The position numbers and the translations under genes are program-made. A DNA stretch of 64,000 nucleotides from Squalus acanthias (Eukaryota): assembly GCA_030390025.1 (NCBI GenBank), contig CM059432.1, positions 71,054,001-71,118,000 on the forward strand, read 5' to 3'. The notes beneath the pieces are model-generated. The model made no database searches, had not been told where the DNA came from, and saw only the letters and a list, made by a program, of their open reading frames with translations. Positions 1 to 64,000 of this stretch are shown here, one piece after another (the stretch's first letter is position 1; each line of letters begins with the position of its first letter).

Positions 1-830
1 AACCAGGGCTCTGAGGCTGGAGACATTTGTAGGATCTCACAGATGGTGGCACACAAATGCATAGGCCAGGGCTGCCAATTATGTCAACTTTGCCTGCGAT
101 GACACCAGTCAGAATGAGCGGGTGATTGGGATTGCGGCTCTCGCTGGCTTCCCACAGGTGCAGGGTGTCATCGACTGCACACATGTGGCAGGTAAGGCAC
201 CCCCGCATCACCCAGGAGCACTCGTCAACTGCAAAGGCTTCCACTCCATCAATGTGCAGCTGGTGTGCAACCACAAAAAGATCTTTATGCAGGTGTGGGC
301 AAGATTCCTGGGCAGCTGCCATGATACTTTTGTCCTGTGGCAGTCCACCCTCCCTGATCTCTTCGCACCTGGAAACAGAGTTACCGGCTGGCAACTTGGA
401 GACAAGGGATACCTACTTAAAACATGGCCTCTTAGAAACCCGAGGTATAAGGCCCAAGAGCGATACAATGAATGCCACATCACCACCAGATGTGTCATCG
501 AACAAGCCATCAGCATGCTGAAGATGAACTTCAGGTGCCTGGACAGATCTAGAGGCACCCTTCAGTACGTATCAGCCAGGGTCTCCAGAATGGTCGTGGT
601 GTGCTGTGCTCTGCACAACATTGCGCAACAGCAAGGTTTGGACCTGCAAGAGGAGCAAGGTGCAGAGCGCAGTGCCTCTTCAGACAGTTCCGAGGAGGAG
701 GAGGAGGAGGTGGAGGAGGAGGAGGAGGAGGAAGACAAGGAGGCGGAAGGTGATGCGGCAATGCATCACCAGCAGCGCACATTACTGCCCGGGATGCCTG
801 GGCCCCCTCATTATTGCGTGGTTCACTTAG
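1..830 (+). pseudogene. HARBI1-like DDE transposase, degenerate
   Basis: ORF 122-853 contains [48 protein letters not shown] and CCALHN, plus an acidic tail. The native C-terminus (IIAWFT*, stop at 830) is in another frame. Confidence 0.9.
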
Positions 831-1154
831 GTTCCACCAGTGCACCCATCTAACAACCACATGCAAAAGCCACTTTTGCAGCCCCCCCTCTCCCCCCCAA
901 TGCTGCTAACACAAAGCAGTCCTGAAAATAACCAACCATCCCTTTCACAGCCCCACATTAGTTGCTGTCAATTCATGTCTCCCATTCATCATTGTACAAC
1001 TGAAAAGGCCACTTGCCAGCCAGCAAACAAGAATGGGCAAGAAGGGAAAGTAGTGCAAAAGAATAATATTTATGTGCTTCAAATAGACAAAAGAAACTCA
1101 ACAAGAGAACAACATCACAATGTGCAACACACTCATGTGCATAACCTGGTGCAA

Positions 1155-2959
1155 CTACAAATCTTTACTCTTCCTTTTCCTAGCGCTTCTATGTGGTGCT
1201 ACCCCTGTGGCTTCAGCAGAGGTAGAGGCAGGCCGCTCAGATCCCTGCTCTGACTGTTGAGTTGCTCTTGGCTGATGTCCTCTGGGTTTTGGAGCTCATG
1301 AGGGCCCCTCCAAAGATTGCTCCACCTGCACCTCTGCAGGGGCAGACTCGGCCATCGGGACACAAGGCAGCATGTCGGGTACTGATTGATGTGGAGGCAA
1401 TGGGTGGGAAGTGGATGCGCTTTGAGCCAAGTCCCCACTTCTATGTCCCCTTTCACCATCATCCCTCTCATGGCCCAGCCGCACTTCGCTGCTAGCAATG
1501 AGCTGGAGAACACTTTGCTGCAGATCAGTGGGGCGATGAATGGCCAAGGCTAGGGCATCATTCATACTATTTAAGGTGGCATTCAGAGTGTGCAAGCCAT
1601 TGTTGAAGGCCTGCATGCACTCGTGTGATTGCCGCGTTTAATGCTCTATGCAGGTGGCCACTCTTTCCATGGAAGAAGACAACATCGCAAAAGCCTGCGA
1701 CATCATGCCACTCATACTTGAGACGGACTGCTCCAATCTCTCTGCAATCGTGCACAGTGCGCTTGGAATGCCTACCAGTACATCGCACATTCTCTGCTGC
1801 TGCTCAAGTAGTATCCTGTTCATCGATGGCCCCCGAAGTACTGCCTCTATGTCCAGTTGAGCAGAGCTTGAAGAGTCCTGAGCACTCCGATGTGGACTCT
1901 CCACTGCTGTCCCTGACTCCACCATCCGCTCTTGCTCACTTGTGAAGTGCGAGTCACCAGGTGAAAACCCAATTATCTCTGTAACTGGTCCCACCGAAGT
2001 GAGAGTATCTGAGCTGGTGCATGGTCTGCATTAGTCCTATGATGGCGCACCCTCAGAAGGATTGAGCTCCTCTGAGGAGTCGTCGTCGAGGTCGACCTCG
2101 GCCACCTCCTGATGGATGCGGGAAAGCCCTGTGGGAGATAAAAGACATGAAGGAGTACTGTCAAGGTAAGAATGCTTGAAGTTATCATTATGCACATGAT
2201 CATGTTTCAGTTGCTGTTGACAGCAAGTCAAACTAACTGAGTGTTGTATGCCATGTTGCTGCCTGATATTTACTTCTGTCACCAGGTAGCTGGAATGCCC
2301 CCATCTCTGATGGGCAGGCTCGCCAAGACTCCACTGATCTCCAGTGCCTCCTCCTCAACAGGTGTTAGTTGCAAGATGGTTGGAGGGCCACTTCTGGTTC
2401 TCTGCCTCTCCCTGGTGTTCAATGTTCTCTTCTCCTGGATGGAGGGAAAGAAGACACCTATGAGTGAAAATAATGGCATGTGTTCACCTGATAGATGGGG
2501 AACATTTGTTGAGAGTAACTATGAGGGATAGGCATGACATTGCATAAGGATGAGTGTCAGTGGTGGATGGATAGATGGGGAGGTGAGTAAGTGCATAGAC
2601 AGAGAGGGATGGGTGCACCTGCAAGGTAATTTGGTGTGAGGAGTGATGTGCTGGAGTAGGCTTGCGGGGTTAGGGTGATACACACAGCAGGATATAGGGC
2701 AATGTGCCATTGCTCACATCTTTCCTGCCCTGCTTAGGTCATTGAAGCGCTTCCTGCATTGGATCCAGGAGTGTGGCACCACGGTCCTGCTGCAGAGCTC
2801 CTGGGCAACCTCCAACCACACCTTCTTTGTGTCAGCAGCAGGCTTCTTCCTCCGGTCACTAGTGAAGTGTATCTCCTTCCAGGTCCTTACAGCCCCCAAC
2901 AGCACATCCAGAGAGGTGTCGCTGAAGCAGGGTGCAGCCTTTGCCCATCTTGACTCCAT
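1155..2959 (-). pseudogene. Harbinger Myb/SANT-like DNA-binding gene, 3 exons, degraded
   Basis: Exon 1 (2959 to about 2720) reads APCFSDTSLDVLL...WLEVAQELCS...WIQCRKRFNDL. Exon 2 (about 2435-2283) reads EKRTLNTRERQRTRSGPP. Exon 3 is split across ORFs 1638-1994, 1296-1616 and 1199-1513. Confidence 0.85.
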
Positions 2960-3473
2960 TGCAACTCCAACTGCTTCAAATTGCATGCTTGCAGTATCCC
3001 TTTAAATGCTGTCCTGATTGTGTCATCACGGCCACTGACGCTAATTGGACGGGAAACCCGGAGGTAAAATGAGAAGTAAAATGAGTTAAAAAGCCACTGA
3101 CAGGCGCGCTGCACTTACATCTGGGTTTTTCATAAGCTATCATGTCCCCCCCACACCAGCTCCCAGAGCATCTGCGAATTAAAATCCAGCCCATGCAGTT
3201 CATTTTTAAATTTACCTTTTAAAGGCTGTTTGTTGTAAATATTTCTTTCTTGGTACAAATGCAATTCTCCAAATAAATGTAACCAATTAAAATACAGTTA
3301 TATTTCAGAAATCAGATTACAAGGTTCTTTACAATCAGAATACACAGTGACGTTAGTCAGAGAGATACTCCTCTTTAGTAAACATCAAAACTACTCAAGA
3401 AAGTATTTAAAAAAATGAACGCTGACCATTTATTTCCCAAGGAATACTTAACACCACAGGTACAAGTACCAAT

Positions 3474-4555
3474 TCACAGAACCATAAAAATTTATGGCAC
3501 AGTAGGAGACCATTGTGTCTGTGCCGGCCGAAAAAGAGCTATCTAGCCTAATACCACTTTCAAGCTCTTGATCCGTAGCCTTGTAGGTTACAGCACTTCA
3601 AGTGCATATCCAAGTACTTTATAAATATGGTGAGGGTTTCTGCCTCTATCAACCTTTCAGGCAGTGAGTTCCAGACCCCCACCACCCTCTGGGTGAAAAG
3701 ATTTCTCCTCAACTCCCCTCTAATCCTTTTACCAATTGCTTTAACTCTATGGCCCCTGGTTATTGACCTCCCTGCTAAGGGAAATAGGTCCTTCCCATCC
3801 ACTCTATTTAGACCCCTCATAATTTTATACACCTCAATTAAATCTCCCTTCAGCCGCCTCTGTTCCAAAGAAAACAACACCAGCCTCGTTGCTCATAGCT
3901 AAAATTTTCTAGATCTGGCAACATCCTCGTAAATCTCCGTTGTACCCTCTCTAGTACTCTAGCTGTGGCCTAACTAGTGTTTTATACAGTTCTAGCATAA
4001 CCTCCCTGCTCTTATATTCTATGCCTAGGCTAATAAAGGAAAGTATCCTGTATGCCTTCTTAACTGCCTTATCTACCTGTCCTGCTACTGTCAGGAATCT
4101 GTGTACATGTGCTCCATGGTCCCATTGTTCCTCTACACTGCTCAGTATCCTACCATTTATTGTGTATTCCCTTGCCTTGTTTACCCTCCCCAAATGCATT
4201 ACCTCACACTTCTCTGGATTGAATTCCATTTGCCACTTTTCTGCCCACCTGACCAGTCCATTGATATCATCCTGTATTCTACAGCTTTCTCCCTCACTAT
4301 CAACCACACGGCCAATTTTTGTATCATCTGCAAACTTCTTAATCATGCCCCCTACATTTAAGTCTAAATCATTGATATATACCACAAAAAGCAAGGGATC
4401 TAGTACTGAGCCCTGTGGAACACCACTGGAAACAGCTTTCCAGTCACAAAAACACCCATTGACCATTACCCTTTGCTTCTTGCCACTGAGCCAATTTTGG
4501 ATGCAACTTTCCCTTGGATCCCATGGGCTTTTACTTTTCTGACCAGTCTGGCATG
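3474..4555 (-). mobile_element. CR1 LINE, 5'-truncated (RT C-terminus and 3' UTR)
   Basis: Motifs GVPQGSVL, FADDTK, WQMEFNPEKC and LFSLEQRRLKGDLIEVYKI are present in ORFs 3951-4601 and 3560-3880. Confidence 0.92.
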
Positions 4556-4704
4556 GTGAACAACATGAATGAAAGCAACCCGCAACCCCAAAGCCGGCCA
4601 AGGCAGCAATGAGGGTTGATCTTGCTCTCCAGCCACACCCTGCTCATTGGAGCCTTGAATCTCAGCCTGGAGAGACCTGTGACTACATTTTCCAGCCAAG
4701 GACT

Positions 4705-6571
4705 ATGGAGAGGGTGAGAGAACGAGCTCAGCGCTTCAGCGAGTGGGCCTTGAAGGCGCGGTGGAGCGCAGAAGATCTATACTCTTCCCTGAGAGTGGCA
4801 GGAGGCCTTTGCCGCACGACTACAGAAGAGTGTGGAGGGAGGTGGCCCAGCACGTCTCCTCCAGGAGCATGGTGACCAGGACCCATTGTCAATGTCGCAA
4901 AAGGTTCAACGACCTCACTCGGGTCGTCAGGGTGAGTGGCTTTTTTTCAATACCTCTCCATCCCTCCATTTCCATCTCACTCTATGGCCAGAGGGTCTTA
5001 AAACCCCAATGCCCAACACTCATCCAACACTTAAGGCCCTCTCATGAAACACACATGCGCAGTCCACACCTTGCATACAGTAAGGGCTATTCAACTATGG
5101 AAGGCACATCAGGCAAGACCATGGCTGCTTACATTAAGGGCTATTCAATTATGGGAGGCACATCAGGCAAGACCATGGCTGCTTACATTAAGGGCTATTC
5201 AATTATGGGAGGCACATCAGGCAAGACCATGGCTGTATATTTACTCAGATGCCGTCCATTTTCTTGCAGGCCAAGCTATCTCATAATAGGAGACAGCAGC
5301 AACGGACGGGTGGAGGGCGGCCTCAGCTGCAACCCCTCAGCGATCTTGAGGCGTGCGTCCACAGGATTGTGGCAATCCGGGTGATCGGTCCCGTCGCCAC
5401 TGGAGAGGTCGACCCCGTTCGGGACAGCAATGGTAAGGCCATCAGCTTTCTCTCCTCTCTCATTCCACTTGTCCCTCACAACACCAGCCTTTGACACTTT
5501 CAATCCAACTTACTAAATCGCTGCACTCGTTCCTCCCTTACTGCCTCCCTGTCCTCACGCTAAAGTCACTCTTGTACCTCCCTGCTTTCAGATGGTGATT
5601 CACCAGCTGAGGAGACGGGCCCTCAAGCTGCCAGTGGGAGCGAAGCCGCAGGCGAGGAGGAAGAGGAAGCTGGAGCATCAGCGCCACCCTCTCCCGAGGA
5701 AGCCCATGCCCACACTGGGAACACACCTTCCCTGGAGGGGAGCAAGGGGGAAGGGCCTGATGAGGGTGAAGCTCCGGGACCCAGCGGGCTGCAGCAATGT
5801 GATGTGGTGGCTAGGGAAGCTCGGGGGCCTTCTCCCCAGAGGGAGAGTAGGCCAGCGAGTCCTGCTGCACTGGACGCAGAGGAGGAGCGGCTCATCGCTG
5901 AAATGAACACCCAGGCGGTGGACATGCACACTCAGCTCATGGGTGCAGTGGGAAGGGTGCCCGAATGCATTGATGCACTGGCAAGGAGTGTGCAGCACTT
6001 CGCTGCAGCACAGGCGGATGCCACGCTAATGCTAAGTGCTGCAATTCAGTCACTGGCTGCCATGATCCCATCTCAGACTGGTCTCATGCAGACTCAGATT
6101 GAGGCCACGCAAGCACTGACTGCTGCCATTGTCGCTGGTTCGGACACATTTCCCCGGGGCTCTCACCGCGCCGCAGCAGGCCAGCAATCTGTGCTCCAGC
6201 AGATTGCTCCGGATGCTGAGGAGCTGCCCCGTGGGATCACCAGTGTGTCGGTCGAGCAGGGAGTTGCTGTCCTCTCTCAAGATGACAGCATTCCTGCTGC
6301 CACCACTGTCACTTCCCCATTGCGCTTGCCACCGCCTGTAGCCCAGACTGCTGCTGCCCATGCAGAGTTGGTGCAGTTTGCAGCCGGGGCCTCCAGGCCC
6401 AGAGCTGGTCAAGGGCATCCTTCAAGGGCATCTGCAGTCTCAGGTTCTGACAATCAGCAGCCTTCCACCAGCCTTGCTGCAGCCACTGGGGCCCCATTAC
6501 GGAGGAGCAGTAGGGTGGGAAGGGGGCAAGTGCGCAATGGAAGGAGATCACCCTCGAAGGGCAAAAAGTAG
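4705..6571 (+). pseudogene. Myb/SANT-like gene of H2; exons 4705-4931, 5270-5432, 5592-6571
   Basis: GT-AG boundaries are AGG|GTGAGT, TTGCAG|GCC, ATG|GTAAGG and TTTCAG|AT. Exons 2-3 join in frame into ORF 5804-6571. Exon 1 has a frameshift near 4755 (MERVRERAQRFSEWAL / AVERRRSILFP...QCRKRFNDL). Confidence 0.85.
5081..5240 (+). repeat. 54-bp tandem repeat, 3 copies, in Myb intron 1
   Basis: Unit TAAGGGCTATTCAAYTATGGRAGGCACATCAGGCAAGACCATGGCTGCTTACAT starts at 5081, 5135 and 5189. Confidence 0.95.
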
Positions 6572-6732
6572 GAGGTGTGATGAAATGTTGGTCAATTTTT
6601 TATTAAAGGCCGAGGTTCGTATTCAAACTTTTGTTTAGTGTTTTGGACATTATCTCCAGTTTGTGAGAGCCAGTTATGTTAATGAATGATTTTTTGTGTC
6701 TGTTTCTTTAGTTTGAAGAAATGACACACACA

Positions 6733-7585
6733 GGGCTGGATTTTCAATGACCCGTGGAGTCGGGTTTGGAGGCGGGCGGGGGGGGGGGGGGGTTAAAGTT
6801 GGAGATTTGGGGGTCCCGACCCCATCCCGCCTCCAACCCGCCTCCATGCCAGTTTCTCTGGCGATGGGTACCCGACCTGTGCTGAGACCCGACTCCCCGA
6901 GGCGGGAAGGGATTAGTGACAATTAACTGCCTGTTAACAGGGAGTTAACAGGCAGTTTTTTGCATAATCCCTATTTTAAAAAGAAAAGTGTGGGCTTCCC
7001 GACAGGTGGCAACCACGCCAAGTTATCGGGGCGGGCCGTGGGTCTGCAGGGGTTGGAGGGGTCGATATGTCCGGTGGGCAGGTGAGTGATGGGTGCATGT
7101 GTGCAGAGGTAAGTGTGTAAGGTAAGTGCTAAGTGTTGGAAAAAGTTTTACTTACCTTAACTTCCTCCTGCAGGTGTCAGCCCTTCAGTTCTCGGGAGTT
7201 AGAAATCTCACCGGCACAGAAAGCAGGAAAGCTGTGGTTCTGTCAAAAACTGCAGCCTTCTGTTTTCTGTGGTGGAATGATTTCTAACTCAGCCTGAGAG
7301 GAAGGACTGAAGTTAGAAATCATATTGTGAGTGTTTGACAGCTTCACAGAGCTGTCAAACGCTGATATTTCATCTGTCAAAAGCTCTTGACAGATGAAAT
7401 GTCAGTCTGTGACGTCACCTGTTGCCGGGTGGCCCTTAATTGGCCTGCTGAGCCCACTGGGCGGGCTCAACAAGGTCAATCAAGGGAAAATACAGTGGGT
7501 TGGCCACATCTCGATGGAGGCGGGTTCACAAGCCAGAATGTATGATTCCCGACCCCAACCCGACCCCAGTTTCAAAATCCAGCCC
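6733..7585. mobile_element. Harbinger-type MITE, family M1, inserted in H2
   Basis: 12-bp TIR GGGCTGGATTTT / AAAATCCAGCCC with TSD ACA. The empty site is visible in paralog H4 at about 17900-17926. Confidence 0.93.
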
Positions 7586-7732
7586 ACAGAGTTTGTAAAA
7601 TAAAAAAGTTTTTGTAATCAAAATGTATAGGTTTGGCCTTTGGAATCATTGCTGCCTTGGCCGGCTTTGGGGTTGCGGGTTGCTTTCATTCATGTTGTTC
7701 ACCATGCCAGAAGCCATTTCCTCAGTAGGGGC

Positions 7733-8890
7733 CTAGAAGCGGCTTGTTATGAGCCGTTGACGGACGGCCCTTGCAGTTTGAACATTGTGGGCCTCCCTTC
7801 TGCCTTGGTGCTGCTGCTGATCCTCCTCCTCTTCTTCCTCCTCCTCTTCCTCCTCCTCCTCCGGTGGTGCTCCAAGGCCTGGTGGCATTGGCTGGGTCCT
7901 GAGGATTGCCAGGTTATGAAGCATGCAGCACACAACTATGAAGAGGGAGACTCGCTCAGGTGAGTACTGCAGGGCTCCTCCTGAGTGGTCCAGACAGCGG
8001 AGCCGTTGCTTGAGCACGCCGATCGTCTGCTCAATGATGTTCCTGGTGGCGAGATGGCTCTCATTGTACCGCAGCTCAGCAGGGGTGTTGGGGTTATGGA
8101 GCGGTGCCATCAGCCAGGTGCACAGTGGACAACCCTTGTCCCCGAGGAGCCAACCACTTGGCTGATGCGGTGCCTGGAATAGTTCTGGCACAGCAGTCTG
8201 GCGCAGGTTGAAAGCATCGTGGCTGCTGCCAGGATAGCGGGCATTGACAGCGAGTATCAGCTGTCTGTGGTCACAAACCAACTGGACGTTTAAGGAGTGG
8301 AACCCCTAGCGGTTTCGGAAAACCTCTGCATTCTCATGTGGTGCCCGCAATGTCACATGCGTGCAGTCAATGGCTCCCTGCACCATGGGGAAGCCCGCTA
8401 TCCTCGCAAAGCCCAATGCGCATTCATACTGTTTGGCCCGGGTCATCGGGAAAGAGATGTACTGGCGTCTCCTTTTATAGAGGGCACTTGTGACCTGACG
8501 GATACAGCAATGGACAGCAAACTGGGAGATATTGGCGATGTCCCCAGTAGCTGCTTGAAAGGAGCCACTGGCATTAAAGTTCAGAGCCACTGTGACCTTC
8601 ACTGCCACTGACAGAGACGTCCTGGTCCTCAGTAGAGGCTGCCGATCTGGCTGCAGCAGGTGGCAGAGCTCAGTGACCACCTCCTTGCCGAAGCGCAGTT
8701 GCGCAAACACTGCTCCTCAGACAAATTAATGTAGGAGAATTGTTCCCGGAATACCCTGGGAGGGTAAGGTCTCCTGTGCAGAGGCCTGTTGGCCCTCCTC
8801 TGTCTGGCCATGATTGCCACTCTCTCTCTGCGTCTCTGTTGCCTCCGATTCTGCAGGCGCAGGACAACGCCCCGAATCAGTGCAGCCCCC
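7733..8890 (-). pseudogene. HARBI1-like transposase of H2, disrupted
   Basis: ORFs 8629-8820, 8306-8710 and 7733-8281 together give [49 protein letters not shown] and CCMLHN. There is a frameshift near 8710 and a stop at 8306. Confidence 0.92.
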
Positions 8891-9489
8891 AGAGTCTCTT
8901 GGCAATCGAATTAATGAAGGTCAAATCCAAAAGTACCTGCAAAGTGATGCTCAGTAGCCAAAACTACTTCACACAGCGTTAACTCTATACAGAATTCTCT
9001 CTAGCTCTCTCTCAGAATCTCTCTCTCTGTCAGAATGAGTGGTGCAAAAATATCTACCACAGAAAAAGCCAGGAAGAGGCCGCCTTTAAATAGCGCCGCC
9101 CCAGCCCCTCACCGACTGGGAAACGTTCCAGTCTCCCTGTCGTTGCTTGCAGCAGGCGGAAAGGAGGGGGGTGCCAATCAATATCTGGTCCGGGGCGCCA
9201 CCAGGGCGTTGCACGTTCGACTGATGTCACGATCTGCGGGCGCAGGAGATCGGGGTGGTAAACTTTTGCGCCGCCGCAAAAACTCTAGTCAATTTCGCGA
9301 GCGGCACAAACATCGCTTCGCCCGGGCGCTAGTTACTTTGCGCCTCATTAGTGCCCTCTTAGGGCGCTAACGGGAGGCGCAAACCAACCGAATTTTCCCC
9401 CCAAGCTGCCTTAAAATTAAAGGCTTTGTGACAACTGCTGGGGAAAAAAATCATTGACTTGCATAAGCCAGCAAGTTTACAAGATGGTT

Positions 9490-9900
9490 ACAAATGAACT
9501 AAACATTGAATGTAGAATCCTTTCTGATTCACATAGATAGGCACATGTGCAGTGGAGCACAGAGAACCACATGGATGCAATCTGTAACCTTTGGACCTCC
9601 GGGAGTCCTGCCTTTTCGTGAAATCATGCAGCTCTCTCATGCTGCTGTCAGATGTGTCCACGGGGAAGAAGAGGAATTTGTTTGCTCGAGCACTTGCTTG
9701 ATACATCTATGACTCATGCAATTTAAGGGCCAATGTGACTTTCAAAGCCAGTGGCAGTACTGTGCGATGGAGGAATTTGGCTAAAGGTCACTTTGCATCA
9801 TGTGGCACAAGTCAGTCACGGCCTCCCTTGGGAATCACAGCCGTTACAAGCACTGATCCTCAGAGAGCTGTAGATATGTGTGTTTCAGTCTGTCAATGTG
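9490..9900 (-). pseudogene. Old Harbinger transposase relic
   Basis: The minus strand gives VTDLCHMMQSDL, LPLALKVTLAL and YVNQKGF in fragments. Confidence 0.6.
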
Positions 9901-10200
9901 GCTGTGAGGGTACTGACAGGTTGGTGCAGAGCATCACTGTTGCAACCTGACCAGCCTGACATCCCTCTTCAACCTCCAAACAACACAACAAGGGGGAGAT
10001 TCCTAGAGGGAAGTGCTACTAATTAGATTGTGGGTAGATCTTAACTTTAATGAAGTCAATGGAAATAATAATCGGGAGAGATGTAAAACGGGCTGCTGAC
10101 TTGGCATCACCCATGTTACATTATCGCGCAGTCAAGAAGTCAAGATTTACCCCATTGGGTCAAAATATCACGGGCCCAATAGCTGGAATGAAGTACCTGA

Positions 10201-11686
10201 ACATAGAATCATAGAATCATAGAAGATAGGAGCAGGAGTAGGCCATTCGGCCCCTCTAGCCTGCTCCGCCATTCAATGCAATCATGGCTGATCATCCAAA
10301 TTCAGTAACCTGTCCCTGCTTTCTCCCCATATCCCTTGATCCCTTTAGCCTTAAGAAATATATCCAATTCCTTCTTGAATCTATTTAATGAATTGGCCTC
10401 TACTGCCTTCTGTGGCAGAGAATTCCACAGGTTCACCACTCTCTGGGTGAAGAAATTCCTCCTCATCTCTGTCCTAAATGGCTTACCCCTTATCCTTAGA
10501 CTGTGACCCCTGGTTCTGGACTCCCCGACCATCGGGAACATCCTTCCTGCATCTAGTTTGTCCTGTCCTGTCAGAATTTTATAAGTTTCAATGAGATCCC
10601 CTCTCATTCTTCTAAACTCCAGCGAGTATAAGCCCAATCAACCCAATCTCTCTTCATACGTCATTCCTGCCATCCCAGGTATCAGCCTTGTGAATCTTCG
10701 CTGAACTCCTTCCATGGCAAGAACATCCTTCCTCAGATAAGGCGACCAAAACTGCACACAGTACTCAAGGTGTGGTCTCACCAAGGCCCTGTACAACTGC
10801 AGCAAGATATCCTTGTTCCTGTACTCAAACCCTCTCGCTATGAAGGCCAACATACCATTTGCTGCCTTAACCGCCTGCTGCACCTGCATGCTTACCTTCA
10901 GCGACTGGTGCACAAGGACACCCAGGTCTCGTTGCACTTCCCCTTCTCCCAATCTATTGCCATTCAGATAATAATCTGCCTTTCTGTTTTTGACACCAAA
11001 GTGGATAACCTCGCATTTATCCATGTTATATTGCATCTGCCACGCTTCTGCCCAATCACCCAACCTGTCCAAATCATCCTGGAGTTTCTCGGCATCCTCC
11101 TCGCAGCACACACGCCCACCCAGCTTTGTGTCGTCTGCAAACTTGGAGATATTACATCTAGTTCCCTTGTCTAGATCATTAATATATATTGTGAATAGCT
11201 GGGGTCTAAGGACCGATCCCTGCGGTACCCCACTAGTCACTGCCTACCACTCAGAAAAAGACCCGTTTATTCCAACTCTTTGCTTTCTGTCTGCCAACCA
11301 GTTCTCTATCCAAGTCAATACCTTGCCCCCAATCCCATGTGCCTTAACTTTACATGCTAATCTCTTATGCGGGACCTTATTGAAAGCCTTTTGGAAGTCC
11401 AAATACACCACATCCACTGGTTCTCCCTTATCTATTTTACCAGTTACATCCTCAAAAAATTCCAGTAGATTAGTCAAGCATGATTTACCTTTTGTAAATC
11501 CATGTTGACTTTGTCCGATCCTGTCACTGTTTTCCAAGTGCTCTGCTATTACATCTTTTATGATGGACTCTATCATTTTCCCCACTACCGATGTCAGGCT
11601 TACCGGTCTGTAATTCCCCGTTTTCTCTCTACCACCCTTTTTGAATAGTGGGGTAACATTAGCTACCCTCCAATCCATGGGTACTG
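10201..11686 (-). mobile_element. CR1 LINE, 5'-truncated
   Basis: Motifs NYRPVSLTS, YLDFQKAF, GVPQGSVL, FADDTK and SLEFRRMRGDLIETYKI; short tandem tail (CATAGAAT)n at 10203-10222. Confidence 0.95.
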
Positions 11687-11859
11687 TGAAAAGAAGAAAA
11701 GAAGACCGAAAAATAAAAGTTGAATAATGGGGTGTACATTTTTCTTTCAGTATGCAGCTACAACTTCTTAAAAGCACTCCCATCAACAGCTCAGGCTTTA
11801 ACGACTGTGGACATCCATTTTACACGAGTGTGTTGATGAAATAGCAATACCTTGGGTAA

Positions 11860-12430
11860 AGAAAGACTTGCATTTATATTGGTGACCTAATAAAGGTCTT
11901 TAAAATGATGAAGGTGTTCAATAGGGTAGATGTAGAGAAGATATTTCCACTTGTGCGAGAGTCCAACATTAGGGGCCATAAATATAAGATAGTCACTAAT
12001 AAAATCTAATAAGGAATTCAGGAGAAACTTCTTTACTCGGAGAGTGGTGAGAATGTGAAACTTGCTACTGCATGAAGTGGTTGAGGTGAATAGCATAGAT
12101 GCATCACAGGGGCAGCTCGATAAGTACAGGAGGGAGAAAGGAGTATATTGATAGGGGGAGATGAAGTAAATAGAGTGGGAGGAGGCTCGTGTGGAGCATA
12201 AACACTAGCATAGACTGATTGGGCCAAATGGCTTGCTTCTGTGCCATGGGATCTTTTACATCCACCTGGGAGAGGAGATGGGGCCTCGGTTTAACGTTTC
12301 ATCTGAAAGTGCAGCACACCCTCAGTACTGCACTGGAGTGTCAGCCTAGCTTTTGTGCTCAAGTTTCAGGAGTGAGACTTGAACCCACAACCTTCTGAGT
12401 CAGAACCCGCTGAGCCACGGCTAACACCTT
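11860..12430 (-). mobile_element. tRNA-derived Deu-domain SINE (SacSINE1/AmnSINE-like), interrupted by a CR1 3' fragment (+, about 11881-12243)
   Basis: The minus strand has box A TGGCTCAG and box B GGTTCAAGTC, and the central motif CAGTGCAGTACTGAGGG...GGTGGATGTAAAAGATCCCATGGCAC. An L2-like tail lies at 11862-11879. Confidence 0.75.
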
Positions 12431-13537
12431 TATACATCTATGAGTCATGAAATTTAAGAGCCATTGTAACTTTCAAAGCCAGTTTCTTTGTGTAAATAGA
12501 GGAATTTGGTTAAAGGTCACTGCATCATGTGGCACAAGTCAGTCACAGCCTCCCTTGTGAATCACAGATCAACGATTTAGCGAGTTAAGAAGCAAGTTTC
12601 CAAACAGCAAATTCAAAAACTGTACATTAAAAATATTTAAAAATTTTTTGGCTGGCACAGCCAGCCCACTTATATTGCAGCAAGGTGCTCTCTCCTCCTG
12701 ACCCCCATTGAAGCAACTACCCCAGTTGTGATGAGAGTGGTGTCAGTGCCTGTATGCTGTTGCCCCTGACCCGAGGAATTCAGATAGGGGCTAAAGAAGC
12801 CATAAGATCATTTTTCTTGGGTGGATCCCCCTCAGACTGGCAGAGCATGGCTGATTTTGTGGCCTGTGGGGGGTAGGCGGGCAGTTGAGAAGCACTCATA
12901 GTAACACAGGCACCTGCTTGTGTATGCAAATGACAGTACTGCCCTCTGACTCCATATACTCTAGGGAGGTTTGGCAGTGGACATCCCCGGTGTAATTACC
13001 AGAATCGCGCCTTGTAGATGTTCAGGGCCATAACTGATAAGTTAAGATCATTGGCTGCGAATTTTGGGGGTGTAGCGCTGGCCATTAAGGCCGGGTTTGC
13101 TGAAAAATGGCGGCCTCCTCGCTTCCAGAGCAGAACACGGAGGCTGCCATTTTGGAGAGGTTGTTAGCACTGCTGTTGACTGCGCTCATCTCTCACATGT
13201 AAATATGCAGATCATGATGTCAATTGGCATGCAATGCCTGAATTGACGCACAACTGTGATTTTGGACATTGCCACTCTGGATACCGCCCTCTCCAAACCA
13301 TACATGGAAGTACGTGCGTGCAACAGTATTACAGAGATGCTGCCTTCGCTTCTTAAAGGGGGACACACATCTTTCAGGTATGTTTTGGTTTTAGCTTTTG
13401 GACTTTTTTTTACATTTTATTGAAGTAGTGGCTTGGTGAAATAGAGTTAAAAAGTTTTTAAAGTGTGCAGGGAGTGCTGGGAGTGCTGCTGGATGCTTGC
13501 AAGGCTTCGGATGGTAAAGGAAGGCCTCTGAGAAGAC

Positions 13538-13684
13538 AGAAAATGCTGGAAATATTCAGCAGGTCAGGCAGCATCCGTGGAGAGAGAAACAGAGTTAATG
13601 CCTCAGGTCGAGTTTTTGCCAGACCTGCTGAGTATTTCCAGCATTTTCTGCTTTTATTTCAGATTCCCAGCAACCGCAGTATTT
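13538..13684. mobile_element. Short inverted Penelope-type terminal fragment (family P2)
   Basis: Inverted arms CAGAAAATGCTGGAAATATTCAGCAGGTC / GACCTGCTGAGTATTTCCAGCATTTTCTG, flanked by a 15-bp direct repeat GGCCTCTGAGAAGAC (13523 and 13685). Confidence 0.65.
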
Positions 13685-13886
13685 GGCCTCTGAGAAGACC
13701 ACTTGCTCACAGTCCTGGGGGGCACATGGAGATGAAGCAGAGGCAGCAATGGGGACAAGCTGCTCGCAGAGGGAAGAGGAGGAAGCAGAAGAGGAGGAAG
13801 CAGAAGGAAGGAGGCAACCCAGACAGCCCGTTTCTGGCCGGGAGCAGAGGCAGCAAAAGGAGACAAGCTGCTCGCAGAGGGATAAG

Positions 13887-14183
13887 GAAGAAGCAGAAGA
13901 GGAGGAAACAGAAGAGGAAGAAGCAGAAGAGGAGGAAGCAGAAGAGGAGGAAACAGAAGAGGAAGAAACAGAAGAGGAGGAAACAGAAGAGGAGGAAACA
14001 GAAGAGGAGGAAACAGAAGAGGAAGAAACAGAAGAGGAGGAAACAGAAGAGGAAGAAGCAGAAGAGGAGGAAGCAGAAGAGGAGGAAACAGAAGAGGAGG
14101 AAACAGAAGAGGAGGAAACAGAAGAGGAAGAAACAGAAGAGGAGGAAACAGAAGAGGAGGAAACAGAAGAGGAGGAAACAGAA
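13887..14183 (+). repeat. 15-bp purine-rich minisatellite (GAAGAGGARGAARCA), about 20 copies
   Basis: Read directly; it translates as (EEEET/A)n, the expanded acidic tail of the H3 transposase. Confidence 0.95.
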
Positions 14184-14541
14184 GGAAAGAGGCAACTCAG
14201 ACAGCCCCTTTCTGGTCGGGATATCAGGGATCGAATCATCCGCCTGCGGTACCAGTGAACACAACCCTAATTCCCCTTTCAACATTAGTTCCACACCTTA
14301 CCTTTCCTCTGTTACTGACCATCACAGCGTCCTCTTGACCACAATACTGAAATAAAAGCAAACTTTCCAATCTAACTTTATCCATATATGCATCCAATAT
14401 TACATCAAAAAATCAACTAATCACCCTTGTGCATTCCCTTAGTGAGTGTCTTGGGTGTGTCTTTGCCTATCCTAGTGATGTCACACAGTGCTACACCAGT
14501 GGCTGCAGCATGGCTGGTGGAAGGCTGCTGACTTTCAGTGA

Positions 14542-14626
14542 CACTTCACCTGACGAAGGAGCAGCGCTCCGAAAGCTTGTGATTTCAAATAAAGCTGTTG
14601 GACTATAACCTGGTGTTGTGCGACTT
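14542..14626 (+). mobile_element. Penelope terminal-repeat fragment (family P1)
   Basis: Matches the 3' end of the GIY-YIG element at 59806-59890 and is flanked by direct repeat CTGACTTTCAGTGA (14528 and 14627). Confidence 0.85.
14546..14582 (+). ncRNA. Minimal type I hammerhead ribozyme
   Basis: TCAC-CTGACGA-A-GGAGC-AGC-GCTCC-GAAAGCTT-GTGA: catalytic core, stem II, palindromic stem III and stem I are all present. Confidence 0.75.
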
Positions 14627-15776
14627 CTGACTTTCAGTGAGGGAGACTGCAGATGGCCTTGCAGGACGACCTCAAGGAGCTGGTGGCTGGGAGTGTCAAA
14701 TCAAGTGACGGTGTTTCTTCTTCTTCATCACTCTCCTCTCCCTCTTCTTGGTCAACCACTGGCTGGGCAGGCTGGATCTCTTGGGTGTCTGAAATGAGGA
14801 AGGCACAAGGGTAGGGTTGTGGTGAGGGGAGGGCGGGAAGGCAAGAGTTGCATGCTTACACCATGTGCAGCTTGTACATCAAAAGAGATTGTGGGATGAG
14901 GGGGAAGTGGAATGTGGGAAGGAGGATAACATATGAGGATACCGGCATCTTGTAATCTTTCAGCCCTGCCACTGACCAAGGGCTCAGCCATACTCCTGCC
15001 ATGAATGGCCAGCGCAGTCTCCTCCAAGGGGGTGAGGTGAGGCTAGGAATGGGAGGTGTGCCTCATGTTTGGTAGAGATTGTTGGTAGGTGAGTGATGGG
15101 GGGGGGGGTTCGTGCATTGACCAGTGTGTGAGGCTAGTGGTGCAGTTGGTAGGAGCCAGCATTGGAAGATGCATGCACTGACCTTGACCACTGGTGTGAG
15201 GTCATTAAACCTCTTTGGGCACTGGAGCCAGTTCCTAGGGGTGACACTGTCTCAGTGATCTGGTCCCACATCCTTCTTTCTGGAGGGCCTCCTGTCCCTC
15301 TGTGGGTGGAGGACCTCTCGTCCAGCGTTGACCCCCTGCACAAAGCTGGAGTGCTACATTGGAGACCCTGGGTACCCTTTCCCTGGCTTGTTGAGCCATT
15401 TGTGTTAGTGCTGAAGCACTTTTACCATTTTGTATGTGCAGATGTTTAGCTTTAAGAGCTGCAGACTGCCGAGTTTGGAATGATTTTTAATTTTTTTTTG
15501 CAGAAGGCAGTTCACCTTTAAGAGCTAGAGACTGTCTTGGTAACTAACATCCTAGCTTTAACGAAACACAGCGTTACTCCAGCGCTGTGACCTTAGGCTT
15601 CCTGCTGAGTGCACAGCCTGTCAGCAGTGCGATAGTTGCTAGGCTGTGCGCTAAAATCATTTAAATTAGCAGGCAGCACCAAATTGACGTGCTGCCTGCA
15701 CTTTCTAAACGGGCACGAGCAAATCTCGCATCACGGTACCTGAGCCCGTTTTGAATTTCCCGGCTGTAGAAGCCAA

Positions 15777-16127
15777 GGCCTAGAAATTTGCGTACTTACC
15801 GCTAAGGCCTGTTTCTTGAAAAAAAATGTCGGCCGCATCGCTTCCGCCAGCCTCTGGTGCGGGTCTCTGCGGCCACCATTTTGGTGAGGACCATAGCATG
15901 CCGTTAGCAGCGCTGGCCCTAGAAATGCAAACAGCAGAGTGTGATGTCAGTCATCGTGCAACATTGACTTGACGCCATGCTCTGCAAACTTGGACCTTTG
16001 TGCTGCCTTAAACACTGGGTCCTTGCTCAGAAAAGTGAGTGTACAGCAGACCTACAGAGACGCTGTCAGCGCTACATAAAGGGACACACACATCTTTCAG
16101 GTAAGTTTGCATTTAAGCTTTTGGACT
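15777..16127 (+). mobile_element. Harbinger left-end fragment (related to the H3 left end), interrupted by H4
   Basis: Terminus GGCCTAGAAATTTG; shares AAAGGGACACACACATCTTTCAGGTA...GCTTTTGGACT with 13356-13403. Confidence 0.65.
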
Positions 16128-16615
16128 GGGGGAAAAATTCGGTTGCTTAGCGCCTCCCGTTAGTGCCTCCGGGGAGCGCTAACGGGGCACTAGGAACTTA
16201 GCGCCTGAGCGAGGTGATTTTAGCGCCGCTCGTGAAATTGACCAGACGTTTTGCGGCGGCGTTAAACACTACCACCATGACCTCATGCGCCCGCAGATCG
16301 TGACGTCAGTCGAGCGTGCAACGCCCCGGTAGTGCCCCGGACCGGATATTGAGTCGTGCCCCCTGCCTTTCCGCCTGCCCATAGCAATGATAGGTAGAGG
16401 GGAACGTTTAGCAGTCAGGAAGGGGCTGGGGGAGCGCTATTTAAAGGCGGCCGCTTCCTGCTTTTTCTTGTCGGTGAAATCTTTGCACCACGCATGCTGA
16501 GAGGGAGAGAGACTTCTGGAGAGATTCAATGCTGTGTGAAGGAGTTTTGGGTCCTGAGCAGCACTTTTCAGGTTCATTTTTATTTCACTTTTATTCCAGT
16601 GATTTAGAAGAGACT

Positions 16616-17768
16616 ATGGGGGCTGCACTGACTCGGGGCGTCGTCCTGCACCTGCAGAATCGGAGGCAGCAGAGGCGCAGAGAGAGAGTGGCAAACATGG
16701 CCAGAGGGAGGAGGGTCAACAGGCCTCTGCACAGGAGACCTTAGCCTCCGAGGGTATTCCGGGAGCAATTCTCCTACATTCATTTGTCTGAGGAGCAGTG
16801 TTTGCGCAGGCTGCGCTTCAGCAAGGAGGTGGTCACTGAGCTCTGCCACCTGCTGCAGCCAGATCTGCAGCCTCAACTGAGGACCAGGACGTCTCTGTCG
16901 ATGGCAGTGAAGATCACAGTGGCTCTGAATTTTTATGCCAGTGGCGCGTTTCAAGCATCAACTGGGGACATCGCCAATATCTCCCAGTTCGCGGTCCATT
17001 ATTGTATCCGGGAGGTGACAAATGCCCTGTATAAAAGGAGACGCCAGTACATCTCTTTCCCCATGACCCGGGGCAAGCAGCGCGAATGTGCATGTGGCTT
17101 TGCGAGGATAGCGGGCTTCCCCATGGTGCAGGGCGCCATTGGTTGCACGCATGTGGCATTGCGGGCACCGCATGAAAATGCAGAGGTATTCCGAAACCGC
17201 AAGGGCTACCACTCCTTAAATGTACAGTTGGTCTGTGACCACACACAGCTCATACTCGCCGTCAATGCCCGCTATCCTGGCAGCAGCCATGATACTTTTA
17301 TCCTGCGCCAGACTGCTGTGCCAGACCTTTTCCAGGCACCGCATCAGCCAAGTGGTTGGCTCCTCGGGGACAAAGGGTTGTCCACTCTGCACCTGGCTGA
17401 TGACACCACTCTGTAACCCCAACACCCCTGCCGAGCTGCGGTACAATGAGAGCCATATCGCCACCAGGAACATAATTGAGCAGACGATCGGCGTGCTGAA
17501 GCAATGGATCCGCTGTCTGGACCACTCAGGAGGAGCCCTACAGTACTCACCTGAGTGAGTCTCCCTTTTCATAGTTGTGTGCTGCATGCTTCACAACCTC
17601 GCGATCCTGAGGACCCAGCCAATGCCACCAGGGATTGGTGCACCACCTGAGGAGGAGGAGGAGGAGGTTGAGGAGGATGATCAGCAGCAGCACCAACGTG
17701 GGAGGGAGGTGCACAATGTTGCCAGTGCAAGGGCTGTCTGTGAACAGCTGATAAGAAGCCGCTTCTAG
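16616..17768 (+). pseudogene. HARBI1-like transposase of H4, disrupted
   Basis: ORFs 16529-16744, 16784-17416, 17220-17558 and 17577-17768. Premature stops at 16742 and 17556, a frameshift near 17380, and the first catalytic D changed to G (AIGCTH). Confidence 0.92.
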
Positions 17769-18080
17769 GCCCCGACTGAGAAGATGGCTTCAGGCATGGA
17801 GAACAACATCATGGAAGGCAACCCATACCCCCTATTGCCAGCCAAAGCTGGAATGATTCAAAAGACCATAAATGTAAATTTGGAATACAAAAACTTATTT
17901 ATTTTACGAACTCTGTGTGTATCATTTATTCAGGACAAACAATTAGAAACCAACACAACAAATCATGAACTAACAGAACTCGTTCTCACAAGATGGAGAT
18001 AAACGGCAAAACAGTAAATAAATGTAATCACACGAACCTTGACCTTTACCACAAACATTCCCACCATTTATTTAGACCTC

Positions 18081-19652
18081 CTACTGTTTGCCCTTCGAGG
18101 GTGATCTCCATCCCTTGCGCACTTCCCCCCTTCCCACCCTACTGCTCCTCCGTAATGGGGCCCCAGTGGCTGCAGCAAGGCTGGTGGAAGGCTGCTGAAT
18201 GTCAGATCCAGAGACTGCAGATGCCCTTGAAGGACGCAAGTGCAATGGGGAAGTGCCAGTGGTGGGAGCAGGAATGCTGTCATCCTGAGAGAGGACAGCA
18301 CCTTCCTGCTCGACTGACACACTTGCACTCCCACGGGGCAGTACCTCAGCATCCGGAGCAATCTGCTCGAGCACAGATTGCTGGCCTGCTGCGGCACCGT
18401 GAGAGCCCCGGGGCAATGTGGCCGAACCAGCGACGATGGCAGCAGTCAGTGCTTGCGTTACATCAATCTGAGACTGCATGAGAGCAGTCTGAGACTGGAT
18501 GGCACCCAGCCAGTGACTGAATTGCAGCACTAAGCCGTTGCGTTGCGTCGGCCTGTGCTGCAACGGACTGCTCCACACAATCCTAGCCAGTCCATCCATG
18601 CTTTCGGGCACCCTTGCCATTGCACCCATGAGCTCAGTGTACATGCTCAAGGCCTGGCTATTCATGGCTGCGATGGCGCGGTCCTCATCTGAGTCCTGTG
18701 CAGCAGGACTCGCTGGCCTACTCGCCCTCCGGGGAGATGGCCCCCGAGCTTCCCTACCCCCATGGTGTTGCTGCAGCCCGCTGGGTCCCGGAGCTTCGCC
18801 CTCATCAGACCCTTCCCCCCTGCTCCCCTCCAGGGAAGGCGTGGTCCCAGTGTCGGAATGGGCTCCCTCAGGAGACGCAGGCGGTGAGGCTCCGGCTTCC
18901 TCTTCCTCCTCATCTGGGGTGTCGCTGACACTGGTAGGTTGAGGGACAGGCTGGTCAGCTGGTGATTCACTATCTGAAAGCAGGAAGGTTCAAGAGTGGC
19001 TTTAGCATGAGGACAGGGGGCAGGAAGGGAGCAACAACCGGAGACAGTTAGTAAGTTGGATTGAAAGTGTAAAAGGCTGGTGTTGTGAGGGCAAGTGGTA
19101 TGAGAGAGGAGAGAAAGCTGATGAACATACCATTGCTGTCCCCAAGGGGGTCGACATCTCCAGCGGCCACGGCACCTATGACCTGGCTGGCAACGATCCT
19201 GTGCACTCTCGCCTCCAAATCGGTCAGGGGGTGTAGGTCAGCCGGTCCTCCTCCCGTGCATTGCTGCTCCCGCCTGTTATGAGATAGCTTGGCCTGCAAG
19301 AAAAAGGACGGCGTCTGAGTGAGTGTGCAGCCATGTGCTTGCCTGATTTGCCTCCCATAGTTGAATAGCCCTTAATGTATGCAGCCATGTGCTTGCCTGA
19401 TGTGCCTCCCATAGTTGAATAGCCCTTAATGTATGCAGTCATGTGCTAGTCTGATGTGCCCCCCCATAGTTGAATAGCCCTTAATGTATGCAAGGTGTGG
19501 AATGTGCGTGTGTGTTTTATGAGATGGCCATAGGTCTTGGATGAGTGTTGGGCATTTGGGATTTTTAAACCCTCTGGGCACAGAGTGAAGTTGAGATGGA
19601 GGGATGTAGAGGTATTGAAAAGCAGCTACTGACCCTGACCACCCGAGTGAGG
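18081..19652 (-). pseudogene. Myb/SANT-like gene of H4 (exon 1 mostly deleted)
   Basis: Exon 2 reads AKLSHNRREQQCTGGGP; exon 3 is homologous to 5592-6571 with frameshifts. Confidence 0.85.
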
Positions 19653-20074
19653 TCGCATGCACTTGTTGCTTTCCCGTCCTCCCCTCACCACATCTCCACC
19701 CTTGTGCCTTCCTCAATTCACGCACCCAAGAAATGCAGCCTATACAGCAGTGGTTGACTAAGAAGATGGAGAGGAGAGTGAAGAAGAAGATACACCGTCA
19801 CTCGATTTCACACTCCCAGCCACCAGCACACATTCTGTTCAGTATTAAATGTAGTTTAGAGGAAACTGTATTTTTCAGCTCCCACTCGCTGTAGTAAAAG
19901 AATCACAAACAAAGGATTTAAAATACATATTACAAAGTGATTATGACTAAAGAGCATTCCATGGGAATGCTCCACCTATAAAATGAAAGTTCTGAATCTC
20001 ATTAAAGTTTTGAAATTATTGTGAAATGCCACATCAATAATCTATTCTATACAAGAGAAATAAAAAAGCATATT

Positions 20075-20143
20075 GACCCGTAATTTGTGGCCAGCAGCGA
20101 ACGCTGACAGTTCGCTGTCATTACCCACTGCAAAATCCGGGCT
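20075..20143. mobile_element. 69-bp mini-MITE
   Basis: Imperfect TIR GACCCGTAATTTG / CAAAATCCGGGCT with ATT on both flanks and an internal hairpin CAGCGAAC..GTTCGCTG. Confidence 0.45.
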
Positions 20144-20317
20144 ATTATGTTTTCCTAAGAACACGAAGTGAAGGGTCAAGGCCCATAATGCAGAATATCA
20201 CCAAGGCTGAAAAACAAAGAAGTAGTGGCCATCTTAGATTTTGAAAGCCTGTGGATTTTAAGAGGAAAGAAAGACTGAGTGGTAAGGAGTTCGCAGTATT
20301 ACGATTTTGGAAAGAGT

Positions 20318-21082
20318 GGGCCAGAAATTCGGTTTTCCCGGCTTCCTGCGGGTGCAAGCATCGCGCGCGTACTTACCTACCGCGCCTGCCGTTGTGTTTT
20401 GGGCCCACGAGAACTTCGGGTCCTGGGCCTCCTCCAGCTGCTTGCTTGCTTGCTTGCGTGTCCCAGGGGCGCAGTTAGTTTGAAGCGTCCCCTGGGATCA
20501 TGTGGGCCATGGAGAGCCAATCCTAGCAGGGCATTTTCATTCATAGATTTGACAGGAAGACCTGTCAAATCTATGAATTGAAATCGGCCCCAAAACAACA
20601 CCTAAACTTCAAATAAATTAAAAAAAAAAATCACATTTTTAAAATAACTATAAGTTAAATAAATTAACTACTTTAAACAAAAATTTAAATTTTTGAAAAA
20701 ATTTAAATACTTTTTAACGGTGCTAAAAATAAACTTACCTTTCTTTAAAGTATCTAAAAAAGATAAACCTGTTGAAAATTTTTTTTAAACTGTAATTAAT
20801 TAACCACTTACCTTGTTAAAAACGGGTCTTGCGCCTCCTTTTTAAAAGCGCAGCTTCTTCCATACTTACCTTCCCGGAGAAACCTGAAAAAAAACCCGAA
20901 GTTCGCTGCGTGCGCGCAGCCTCTCTCACGCATGCGGTTCACCTCTGAATCCCTCCCTTCACGAGACCGGAAGTTCTGGTTTCCCGCGCATGCACAGTGC
21001 ATGCAGGAAACCGACACTTCAAGTGGCCTTATGGGTGAGTACACAGCGCGTACTCACCCGACAAGCGCCGAATTTATGGGCC
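20318..21082. mobile_element. Harbinger-type MITE, family M2, CpG-rich, inserted in a CR1 3' fragment
   Basis: TIR GGGCCAGAAATTCGG / CCGAATTTATGGGCC with TSD AGT. The CR1 (SRTRGH...RRNF) resumes at 21083 and runs to about 21400. Confidence 0.88.
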
Positions 21083-21859
21083 AGTGATTCAAGAACTAGA
21101 GGCCATAGAAACAAGATTAAATGTAAGACATTTAGAACAGAGGGCAGGAGAAACTTCCTGGGACAGAGAGTTTTGCGGTTGTGGGATTCACTTCCACGGT
21201 TAGAGATTGAGGCAGAAACTGTATCAAGATTCAAGGTTAGATTGGATAGTTGAATGAAGGAAAAGGGGATGAAGGGATATAGGATCAAGGTGGGTATATG
21301 TGAGTAGGACTATTTGCTTGCATGAAGGTTAAACACTGATGCGGACTTGTTGGGTTTAATGGCTTCTTTCCTTGTTGTTAGTTCCATATATTTCTATGTG
21401 TTAGTTCCAGATATTTTTATTTCAACACAGTAAGGATGCAGGAGGAGACTGTAGGATGGAATATTTGAAGCTTTGGAGGAACAAGGAGACAATGGCCATG
21501 GCCATGTTTAGTCATTATGGGTAATACCAATAGACTATTGACTGACATGTGTTTTGGGGAATAAGGATGGATTGTAGTCATTTACCCAGGTCTCATAACT
21601 ACAAAACATTTCAGTTAATTATGTTTTCTAACATATATTCAATAGTTCCAGTGGAGTAACTGAACACCAATTGTTGGGTGTTACTTTGTTTAGCAGCTTT
21701 TTTCAGTATTTTAGGGCAGGAACTCATATTTCTTGAGGTTATTTTGTCAAATGCAATTCATATTTGTACTTCCTTGTTTTGCAAAAATGTTGATGTGAAA
21801 GTCATTTTGCCTGGGCCAGATTGAATTTATGCATTATCCTATGCTCCTATTGCTAGTTT

Positions 21860-23500
21860 ATTTTAAATTCATTCACGGGATGTGGGCGTCGCTGGCAAGG
21901 CCAGCATTTATTGCCCGTTCCTAATTGCCCTTGAGAAGGTGGTTAGCCTTCTTGAACTGCTGCAGTCCATGTGGTGAAGGTACCCCCACAGTGCTGTTAG
22001 GGAGGGAGTTGTAGGATTTTAGCCCAGTAACTATGAAGGAACAGGGATATATTTCCAAGTCAGGATGGTGTGTGACTTGGAGGGGAACTTGCAGGTGACG
22101 TGTTCCCATACACCTGGTCCTTCTAGGTGGTAGACCTCGTGGGTTTGGGAGGTGCTGTCGAAGAAGCCTTGGTGAGTTGCTATAGTGCATCTTGTAGATG
22201 GTACACACTGCAGCCACGGTGAGCCGATGGAAGAGGGAGTGAGCGCTTAAGGGTGGATGGGGGTGCCAATCAAGTGGGTTGCTTTGTCCTGGATGATGTC
22301 GAGCTTCTTGAGTATTGTAGGAGCTACACTCATCCAGGCAAGTGGAGAGTATTCCATCACACCCCTGACTTGTGGATGGTGGAAAGGCTTTGGGGAGTCA
22401 GGAGGTGAGACACTCACCGCAGAATGCCCAGCCTCTGACCTGCTCTTGTTGCCACAGTATTTATGTGGCTCGTCCTGTTAAGTTTCTGGTCAATGGTGAC
22501 CCCCAGGATATTGATGGTGGGGGATTTGGCGATGGTAATGCCGTTGAATGTCAATGGGCGGTGCTTAGACTCTCTCTTGTTGGAGATGGTCATTGCCTGG
22601 CACTTGTGTGGCGTGAATGTTACTTGCAACTTATCAGTCCAAGCCTGAATGTCGTTCAGGTCTTGCTGCAGGTGGGCATGGACTGCTTCATTATCTGAGG
22701 ATTTGCAAATGGAACTGAACACTGCAATCATCAGCGAACATCCCCACTTCTGACCCTATGATGGAGGGAAGGTCATTGATGAAGCAATTGAAGATGATTG
22801 GGTCAAGGATACTGCCCTGAGGAAATCCTGCAGTGATTGGATTTGTCTTGCTTTTTGTGGACAGGACATACCTGGGCAATTTTCCACATTGTCAGGTAGA
22901 TGCCAGTGTTATAGCTGTACTGGAATAGCTTGGCTAGAGGTGCGGTTAATTCTGGAGCTCAAGTCTTCAGCTGAGATTTTGTCAGGACCTTTGCTGTATC
23001 CAGTGCGTTCAGCCATTTCTTGATATCACGTGGAGTGAATCAAATTGGCCTCTATGATGGTGGGGACCTCAGGAGGAGGCCAAGATGGATCATCTACTCT
23101 GCACTTCTGGCTGAAGATAGTTGCAAACGCTTCAGCCTTGCCTTTTGCACTCACGTTTAACCTGATGCCATGAGACTTCATGGGGTCCGGAGTCAATGTT
23201 GAGGGCTCCCAGGGACACTCCCTCCCAACTGTATACCACAGTGCTGCCACCTCTGGTGGGTCTGTCCTGCCTGTGGGACAGGACGTATCCAGGGATGGTG
23301 ATGGAGGAGCCTGGGACATTGGCTGAAACATATGAATCTGTGAATATGACTATGTCAGGCTAGTCTTTGGGACAGCTTGACTAGTCTGTGGGATAGCTCT
23401 CCCAATTTTGACACAAGTCTCCAGATGTTAGTGAAGAGGACTTTTCAGGGTCGACTGGGCTGGGTGTGCCTGCGTCGTGTCTGGTGCTTAGGTCGATGGC
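21860..23500 (-). mobile_element. CR1-like LINE family 2, with multiple internal deletions
   Basis: Motifs MFADDC, QAMTISNKRES, INILGVTIDQKL and YKMH...HLLKGN; 3' tail CTTCTCAAGGGCAATTAGG. Confidence 0.85.
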
Positions 23501-24067
23501 AGATAAAGGAATAATCTAGTCGTATTGATACTAACTTTTTAATTCCAGATTTATTTAATTAATTGAATTTAAATTCCCCAGCTGGTGGGTTTTGAACTCA
23601 CGTTTCCGGATTATTAGTCCAGGCCTCTGGATTACTAGTCCAGTAACATAACCACTATGCTATTGTATCTGTAATGAGAATGCTTGAAACATGTCACATT
23701 ATGGGGTAGATTTTTGTCTTACCAGGTGGGCATTAAACATCACCTTGTCCAAGTGCAAAGTGGCAATTCAAAGCTGGAGGATTTCACACTGGAAACAGAA
23801 CCCGCTGGATTTTTTTTCCTATTTAAATTAATGGGAAGAAGATCTGGCAGGTGTGCATTCCTTCCCAACCGGATTTCCTATCTGTGCCCCGTCAAGGTTA
23901 ATGCCCAGGCAGCAAAGAAACTCTCAGACAATGTTTCTGATACTCATAAAAGAAATGAATATTGCATTGCTGTGTACATTCGTTTGTTTGTTAGATGTCA
24001 CATATACTAAGAGTGGTTTATACATACTTTTTTGACATATTGGTCTCCGTAGCGGTACAACAAAAGT

Positions 24068-24560
24068 TCACTATTGATTCTTGGGATGAGAGGGTTGTCC
24101 TATGAGGAGAGATTGAGTAGACTGGGCCTATACTCTCTGGAATTTAGAAGAATGAGAAGTGATCTCAATGAAACAGATAAGATTCCGAGGGGGATTGACA
24201 GGGTAGATGGCTGGAGAGTCTAGAACTAGGGGGCATCGTCTCAGGGTAAGGAGTTGGCCATTTAAGATCGAGATGAGGAGAAATTTCTTCACTCAGAGGG
24301 TTGTGACTCTTTGGAATTCTCTACTTCAAAGGGCTGTGGATGCTGAATCGTTGAATATATTCAAGGCTGTGATAGATAAATTTTTGGACTCTAGGGGAAT
24401 CAAGGGATATGGAAATCGGGCAGGAATCAAGGGATATGGAGATCGGGCAGGAAAGTGGAGTTGAGGTTGAAGATCAGCCATGATCTTATTGAATGGCGGA
24501 GCAGGCTTGAGGGGCCATATGGCCTACTCCTGCTCCTAATTCTTATGTTCTTATATTCTT
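24068..24560 (+). mobile_element. CR1 3' fragment
   Basis: ESRTRGH...RRNFFTQRVV followed by a (TTCTTATG)-type tail; there is an internal 27-bp tandem duplication at about 24397-24450. Confidence 0.9.
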
Positions 24561-24810
24561 ACTTCAAGAAGTATATTACTAAACTGCCCCATAATCTTGA
24601 AGAATGTAATCGCAATATCTGAACACGTTTCATAATCTCTCAGTCACTCCTTAATCCCATGTTTTCTTGAATTTAACTACTGGGGTTAAGATTTCCAGTC
24701 AGGGGAAATGGAAGTGTGTCACACTCTCAGTGCACACTTTTGGGTAGAATCCAGAGATTCTGGGATTCTGCTCCATACATCTTCCCTGCTAAATTACAAT
24801 GCTAGGAACA

Positions 24811-25628
24811 TAGGAAAAATTGGGTATTGTCCATTTTGGGGCACTAATATCAGCTGGGCGCAAAGTTTAGCGCCCGGTGCTAATTATCGCCTCCGACTGC
24901 AAAATTCGCCTCTATCGCCCCATGAGGTGATTTGAGCACTAAATCAGGCGCTACACACTTCTCTTAAGGCACAAACGTCAGCGAGTGAGGCGCTACCTCA
25001 GAACGCTACTGATGCCAGTTACCATGGAAGCCAGACAGACTGGCACCATCCAGTTCTTAAAGGGGAGGGGCCATCTTGCTGGCTAGCCATACCCTATGCA
25101 TTGCAGCCTTGAATCTCCACCTGGAGAGACCTCTAAAGCAATTGTATTGGAAGCACTAATGGATATGCCCAGGGAAAGAGCTCGGCGCTTAGGAACCTCA
25201 AAAGTGGTGCTGAAAGCCAAAACTCCTTAGGACAGTATTAAATCTCTCCAGACGTCTCTCTCCCTCTCAACATACGTGTACCAAAAATTTTGCCGACAAG
25301 AAAAGGCAGGAAGTGCCCGCCTTTAAATAGCACTCTCCCAGCCCCTTCCCGACATGAAACCGTTCCCCTTTACCTGTCGTTCCTAGCGGCAGGCGCTAAG
25401 GCAGGGGGCGTGACTCAATATCCAGTCCGGGGCGTTGCACGCTTGACTAATGTCACGATCTGCGGGCGCAGGAGATCGTGGTGGTAGTGTTTAGTGCCAC
25501 CTCAAAACGACTGGTCAATTTCGCGAGCGGCGCTAAAATCGCCGCGCTTGGGCGCTAAGTTCCTAGTGCCCCGTTAGCGCCCCCCGGAGGCGCTAAAGGG
25601 AGGTGCTAAACAACCAAATTTTTCCCCC
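24811..25628. mobile_element. Non-autonomous deletion derivative of the H2/H4 family
   Basis: The right about 440 bp match 8930-9402, including the TIR AAATTTTTCCCCC. The left part matches the Myb 5' region 4612-4735. The junction is near 25190. Confidence 0.85.
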
Positions 25629-26299
25629 ATATTAGGCCTGCCCTCGTAACACCCAGGGAGAACTTTGCGGTCATGTCTGGGAGCGATCTTAACCTATTCC
25701 ACCCAGCTTGCCCAATAGGCCCTGCTGAGAGAAGACCTCATTACTTCAGCAAGCAAGAGGGATCTATTACCTTTCCAAGGGTGCCCCTGTTATCCTTGAG
25801 AGGAATAACAAATACTTTTTGGGCCCTTTTATAAGCATACATGAGCATGCCAGATCTTGGGACTCCCCATGGGAGGTTCACACTGTTGGCAGAACTTCAC
25901 CCAAAGATGTGAAATTTAGCATGGGACCTGCGTGGGTCATTTGCATGGACTCCACCTGCTTCCTGAAATCGAGTGTGTCACTGCAAGTGGGATCTCACAA
26001 AATTGATCCTGCTTTGGGTGAGATTCCATCCGTAGTGGGCTAGGACTTTAAAGACTACTTTCAAGGAATGATTAATAAATTTAAAGATATATGCCCACTT
26101 AAAGGTAATGGAAATAAAATTGTTGTGGCATTTAATGATAGTTGCTAATATTTTTATTGTTTATTTCAACCTTTGCCAAAGGTTCGGTAACAACTGGAGT
26201 GGCTGGTAAAGTTCAGTGGCTGGCAAAATAAAGGTGTAGATAGGAAACTAAACTAAATCTGTCCAAGTATTGGAGCTGTACACTTCAATCCCCTGTTCG

Positions 26300-26650
26300 T
26301 TGGCTGGTGAAATGGAGGGGGTAGCAAGGAGGGTCGCCCTGCTTGTCACTCCAGGGAATCCTGCCCATAAGATAAATTGCAGCACGCCTAAAAGGAGGCA
26401 GAGAAATCTTGAGGTGCAGCTGACTCTTACCCCCACTGGCAATGCCAATGATAAGGAACATGTAGCCCTTGCAGCAGGTGGCACAGCTCTGCATCTAGCT
26501 ATCTATCGACCCACAACCTGTGTGGCTAGTTCTGCAGGATCATTCCCAGGCAGGTGCACCTCTGCCTGTAAGTACGAGTGGGAGAGCATAGGCAAGTGCA
26601 GTCTGCCTCTGGTGCAATCTGACCTGCTTGACATTGCTCCATTGCTCCTC
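26300..26650 (-). pseudogene. Old Harbinger transposase relic
   Basis: Fragments AELCHLLQG, ALPVGVRV and AGFPGV on the minus strand. Confidence 0.55.
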
Positions 26651-27170
26651 TTCTTCTTCCTCCTAAAATTATAAATAAAGGGAGATTCCCACTGCAACAT
26701 CCACTGTCCCAATATTGTGGATATACTAAAAATATGACAGCCCCAGAACATTTTGCACAAAGCTGCCGGACTAAATGGAAATAGGAAAGAAATAACATAA
26801 CAAGAACTTCTTCAGAAATAACCTCAAAATGCTGCTTCGAATCCTGCTGTAGAGCTTTGTGAATGCACTACAGTAAACAGCACACACTAAGGGCTGGATT
26901 TTGCCAGTGTGGGTGGGCTGGGGCGTGTCAGGTGGCATTCGTGTCATGATCCCGACTCCGAAGTGAAGTGGTGAAAAAGTGCGATTTTCCCCTAATTGGG
27001 CAATTGATTTCCAGCGTGTGGGAACCCCTGGCCCAATGAGTCTTTTCATCCAGAATGTCGCCTGCGATGACGTCATCAATGCTGCTGGCTTTAAGGCCTG
27101 CAAGCAGCCTTGCTTCTTCTGGAGACTGCAAATTTTATGGCTATTGTAGTAAGCACTTCATTGATCGACT

Positions 27171-29152
27171 ATGTCCACCAGTAGGCCAAAGTGTGCTCCA
27201 CCCTTCGATGAGCCCTCCCTCCAAGCTCTGGTGGAGGGAGCAAGATCCAATAAGGAGGTGCTCTTCCCTTCCTCAGGGAGAAAAAAGCCACCCCAGCAGA
27301 CTAAAGTTGTGTGGCTGCAAGTGGCCCAGGAGTTCAACTCCATCTCGATGAGCTGCAGAACCTGGCTGCAATGCAGGAAGAGGTTTCATGACCTTCTCCG
27401 CACAGGAAAAGTGAGTATGACTTTCCCATCACCCTCAATCTGATCCCCATCGCCTCTCCTCACCAGCACTCTGCTTTGCCAACCTCTTCCAACACATGCC
27501 ACTTGACACTTACATCCCTGCACCCTTACCCATTCCCTCTCTCTCTATGGTCACATTCACTTAACTATTCGACCATGCAGCCCTCACACTCCCTATCACT
27601 GTGATGCAACGACAACAACTTACAACACACAGGGAGGGTCCTTTGTATCCTTCTAAGCATCTATGCTATGGATTCTCTACACTCACTCCTTCATTCTCAC
27701 TCAAACTCCACTTGTGTCCCTCATTGCAGAAAAAGAGAGCCCACAATAAGAGGGAAAGAGCCATGACAGGAGGAGGGCCACCCTCAGTAGCCCAGCTCAC
27801 CACCTGGGAGGAGGCGGCCCTGGAAATCGCCGGGATCGAGGACGATTCCCAAGTGGGGGACGGACAGACGGGTGCATCACAGCAAGCTGGTGACAGAATA
27901 GTTTGGCATCTCTCTCATTGACATTGCATGAGTCACTGATAATGAATCTGATGCTCTAACAGATTGACTTATGATCATCTGCACTGCAATGTGCATGTAA
28001 CCTTGACCTCACATCTCTAACTCTTTCCTTTACTCCCCCACAGGACCATCGAAAGCCCCCGTTCCCACTGTCCAGGAGGAACAGCCTGAGCCTTCAGACT
28101 CCTCAGAGGAAGCTGCAACCTCTGAGGGCGCAGCATCAGCAGAATTCAGCGCACCCAGCACCAGCGCAGAAACTCACACATCGGTGGGAACATCGCGAGA
28201 TAGAGTAGTGTTGGCACCTGGTGCATCACAGCTCACAAGTGAGCATCAGCAGCTGGTGGAGACATGGACAGCAGTGGAGAGTCCTCATCGGAAGGTGCAG
28301 GACTCTGCCAGCTCGGCTCAGCTGCATGTCGACCCTGTGCCTCCGGGTCCATCCAGCAGGAGAGCGGTGCTGGAACTCCAGGAACAGGTGCAGGAGTCTC
28401 TGGCAGGTTTTGTCTCCAGGGTCGCTGCAAGTGTGGAGCGAATGGAGGAGTCCATCGCAAACATGAGCAGAGCCTTTGTGGAGGCATTGGCACATGAACG
28501 CATCACCGTGGGAAAGATGGCAACCTCCGTGGAAAGGATGGCTACCTTCATGGTAAGGCTGGCTACTGTAGAGGAGAGGATGGCTACGGTAGAGGAGAGG
28601 ATGACTGCGGCCATGGAGGAGCTTAGTCGCCAGGGTCTGGAAAACATGGTCATTGTTCAGAATAGACTGACATCTCTGGAGGAGCGATGGTCAGCTATTG
28701 AGCAGAGAAACCAGACCTTCATGGACGTACTCTGGAGTAGGACTGCCAGTGCAGAAACGGGTCCTCATGGCCCCCCTGCAGTGCAGCAAGGTGCTGTCAA
28801 GCCACTTGCTAGCTCTGAAGTGGGGCTGACCCATGAGAGGGATGTTGGTGGCAGACAACAAGGAAGTGGGGGCTCCTCTCCAAGTGCTCACATGACCATG
28901 CCACTGCAAAGCCCTCGGTCAGAACCCCACCAGAGTCCTCACGCAACTGAGATGGGCGTCTCAGCCCCTGTACAGCCGCAGGAGCAGCAGACTGATACCG
29001 AGCCCTCACAGATTCGCAACCCCAGAGGATGCCCGCCAAAGGTGTCGAGGCAGGAGCAGCATGAAAGTGAGCAAGGGGCCTCCACATCTGCTGAAGCCAC
29101 AGGGGAAGCACCACATAGGAGCACACGTAAGAGGAAGATAATGCACAAGTAG
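27171..29152 (+). CDS. Intact spliced Myb/SANT-like DNA-binding protein with coiled coil, 502 aa; exons 27171-27410, 27730-27889, 28044-29152
   Basis: Splice junctions AAA|GTGAGT, TTGCAG|AAA, CTG|GTGACA and CCACAG|GA have compatible phases (0, 1). The joined 1509 nt have no internal stop. Motifs: APPFDEPSLQALVEG, W..VAQE..., WLQCRKRFHDL, ERAMTGGGPP, and a C-terminal basic stretch RKRK. Confidence 0.8.
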
Positions 29153-29410
29153 TCACAAGGGTAGTCACTTGGGTGCTGTGATGTAATGTTTTTTGAACAG
29201 CCATCCTTGTCATGGTATCATAAACAGATTTGATGGCAAACTGTTGAAGTTGTGGCCTGTGTCATTTCGTAAATGGGACTTCCACATTGAGGGCTTAGGG
29301 TGACTTGCAATTGTCAGTATGGTGGTCAGAGTAATAGGAATCTGCAGGTTCTTGTCCATTGTCGATGGTCTGGTAAGAAGGTGCGAGGCAAAAGTGTCTG
29401 ATTGTGCAGG

Positions 29411-29640
29411 CTAAGCAAATCTGGCCAACATGAGTGCGTCCCTTGCATCCCGGCCAGCAATGTGGTCGCGCGCTGGCGCCTTCTGGCCTGTGCAGCTTCA
29501 GGTGGGTGAGCAGCAGCTTGGCGCGCCTGCTGTTGCTGCTGTTGGTGCTGCTGTTGCTCATGGGTCTGCTGCTGCCGCGGCTGGTCTTCGTCCGAATCTG
29601 ATGTCCAGGAGGAAAGGAAATAAATGTTCGCTATGCTTCT
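29411..29640 (-). pseudogene. Transposase remnant: N-terminus fused to extreme C-terminus, DDE core absent
   Basis: SDSDEDQPRQQQ...AQARRRQR is followed, in another frame, by DHIAGRDARDALMLARFA*, which matches the C-termini of the H1 and H2 transposases. Confidence 0.7.
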
Positions 29641-30395
29641 GGTATATGCCTCAGTTGAGGAAGTGCTCAGACAAGGTGGGGAAAGGGGTTTCCCAGCAGG
29701 TCACACTGGAGATGGGTCTCAGGCTCCAAACTTCCACAACAATGAGTAGGCCTGCTAAAAGCTCCCCCAGACCTGAGACAACAAAGTTCTGCCACCTGCA
29801 AGTGATCATTGGTGAAAACTCCTTTTTAATGGTGGAGCTGCAGCTGCTGGTAAACAATCCACTTGTGAGGCCGCCAGGATTAACTGGCGTGTTCCAGAGG
29901 AGGCGGGTAGGATGGGGGAAATGTCTAAAAATCAGAAAGGCCTCTCAAAATGGGATTATAGAGGCACTTAAGTGGTTGTTAAGGGCTTTAAGGGTCTATC
30001 CCGCCTCTTGGAGGTGGGATGGAAATGGGGTCTGAAAACACGAATGTGGGAAAATTGCTCGGAGGCGGGCTGGAGGCGGGATCGGGCCCGGCCGCCATTT
30101 TTTGCGATTTTGACAACTCACACGCCTCCAAACCCGCCAGAAATCCGGCATAATGCATCTCTGCAAAATTTTCCCATTGGTTCCACCCACTTTTGCCCCA
30201 TTAATCAGATGTAATCAATTGGAAAAGGGCAACGGAGTATAAAGACACATGCTGGGAAATTTCTCAGGGATTTTCCCAATCAGCCATTGTAACTTTGGTA
30301 GAAGATCAGTGGAAATCCTGGAGACAGATATCTTTATTTCGATAAGCAGATTTTCCTCTTTTATATTTGGGCATAAACAATTACACATAGAGGAA

Positions 30396-30635
30396 AGTTC
30401 CCCTCCAAGTCACACACCACCCTGACTTTGAAATATATCACCGTTCCTTCATCGTCGCTGGGTCAAAATCCTGAAACTCCCTCCCTAACAGCACTGTGGG
30501 AATACCTTCACCACATGAACTGCAGCGGTTCAAGAAGGCGGCTCACCACCACCTTCTCGAGGGCAATTAGGGATGGGCAATAAATGCTGGTCTTGCCAGC
30601 GATGCCCACATCCCATTAATGAATAAATTAAAAAG
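30396..30635 (+). mobile_element. CR1-like LINE family 2, 3' end
   Basis: Matches 38750-38985. Confidence 0.85.
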
Positions 30636-30720
30636 AAATCAGGCAGGAGGATTGCATGTTGCTAATGGAGCCTGATTGATTTTTCCATCGATTAATTAAT
30701 AGACTCAATTAATACATTTA

Positions 30721-31474
30721 GGGGGAAAAATTCAGCTGCTTGCGCCTCCCGTTAGCGCCTTAAGAGGGCGCTAATGGGGCGTAAAGCAGCTAACGCCCGG
30801 GCGCAGCGCCGCCCACGCCTCCCGAAAAATTCAGCGGGAGGTTAGCGGCGGCGGCAGCCGGTAGCGCCCTGTGGCGCTGCGCCGCCGGCGATGACGTCAT
30901 CGCCGTGCGCAGCACCCCGCTCGCGCTCCAGCCGCGATCTTCAGTCGCGCCCCCTGATTTACCGCCAGACGCTATGTCCGACGGGTTCAGGGAGGCGTAC
31001 GTGCGGCCGGGGCGGCGATATTTAAAGGGGAGGTGGCAGGCGGCCATTTTTGTTGCTGGCCGCCTGCCAGCACCTGCCCCCGGCCCCCGTGAAGCCCCCC
31101 CACCGTGAAGTGCCGGCTGCGCTCCAAGAGCCCGGCACTTCTCTTGAGTGCCGGGCTCTTTTGCCGGCACTCCCGATCCCTGGGGGCCCAGCTGGGCCCC
31201 GGTTCGCGCTGCGCAGGGTCCCTCCCCTTTAAGAAGGGGAGGAAGGCCTGCAATACCGTGGCGCGACGTGCCGCAGCGCTGCGGCACGTAGCGCCAGGAT
31301 ATTCACTCGCAGCGCCCCAAGAGGGATGCGGGGTGCTTCCAGTGGCGCCCCGCTTCCCTCTTGGGGCGCAACCACTGAAGTTCCGGCGCGGGGCCGCTAA
31401 TTTTTTCGGGGCGCTAAAAGTTGCGCCCCGGCGAGGTTAGCGCCCCAAACGGGGCGCGACTCAATTTTTACCCC
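30721..31474. mobile_element. Young CpG-rich Harbinger MITE (M3)
   Basis: TIR GGGGGAAAAATT / AATTTTTACCCC with TSD TTA; the left end resembles the H2/H4 terminus; GCGCC/GCGCTAA motifs are abundant. Confidence 0.9.
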
Positions 31475-32009
31475 TTAGTCTAAATTTAAACTCTATAAAT
31501 TATGGGAAAATTGAATAGAATAAACATAAACATCCCTTTTAAACAGACTCTGAAGGGTTAAATAAATCTTTTGAACGTTTAGTAACTCATATTAGACAAG
31601 ACATTGCCCCCAGGGCTTGGAGAAGTGGCCTCTTAACATTTATTGTTTTCTTACAGGTTCAGTAATCATGTCATCTGAAATTAAATAAAGGATCAGAACC
31701 TGTACTGCATGATCTCTATGGATGACATCACATGGACTAATCACAGAAGAAATTATACGTACTCAGTCACTGATTAATTATTGCAATAGGACTCTTTATA
31801 AGTGTATTTTTAGGTTTTATTTTGTTACATACACACATATTACAGATTTTTACTGTTGGGTGATGGAATAGTACAGCATAACATGTGCTCAAACTTCACA
31901 TGATATTTAGACACAGTCTGAGGATGATTAATAAGATTAGAACTGAGAGGACAGTCAGTTTTATATACAAATTAGATAGTTCTGTAATGGGAAGCTGGCC
32001 CCAGATCAT

Positions 32010-32850
32010 GGAATTATAGAATGATACAGCACAGAAGTAGGTCATTCGGCCCATCGTGCCTGTACTGGCTCTTTGAAAGAGTTAGTCCCACTCCCCTGCT
32101 CTTTCCTCATAGCCCTGTCATTTTTTCCCCTTCAAGTATATATCTAATTCTCTTTTGAAAGTTACTATTGAATCTGCTTCCTCCGGCCTTTTAGGCTGTG
32201 CATTCCAGATCATAACAATTCGCTGCATAAAAGAAATGTCCTCATGTCACCTCTGATTCTTTTTATTTCTTTGTTTATGGGATTTGGGTGTCGCTGGCAG
32301 GGCCAGCATTTATTGCCCATCCCTAATTGTCCTTGAGAAGGTGGTGGTGGGCTGCCTTCTTGAACCACTGCAGTCCGTGTGGTGAAGGTACTCCCACAGT
32401 GCTGTTAGGTAGGGAGTTCCAGGATTTTGACCCAGCGACAATGAAGGATCGGCGATATACTTCCAAGTCAGGATGGTGCTTGACTTGGAGGGGAACTTGG
32501 AGGTGGTGGTGTTCCCATGCGCCTGCTGCCCTTGTCCTTCTAGGTGGTAGAGGTTACGGGTTTGGGAGGTGCTGCTGAAGAAGCCTTGGTGAGTTGCTGC
32601 AGTGCATCTTGTAGATGGTACACACTGCAGCCACGGTACGCCGGTGGTGGAGGGAATGAATGTTTAAGGTGGTGGACGGGGTGCCAATCAAACGGCTGCT
32701 TTGTCCTGGATGGTGTCGAGCTTCTTGAGTGTTGATGGAGCTGCACTCATCCAGGCAAGTGGATCACCTTAATCTGTGTCCTCTGGTTATTGACCCTTCT
32801 GCCCTTCTGACCCTTCTGCCACTGGAAACAGTCTCTCCTTATTTACTCTA
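32010..32850 (-). mobile_element. CR1 3' fragment interrupted by a family-2 LINE 3' fragment (about 32260-32763)
   Basis: CR1 sequence resumes at 32764 (ATCACCTTAATCTGTGTCCTCTGGTT). Confidence 0.8.
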
Positions 32851-33054
32851 TTAAGAAGTGACAGCTAAAAAGAAAGGGAAAGAAAAGCCAAGGTGCAGAA
32901 ATTACTTTGCAAGCAAGTGATGGAGCCACCCATCATAGACCCCTGTTTGATGACTGCTGAAGCTGAGTTGGTGCTGCAGTGAATGATTATGGGAAGCATG
33001 CCACTCCACCGCACTGTCCCTATAAGCCCGCATTGCAGTGAGCCTGAAAGACTG

Positions 33055-33480
33055 GGTACGGTAGTGAAGTGGTAATGCTACTACACTATTAATCCACAGG
33101 CCTGGATTAATAATCCATAGAAATCCCACCATGGGATTTTTAATTCAGTTTAAAAAAATATCCAAATAAAAAACTAGTAGCAGTAAAAGGGCAAAAAAGC
33201 TGTCGAATTGTCGTTAAAAACTCAATTGGTTCACTAATGTACTTTAGGGGATGAAATCTGCGCTCCTTACCTCAACTGGCCTATAAGTGACTCCAGTCCC
33301 ACACCAACGTGCTTGACCCTTAACTGTCCTCTGAATTGGCCTAGCAAGTCACTCCGTTGTATCAAGCAGCTACAAAAGAGCCCCTTCACCACACGGACTC
33401 CAGCGGTCCAGGAAGGTGGTCCACCGCCACCTTCTCAGGGAAACTAGGGATAAACAATAAATTCCGGCTTTGCTTGTGAC
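33055..33480 (+). mobile_element. Degraded SINE carrying the family-2 LINE tail
   Basis: tRNA-like head GTGGTAATG...CTA.TAATCCA (also on - at about 23580-23660) and tail CACCTTCTCAGGGAAACTAGGGAT. Confidence 0.6.
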
Positions 33481-33482
33481 AC

Positions 33483-34247
33483 CTACTGGTTGCAAGAGGT
33501 GCAAAGTTCTGTGAGCACCTCCTTTGTAATGCGCAGATGCCTCACACACTGCTTCTGGCTCAGGTTGAGGTAAGAGAATTGCTCTCGGAAGACCCTAGGT
33601 CCGTAGGACCTCCTGCTCAGAGCCCTTCTCCCCCTCCTCCTGCTCCCTCTGCGAGCAGCTTGTCCTCTTCTTTGCTGCCTCTGCTGCATTTCCCTGTCAT
33701 GCTGCAGGCCAAGGGGGATGACAACTAGAGCACCCATGACTGGGAGCAATGGTCTGACCAGAACCCTTGAAGTCAGAAGCAAGGCCTTCTCCACTTGCAG
33801 CACCACTCCCTGTCACCTCACCAACTTTAAATAACTCTTGAAAGCTCCAAAAATTCCACAAAATTATACAGAGCCAGTAGAAATCAAAAAGCAAGTTAGC
33901 TGAAAGTTGGTGATGATCCCTTTAAATTGCACTGGTGGGGGTCCTTACTGCTGCTGAACGCATGTTCAGCCGTGTGAGGTTAACACAGGGCGTTAGCTTC
34001 AGTGATGACGACGAAAATGGCAGCACTGGCGTTAAATCAGCGTTGCACACTGATTGACGTCATGATCTTCCTACTTACCATACTTTTAGTGCATGCTCCT
34101 AACGGACGCCCTACTGCCCTCACCAAGATGGCGTCCGGCGCGGCTCGCACCAGAAGTGTGCGTGCGATGCTCGGAAGCCATTTTGGCCCCAATTCGGCAC
34201 CAGTAGTGCCCGTTGTTTGGGCGCTACGCAACCAAATTTCCAGGCCG
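33483..34247 (-). mobile_element. Harbinger end fragment with transposase N-terminus
   Basis: RRALSRRSYGPRVFREQFSYLNLS...EVLTELC; terminus AAATTTCCAGGCC. Confidence 0.8.
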
Positions 34248-36239
34248 TGGTATTTCCGCCAACACTAATCATCTGGCAAATTAAGATATGTTCAACTCCA
34301 GCAGCAGATGTGGGCATATTGGTACCACTGGGTAATCACGGAGCTTTCGCACAGCTTGGCCAGTTGCCATCTTCCATCTGCTTCTTCCAAACACCTCTAA
34401 TAGGGGGATTCCCACTGGGAAATTGATTGGTGCCAGTGATAGTGGCAAAAGAAAAATTTGCACCAATTGGCTCAAAGGTTCGTGAGAAGTTAAGTGCCAG
34501 CAGAGAGAGAGAAAAAAATGGTGCAGAAATGGCCTTAAAACTGTTGAATGAATCTTCTGACTGGGTCCTTAAAATCTACCTCTATATACAGCTCAACACT
34601 GAGCTTCCCAATGACCATTTTAAATTGGTGTGATTGCAAAGTGGTGTGGATTTAGCATAAGGACCGGAAAAAGATGCAGGAGATGTCATGATATCTGCCC
34701 CCTCCCTGCCTGACAGAAATGCATGTCATCTTTAGAAGGCGTAGAAACTCATGAAGCCTTTTTCCAGTCTGTTGCACTCAGTGAACTGCTGCACATGGGG
34801 CGTTAAGGACATAAAAATAGGTTCTTTTTACTATTGTTCTTGGACTGAGTTGCTAAAATAATTTAACTGTCACTTTTTTTATTACAATAAAAGTTGATAT
34901 TTGAGGAAGCGATGACGATTATCATGATTCTACAGACATGAACCAAAGTACTGAGTAATTTAAACTGTCATTAAGTATTAGTCACAATTCTAATTGCACA
35001 ATGTGCTTATTATTCACTATGCATATGTTAGTTTAAAACATCCTCTTTCTCACTTTAAAGTAAAATTTAATTTAAAATGGTCATTGGTAATAATCAGTCA
35101 GCAAATGATCCAGCGAAGTTTAATGGTACCTTAATCAATATTAATCTTAAAACTAATTTAGGCTAATAGCTGTCATGGTTTCTTACCAGTGAGGCAACAT
35201 TAATATTTGGACCTGTTTTGTGTGACTGACAGACCTTCATGTAACAATTAAAATGTAATCAAAAGCAAAATGATTTTCTGGAATACACAGTGGATTGTTT
35301 GTATTAAAAAATTAATTTGACAATTTCTGAAATAGCTTCAAATATTGGTGATGGATCTGACAGGAGCTTACAAAGTGGAATCTTCAATGGTGACAGACTG
35401 CAAACCACCCAATGCAGCCAATTCTATAGTGCATGGCCTCTGAATCACATGAAAAGAGTTTTTTTTCCCTTTTTAACTATCTTCACGTGATTCACATGCC
35501 TAAATGTGAGGCACTTGCATTAACACTGACTGCCTTGGTCACCTGTTTCCACTCCCCCTGACAGCTCTTACTGGGGCTTTGTGCTGCTCCGTGTGAAATC
35601 TGAAGTGGCCGAGCAAGCCATTCAGTTGGACCACACCACTGCAAAGAATAACCAGCATTGTGGCAGCATTTTCACCACATGGACTGCAGTGGTGTGATAC
35701 AACTGAATGGCTTGCTCGGCCACTTCAGATTTCACAGGTTCAAGATGAAGGCCCACCACCACTTTCTCAGGGCAATTAAGGATGGGCAATAAATGGTGGC
35801 CTTGCTTACGATATCCACATCACGAGAATTAATTAAAAAAGTTTTAAAATTCTATGATGTAGTGCACTGGCACTTCTTTTTTTTACTTTCTGCACCTCGC
35901 ATTCCCAGGTTATGTGTAATATAGCTTAGGTACCAAGTTAAAACATTCTCCACACAAACTCAATAATGGCCCAGATTTGTCTCTGTGTGTTAGTGGGAGA
36001 ATAGTGGAAAAGAGACACATCGACAGTCACTCAGGTTTTAACAAGAGACTGAGGTGTAAGCCTGGGCCTTGAGCTGGAAGCTAAAATGCAAGAGGTCAGT
36101 ATTTGCAGTTAGCAGTTGCCTAGAAAAAAGGGAATGCCAAAGTTAATTAGGTCAGCCTATGAAAGTCAGCATGGTTTATTATTTTTTCTCATTTTTCAAG
36201 AAGAGGTGAGATTGAGTGAAGGAAGTGAGATTCACTTTG

Positions 36240-36780
36240 ACTATTACTCATTTATTTGGCGCTTTTATGACTTTAGGGCATCCCAATATTTCACAGCCAA
36301 TGAAATACTTTTGTTATTGTTGTTATGTAGGCAAAGACAGCAGGCAATTTGGGCACACAGCAAGGGCCCACAACAGTAATGGAGATAAATAACCAGATGA
36401 TCTGTTTTAATGATGTTGGTTGAAGAATAAATTTTGGGTAGGACACACGGAGAACTCTCCAGCTCTTCTTTGCATAGTACCATGGAATCTTTTATGTCCA
36501 CCTGAGAGGGCAGACAGTGCCTCAGTTTAATGTTGGATCTAAAAAACAGCACCTCTGACAGTGCAGCACTCCCTCAGGACTACACTGAAGTGTCACCACA
36601 CGGATTGCATTGGTTCAAGAAGGCAGCTCACCACCACGTTCTCAAGGGCAACTAGAGATGGGAAATAAATGCAGGCCTTGCCAGTGATGCCCACATCCCG
36701 TGAATGAATAAAAAAAACGAGCTCAAGTCTAGAGTGTGGCTTTGGACCGATGACCTTCTGAATCCAAATCTACTACTAAG
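36240..36780 (-). mobile_element. Degraded Deu-domain SINE with a family-2 LINE tail inserted (about 36594-36717, +)
   Basis: Similar to 12243-12430 (CAGTGCAGCACTCCCTCAG; CATGGAATCTTTTATGTCCACCTG). Confidence 0.65.
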
Positions 36781-37759
36781 TCATGTCACTGGATAGCCAT
36801 CTCCAAACTGGGACGCCAAGCTTCTATGGCAGCAATCTGAGCATAATGGAACATGATTGCCTTTATAGCCTCTGTAATGGGACACTCTGCTGCAGATGTT
36901 TTTGGAGCTACCACACACTCCAATGTAGACCACAGAGTTCCGAATCTATACTCCAATGCCTTGGGCATGCTGTTAATGCACTCCTCCACCTGGGCTTCCA
37001 TCTGCAGGACCCTGTTTTGTATATTCCCCGATGCTTGCATCAATGCATTAAACTTTGCCAGCATCATTATTTTAAAAGCTTGACCCATGAGATCGAGATC
37101 CTAGGCTAATTATTCAAGGGGCTTTGTATCCGGACCCTCTGGCCAGCAACCTTTGCTTCCTCATGTGCCACCAGCTACTCTTGCTGAATTGTGCTCTTGT
37201 GTCATGCAATGCACTCCCCTCTGGCTCATTCCCTAACTGCCCAGGTGTATGCTTGGTAGGGATAGAATGAGTGATGTGTGATGTGAAATGCTAGTAAGAC
37301 TGGATGTATTGGGGACAGCAGGTTCAGTCACATCTCGAGGACAAAAGAGAAAGAGAGTTTAAAGTGGTTCCGCCCAATTTAATGGAATGAAAATTGGACA
37401 GATTCTATAATGGGCTTGCATCCGCTCTGGCATAATTATCACCCAAGCAGTGAAGAGGAAAATGTACCCTTGTATCTCCAAAATTACCTGAATTCTATGC
37501 CATCCCTTTAATCTATTTTAATCCCAGTCCACATTTCCTTCTCCATGGACAATTGTTCACATTCACCCTATCCCTAAGTGATCTCTGTCACCCTCTAAAC
37601 TACTACTCTATTACTCTTACATTGATACTATTTAAAGCGAGGGATATTCCTGATAACTCACAAATTATACATCACCGTGAAAAATTTGGCCTGATCCATG
37701 ATGGCCGTTATGATTTTCAGCACGGCTACGCATTAATGATCCTGTTGTCTATATTACGC

Positions 37760-38987
37760 CTTGGTCCAAACATGGACAAAGGAGCTGAATTCCAGAGGTG
37801 AGGTGAGAGTGACTGTCCTTGACATCAAGGCAGCATTTGACCGAGTCTGGCATCAAGGAGCCCTAGTAAAACTGAAGTCAATGGGAATCGGGGGGAAAAC
37901 GCTCCACTGGCTGGAGTCATACCTACAAAAAAGGAAGATGGTTGTGGTGGTTGGAGGTCAATCGTCTCAGCCCCAGGACATCACTGTAGGAGTTCCTCAG
38001 GGCAGTGTCTTAGGCCCAACCATCTTCAGCTGCTTCATCAATGACCTTCCCTCGAACATAAGGTTAGAAATGGGGATGTTCGCTGATGACTGCACAGTGT
38101 TCAGTGCCATTCGCAACTCCTCAGATAATGAAGCAGTCTATGCCCGCATGCAACAAGACCTGGATGACATTCAGACTTGGGCTGATAAGTAGCAGTTAAC
38201 ATTCGCACCACACAAGTGCCAGGCAATGACCATCTCCAACAAGCGAGAGTCTAACCACCGCCCCTTGACATTCAACAGCATTACCATCGCCGAATCCCCC
38301 ACCATCAACATCCTGGGGGGTCACCATTGACCAGAAACTTAACTGGACCAGCCACACAAATACTGTGGCAACAAGAGCAGGTCAGAGGCTGGGTATTCTG
38401 TGGCAAGTGCCTCAACTCCTGACTCCCCAAAGCCTTTCCACCATCTACAAGGCACAAGTAAGGAGTATGATGGAATACTCTCCACTTGCCTAGATGAGTG
38501 CAGCTCCAACAACACTCAAGAAGCTCGACACCATCCAGGACAAAGCAGCCCGCTTGATTGGCACCCCATCCACCACCTTAAACATTCATTCCCTCCACCA
38601 CCGGCGTACTGTGGCTGCAGTGTGTACCATCTACAAGATGCACTGCAGCAACTCGCCAAGGTTTCTTCGACAGCACCTCCCAAACCCGCGACCTCTACCA
38701 CCTAGAAGGAAAAGGGCAGCAGGCGCATGGGAACACCATCACCACCAAATCCCCCTCCAAGTCACACACCATCCTGACTTGGAAGTATATCGTCGATCTT
38801 TCATCGTCACTGGGTCAAAATCCTGGAACTCCCTCCCTAACAGCATTGTGGGAGTACCTTCACCACACGGACTGCAGCGGTTCAAGAAGACGGCTCACCA
38901 CCACCTTCTCAAGGGTAATTAAAGATGGGCAATAATTGCTGACCTTGCCAGTGACGACCACATCCCGTAAATGAATTTAAAAAAAAT
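37760..38987 (+). mobile_element. CR1-like LINE family 2, 5'-truncated
   Basis: LDIKAAFDRVWH, GVPQGSVLGP, FADDC, ...HHLLKGN and an A-rich tail. Confidence 0.92.
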
Positions 38988-39382
38988 TACGCACCTTTGG
39001 CACTCTACTGTTGAACACTTTGATGAATTATCTTTCAATGTTTTTATCATCTCCAAACTTTGACAGGGTTTAGCACCATGTGCTTATAAACACTTTATCA
39101 CGATATGGCAGTCAGTAAACCTGTTCATGGTTTTTCAGTTTCCTCTCCAATCTCTCAATCTATGGTGCAGTTAATAGTTCATCTTCTGAATTTTTTCCAT
39201 TATCTCAGGGATTCCCTAGGCTCAGTTCTCTCTCTCTCTCTACTGTGTTTCTTCTTCACATGAATAATCGCCTCTATTTATTATCCAAACTCATTCATAT
39301 TTCTATTTTACATTCAATCACTTCCTTCAGATTGCATACTGCCAGTGCTCATAAACTGTTCCAGTGCAGTCCCTGAATCACT

Positions 39383-40200
39383 GGGTTAAGAATTCGGCTC
39401 CATAGCAACTGATTTGTTCGGCGTTATGGGTGCTGTTTTGTGCCGAAAATGGCGTCCACCCGGCGCATGCACACTTCTGGTGCAGGCCATGCTGGACACC
39501 ATCTTGGTGAGGGCGGTAGGGCGGATGTTAGGAGCGTGCACCGGAAGTATGTTGAGTGGATGGATTGTGACGTCAATCAGCATGCAATGCTGATTTGACG
39601 CCAGCACTGTCATTTTCATCCTCAACGCTGGAGCTAATGTCCTGTCAACCTCGCACAGCTGAACATGCATTCAGCAGCAGCAAGGACCTCCTACCAATGA
39701 TATTTAAAGGGTTCAGCAACCACTCTAAGGTTAGTTGCTGATTCATTTCTACTGGCTCTGTGTAATTTTGTGGAAGTGTTTGGAGCTTCCATAGTTGTTT
39801 AAAGTTGGCGAGGTAACAGAGAGTGATGCTGCAAGTGGTGAAGGCCTTGGTTCTGACTTCAAAGGTTCTGTTCAGATCACTTGCTCCTAGTCATGGGTGC
39901 TGTGGTTGTCATCCCCCTTGGCCTGTAGCATGAAAGGGAGATGGAGCAGAGGCAGCAAAGAAACGACAAGCTGTTCGCAGAGGGTGGAGGAGGAGGGGAG
40001 AGAAGGGAACTCAGCAGGAGGCCTTACCCATCTAGGGTCTTCCAAGAGCAATTCTCTTACCTCACCCTGAGCCAGGAGCAGAATGTGAGGCGTCTGCACT
40101 TTATGAAGGAGGTGCTCACAGAACTCTGCCACTTCTTGCAACCAGAACTGTAGCCTCACACCAGAGCAAGGACAGCGCTGCTAGTGTCTGTGAAGGTGAC
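39383..40200 (+). mobile_element. Harbinger end fragment with transposase N-terminus (related to 33483-34247, inverted)
   Basis: Terminus GGGTTAAGAATTCGG; RRPYPSRVFQEQFSYL...TELCHFLQPEL. Confidence 0.8.
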
Positions 40201-40522
40201 TTTTTTTTTAAGTTTCTTAAAAATTGTAATTTTTATCATAATGGAGAAAATTGAAACTCCATAAAATTAAATTCAGATTCCAGCCCAATGAAAATCTCTT
40301 TATTTCCGAAGACACAAGCCTAGATTATCCATTATCAACACAATTTACATCCAATTGGCTACTGTCAGGTTTTAAGTTTGCTGTTTTTCCAACGTCAACT
40401 CATCAGCAAGGGAATAATTAAAGGGGAGTGTCACAATAGGGGGACAAAATTCCTGCAAGTGTTTGGAGACCCTCAAAAAACTTTTCAACCCATCAGCAGC
40501 CTTTGTCAAGGATGAAGGGGCA

Positions 40523-41720
40523 TTTTTTTATTCGTTCTTGAGATGTGGGCGTCACTGGCATGACCAGCATTTATTGCCCATCCCTAATTGCCCTTGAGAA
40601 GGTGGTGGTGAGCCGCCTTCTTGAACTGCTGAAGTTCGTGTGGTGAAGGTAGGGAGTTAGGGAGGGAGTTCCAGGATTTTGACCCAGTAACGATGAAGGA
40701 ACGGCAATATATTTCCAAGTCAGGATGGTGTGTGACTTAGAGGGGATACTGGAGGTGATGGTGTTCCCATGTGCCTGCTGCCCTTGTCCTTCTAGATGGT
40801 AGAGGATGCGGGTTTGGGAGGTGTTGTCGAAGAAGCCTTGGCGAGTTGCTGCAGTGCATCTTATAGATGGTACACACTGCAGCCACGGTACGCCTGTGGT
40901 GGAGGGAGTGAATGTTTAAAGTGGTGGATGGGGTGCCAATCAAGCAGGTTGCTTTGTCCTGGATGGTGTTGAGATTCTTGAGTGTTGTTGGAGCTGCACT
41001 CATCCAGGCAAGTGGAGAGTATGCCATCACACTCCTGACTTGTGCCTTGTAGATGGTGGAAAGGCGTTTGGGAATCAGGAGGTGAGACACTCGTTGCAGA
41101 ATACCTGGCCTCTGACTTGCTCTTGTAGCTGCAGTATTTATGTGGCTGGTCCAGTTAAGTTTCTGGTCAATGGTGACGCCCAGGATGTTGATGGTGGGGG
41201 ATTCAGCGATGGTAATGCCATTGAATGTCAAGGGGCAGTGGTTAGACTCTCTCTTGTTGGAGATAGTCATTGCCTGGCACCTGTGTGGCACGAATGTTAC
41301 CTACCACCTATCAGCCCAAGCCTGAATATCATCCAGATCTTGCTGCATGCGTGCATGGACTGCTTCATTATCTGAGGAGTTGCGAATGGAACTGAACACT
41401 GTGCAATCATCAGCGAACATCCCCACTTCTGACCTTATGATGGAGGGAAGGTCATTGATAAAGCAGCTGAAGATGGTTGGGCCTAGGACACTGCCCTGAG
41501 GAACTCCTGCAGTGATGTCCTGGGGCTGAGATGATTGACCTCCAACAACCACAACCATCTTACTCTGTGGTATGTATAACTCCAGCCAGTGGAGAGTTTT
41601 CCCCCTGATTCCCATTGACTTCAATTTTACTAGGGCTCCTTGATGCCACACTCGGCCAAATGCTGTCTTGATGTCAAGGACAGTCACTGTCACCTCACCT
41701 CTGGAATTCAGCTCTTTTGG
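40523..41720 (-). mobile_element. CR1-like LINE family 2, 5'-truncated
   Basis: ORFs 41301-41723 and 40737-41291 carry RT motifs. Confidence 0.92.
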
Positions 41721-44091
41721 CATAAGAAGTCACAGACTGAGCTGAAGGAATGGAAACCCAATGTGCAGGCATGAATTTGCAGGCAAGTGATGAGCAGCCC
41801 ATCACGTCACCCACTATTTAGATGGCTTCCCTAAATTAGGAGTGGTGCTGCATGAAGTGGTTATTGGAATGGTTCCCCTCTGTGCCTGTCCACAACACAA
41901 TCCCCATAGGCCAGTATTGCAGCATGGCTGCAATGAGCTGAAGGCAGGCTTGCTGCTGAAGTTGATCATTGCTTTTATTGCATCTGTCCTTGCAGCTGTC
42001 CTTGCAGCTGATGGCACAGCTCTACATCTGTCTTTCTGCTGACCTAGACCCTGGGAAAACGGTTCTCTATGGTCATTACCAGGTAGGTGTGATTGGGTCT
42101 GTGGAAATTGATTGTGGCATCTTAGCAGGTGTTGATCATCCTGGCATGGCTTCTTACATGAAGTCTTAATGAAGGCATGACCTTATGCGATTGAGGAGCT
42201 GCTGAGGAAGCATGTTATGGTTAGTCAGGCAGTCACATGACTTAGTGGTGCCATCAGGTCTGCTTTCCCAACTTCCTTTGGGAAGTGAAGTCGTTCCCTG
42301 CACTAATCAACTGCTAAAATGTAATATCTTCACTGCTGCCTGCAGTTGCAGGTCTACCTGTACCTGACCTGTCGGTTAGTATCCCTTTTCTTCTTCCAAA
42401 CGTGATAGATAGGAACATTCTCATTGAGAAACCCACTGATGCCAGAAATAGTGTTGGGGGCAAAAAATAAATCATTTAGAACAACTGGTACAAAAGCCAA
42501 GTGCCAGCAGGAGAAAGAAAAACTAAAGAAAGAAGAAAAATGGCTAAGAATGACTAAAATATGCTTACATTTATGTTACCACACCCTTTCCATGACTATT
42601 ACCATGTCAAATGTCTGTGCTTTACATTTAGACATCTTGCACACCAGTGTGGTGCAAAATAGACACCTTCCTCCCCAAATTAAAATGAAGCGCCTGCCTG
42701 TTTGACGTGGTGATTTCACTGCTGCTGATCCTGTTCAGTGGGAAGTGTATTAGGGTGCAAATTAGGCTGAGTTCTATGCGCCCTATTTATAGAGAGGAAT
42801 TTCAGAGGAAGTTTGTACGCTAGTGCTCCTGGCATAATATCATAACCTTTCTTTGAGGTTGGCAACAGCTGTTGCTGTGATATCACAGGGATGATGATGA
42901 TGGGCACGCGCCCACTTAAATGACAATACAAGGCCGACAGATCACAGGAATACAAGCTGTTGACATAGAAGGGCAGAGCCAGGATATAGGGGAATGAGTG
43001 AGAGGGATAGACACTAAAATATGACCCACAGAGACAGATCTCACCCTGGGCTGATGCATGTCCAACCAATTTAAAATACTGTCAAAGCAGTTAAGATAGT
43101 CAAATAAATAGCATGAGAGCTTCTGACAATGAAACAGTGTCTGTGAATGCACAGCGCAGTTCTGAATAACCATATCTTAAATATATTTTTTTCCAGTTAA
43201 TTATAGTGCAGTCCATTTAACAATAAATTCAAAGTAATGGACAATGATGCACTGTATGCTGACCTGGGGTCAGAGCTGTTCATGATGTCGATGCAAAATA
43301 TGTTGAGTAATAATATACATGCTGCACCACATGTGTGGTGATGCAAGTAGAAAGAATCTGTGTCCCTTAGTGTAACCATCTTTTCAGAAGGCTAATTTTT
43401 ATCATATTAATTGATAACATAATCAAATCAGGCTTACATCAAGTGTATAATCTTTACTCACTACAAACCAATTGCGAATCCATTCAAAAAACATTGCAAT
43501 CTCCTTTCACTTTTTATTACCACTAGAATTGTCCTTTTCTCTTGTTTCTTGCTAATCCTTTCCCTTGAATCATGGAAGCCTCTTTGAATAGGACAGTGTG
43601 ACAGTGGCATGACAGTGATCCAAAGCACCCTTGTGGCCACTGTTTGCAATTCAGTTGGTCTGGAATTGTTTAGATACGAATCCGATATGTAAACATGACC
43701 AGGCATTCAACAGTGTGAAGGAAAAAAATCTGTAAATGTTAAGTGATTACATTAACACTTGGATATATTGTATGATAAAAATTTCAGGGTAAATTTTGCA
43801 AGGCTCCACTTGACAGGAGCATGGAAGAGATCTGGATGTAGAGGTCATTGACCTGATTTGTGGCACTCCCAATTTTCAGATGACCAATTCTCCAACCTGC
43901 ACTGCGGCCAAACAAGGCATGCGCTGGAAGCAGAGCTTTCCAAAATGTACTCTATCCTTACCAGTAGGGAATATAGGTTTTTGGTCTTCTTTACAGAGTA
44001 CATCCTTGCCTTCTTCCAGTTGCCTGGTTCCACAACATACAATATGCCTGCCCATATATGGACGGAAATGTTTTAAGATGGACAGTGGAAC

Positions 44092-44888
44092 ATGGATGGT
44101 GTTCCCATGCGCCCGCTGCCCTTGTCCTTCTAGGTCGAAGAGGTCGCGGGTTTGGGAGGTGCTGCCAAAGAAGCCTTGGTGAGTTGCTGCAGTGCGTCTT
44201 GTAGATGTTACACACTGCAGCCACGGTGCGCTGGTGGTGCAGGGAGTGAATGTTTAAGGTGGTGGATGGGGTGCCAATCAAGCGGGCTGCTTTGTCTTGG
44301 ATGGTGTCGAGCTTCTTGAGTGTTGTTGGAGCTGCACTCATCCAGGCAAGTGGAGAGTATGCCATCACACTCCTGACTTGTGCCTTGTAGATGGTGGAAA
44401 GGCTTTGGGGAGTCAGGAGGTGAGACACTCGCCGCAGAGTACCCAGCCTCTGACCTGCTCTTGTAGCCACAGTATGGTCCAGTTAAGTTTCTGGTCAATG
44501 GTGACCCTCAGGATGTTGATGGTGGGGGATTTGGCGATGGTAATGCTGTTGAATGTCAAGGGGCGGTGATTAGGCTCTCGCTTGTTGGAGATAGTCATTG
44601 CCTGGCACTTGTGTGGTGCGAATGTTACTTGCCACTTATCAGCCCAAGCCTGAATGTCTTCCATGTCTTGCTGCATTCGAGCATGGACTGCTGCCTTAAC
44701 TGAGGAGTTGCGAATGGAACTGAACACTGTGCAATCATCAGTGAACATCCCCATTTCTGACTTTATGATGGAGGGAAGGTCATTGATGAAGCAGCTGAAG
44801 ATAGTTGGACTTAGGACACTGCCCTGAGGAACTCCTGCAGCGATGTCCTGGGGCTGAGATGATTGACCTCCAACAACCACAACCATCA
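44092..44888 (-). mobile_element. CR1-like LINE family 2, internal fragment
   Basis: GVPQGSVLSP, FTDDC and YKAQVRSVM. Confidence 0.9.
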
Positions 44889-46199
44889 ACCCTGATGACT
44901 TACGTTGTAGTCGATATTGTGCAGACCTGAACCTGGCGAGCTGCCTCTGGACATCTGTCTGGGGCGAGCTGCTCGCTGGCTTCATTTCAATTAGGCCCGG
45001 CTATTAAAATGGACCAGTTCTCCCGCTGCACCCACCGAATAGTCTGCAGGCCGATAGCCCGAGGGTTAAAATTACCTCTAAAACCCTGAAGCTTCCTACA
45101 TTACAACAGTGACTACACTTCAAAAGTACTTAATTGGCTGTAAAGCATTTTTGGGACATCCGATGGTTGTGAAAGGCGCTATATAAATGCAAGTCTTTTC
45201 TCTTTTGAAATTTTTTTTGGTGTCTGTCTCGTTTACTACACAGCAGCTCTGCCTTTTCCTTTCTCTGAGAGGGTGAAAAGTATTCATATGTAAAACTGGA
45301 TGTGAGTTATTGGCATACAATGCCTGGGAAATAATGGTAGTTTGTAATCTGGGGAAGAAGCACTAGTTTAACCTGGAAGTAACAAGACAACAACAATGAA
45401 CAACTTGTATTTGTATAGCGCCTTTAATGTAGTAAAATGTCCCAAGGCACTTCACAGGAGTGTTATCAAACAAAATTTAACACCGAGCTACATAAGGAAA
45501 TATTAGAGCAGATGGCCAAAAGCTTGGTCAAAGAGGTAGGTTTTAAGGAGCGTCTTAAAGGAGGAAAGAGAGGTAGCGAGGCAGAGGTTTAGGGAGGGAA
45601 TTCCAGAGCTTAGGGTCTAGGCAGCTGAAGGCACGGCTGCCAATGGTGGAGCGATTAAAATCAGGGATGCTCAAGAGGCCGGAATTGGAAGAGCACAGAT
45701 ATAGGGTTATAGGGCTGGAAGAAATTACAGAGGTAGGGAGCGCTGAGGCCCTGGAGGGATTTGAAAACAAGGATGAGAATTTTTAAATCGAGGCGTTGCT
45801 TAACTGGGAGCTAATGTAGGTGAGCGAGCACAGGGGTGATGGGTGAACAGGACTTGGTGTGAGTTAGAATGCGAGCAGGAGAGTTTTGGATGACCTCAAG
45901 TTTACCGAGTGCAGAAGTTCGGCCAGGAGTGCATTGGAATAGTCAAGTTTAGAGGTAACAAAGGCATGGATGAGGGTTTCAGCAGCAGCAGATGAGCTGA
46001 GGCAGAGGTGGAGTCAGGCGATGTTACGGAGGTCGAGATAGATGATCTCAATGATGGCACGGATATGTAGTTGGAAGCTCACCTCAGGCTCAAATATGAC
46101 ATCAAGGTTGCGAACAGTCTGTCTCAGCCTCAAACAGTTACCAGAGAGGATTGAGTCGGTGGCTAGGGAACAGAGTTAGTGGCGGGGACCAAAGACAAT

Positions 46200-48015
46200 A
46201 GCCGAGATTTCCCTTACCTTGGTGGGTCCGGTGCGGGCGATGTCAATGGCGGGTCTCGACCCCGCTGCTGGCTCCATCCCACTTACCTTAATGGAGCCTA
46301 ATAAGCCCGCTCAGTGCGTTTCCCAGCCCAATTAGAAGGAGTGGGTCTGATGACGTCATTCATGATGCATCTTGAGCCAGTTTCCTTAAAGGGACCATGG
46401 CCACCTTACTTTTGACGTTTGTGCTGTGATTGTTCTACAGCATTGAGGTGCTGCAAACACTGACAAGCACTGCACAATTGTGCAGGGCTGCACCCAGATT
46501 TTCCCATGACTCCCTCCATATGCTTATGGAGGGAGTCACAGCACACAGGAAGGTCCTCTTCCCTTCCCATGGGCGGAAGAGACCTCCCCAATGCAGCCTG
46601 GTTGCATATTGCACAGGAGGGCACAAGCAGGGATGTCATCAAGAGGACCTGGGTGCAGTGGCGCAAACCTTTCAATTATCTCATTAGATCACGAAACGTT
46701 AGTACGAAGCCACACTCAACCTCATCCTGCTGTGCCACTCATCACATCCCCATCACTCTGCCTTGCCTACCCTACTCCTGCACATCCTTACTCACACCAA
46801 ATTACCTTGCACCTCCACCCATCCCTCTCTATCTACATTATCACATCCTCATCTCACTAGCTAACCTTTACACTCACCCTCATCCTAGTGCAATCATACC
46901 AACTAACAACACACAAGGGTAGGCACTTGAAACAACAACAGAAAACGCTGGAAAAACTCAGCAGGCCAGGCAACATCCGTGGAGAGAGAAACAGAGTTAA
47001 CGTTTCAGGACGAAACCTTTCGTTAGAACTGAGAAAAGAGCAGGAAATGAAACAGATAAAAATGCAAGGGGTAGGCACTTGGGTGTTTTAGCCAATGTTC
47101 ATGTAAAGTTTCTGTTAATGTGCTGTCAAACATTGAAATCTTTATTTTCAACACTTCGTGTTCTTGGACAGATTTGTGTGCACCTTTGGAAGAGGCTTAG
47201 TGAGTTGCAGTGAATGGTGAGACATAACGGTACCCCCGCAATGATGGCGAATGTGAAAGGAATAGCTTGGACATTGTAGGGATGCTTTTTGGTGTTGGTG
47301 TGTGGTGGTGCCAACCTGGCACATCATGTGGCAGCCATATGGGTGTACTGCGTCAAGTGAAGTAAATGTGGAGAAGGTTGGTGTTGTTGTTGGTGCTGCT
47401 GGTGTGCCTGGTGCTGCTGGTGTTGGGCTGATCGTGGTGGGATTCTGAGGACCAAGGTGAGACAATATAAAGGCACCCATGTTGATGGAATAGATGGCAG
47501 TTGAAGTAGAGATGACAGAAGCATTCTGTCAATGGTGAGAGAATTCTTCCAATGAGGTAAGAGTGGATGGAGAGTGGAAAGTGGAAAGCCTGCAGAATCT
47601 GTGCTGGAAATGGACTGAGAAACAGCTTGTGGCTGAGGAAAGTGATTATCTGTCAGGTGGGAGCTTTTACTGTACATTTGAAGCTGTCAAGTAATCAGCT
47701 GGAGCAATGGCCACTGAACTCCTGCCTCATGTTGACAGCCGTGGTCCCCGAACAGTGTGCTTTCCATGGCCATGCAGTTAAAGGCAAAAGATTAGTTAAA
47801 AATGCCTGTTAAGGATCTGTTAAGTAGATGCTAATGCTTTGAATTGGGTCCCCTGCTGTAGCCGCTCGAGTCTGCTCAGCACTGACAGACCCGACATTGG
47901 GAAAGGTGCATTGCGGCGGGTTGACAGCGGGTTCCTGACCCACTGTCAAAAAAAAATATTTTCCGCCCCAACCCACCACCAATCCCGTCCACTAACCCCC
48001 TGCAAAATCTTGGCC
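46200..48015. mobile_element. Deleted Harbinger H6, inserted in the L2
   Basis: TIR AGCCGAGATTT / AAATCTTGGCC with TSD AAT. Myb exon-1 relic APRFSHDSL...RTWVQWRKPFNYL on +; a Q-rich transposase N-terminal relic on - at about 47370-47480. Confidence 0.8.
46931..47064 (-). mobile_element. Penelope-type terminal fragment (P2) with a degenerate hammerhead
   Basis: The minus strand reads GTT-CTAACGA-A-AGG-TTTCGT-CCT-GAAACGTT-AAC (46996-47029). It is flanked by the near-perfect duplication CAAGGG(G)TAGGCACTTG. Confidence 0.6.
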
Positions 48016-49201
48016 AATGGTTTTGTTCTTCCCAATATTTAATGGGAGGAAATTTCTGCTCATCCAATACTGGATCTTGGACAAGCAGTCTGACAATTTA
48101 GAGACAGTGGAGGGGTCGAGAGAGGTGGTGGTGAGGTAGAGCTGGGTGTCGTCAGCATACATGTGGAAACTGATGCTGTGTTTTTAGATGATGTCTCCAA
48201 GGGCCAGCATGTAGATGAGAAATAGGAGGGGGCCAAGGATAGATCCTTGGGGGACACCAGAGGTAATGATGCGGGAGCAGGAAGAGAAGCCATAACAGCT
48301 GATTCTCTGGCTACAACTGGAAAGATAAGAATTGAACCAGGCGAGTGCAGTCCCACCCAGCTGGACGACAGTTCAGAGGCATTGTAGGAGGATGGTGTGG
48401 TCATCCGTGTCAAACGCTGCAGATAGGCCGAGAAGGATGAGGAGGGATAGTTTACCATTGTCACAGTCACATAGGATGTCATTTATGACTTTGATAAGAG
48501 CCGTTTCAGTACTGTGGCAGGGGTGGAAACCTGATTGGAGGGATTCAAACATGGAATTCTGGGAAAGATGGGCACAGATTTGGGAGGTGACAACACGTTC
48601 AAGGGCTTTGGAGAGGAAAGGGAGGTTGGAGATGAGGTGATAGTTTGCAAGGATAGAGGGGTCAAGGGTTGGCTTTTTTGAGGAGAGGTGTGATGACAGC
48701 AGATTTGAAAGAGAGGGGGACAGTACCTGAGGGTAGAGAACTGTTAACGATATCAGCTAACATGGGCGCCAGGAAGGGAAGTTGGGTGGTCAGCAGTTTA
48801 GTGGCAATAGGGACGAGGGAGCAGGAGGTGGGTCTCATGGACAAGATGAGCTTGGAAAGGGCATGAGGGGAGATCGGAGAGAAACTAGAGATGGATACGA
48901 GTTTAGGACTAGGGCAAGAGGAAGTTTGGCCTGGTGAGCTGGGGAAGGGAGGGAAGCGGTAGAAGCAGCTGAACGGATGGTCTCAATCTTAGTGACAAAG
49001 ATGTCCATGAGCTCCTCGCACATTTTATTGGAGGTGAGGGTGTTGGAAACAGGGGAGAGGGGTTTAAGAAGATGTTTTGCTGCTGAGAAAAGAAGCCGGG
49101 GGGTTATTCTTACATTCCAGTATGATCCTGGAATAGTGAGCAGTTTTGGCAGATGAAAGCTTTATGTGAACCAGCCAGATCTGGCCATGAATAGGGTCAT
49201 A

Positions 49202-51891
49202 GGGCTCGATTTTGCCATTGGGGTCGGGCGGGCCGTGTCAGGTGGTTTTCGTGTCAGGACCCCGACTCCGATGTGAAGTAGGAAAAAAGTGCGATTTTCC
49301 CCTAATTGGGCACTTGATTTCCAGCGTGTGGGAACCCCTGGCCCAATTAGTCTTTCCATCCTGAAAGTCGCCTCCGATGATGTCATCAGTGCTGCTGGAT
49401 TTAAGGCCTGCAAGCAGCCTTGCTTCTTCTGGAGACTGGAAACGCTTTGGACATTGTATGAAGGACTTCATTTACTGACCATGTCCACCAGCAAGCAAAA
49501 GTGTGCACCTCGCTTTGATGAGCCCTTCCTCCAAGCTCTGGTGCAGGGAGCAAGATCTAATAAGGAGGTGCTCTTCCCTTCCTCAGGGACAAAAAAGCCA
49601 CCACAACAGACTAAAGCTGTGTGGTTGCAAATGGCCCAGGAAGTCAATGCCATCTCTATGTGCCGCAGAACCTGGCTGCAGTGCAGGAAAAGGTTTCATG
49701 ACCTTCTCCGCACAGGAAAAGTGAGTATGACTTTCTCATCACCCTCAATCTCATCCCCATCGCCTCTCCTCGCCAGCACTCTGCTTTGCCAACCTCTTCC
49801 TCCACATCCCACTTGACACTGACATCCCTGCACCCTTACCCATTCCCTCTCTCTCTATGGTCACATTCACTTAACTATTCGACCATGCAGCCCTCACACT
49901 CCCTATCACTGTGACGCAATGACAACAACTTACAACACACAGGGAGGGCCCTTTGTCTCCTTCTAAGCATCTATGCTATGGATTCTCTACACTCAAACTC
50001 CACTTGTGTCCCTCATTGCAGGAAAAGAGAGCCCACAATAAGAGGGAAAGAGCGATGACAGGAGGAGGGCCACCCTCAGTAGCCCAGCTCACCACCTCGG
50101 AGGAGGCGGCCCTGGAAATCGCCGGGATCGAGGAGGATTCCCAAGTGGGGGAACGGACAGGCGGGCACATCACAGCAAGCTGGTGACAGAATAGTTTGGC
50201 ATCTCTCTCATTGACATTGCATGAGTGACTGATAATGATTCTGATGCTCTAACAGATTGACTTATGGTCATCTGCACAATTCAATGTGCATGCAACCTTT
50301 ACCTAACATCTCTAACTCTTTCCTTTACTCCCCCACAGGACCATCGAGAGCCCCCGTCCCTACTGTCCAGGAGGAAGAGCCTGAGCTTCCAGACTCCTCA
50401 GAGGAAGCTGCAACCTCTGAGGGCGCTCCGTCAGCAGAATTAAGCGCAACCTGCACCAGCGCAGACACTCACACCTCAGTGGGACCTTCGTGGCATAGAG
50501 TAGAGTTGTCACCTGGTGTATCACAGCTCACAAGTGAGCATCAGCAGATGGTGGAGACAGGGACAGCAGTGGAGAGTCCTTGTCGCAGCGGAGAGGACGC
50601 TCCCAGCTCGGCTCCGCTGCATGTCGACCCTGTGCCTCCGGGTCCATCCAGAAGGAGAGCGGTGCTGGAACTCCAGGAACAGGTGCAGGAGTCTCTGGCA
50701 GGTTTTGTCTCCAGGGTCGCTGCGAGTGTGGAGCGAATGGAGGAGTCCATCGCTAACATGAGCAGAGCCTTTGTGGAGGTGTTGGCGCATGAACGCATCA
50801 CCACGGAAAGGATGGCAACCTCCTTGGAAAGGATGGCTACCTCCATGGTAAGGCTCGCTACCTCCATGGTAAGGCTGGCTACCGTAGTCACTTGGGTGTA
50901 ATGTTGTGTTTAATTTTGAAAAGCTATCAGTTGCTCATTGTCATAAAAAATTCTGATGGCAAACTGTTGCAGTTGTGGCGTGTGTCATTTCGCTAATGTG
51001 ACTTCCACATTGAGGGCTTAGGGTGACTTGCAATTGTCAGTATGGTGATCAGAGTGATAGGAATCTGCAGGTTCTTGGCCATTGTCGATGGTCTGAAAAG
51101 AAGGTGCGAGGCAAAATTGTTTGATTGTGCAGGCTAAGCAAATCTGGCCAAGATGAGTGCGTCCCTTGCATCCCGGGCAGCAATGTGGTCGAGCGTTGGC
51201 GCCTTCTGGCCTGTGCAGCTTCAGGTGGGTGAGCAGCAGCTTGGCGCTCCTGTTGTTGCTGCTGCTGTTGGTGCTGCTGTTGTTCATGGTTCTGCTGCTG
51301 CCACGGCTGGTCTTCGTCCGAATCTGATGTCCAGGAGGAAAGGAAATAATGGTTCCCATGCTTCTGGTATATGCCTCAGTTGAGGAAGCGCTTAGTCAAG
51401 GTGGGGGAGAGGGGTTTCCCAGGAGGTCACACTGGAGGTGGGTGTCAGGCTCCAAACTTCCACAACAATGAGTAGGCCTGTCTAAAAGCTCCCCCAGACC
51501 TGAGACAACAAAGTTCTGCCACCTGCAAACGATGATTGCTGAAAACTCCTTTTTAATGGTGGAGCTGCAGCTGTTAGTAAGCAGTCCACTTGTGAGGCCG
51601 CCAGGATTCACTGGCGTGTTCCAGAGGAGACGTGCAGGACGTGGAAAAAGTGGGAAAATCAGAAAGGCCTCTCAAAATGGGATTATAGAGGCACTTAACT
51701 GATTGTTAAGGGCCTTAAGGGCCTATCCCGCCTCTTGGAGGCGGGATGGAAATGGGGTCAGAAAACACGCATTTGGGAAAATTGCTCGGAGGCGGGATGG
51801 TGGCGGGATCGGGCCCGCCCGCCATTTTTTGTGATTTTAACACCTCACACGCCTCCAATCCCGCCTCCTCGGGCCTGGCAAAATTGAGCCC
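49202..51891. mobile_element. Myb-only Harbinger element H7, paralog of H5
   Basis: TIR GGGCTCGATTTTGCCA / TGGCAAAATTGAGCCC with TSD ATA; inserted into the 3' tail repeat of the CR1. Confidence 0.93.
49481..50901 (+). pseudogene. Myb/SANT-like gene of H7
   Basis: Exon 1 (49481-49720) is open. Exon 2 (from 50022) has a +1 insertion near 50152. Exon 3 is truncated at about 50887 by a deletion. Confidence 0.85.
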
Positions 51892-54756
51892 ATAGAGTCA
51901 TAATACAGCACAAAAAGAGGCCCTTCGGCCCATCGTGTCTGCACCGGCCATCAAGCCCTATCTATTCTAATTCCATTGGTCCATAGCCTTGTATGCTATG
52001 GCGTTTCAAGTGCTCATCTAAATGCTTCTTGAATGTTGTGAGGGTTCCTGCCTCTACCACCCTTTCAGGCAGTGAGTTCCAGATTCCAGATTCCAACCAC
52101 CCTCTGGGTGAAAATGTTTTTCCTCAAATCCCCTCTAAACCTCCTGCCCCTTCCCTTGAAACTATGCCCCCTGGTTATTGACCCCTCTACTAAGGGGAAA
52201 TGTTCCTTTCTATCTATGCCCCTCATAATTTTGTACACCTCAATCAGGTCCCCCCTCAGCCTTCTCTGCGCTAAGGAAAATAACCCCAGCCTGTCCAGTC
52301 TCTCTTCATAGCTGAAACGCTCCAGCCCAGGTAACATCCTGGTGAATCTCCTCTGCACCCTCTCTAATGCAATCACATCCTTCCTGTAGAGTGGCGACCA
52401 GAACTGCACACAGTATTCCAGCTGTGGCCTAACTAGCATTTTGTACAGCTCCATCATAACCTCCCTGCTCTTATATTCTATGCCTCGGCTAATGAAGGCA
52501 AGTATCCCATATGCCTTCTTAACCACCTTATCTACCTGTGCTGTTGCCTTCAGGGATCTATGTACATGCACACCAAGGTCCCTTTGATCCTCTGTCCTTC
52601 CTAGGATCCTACCATTCATTGTGTATTCCCTTGCCTTGTTAGTCCTCCCAAAATGCATCACCTCACACTTTTCAGGGTTAAATTCCATTTGCCACTGTTC
52701 TGCCCATCTGACCAACCCGTCTATATCGTGCTGTAGCCTGAGGCTTCCCTCCTCGCTATTTAGCACTCCACCAATTTTTGTGTCATCTGTGAACTTATTG
52801 ATCATACCTCCTACATTCATATCTAAATCATTAATGTACACTACAAACATCAAGGGACCCAGCACCGATCCCTGCGGTACACCACTGGACACAGGCTTCC
52901 AGTCACAAAAACAACCTTCGACCATCACCCTCTGCCTCCTGCCACTAAGCCAATTTTGGATCCAATGTGCCAAATTGCCCTGGATCCCATGGGCTCTTAC
53001 CTTCTTGACCAGTTTCCCATGCGGGACTTTGTCAAAAGCCTTACTGAGGTCCATGTAGACTACATCAACTGCACTACCCTCGTCCACACACCTAGTCACC
53101 CCCTCGAAAAATTCAATCAAATTGGTTAGACGTGATCTCCTCCTGACAAAGCCATGCTGACTATTCTTGATTAATCCTTGCCTCTCCAAGTGGAGACTAA
53201 TTCTGTCCCTCAGAATTTTTTCTATTAATTTCCCTACCACTGATGTTAGGCTCATTGGCCTGTAATTCCTTGGTTTATCCCTACTATCCTTCTTGAATAA
53301 TGGTACTACGTTAGCTGTCCTCCAGTCCTCTGGCATCTCCCCTGTTGCGGAGATGCCGGTGTTGGACTGGGGTGGACAAAATTGAGAGGTCGCACAACAC
53401 CAGGTTATAGTCCAACAGTTTTATTTGAAATCACAAGCTTTCGGAACTATCGCTCCTTCCTCAGGTGAAGAAGGAGCGATAGTTCCGAAAGCTTGTGATT
53501 TCAAATAAAACTGTTGGACTATAACCTGGTGTTGTGCGACCTCTCAATTTGATCTCCCCTGTGGCCAGAGAGGTTCTGAAAATTTGTGTCAGAGCCCCTG
53601 CAATCTCCTCCCTTGCCTCACACAGCAGCCTGGGATACATCTTGTCTGGGCCTGGGGATTTATCCACTTTTAAGCCCGCTAAAAAAAACTAGTACCTCCT
53701 CCCTCTCAATGCTAATTTGTTCAAGTATATCGCAATCCCCCTGCCTGATTTCTATGCCTACCTCACCCTTCTCCATAGTGAACACAGATGCAAAATATTC
53801 ATTTAAAACCTCACCTACATCTTTCGGCTCTACACACAGATTGCCACTTTGGTCCCTAATGGGCCCTACTCTTTCCCTGGTTATCCTCTTGCCCTTAATA
53901 TACTTATAAAACACCTTGGGGTTTTCCTTTATTTTGCCCGCCAGTGTTTTTTCATGCCCCCTCTTCGCTCTCCTAATTTATTTTTTAAGTACCCCCCTGC
54001 ACTTTCTATACTCCTCTGGGGCTTGCACTATTTTTAGTCCTTTGTATCTGCCAAAAGCCTCCCTTTTTTTCCTAATCCATTCCTGTATATCCCTTGACAT
54101 CCAGGGTTCCCTGGACTTGTTGGTCCCACCCTTGACCTTTACGGGAAAATGTTGGCGCTGTACTCTCTCTATTTCCTTTCTGAATGACTCCCACTGCTCT
54201 GATGTGGATTTTCCTACAAGTAGCTGATCCCAGTCCACGTTGGCCAGATCCTGCCTTATCATATTAAAATCGGCCTTCCCCCAATTTAGAACCTTTATTT
54301 CCGGTCCATCTTTGTCCTTTTCCATGACTACCTTAAATCTCATCGAATTATGGTCACTGTCAGCAAAATGCTCTCCTACTGACACATCTACCACTTGCCC
54401 GGCTACATTCCCTAGAATTAGGTCCAGTACCGCCCCCTCTCTTGTAGGACTTTCTACATGCAGGCTCAAAAAGTTCTCCTGGATGCACTTTAAGAATTCC
54501 GCACACTCTAAGCCTTTCACACTCTGACTATCCCAGTTAATATTGGGGAAGTTGAAATCCCCTACTATTATTATCCTATTATTTCTACACTTCTCTGAGA
54601 TTTGCCTACATATCTGTTCTTCTATCTCCCCCTGACTGTTTGGGGGGCTATAGTACAAAGTGCTTGCCCCCTTTTTGTTTTTAAGTTCTACCCATATGGC
54701 CTCATTAGAGGAACCTGCTAAGATATCATCCCTCCTTACAGCAGTAATTGACTCAT
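51892..54756 (-). mobile_element. CR1 LINE, about 2.7 kb of ORF2 (partial endonuclease plus RT)
   Basis: IVGDFNFPNINW, KSPGPD, NYRPMSLTS, GVPQGSVLGP and FTDDTK; ORF 52065-53336 is 423 aa. Confidence 0.95.
53346..53551. mobile_element. Penelope (P1) inverted terminal-repeat insertion with a hammerhead on - (53431-53468)
   Basis: Perfect 81-bp arms at 53379-53459 and 53470-53550; 11-bp TSD ATCTCCCCTGT (53335 and 53552). Confidence 0.9.
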
Positions 54757-56419
54757 GGCTAATAGTTGTCCGCCATATGTATTCAAATCTGCATCTCTTG
54801 GACTTAGGGGAGCGGCGATGAGGGCCATACCAGAGAACAGCCAGGGTGAGAGAGAATAATGGTTTTAATGGTGACCAGGGCATCCAAGGTGGAGCTGAAG
54901 GTATGGTTGAGCAGATCGGTAGCTGCAGAAATATTGTGGTGAATGGAGGGCCAAAGGCAGTTGTAAGTAAATTGGGACAGAGTTTTTTTCCAGGGGTGGA
55001 CACAGAAGGAAGTAGGGTTGGGAGGGGAAAGGGGGATGTGTGTGGCGAGTGATACAAGGAAGTGATCAGAGATGGCTTTATCTGTGATTGGCATGATGGG
55101 AGTAACAAGGCCACATGAGATGGCAAGGTCAAGGGTTGGCTGTGAATATGGGTAGGGGAGTTTATATGGAGGGAGAGATTAAGGGAGGATAGGAAGGCAG
55201 TAAACTCAGAGGAGAGAAAGCATGATGAATTGAGATGGAGGTTGAAATCACCGAGGATGAGAAGTCGCTTGGTGCAAAGGTCAAGGGAGGAAAGCAGTGA
55301 AGATATCTCGGTGAGAAATTTTTTATGGTACTCGGGTGGGAGGAAGAGAATGATAATTTTAAATGAGAGGCGAGAGGGGTGGAACAAGGTGAGATGCTCA
55401 AAGGAGGAGAAGATGCCAGAGGAGTAGGGAGACAGACCAAGGTGTGATTTGGTGATAAGAGCAACACCGCCACTGCAACGGTCTGGGCGGGCCAAGTGGT
55501 GGAAGGTATAGCCAAGCGGGGAGGTTTCATTTAGGGCGAAGGTGTCATCACCCCTCAGCCAGGTTTCCATCAAGGCCATGATTTCGATGCAATCATCCAC
55601 ATAATGCTCATAGATGGCAAGTCCTTGTTAACAAGTGAATGGACATTCTGGAAGGAGATGTAGAGAGGGGTGGTGATAGCTGATCCACTAGCAGAGTCCA
55701 CAGGGTCAGCAGGTACTGGTAGAAAGAAAATTGCAAAGTTGTAAAAAAGCTTGTTGTTCATAGCTACTGCCTGGTGTGCATGACTGAAGTAGCCCTTGCA
55801 ATTATCACTGAGATATTACATTATGCATGAACCATTTGGCAGTCTTTGAAACTCAAGAAATATGAGGAAAAAATAGAATAAAAAGGGAACAAGAAAAAAT
55901 ATTTTTTGAAGCTTATGAACAGAGATATGTGAGGGGAGCTTTTTGTCTGTAAGTGCCCACCTGAGCTGTGCTGCCCACATTTTCCCTCCCCTGGGCTATT
56001 TGCGTGGCATTGGGGAACTGTAGGCACAAGCCAATCCCGTGGTCGGCCTGTGCGTCTAAACATCAGGCAGAAAATTCCAGTGCAGCTGCAGGCCTCTCAG
56101 GCCCGGTGCCATACTAGAGGCTTCTGTGATTGGGGCCTTCAGGCTGCTACTGGATACTTGCAGCCAGATGGGCCAGAGTGCCTCAAAACATATTTTGGGG
56201 TTCTAGTAATAAAAGCTGTACCTCTTTGGATGATCTTCAGCCTGCCCAGGGACGCCCTGAAGCCCTTCAGACAGTGGGGGCTGGGAACAGGCCGCAGCAT
56301 CAGCAGGGTGCCCCTGCACTGGGGCAGCTTTTGAATATATCCATTGGAGAATGAGTTGGAAGGCAGCAAACTAACCACCGCTCCCCCTAACCCCCCACCC
56401 CCCACACGCACCCTTCCTG

Positions 56420-56897
56420 CTTCACCTGGGATGAGAGGGCTGTCCTATGAGGAGAGATTGAGTAGATTGAGCCTATACTCTCTGGAGTTTAGAAGAATGA
56501 GAGGTGATCTCATTGAAACATACAAGATTCTGAAGGGGATTGACAGGGTAGATGCTGAGAGGTTGTTTCCCCTGGCTGGAGAGTCTAGAACTAGGGGGCA
56601 TAGTCTCAGGATAAGGGGTAGGCCATTTAAGAGATGGGGAGGAATTTCTTCACTCAGAGGGTTGTGAATCTTTGGAAATCTCTGCCCCAGAGGGCTGTGA
56701 TGCTGAGTCTTTGAGTATATTCAAGGCTGAGACAGATAGATTTTTGGATCGAAGGGAATCAAGGGATATGGAGATCGGGCGGGAAAGTGGAGTTGAGGTC
56801 TAAGATCAGCCATGATCTTATTGAATGGCGGAGCAGGCTCGAGAGGCCGTCTGGCCTACTCCTGCTCCTATTTCTTATGTTCTTTCTTATGTTCTTA
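56420..56897 (+). mobile_element. CR1 3' fragment
   Basis: PGMRGLSYEERLSRL...ESRTRGH followed by a TTCTTATG tail. Confidence 0.92.
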
Positions 56898-57139
56898 TTA
56901 GAATAGCTACACTGGGCCTGCACTTATTACACATGAAGGTCCAGTTTCACCTCATGCAGAAGCCCCAGGTAATCCTGAGGCAGCGCAATGGGACCAACTT
57001 GCAAGGCACAGGACATAGGAAAATCTACCCTATGTATTTTGTTGAAAGATAAATTAGCAATGGCCCAAAAGGATATAAAATTGGCAAACAGTTGTAAAGA
57101 CAATAAAAAATCTCAACAATTTTGTTTCTTTTTCAAAGC

Positions 57140-58587
57140 GTGTACATTTAGGGAGAGGTGAAGGAGCAAGTGATTGTTTTGTGCACCATTCCACGGACAA
57201 CGGGACAATGCTGCAAAAAATGTAATGATTTGATGCGATCTGCCAAGGTTTGTACAGTTATTAGAAATGTCAACTGTAACATTTGTTTAAATTTAACTGA
57301 ACTATTTAAAAAAATGTCTTATATGCATGGATGTTCTGAAGTGACTTCATTACCCAGGCATCTGAGCTTGTCATAAAATTTTATGGCTTTGGGGTTAGCT
57401 CCGGATCATCCATTGTCCTCTTATCTTTACTCCACAGCTTTGAGTTCTGAAATTTCAAGTAGTGAAAAAAACCCTGTCTCCAAAGCAGCATGTGGTCCTG
57501 TCTCAAAGGCAGGTGGGTGGCCTCTGCAGAAAAAACTGCAGTTTCATGACGTTTCATATTTTCTGTTTTCATTTTAGAGTAAAATTGTTAACAACGCCAG
57601 AGAACATGACAGGCAGTGGTGTTGTCACGCTAAGGGAGTTATCGGAGCAAGAGGAAAGGGTCGCGCACTTGCTTGGAATCAGTAGTGGCTGTTCAGTGCC
57701 TGCTGCCCAATCAGACATTAGGGTAAGGAAAGGTGAGTTGGTCTGCCCAGCTATATGTTTAAAACTGTCAGGTTTGTGTTGAATATCAGCTTCTGTGATG
57801 TGGCAAATCATGCTTCACCTTTGTAAATGTTTACTGTTCCCTTCCCACAGGTGGACAGCTTCCTTCTCACACACGGGATGAACAGTGTGTTGAGTCTGCG
57901 GCCGCAGAGGGCATTGGGGAAGGGGTTACAGATGCAGTGGGAGCAGTAGGTGAGATGGAGGAGGAGGATGAATTTGCTCTGTGTCAGCTAGTGGAAGGGG
58001 AGGGTATGGACCCTGGGTGGCTGCACAGCATCTCTCCATCTCCTGCCCCCTCTGGCTCTGTGCCAGGCACAGATGACTGTCGTTCCACAGCCAGACACCA
58101 ACCTGATACTGCAGAGCAGGTGGGAGAAGCAGCAAGACGTTCAATGCAATGGAATGACATAGAAGCTCAGGTGCAACAGATTGAAGGGTTGAGGCAAGAG
58201 ATGTGTACTCTTCATGGGAAGAAAGTTGACTCTCTTGCCTCTATCGGACAGGCAATTAATGATGTTACTATGGCGCTTGGTCAGATAAACAAATCTCTTG
58301 TTCAACTCTTGCAGTTGCTTAAAACAGTTTCTGCTGCCATTACTTTGACTCCCGCAGAACCGCCCTTGCCTGCTCCCAGCGCAGACACAGTGCAGGCCCA
58401 CGAGACAGCAGCTCCACCAATTCTGATGCAAGCAAACGCTGCCTTTCAGCAGCAGCGGCAGCAGCAGCAGCAGCAGCAACCCTGTCACGAGGCAATTGCT
58501 GAAGGGCAAGAGATGGCACACAGGGGCCTTTCAATTGGCAGCAGAGGGCTCTGGTCACGGGGAAGGGGAAAGCGCAGGAGACAGTAG
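57140..58587 (+). pseudogene. Myb/SANT-like gene of a divergent Harbinger H8
   Basis: RTTGQCCKKCNDLMRSAK|GT at about 57248. Exon 2 spans about 57578-57732 (MTGSG...LSEQEERV). Exon 3 spans 57851-58587 with a coiled-coil and Q-rich tail. Confidence 0.7.
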
Positions 58588-59042
58588 GGTGTCACCTTTT
58601 GCACAATCCACCTCCTTTGACCCTCAGGCACAGATGCGAGGGGGCAAATCGTTCAATTCTTTAATATTTCGTTTTATTTAAATGTTAAATGTTGTTGTTG
58701 CTTTTTTTATTTAAATATATATTTGTGACTGAAAGTGTATGTAACCGTTTCGTTTAAAAAGTACAGCCTCTAATCACTTTGAAAAATATGTCAACTTTTT
58801 TATTTGCAACTGTTTGAAAATTAGAAAATAGCTAGTTTCCATCTTGAATGTCTTTATTGCACTAAGACACCAAAAAAGTCACTTTAAACTGTTTACAAAT
58901 TTTATTCAAAAAAATTATCTTTGCAAATGTTTGCAAAGTCAAAAATAGCTAGTTAACATTTAAAAGTTAAAAACTAAGAACATCACAACTGAACCTCAAA
59001 AGTCTTTGATGCTGCAATAAAAGTTCACTGTTTCACTTTAAA

Positions 59043-59934
59043 AACACCTTGCTAAGGCCATCCCCACACCTCCACTACTCGCCTTCAAGCAGCCGCCTAA
59101 CCTCAAAAGTACCATCGTTCGCAGCAAATTACCCAACTGTCAGGAGAACAGCGACCACGACACCACACAACCCTGCCACGGCAACCTCTGCAAGACATGC
59201 CAGATCATGAACACAGATACCGTCATCACACGTGAGGACACTACCCACCAGGTACATGGTACATACTCATGTGACTCGGCCAACGTTGTCTACCTGATAC
59301 GTTGCAGGAAAGGATGCCCCAGAGCATGGTACATCGGCGAGACCATGCAGACACTGAGACAACGTATGAACGGACACCGCGGAACAATTGCCAGGCAGGA
59401 TTGTTGCCTCCCAGTCGGGGAACACTTCAGCAGTCAAGGGCATTCAGTCTTGGATCTGCGGGTTAGCGTTCTCCAAGGCGGCCTTCGAGACACACGACAA
59501 CGCAAAATCATCGAGCAGAAACTGATAGCCAAGTTCCGCACTCATGAGGACGGCCTCAATAGGGATATCGGGTTCATGTCATGCTACAGAACGTGACTTG
59601 ACATCGTTGTCTGTCTTTCCAGTTTTTAAAAAACAAACCCAAAAAAAACACTGCAGACAGCAGGTTTTGACACGTTGGACCCCCTGGGACACATCTCATT
59701 GTCTTGGCTGTGCTCTTGGTGTGTCTTTGATGTAAGGAAAGATTGTATCTCTGCAGTTTCTGTGTTTATATTCTGTGAACTTTTGTAGATTCACTCATTG
59801 TAACTTTACCTGAAGAAGGGGCGATAGCTCCGAAAGCTTGTAATTTTAAATAAATCTGTTGGACTATAACCTGGTGTTGTGCGACTTCTCATTTTTGCCC
59901 ACCCCAGTCCAACGCCGGCATCTCCGCATCATGA
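59043..59934 (+). mobile_element. Penelope-like retroelement, 5'-truncated: GIY-YIG endonuclease plus terminal repeat
   Basis: CKTC...NVVYLIRC..C...YIGET...RMNGHR...GEHF...E...GLN (ORF 59207-59596); TSD TCACTTTAAA (59033 and 59935). Confidence 0.92.
59806..59843 (+). ncRNA. Minimal type I hammerhead ribozyme
   Basis: TTAC-CTGAAGA-A-GGGGC-GATA-GCTCC-GAAAGCTT-GTAA. Confidence 0.75.
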
Positions 59935-60016
59935 TCACTTTAAATTGTGTGTGTTCCTTTCTTTGCCTTGCTGGGGGAGGGGGAGGGGGAGGGAGAGGGA
60001 AAAGACGAGACTATCA

Positions 60017-60507
60017 TCACCTCGTGAAGGTATTGGCCAGTCGCAGTTCCCGAGCAGCCTTGCTTTCGGCAGCACTTGACTCCTCCGTGTCAGGCCTGGC
60101 CTCAGGCACATTGGCATCGTCCATGTCCTCCATTTCAGCATTGAACTCCTCTGCAGTGTTCAGGGTCAGTCCTTCCTGCAGGGCAAAGTTATGCAAAGCA
60201 CAACAGGCCACCACAATCCTTGACACTTTCAGAGGAGAAATGTCACCGGTGCCTGCCTGAAATGACCCTTAAACATGTCACATAGTCGGCCAATTGCCTC
60301 TTTAATGAAGCGCAGCCTCCTCATACACAGCTCCTCCGACAGCATCTCAAATGACAGCCTCCCCCTGTACACTCTCTGGGGTGGGTAGTAGTTCCTCCTG
60401 ATCAGGAGACGGTGCTGGTTCCTCAGTCTTCTTTGTTGTTCCCTGGCATTTTCGATTCTATGATCCACAATCGCACCGAGGATCAGGGCAACATCGTCAA
60501 AGGGCAT
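60017..60507 (-). pseudogene. Harbinger transposase of H8, central DDE region deleted
   Basis: The N-terminus RRNYYPPQRVYR...RRLRF...LCDM is joined at about 60240 directly to VSRIVVACCALHN plus an acidic tail. Confidence 0.8.
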
Positions 60508-61444
60508 GTTTCTCCCTCACAGGCTTCCTCTTTAAACAGATGAAGTACTTGTAAGGAAAAAATGGGAAGAGTTGTAAAAGTAATTTTAATAAAGTGAGTG
60601 GCTAGAAATTCACGTCGGGCTATGGTGGGAAACGTGCGGTATTGGATCGGGCACACGTCATACCCACCTGATGAATATCACGGCCCGAGAGGATTTTAAA
60701 GGGCATAGAAAAGTTAACATATAACTAATTCATTTATTCTGGCATAATTATTTAAAACATTAGGAAATGCTAAATAATTCATTTTTAAACAAGTCAGTTT
60801 TACATTTAAAAAAATGAAATCTAATTCAATAGAATGCTTACCTTGCACACAACGAGAGTTGCTCTTTAAATTAACTACACTCCTCAAAACAAGATTCAAA
60901 ACCAATAAAGTTTTTAACAAATTAAAGTTGTTAAAAACTTACCTCAGGCTTTCTACAAAGAACTTTGCTCACTTTCACAGTTAAAAATGTTCCGTTTCCA
61001 AGCCCCCTGCTGAAAAAAGTCTTCTTCCTGCAGCTTCTTTTGGTAGAATGCAGGCTGCACACCTGCTTTTACTAGTCGCAGCTGTTTCGGACGTACCTGA
61101 ACTCAAGCAGTTGAGAAATCATCGGAAATATGAGCCGGTAGGGCTGCCTTTCCTGCACATGCGGCTGATCTGTCAAGAGCATTCTTGACAGATTGGAAAT
61201 ACTGGTTTTCAGCGCATGCGCTTTGCATGCCTGAAAGAGGCATTTCTGATGTCCCTATGGGTGTGTACACAGCCCATACACACCCGTAGGCATCGGAAAG
61301 TACAGCCCCATGTGAACAGTCTTTGCATCGTTTTTTGGGGTTTCGTGGCTTTTCTGTTGAAGATATAATAGACAAACAGGAGAACCCCAGCAGAAATTCA
61401 TCCTTTATATATCCATTCTGCTATTTACTGGCTACCTAATATAA

Positions 61445-64000
61445 ATTTTTTTGTTTTTGTTTCAAAAATATACTTTATTCATTTTTTGTCCAAATACATG
61501 AAAATACAGTCCACATCTGGTACAATACAAATTAACTGCGGTACATGGCACTCAATTTACAGAGACACGTTACAATACATTTTCATTACACATTTTATAA
61601 GTCATACAGCCCAAGGGGTCAAGATCCATTCCAATACTTGTCAAGATACATTACACTACAATCCACCAATCATATTACATATGGCATAATCCAGATAAAT
61701 GCAGTACATGGTACTCTATTTACATCAACAGATTACAATTGCATTTACAATTAACACACTTCTGCGTCATATGGCCCGAGGGGGGTTTTTATACTGGTTT
61801 CAGCCCCTCGGTGTACACTGGTGGGAGGGCCTTAAACTGTGGCCCTTCCCCATCGTGCCTTTGCGGCGGCGGCACCAACCTTTAGTGCGTCCCTCAGCAC
61901 GTACTCCTGGACCTTGGAATGTGCCAGTCTGCAACACTCGGTCGTGGACAACTCCTTACGCTGGAAGACCAGCAAGTTTCGGGCAGACCAAAGGGCGTCT
62001 TTCACCGAGTTGATGATCTTCCAGCAGCAGCTGATGTTTGTCTGGGTGTGCGTCCCTGGGAACAGTCTGTAGAGCACAGAGTCCTGTGTTACAGAGCTGC
62101 TCGGGATGAACCTCGACAAAGACCACTGCATCTCTTTCCAGACCTTCTTTGCAAAGGCACATTCCAGAAGGAGATGGATGACGGTCTCGTCCCAAGCGCA
62201 GCCTCCTCGAGGACAGCGTGCGGTGGAGCAGAGATGCCGGGAGTGCATGAAGGATCTGACGGGGAGGGCCCTTCTCACCACCAGCCAAGCTACGTCTTGG
62301 TGCTTGTTTGTAAGTTCTGGCGATGAGGCATTCTGCCAAATGACTTCGACAGTCTGCTCGGGGAACCATCCGACAGGATCCACCATCTCCTTTTTCCGTA
62401 GGGTCTCGAGGACGTTACGCTCTGACCACTGCTTTATGGCCTTGTAGTCAAAGGTGTTTCCCTCAACAAACTTTTCTACAAAGGACAGGTGGTCCGGCAC
62501 GGTCCAACTGGATGGAGCGTTCCGCGGCAGCGTGGCCAGACCCATCCTTCGCAACACCAGGGACAGATAGAACCTCAGCACGTAGTGACACTTAGGGTTG
62601 GATTTTGTCAATGGGGACGTGATGGAGGCGGGACTCCCACTTTTTGGGTTGTAGTCCCGCCTCCATCGACTTGTGGTCAACCCACTGTATTTTCCCTTGA
62701 TTGACCTTGTTAAACCTGCCCAGCGGGCTTAGCAGGCCAAGCTTTTGACAGATGAAATTTCAGTGTTTGACAGCTCTGTGAAGCTGTCAAACACTGACAA
62801 TATGATTTCTAACTTGAGTCCCTGTACTTAGACTGAGTTAGAAATCAATCCAGCACAGAAAGCAGAGACTGCAGCTTTTGACAGCTCCGCGGCCATTCTG
62901 CGTTCTGTGCCGGTGAGCTGAGGAACTCCCGAGAACTGAAGGAAGGAAGCCTGCAGGACAAAGTTAAGGTAAGTAAAAGTTCTTAAAACACTTTACACAC
63001 ACCAAACATACTTACCTCTGCACTCATGCACCCATCACTCACCTGCACACCGGACATCTCGACCCCTCCAAGCCCTCCAGACCGACGGTCTGCCTCGCTA
63101 AATCGGCATGGTTCGGACCTGTCGGGAAGCCCACACATCAGGGCTAAAAATAGGGATTAGGCAAAAAACTGCCTGTTAACTACCTGTTAACAGGCAATTT
63201 ATTGGCACTAATCCCCTTCCCACCTCGGGGAGGCGGGTCTCAGCACAGGTCAGGTACCCACCTCCTGGGAAACTGGCATGGAGGCGGGTTGGGGGCAGGA
63301 TGGGTTTGGGACCCCCGAATCTGCTATTTTCCCACCACTCCTGCCTCCAAACCTGCCTCCACAGGCCAGTGAAACTTGAGCCCTTGGTGTTTGCGTACCG
63401 AGGGTCTGTGCACAGCTTGATGCAGCCGCACACAAAGGTGGCCATCAGGATGAGGGCGACGTTGGATATGTTCTTTCCCCCTTTCTCTGGAGATTTGTAC
63501 ATCGTGTCCTCCGGACACGGTCCATTTTGGATCTCCAGATAAAGTGGAAGACGGCTCGGGTGACTGCGGCGGCGCAGGGTCGGGGTATGGGCCACAACTG
63601 CGCCACGTACAGCAACACCGACAGCACCTCGCACCTGATGACCAGGTTCTTGCCCGCAATCGACAGGGAGCGCTGCTCCCACATTCCCAGTTTCCGTCGT
63701 ACCTTGGCGATACGCTCCTCCCAGTTTTTGGTGCACGCCCCGGCCGCTCTGAACCATATTCCCAGCACCTTCAGGTAATCTGACCTGACGGTGAAGGGGA
63801 CAAAGGATCGGTCGGCCCAGTTCCCAAAGAACATGGCCTCGCTTTTGCTGCGATTAACTTTCGCTCCCGAGGCCAGTTCAAACTGGTCGCAGATGCTCAG
63901 CAATCTGCGGACCGACAGCGGATCCGAGCAAAAGACGGCGACATCGTCCATGTACAGGGAGGCCTTAACCTGAGTGCCTCCGCTGCCTGGGATCATCACC
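61445..64000 (-). mobile_element. Tx1-clade LINE, 3' half (RT C-terminus, zinc finger, polyA tail); continues beyond the window
   Basis: SLYMDDV, SGAKVN..KS, LGIWF and CPRGGC...ETVIHLLLEC; AATAAA and an A-rich tail at about 61445-61480 on -. Confidence 0.9.
62595..63383. mobile_element. MITE family M1, second copy (inverted relative to 6733), inserted in Tx1 ORF2
   Basis: TIR GGGTTGGATTTT / AAACTTGAGCCC with TSD TTA/TTG. Removing it restores ...PRYANTK-CHYVLRFY. Confidence 0.9.

What the first reader, a model, noticed from the sequence alone, without database searches (positions are those of the whole stretch)
26891..30175. Transposase-less Harbinger family that keeps an intact 502-aa Myb/SANT gene
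Seen: H5 encodes a fully open 3-exon Myb/SANT plus coiled-coil protein, while its transposase is reduced to a roughly 230-bp N/C-terminal fusion. A diverged second copy (H7, with clean TIRs and TSD ATA) has the same transposase deletion junction, so the deleted form itself transposed. Established: Harbinger transposition needs both the nuclease and the Myb-like protein, which binds the element ends. Inference: this is a semi-autonomous class that supplies its own end-recognition subunit and borrows the nuclease in trans. Alternatively it could be a regulator or a domestication substrate, as with NAIF1/MSANTD-type genes. This is the best candidate for an under-described system in the window.
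Basis: partly seen in the sequence, partly recalled or inferred. Interest (0 to 1): 0.75.

Follow-up and report, generated by a model that had tools for sequence, protein, structure and literature searches.

The report
Transposase-deleted Harbinger keeping its Myb gene
This is a repeated jumping-gene copy that has lost the middle of its cutting enzyme but still carries an open gene for its DNA-binding helper; it likely moved by borrowing the enzyme from complete relatives, the helper gene is likely open here by chance, and the same arrangement is already published in sea kraits and a nematode.

Summary
Observation largely confirmed. H5 has an open 3-exon, 502-aa Myb/SANT gene and a 224-bp out-of-frame join of the two ends of a Harbinger transposase. 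The junction (29469/29470) is fixed independently by public contigs that run on into transposase sequence. H7 shares the junction, has clean TIRs, TSD ATA and unrelated flanks, so the deleted form transposed.

H5's own substitutions look neutral (5 synonymous of 20; 24% expected), and two hit conserved Myb residues. An open frame is expected by chance in about 8-15% of copies at 1.5-2% decay. Exon 1 dN/dS between copies is 0.23, but the pair is mosaic, so that selection cannot be placed after transposase loss. Splicing was not seen (inconclusive).

Myb-only Harbinger derivatives are published in sea kraits (452 intact copies) and C. inopinata. The scan noted a like element elsewhere in this genome (e1-9991115).

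Verdict: new shark-lineage member of a known kind; semi-autonomy unproven; domestication of this locus unlikely.

The parts
26888..26890 (.). Left target triplet TAA of H5 (not repeated at the right end)
26891..26906 (+). Left TIR of H5; first 12 nt identical to the end of two-gene element H1 (ends 3192) and to MITE 6733-7582
   Evidence: read depth rises here in run X3
27171..27410 (+). Myb gene exon 1: Myb/SANT trihelix domain, 80 aa; private changes R11P and V55F at conserved columns
27411..27729 (+). Predicted intron 1 (GT..AG); part of the low-divergence block H5 vs H7
   Evidence: splicing not observed
27730..27889 (+). Myb gene exon 2
27890..28043 (+). Predicted intron 2 (GT..AG)
   Evidence: same position in H1
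28044..29152 (+). Myb gene exon 3: low-complexity region, 7-residue repeats (possible coiled coil), basic C-terminus, stop
29411..29469 (-). Transposase C-terminal remnant (last ~19 codons and stop)
   Evidence: matches C-termini of P0024, P0007, P0003, P0014
29469..29470 (-). Deletion junction (+/- a few nt); about 330 codons incl. the DDE core missing (size inferred from ~408-aa relatives)
   Evidence: loose end before 29470 in 24 X3 contigs; X16 piece 7 ends at 29470 from the other side
29470..29634 (-). Transposase N-terminal remnant (~55 codons, acidic then Q-rich); ATG lost in H5
   Evidence: matches N-terminus of P0014, E 1e-12 in a 120-protein set
29635..30136 (-). Transposase 5' / right subterminal region
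   Evidence: 8.5% different from H7 over 29617-30136
30137..30175 (.). Degenerate or replaced right end of H5; imperfect TIR followed by ATT
49202..51891 (+). H7: second copy, same junction, clean TIRs, TSD ATA at 49199-49201 and 51892-51894; Myb gene broken (+1 near 50152, ~570-bp deletion at ~50884)
1..3192 (.). H1: related two-gene Harbinger (transposase +, 3-exon Myb -), cut by the window start, Myb gene has stops; shows the parental layout

Best explanation
[quoted passage not shown] SHOWN: the shared junction, independent insertion sites, an open Myb frame in 1 of 2 copies, high repetition in run X3, and contigs that continue past the junction into transposase sequence. FROM ESTABLISHED KNOWLEDGE (as summarised in PMC13668399, citing Sinzelle 2008): the Myb protein binds the element ends and recruits the transposase, and both proteins are needed. 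INFERRED: the deletion arose once, probably by interrupted gap repair; the element spread because it kept both ends; both proteins act from a shared nuclear pool, so an element gains little from carrying its own Myb gene; segments were later swapped between subfamilies, which explains the uneven divergence and probably the low exon-1 dN/dS. Young copies may well have contributed Myb protein to the pool during the burst, but as a by-product.
For: Junction fixed from both sides. 24 X3 contigs leave H5 before 29470, and their 30-letter consensus, read by hand in the N-terminal frame, gives MEARRRRRYP, like the R-rich..YP motif of H2/H3 and of P0010, P0012 and P0021. An X16 contig matches the C-terminal side up to 29470 and then runs on unlike. 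H7 has TSD and TIRs, and flanks are unrelated. X3 summed depth is 1.7e5-1.0e6 in 24 bins inside the element against 88-99 in 2 left-flank bins: roughly 200-5,600-fold depending on contig-overlap inflation; not a true copy number. H5-specific letters: 20 coding positions among the 40 rows shown (471 hidden) give 5 syn: 15 nonsyn against 23.6% expected, P=0.80; H7 carries the family letter at 13 of 13 covered positions. R11 is R in 14 of 16 and V55 is V in 15 of 16 aligned relatives. Chance of staying open: 15% at 1.5% decay, 8% at 2%, 2% at 3%. Mosaic: break at 27382, permutation P=0.002; exon-1 synonymous 13/53 vs intron-1 11/301, P=3e-6. No such intron dip in the H2/H3 pair and no RNA structure in the block (z -0.14). 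Myb-less MITE with the same terminus. Precedents.
Against: dN/dS between two junction-bearing copies is below 1: exon 1 0.23 (bootstrap 0.08-0.58), all 307 aligned codons 0.51 (0.32-0.84). If no segment came from an autonomous parent, this is selection after transposase loss. Neutral decay of inserted copies is expected under any model, so it does not exclude selection on master copies. If H5's private divergence is 3-4% rather than 1.5-2%, an open frame is unlikely by chance (0.6-2%). The scan found another open copy in this genome (e1-9991115; not checked to be the same family). The private-change test uses only the rows the tool displayed. The share of deleted to undeleted copies could not be read.
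Confidence: 0.7

Rival explanations
1. Semi-autonomous division of labour: the deleted family is kept by selection as the main source of Myb protein, while rarer elements supply the nuclease. A cis advantage (own transcription opening the ends, or Myb being limiting) favours masters with an intact gene.
For: Exon-1 dN/dS 0.23 between junction-bearing copies. The deletion removes only the nuclease core and leaves the whole Myb gene. Family is highly repeated along its whole length. Same model proposed, explicitly as hypothetical, for C. inopinata.
Against: Exon 1 lies outside the low-divergence block, so its history differs from intron 1. Exon 3 dN/dS 0.73 (0.41-1.42). H7's gene is dead. Myb-less MITEs with the same terminus moved. 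In sea kraits transposase-only variants outnumber Myb-only ones, 2263 to 452, so solo-ORF forms arise in both directions.
Confidence: 0.18
2. The Myb gene's DNA is retained for cis reasons: internal sequences or element length help transposition, whatever the reading frame.
For: Internal regions of mPing/mPong promote or inhibit transposition (PMC9921582, abstract). Intron 1 to intron 2 block differs by only 4% against 9-13% around it.
Against: H2/H3 show no such block. No RNA structure. H7 lacks 570 bp of exon 3, though whether it moved after that loss is unknown.
Confidence: 0.07
3. H5 is a domesticated or domesticating host gene of the NAIF1/MSANTD type, or a host-kept repressor of transposition.
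For: Open 502-aa frame; right end degraded, so probably immobile. X3 holds the same left flank and element end (1 difference in 419 nt). Harbinger Myb genes were domesticated repeatedly, and a related protein is conserved in four ray species.
Against: Not single copy. Private changes neutral and hitting conserved residues. Best database hits to exon 3 are 46-49% identical over about a third of the query, so no close annotated orthologue was listed.
Confidence: 0.03
4. H5 and H7 come from a segmental duplication, not from transposition.
For: They lie 22 kb apart in the same orientation.
Against: Homology starts at the TIR and ends at the element end; flanks give no alignment at E<=1; H7 has its own TSD.
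Confidence: 0.01

Closest known systems
Harbinger-Snek 'solo-ORF' DNA-binding-protein-only variants, Laticauda sea kraits (PMC8437027, 2021; passages read)
   Same: Vertebrate Harbinger; multi-copy variants that encode only the Myb-like protein, attributed to large deletions; 452 intact copies in L. colubrina, 6 in L. laticaudata.
   Different: Different family and host; young horizontally transferred element with 269 intact full copies in L. colubrina; transposase-only variants are more numerous there. Here the copies are about 8% apart and mosaic, and no intact transposase was seen in the window.
Harbinger-1M_cIno, Caenorhabditis inopinata (PMC13668399, 2026; abstract and sections 4, 8, 11, 12 read)
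   Same: MADF/Myb-only derivative with TIRs and 3-bp TSD that expanded and transposed; 14 of 19 MADF loci intact; the authors propose the same trans-supply model and call it hypothetical.
   Different: Caught moving in the lab, expressed, under 1% diverged, TWA target, about 20 copies, 1.6 kb. Here: vertebrate, 3.3 kb, hundreds to thousands of copies (rough), TSD ATA, activity and expression not shown.
Autonomous vertebrate Harbingers (Harbinger3_DR; Sinzelle et al. 2008, seen only as cited; paper not held) and shark HARBI1-like/Myb-like predicted proteins
   Same: Two convergent genes, Myb/SANT trihelix domain, short TIRs, 3-bp TSD; H5 Myb 43% identical over aligned positions to H. perlo XP_067827223.1; remnant ends match sawshark transposase P0014.
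   Different: DDE core deleted; cannot be autonomous.
NAIF1 and MSANTD1-4 (PMC9392472; passages read)
   Same: Derived from the Harbinger Myb-like gene.
   Different: Those are single-copy, syntenic and under negative selection; H5 is one of many copies, retains transposon ends and shows neutral private change.

Membership tests
PIF/Harbinger superfamily (non-autonomous derivative) | Terminal inverted repeats | tested here: met
   H7 both ends match (14 of the first 16 nt); H5 left end intact, right end degenerate
PIF/Harbinger superfamily (non-autonomous derivative) | 3-bp target site duplication | tested here: met
   ATA both sides of H7; H5 triplets differ (TAA/ATT)
PIF/Harbinger superfamily (non-autonomous derivative) | Typical TWA target consensus (as stated in PMC13668399) | tested here: inconclusive
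   H7 ATA and MITE ACA depart from TWA; H5 left TAA fits; too few sites
PIF/Harbinger superfamily (non-autonomous derivative) | Myb/SANT trihelix gene | tested here: met
   PF13873 above cut-off; three-helix model, pLDDT 80.9; best folds Zeste and GT-1 DNA-binding domains, TM 0.65-0.67, but E 0.1, none at E<=0.001
PIF/Harbinger superfamily (non-autonomous derivative) | Descent from a DDE_Tnp_4 (HARBI1-type) transposase element | tested here: met
   Both remnant ends match PF13359 proteins of sharks; parent-type continuation at the junction
Autonomous Harbinger | Intact DDE transposase gene in the element | tested here: not met
   224-bp out-of-frame remnant, no DDE hit
Myb-only (solo-ORF / MADF-only) Harbinger derivatives | Myb gene kept, transposase deleted, ends kept | tested here: met
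Myb-only (solo-ORF / MADF-only) Harbinger derivatives | Multi-copy, dispersed, same deletion | tested here: met
   2 of 2 window copies share the junction at independent sites; high repetition in X3. Genome-wide share of junction-bearing copies not measured
Myb-only (solo-ORF / MADF-only) Harbinger derivatives | Myb gene transcribed and spliced | tested here: inconclusive
   None of 15 joints shown (25 hidden) matches a predicted intron; the two runs are only guessed to be RNA and are contigs
Myb-only (solo-ORF / MADF-only) Harbinger derivatives | Mobilised in trans by a partner transposase | not testable with these tools
   Needs an excision assay; inferred from shared junction plus TSD
Domesticated Harbinger Myb gene (NAIF1/MSANTD type) | Single copy | tested here: not met
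Domesticated Harbinger Myb gene (NAIF1/MSANTD type) | Negative selection at the locus | tested here: not met
   5 syn: 15 nonsyn private changes; rejects omega 0.23, does not reject 0.5
Domesticated Harbinger Myb gene (NAIF1/MSANTD type) | Conserved synteny across species | not testable with these tools
   No genome held for the window

The most novel reading that the evidence does not exclude
A vertebrate Harbinger lineage split for good into two dependent halves: an abundant Myb-only family whose master copies stayed under purifying selection on the DNA-binding domain after losing the nuclease, refreshed by segment exchange between subfamilies, and rarer elements that supply the nuclease. 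With hundreds to thousands of copies it would allow the first population-genetic test of whether a trans-acting transposon subunit can be selected in an element that cannot cut.
Probability: 0.15. Interest if true: 0.6.

Novelty: new member of a known kind. Interest (0 to 1): 0.25.

Why it matters
As it stands the element adds a shark-lineage example to a configuration already reported in sea kraits and a nematode. Harbingers were not detected in elephant shark and other cartilaginous fish were flagged as unstudied (PMC9179366, passages), so the family itself looks undescribed in the papers searched. It would matter more if the low exon-1 dN/dS survived a recombination-aware test: the trans-supply model is still called hypothetical by its authors, and a large, older family offers the statistical power that the roughly 20 near-identical nematode copies lack. 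Such copies are also the raw material from which NAIF1/MSANTD-type genes arose.

Tried and rejected
No whole genome is held, so copies could not be collected; no genome-wide count, tree or dN/dS.

The look-up of sequencing runs: no RNA holder listed; this says nothing on expression. Of 24 runs listed, 4 were laid (X3, X16, X17, X22). X16 and X17 are only guessed to be RNA: they gave unspliced pieces across both introns and no splice joint among the 15 of 40 joints shown; inconclusive. X22 (raw DNA reads, another organism) gave 80 reads, 95% running on unlike; only distant relatives, not used.

Exon-1 word search among longer proteins: 27 candidates, none at E<=0.001. phmmer against PDB sequences: 4 chance hits, best E 0.69. 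Foldseek: no match at E<=0.001.

In-frame N/C fusion protein: rejected, the frames differ. Hidden RNA structure in the conserved intron block: z -0.14. General intron conservation in Harbinger Myb genes: not seen in H2/H3. Empty-site test for H7: only the right flank matched another LINE-like tail (82% over 49 nt); weak. Segmental duplication: rejected.

Paper term 'Myb-Harbinger' gave 0 papers; the Pleurodeles paper (passages) describes Myb-bearing Harbingers, not transposase-less ones, so it is not counted as precedent. The coelacanth genome paper (passages) mentions non-autonomous Harbingers without detail. Smith 2012 and Sinzelle 2008 are not held. No supplementary files were read; those of PMC8437027 may describe the solo-ORF structures. 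Repbase/Dfam could not be searched and may already list this family. Scan look-ups by sequence and by relatives returned nothing.
Full report
OBSERVATION. Exons 27171-27410, 27730-27889 and 28044-29152 have GT..AG ends and give a stop-free 502-aa protein. Exon 1 is a Myb/SANT-like domain (PF13873, E 1.9e-8, 34.6 bits, cut-off 21.7). An AlphaFold model from a 17-row alignment shows three main helices (pLDDT 80.9); its nearest solved folds are the Zeste and GT-1 DNA-binding domains (TM 0.65-0.67, E about 0.1, so not significant by E-value). The splice model is backed by homology, not by reads: the spliced protein aligns end to end with an annotated Heptranchias perlo protein (198 of 462 positions), and the two-gene element H1 in this window has three matching exons.

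THE TRANSPOSASE REMNANT. On the minus strand 29411-29634 (224 bp) holds an N part and a C part. They match the first 41 and the last 20 residues of a sawshark HARBI1-like transposase, P0014, and the C part matches three more. The junction is fixed independently. In DNA run X3, 24 contigs match H5 down to 29470 and then leave it; their 30-letter consensus, read by hand in the N-part frame, continues as MEARRRRRYP, the arginine-rich..YP motif seen in H2/H3 and in P0010, P0012 and P0021. A contig in X16 matches the C side up to 29470 and runs on unlike. So undeleted or less-deleted relatives exist in those samples. Against 408-aa relatives about 330 codons are missing (inferred). The two parts are in different frames and H5 has lost the ATG present in H7, so no fusion protein is expected.

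THE SECOND COPY. H7 (49202-51891) aligns to H5 at about 90%, straight through the junction. It has matching TIRs and ATA on both sides; homology stops at the ends and the flanks do not align. The deleted form therefore transposed, and segmental duplication is rejected. H7's Myb gene is dead: +1 near 50152 and about 570 bp of exon 3 lost with the stop. H5's own right end is degraded, with TAA on the left and ATT on the right, so H5 probably cannot move now (inferred).

ABUNDANCE. No genome was held. In X3 the summed contig depth is 1.7e5-1.0e6 in the 24 bins inside the element and 88-99 in the 2 left-flank bins. The tool warns that this is no copy number; with and without a 31-fold overlap correction the ratio is about 200 to 5,600. 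Hundreds to thousands of copies is the fair reading. Flat depth does not give the share of deleted copies, because parents cover both sides of the junction too.

IS THE MYB GENE SELECTED? At the H5 locus, apparently not. One search showed 40 positions (471 hidden) where most of the family differs from H5; 20 are coding, with 82-100% of X3 depth on the other letter, and H7 has the family letter at 13 of 13 it covers. They split 5 synonymous: 15 non-synonymous against 23.6% expected (P=0.80). This rejects omega 0.23 (P=0.0025) but not 0.5 (P=0.14). Two changes fall on conserved columns: R11P (R in 14 of 16 relatives) and V55F (V in 15 of 16). H5's private divergence is about 1.5-2% if judged from the 31-mer share or from half the low-divergence block, 4% at most from half the overall distance. 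With the observed indel rate (14 events per 212 substitutions) a 502-codon frame stays open in 15% of copies at 1.5%, 8% at 2%, 2% at 3% and 0.6% at 4%. In a family this large an open copy is unremarkable at the lower values.

dN/dS between H5 and H7 is 0.23 in exon 1 (0.08-0.58), 0.78 in exon 2, 0.73 in the shared part of exon 3 and 0.51 overall (0.32-0.84). Both copies carry the junction, so this could be selection after the loss. But divergence is uneven: 10-13% in the 5' part and exon 1, about 4% from 27382 through intron 2, about 9% in exon 3, 4% in the remnant. The break at 27382 is significant (permutation P=0.002), and exon-1 synonymous sites differ at 13 of 53 against 11 of 301 in intron 1 (P=3e-6). 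One genealogy cannot easily give that. The H2/H3 pair shows no such block and the block has no RNA structure. Segment exchange between subfamilies is the likely cause (inferred), and then exon 1 may carry selection that acted in autonomous parents. The question stays open until many copies are compared.

IS AN OWN MYB GENE NEEDED? An 850-bp element at 6733-7582 has the same 12-bp terminus as H5, an ACA duplication and no Myb or transposase hit. H6 is a second, older end-to-end transposase join with another junction and a decayed Myb exon. Deletion of the nuclease core is thus recurrent here, and movement does not need a Myb gene in cis, at least for related ends. The three DDE-bearing elements examined in the window are cut by the window edge (H1) or carry stops and frameshifts (H2, H3), so no donor is identified.

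EXPRESSION. Not shown. None of the 15 joints displayed (25 hidden) matches a predicted intron, and two X16 pieces cross the introns unspliced. These runs are only guessed to be RNA and are contigs, so this is inconclusive.

MECHANISM. Established for the superfamily (as summarised in PMC13668399, section 4): the Myb protein binds terminal or subterminal DNA, binds the transposase and brings it into the nucleus; both are required. Shown here: one deletion, two independent insertions, parents in the same samples. Inferred: nuclease, and probably Myb too, came from a shared pool; the family spread because it kept its ends; copies decay after insertion; subfamilies exchanged segments. Confidence 0.7. 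Selected division of labour 0.18, cis-acting internal DNA 0.07, domestication of H5 0.03, duplication 0.01.

COMPARISON. It works like, and by the tested features belongs to, the Myb-only non-autonomous Harbinger derivatives. Sea kraits have multi-copy variants that encode only the DNA-binding protein, 452 intact in L. colubrina (PMC8437027, passages). C. inopinata has a MADF-only element caught transposing, and the authors state the same trans-supply model and call it hypothetical (PMC13668399). It is not an autonomous Harbinger and not a NAIF1/MSANTD-type gene (criteria from PMC9392472, passages). I found no paper on such an element in sharks in searches; repeat databases could not be searched. 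Earlier scan notes on this genome, seen after my own tests, report a like element and a like mosaic elsewhere; they are unchecked and add no independent support.

VERDICT. Real, mostly well observed, and a new member of a known kind. Interest 0.25. The boldest reading not excluded, selection on the Myb domain within the nuclease-less lineage, has probability about 0.15 and would merit 0.6.

Noticed in passing
window 46200-48016 (H6): Older Harbinger derivative related to H5: decayed Myb exon 1 at 46484-46691, and a transposase N-terminus joined to the last two codons and 3' region, with a junction different from H5's.
   Followed up: partly
window 6733-7582 and 62595-63390: Non-coding MITE-like pair, 77% alike, with H5-type termini; the first is inserted in element H2 with TSD ACA and contains internal inverted repeats.
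   Followed up: partly
window ~51357 (H7) and ~47481 (H6), minus strand: The ATG before the transposase N-terminal remnant is out of frame with it by the same offset in two distinct families, and the predicted sawshark protein P0003 reads that ATG frame while P0014 reads the other. Could be a small intron, a frameshift signal or an upstream ORF; unexplained.
   Followed up: no
window 49185-51915: H7 sits in a short ATAGAGTC-like repeat at the end of a LINE-like stretch; TSD ATA is not the textbook TWA. Earlier scan notes report Harbingers favouring CR1 tails in this genome.
   Followed up: partly
protein P0126 and its cluster: A Harbinger-type Myb protein (53% identical to H5 exon 1) clusters at 90% identity across four ray species (Hypanus, Hemitrygon, two Mobula): possibly a domesticated gene.
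   Followed up: no
window 4683-9403 (H2) and 16127-19655 (H3): Two copies of a two-gene Harbinger family in opposite orientation, 85% alike, both with broken transposases; H2 intron 1 carries a tandem repeat of about 60 bp.
   Followed up: partly
window 13748-14244: Long 15-nt GA-rich tandem array, about 22 overlapping family members, open in several frames.
   Followed up: no
window 52065-55627, minus strand: Long open frames with endonuclease (PF14529, PF03372) and reverse-transcriptase (PF00078) hits: a fairly well preserved LINE ORF2 in two pieces.
   Followed up: no
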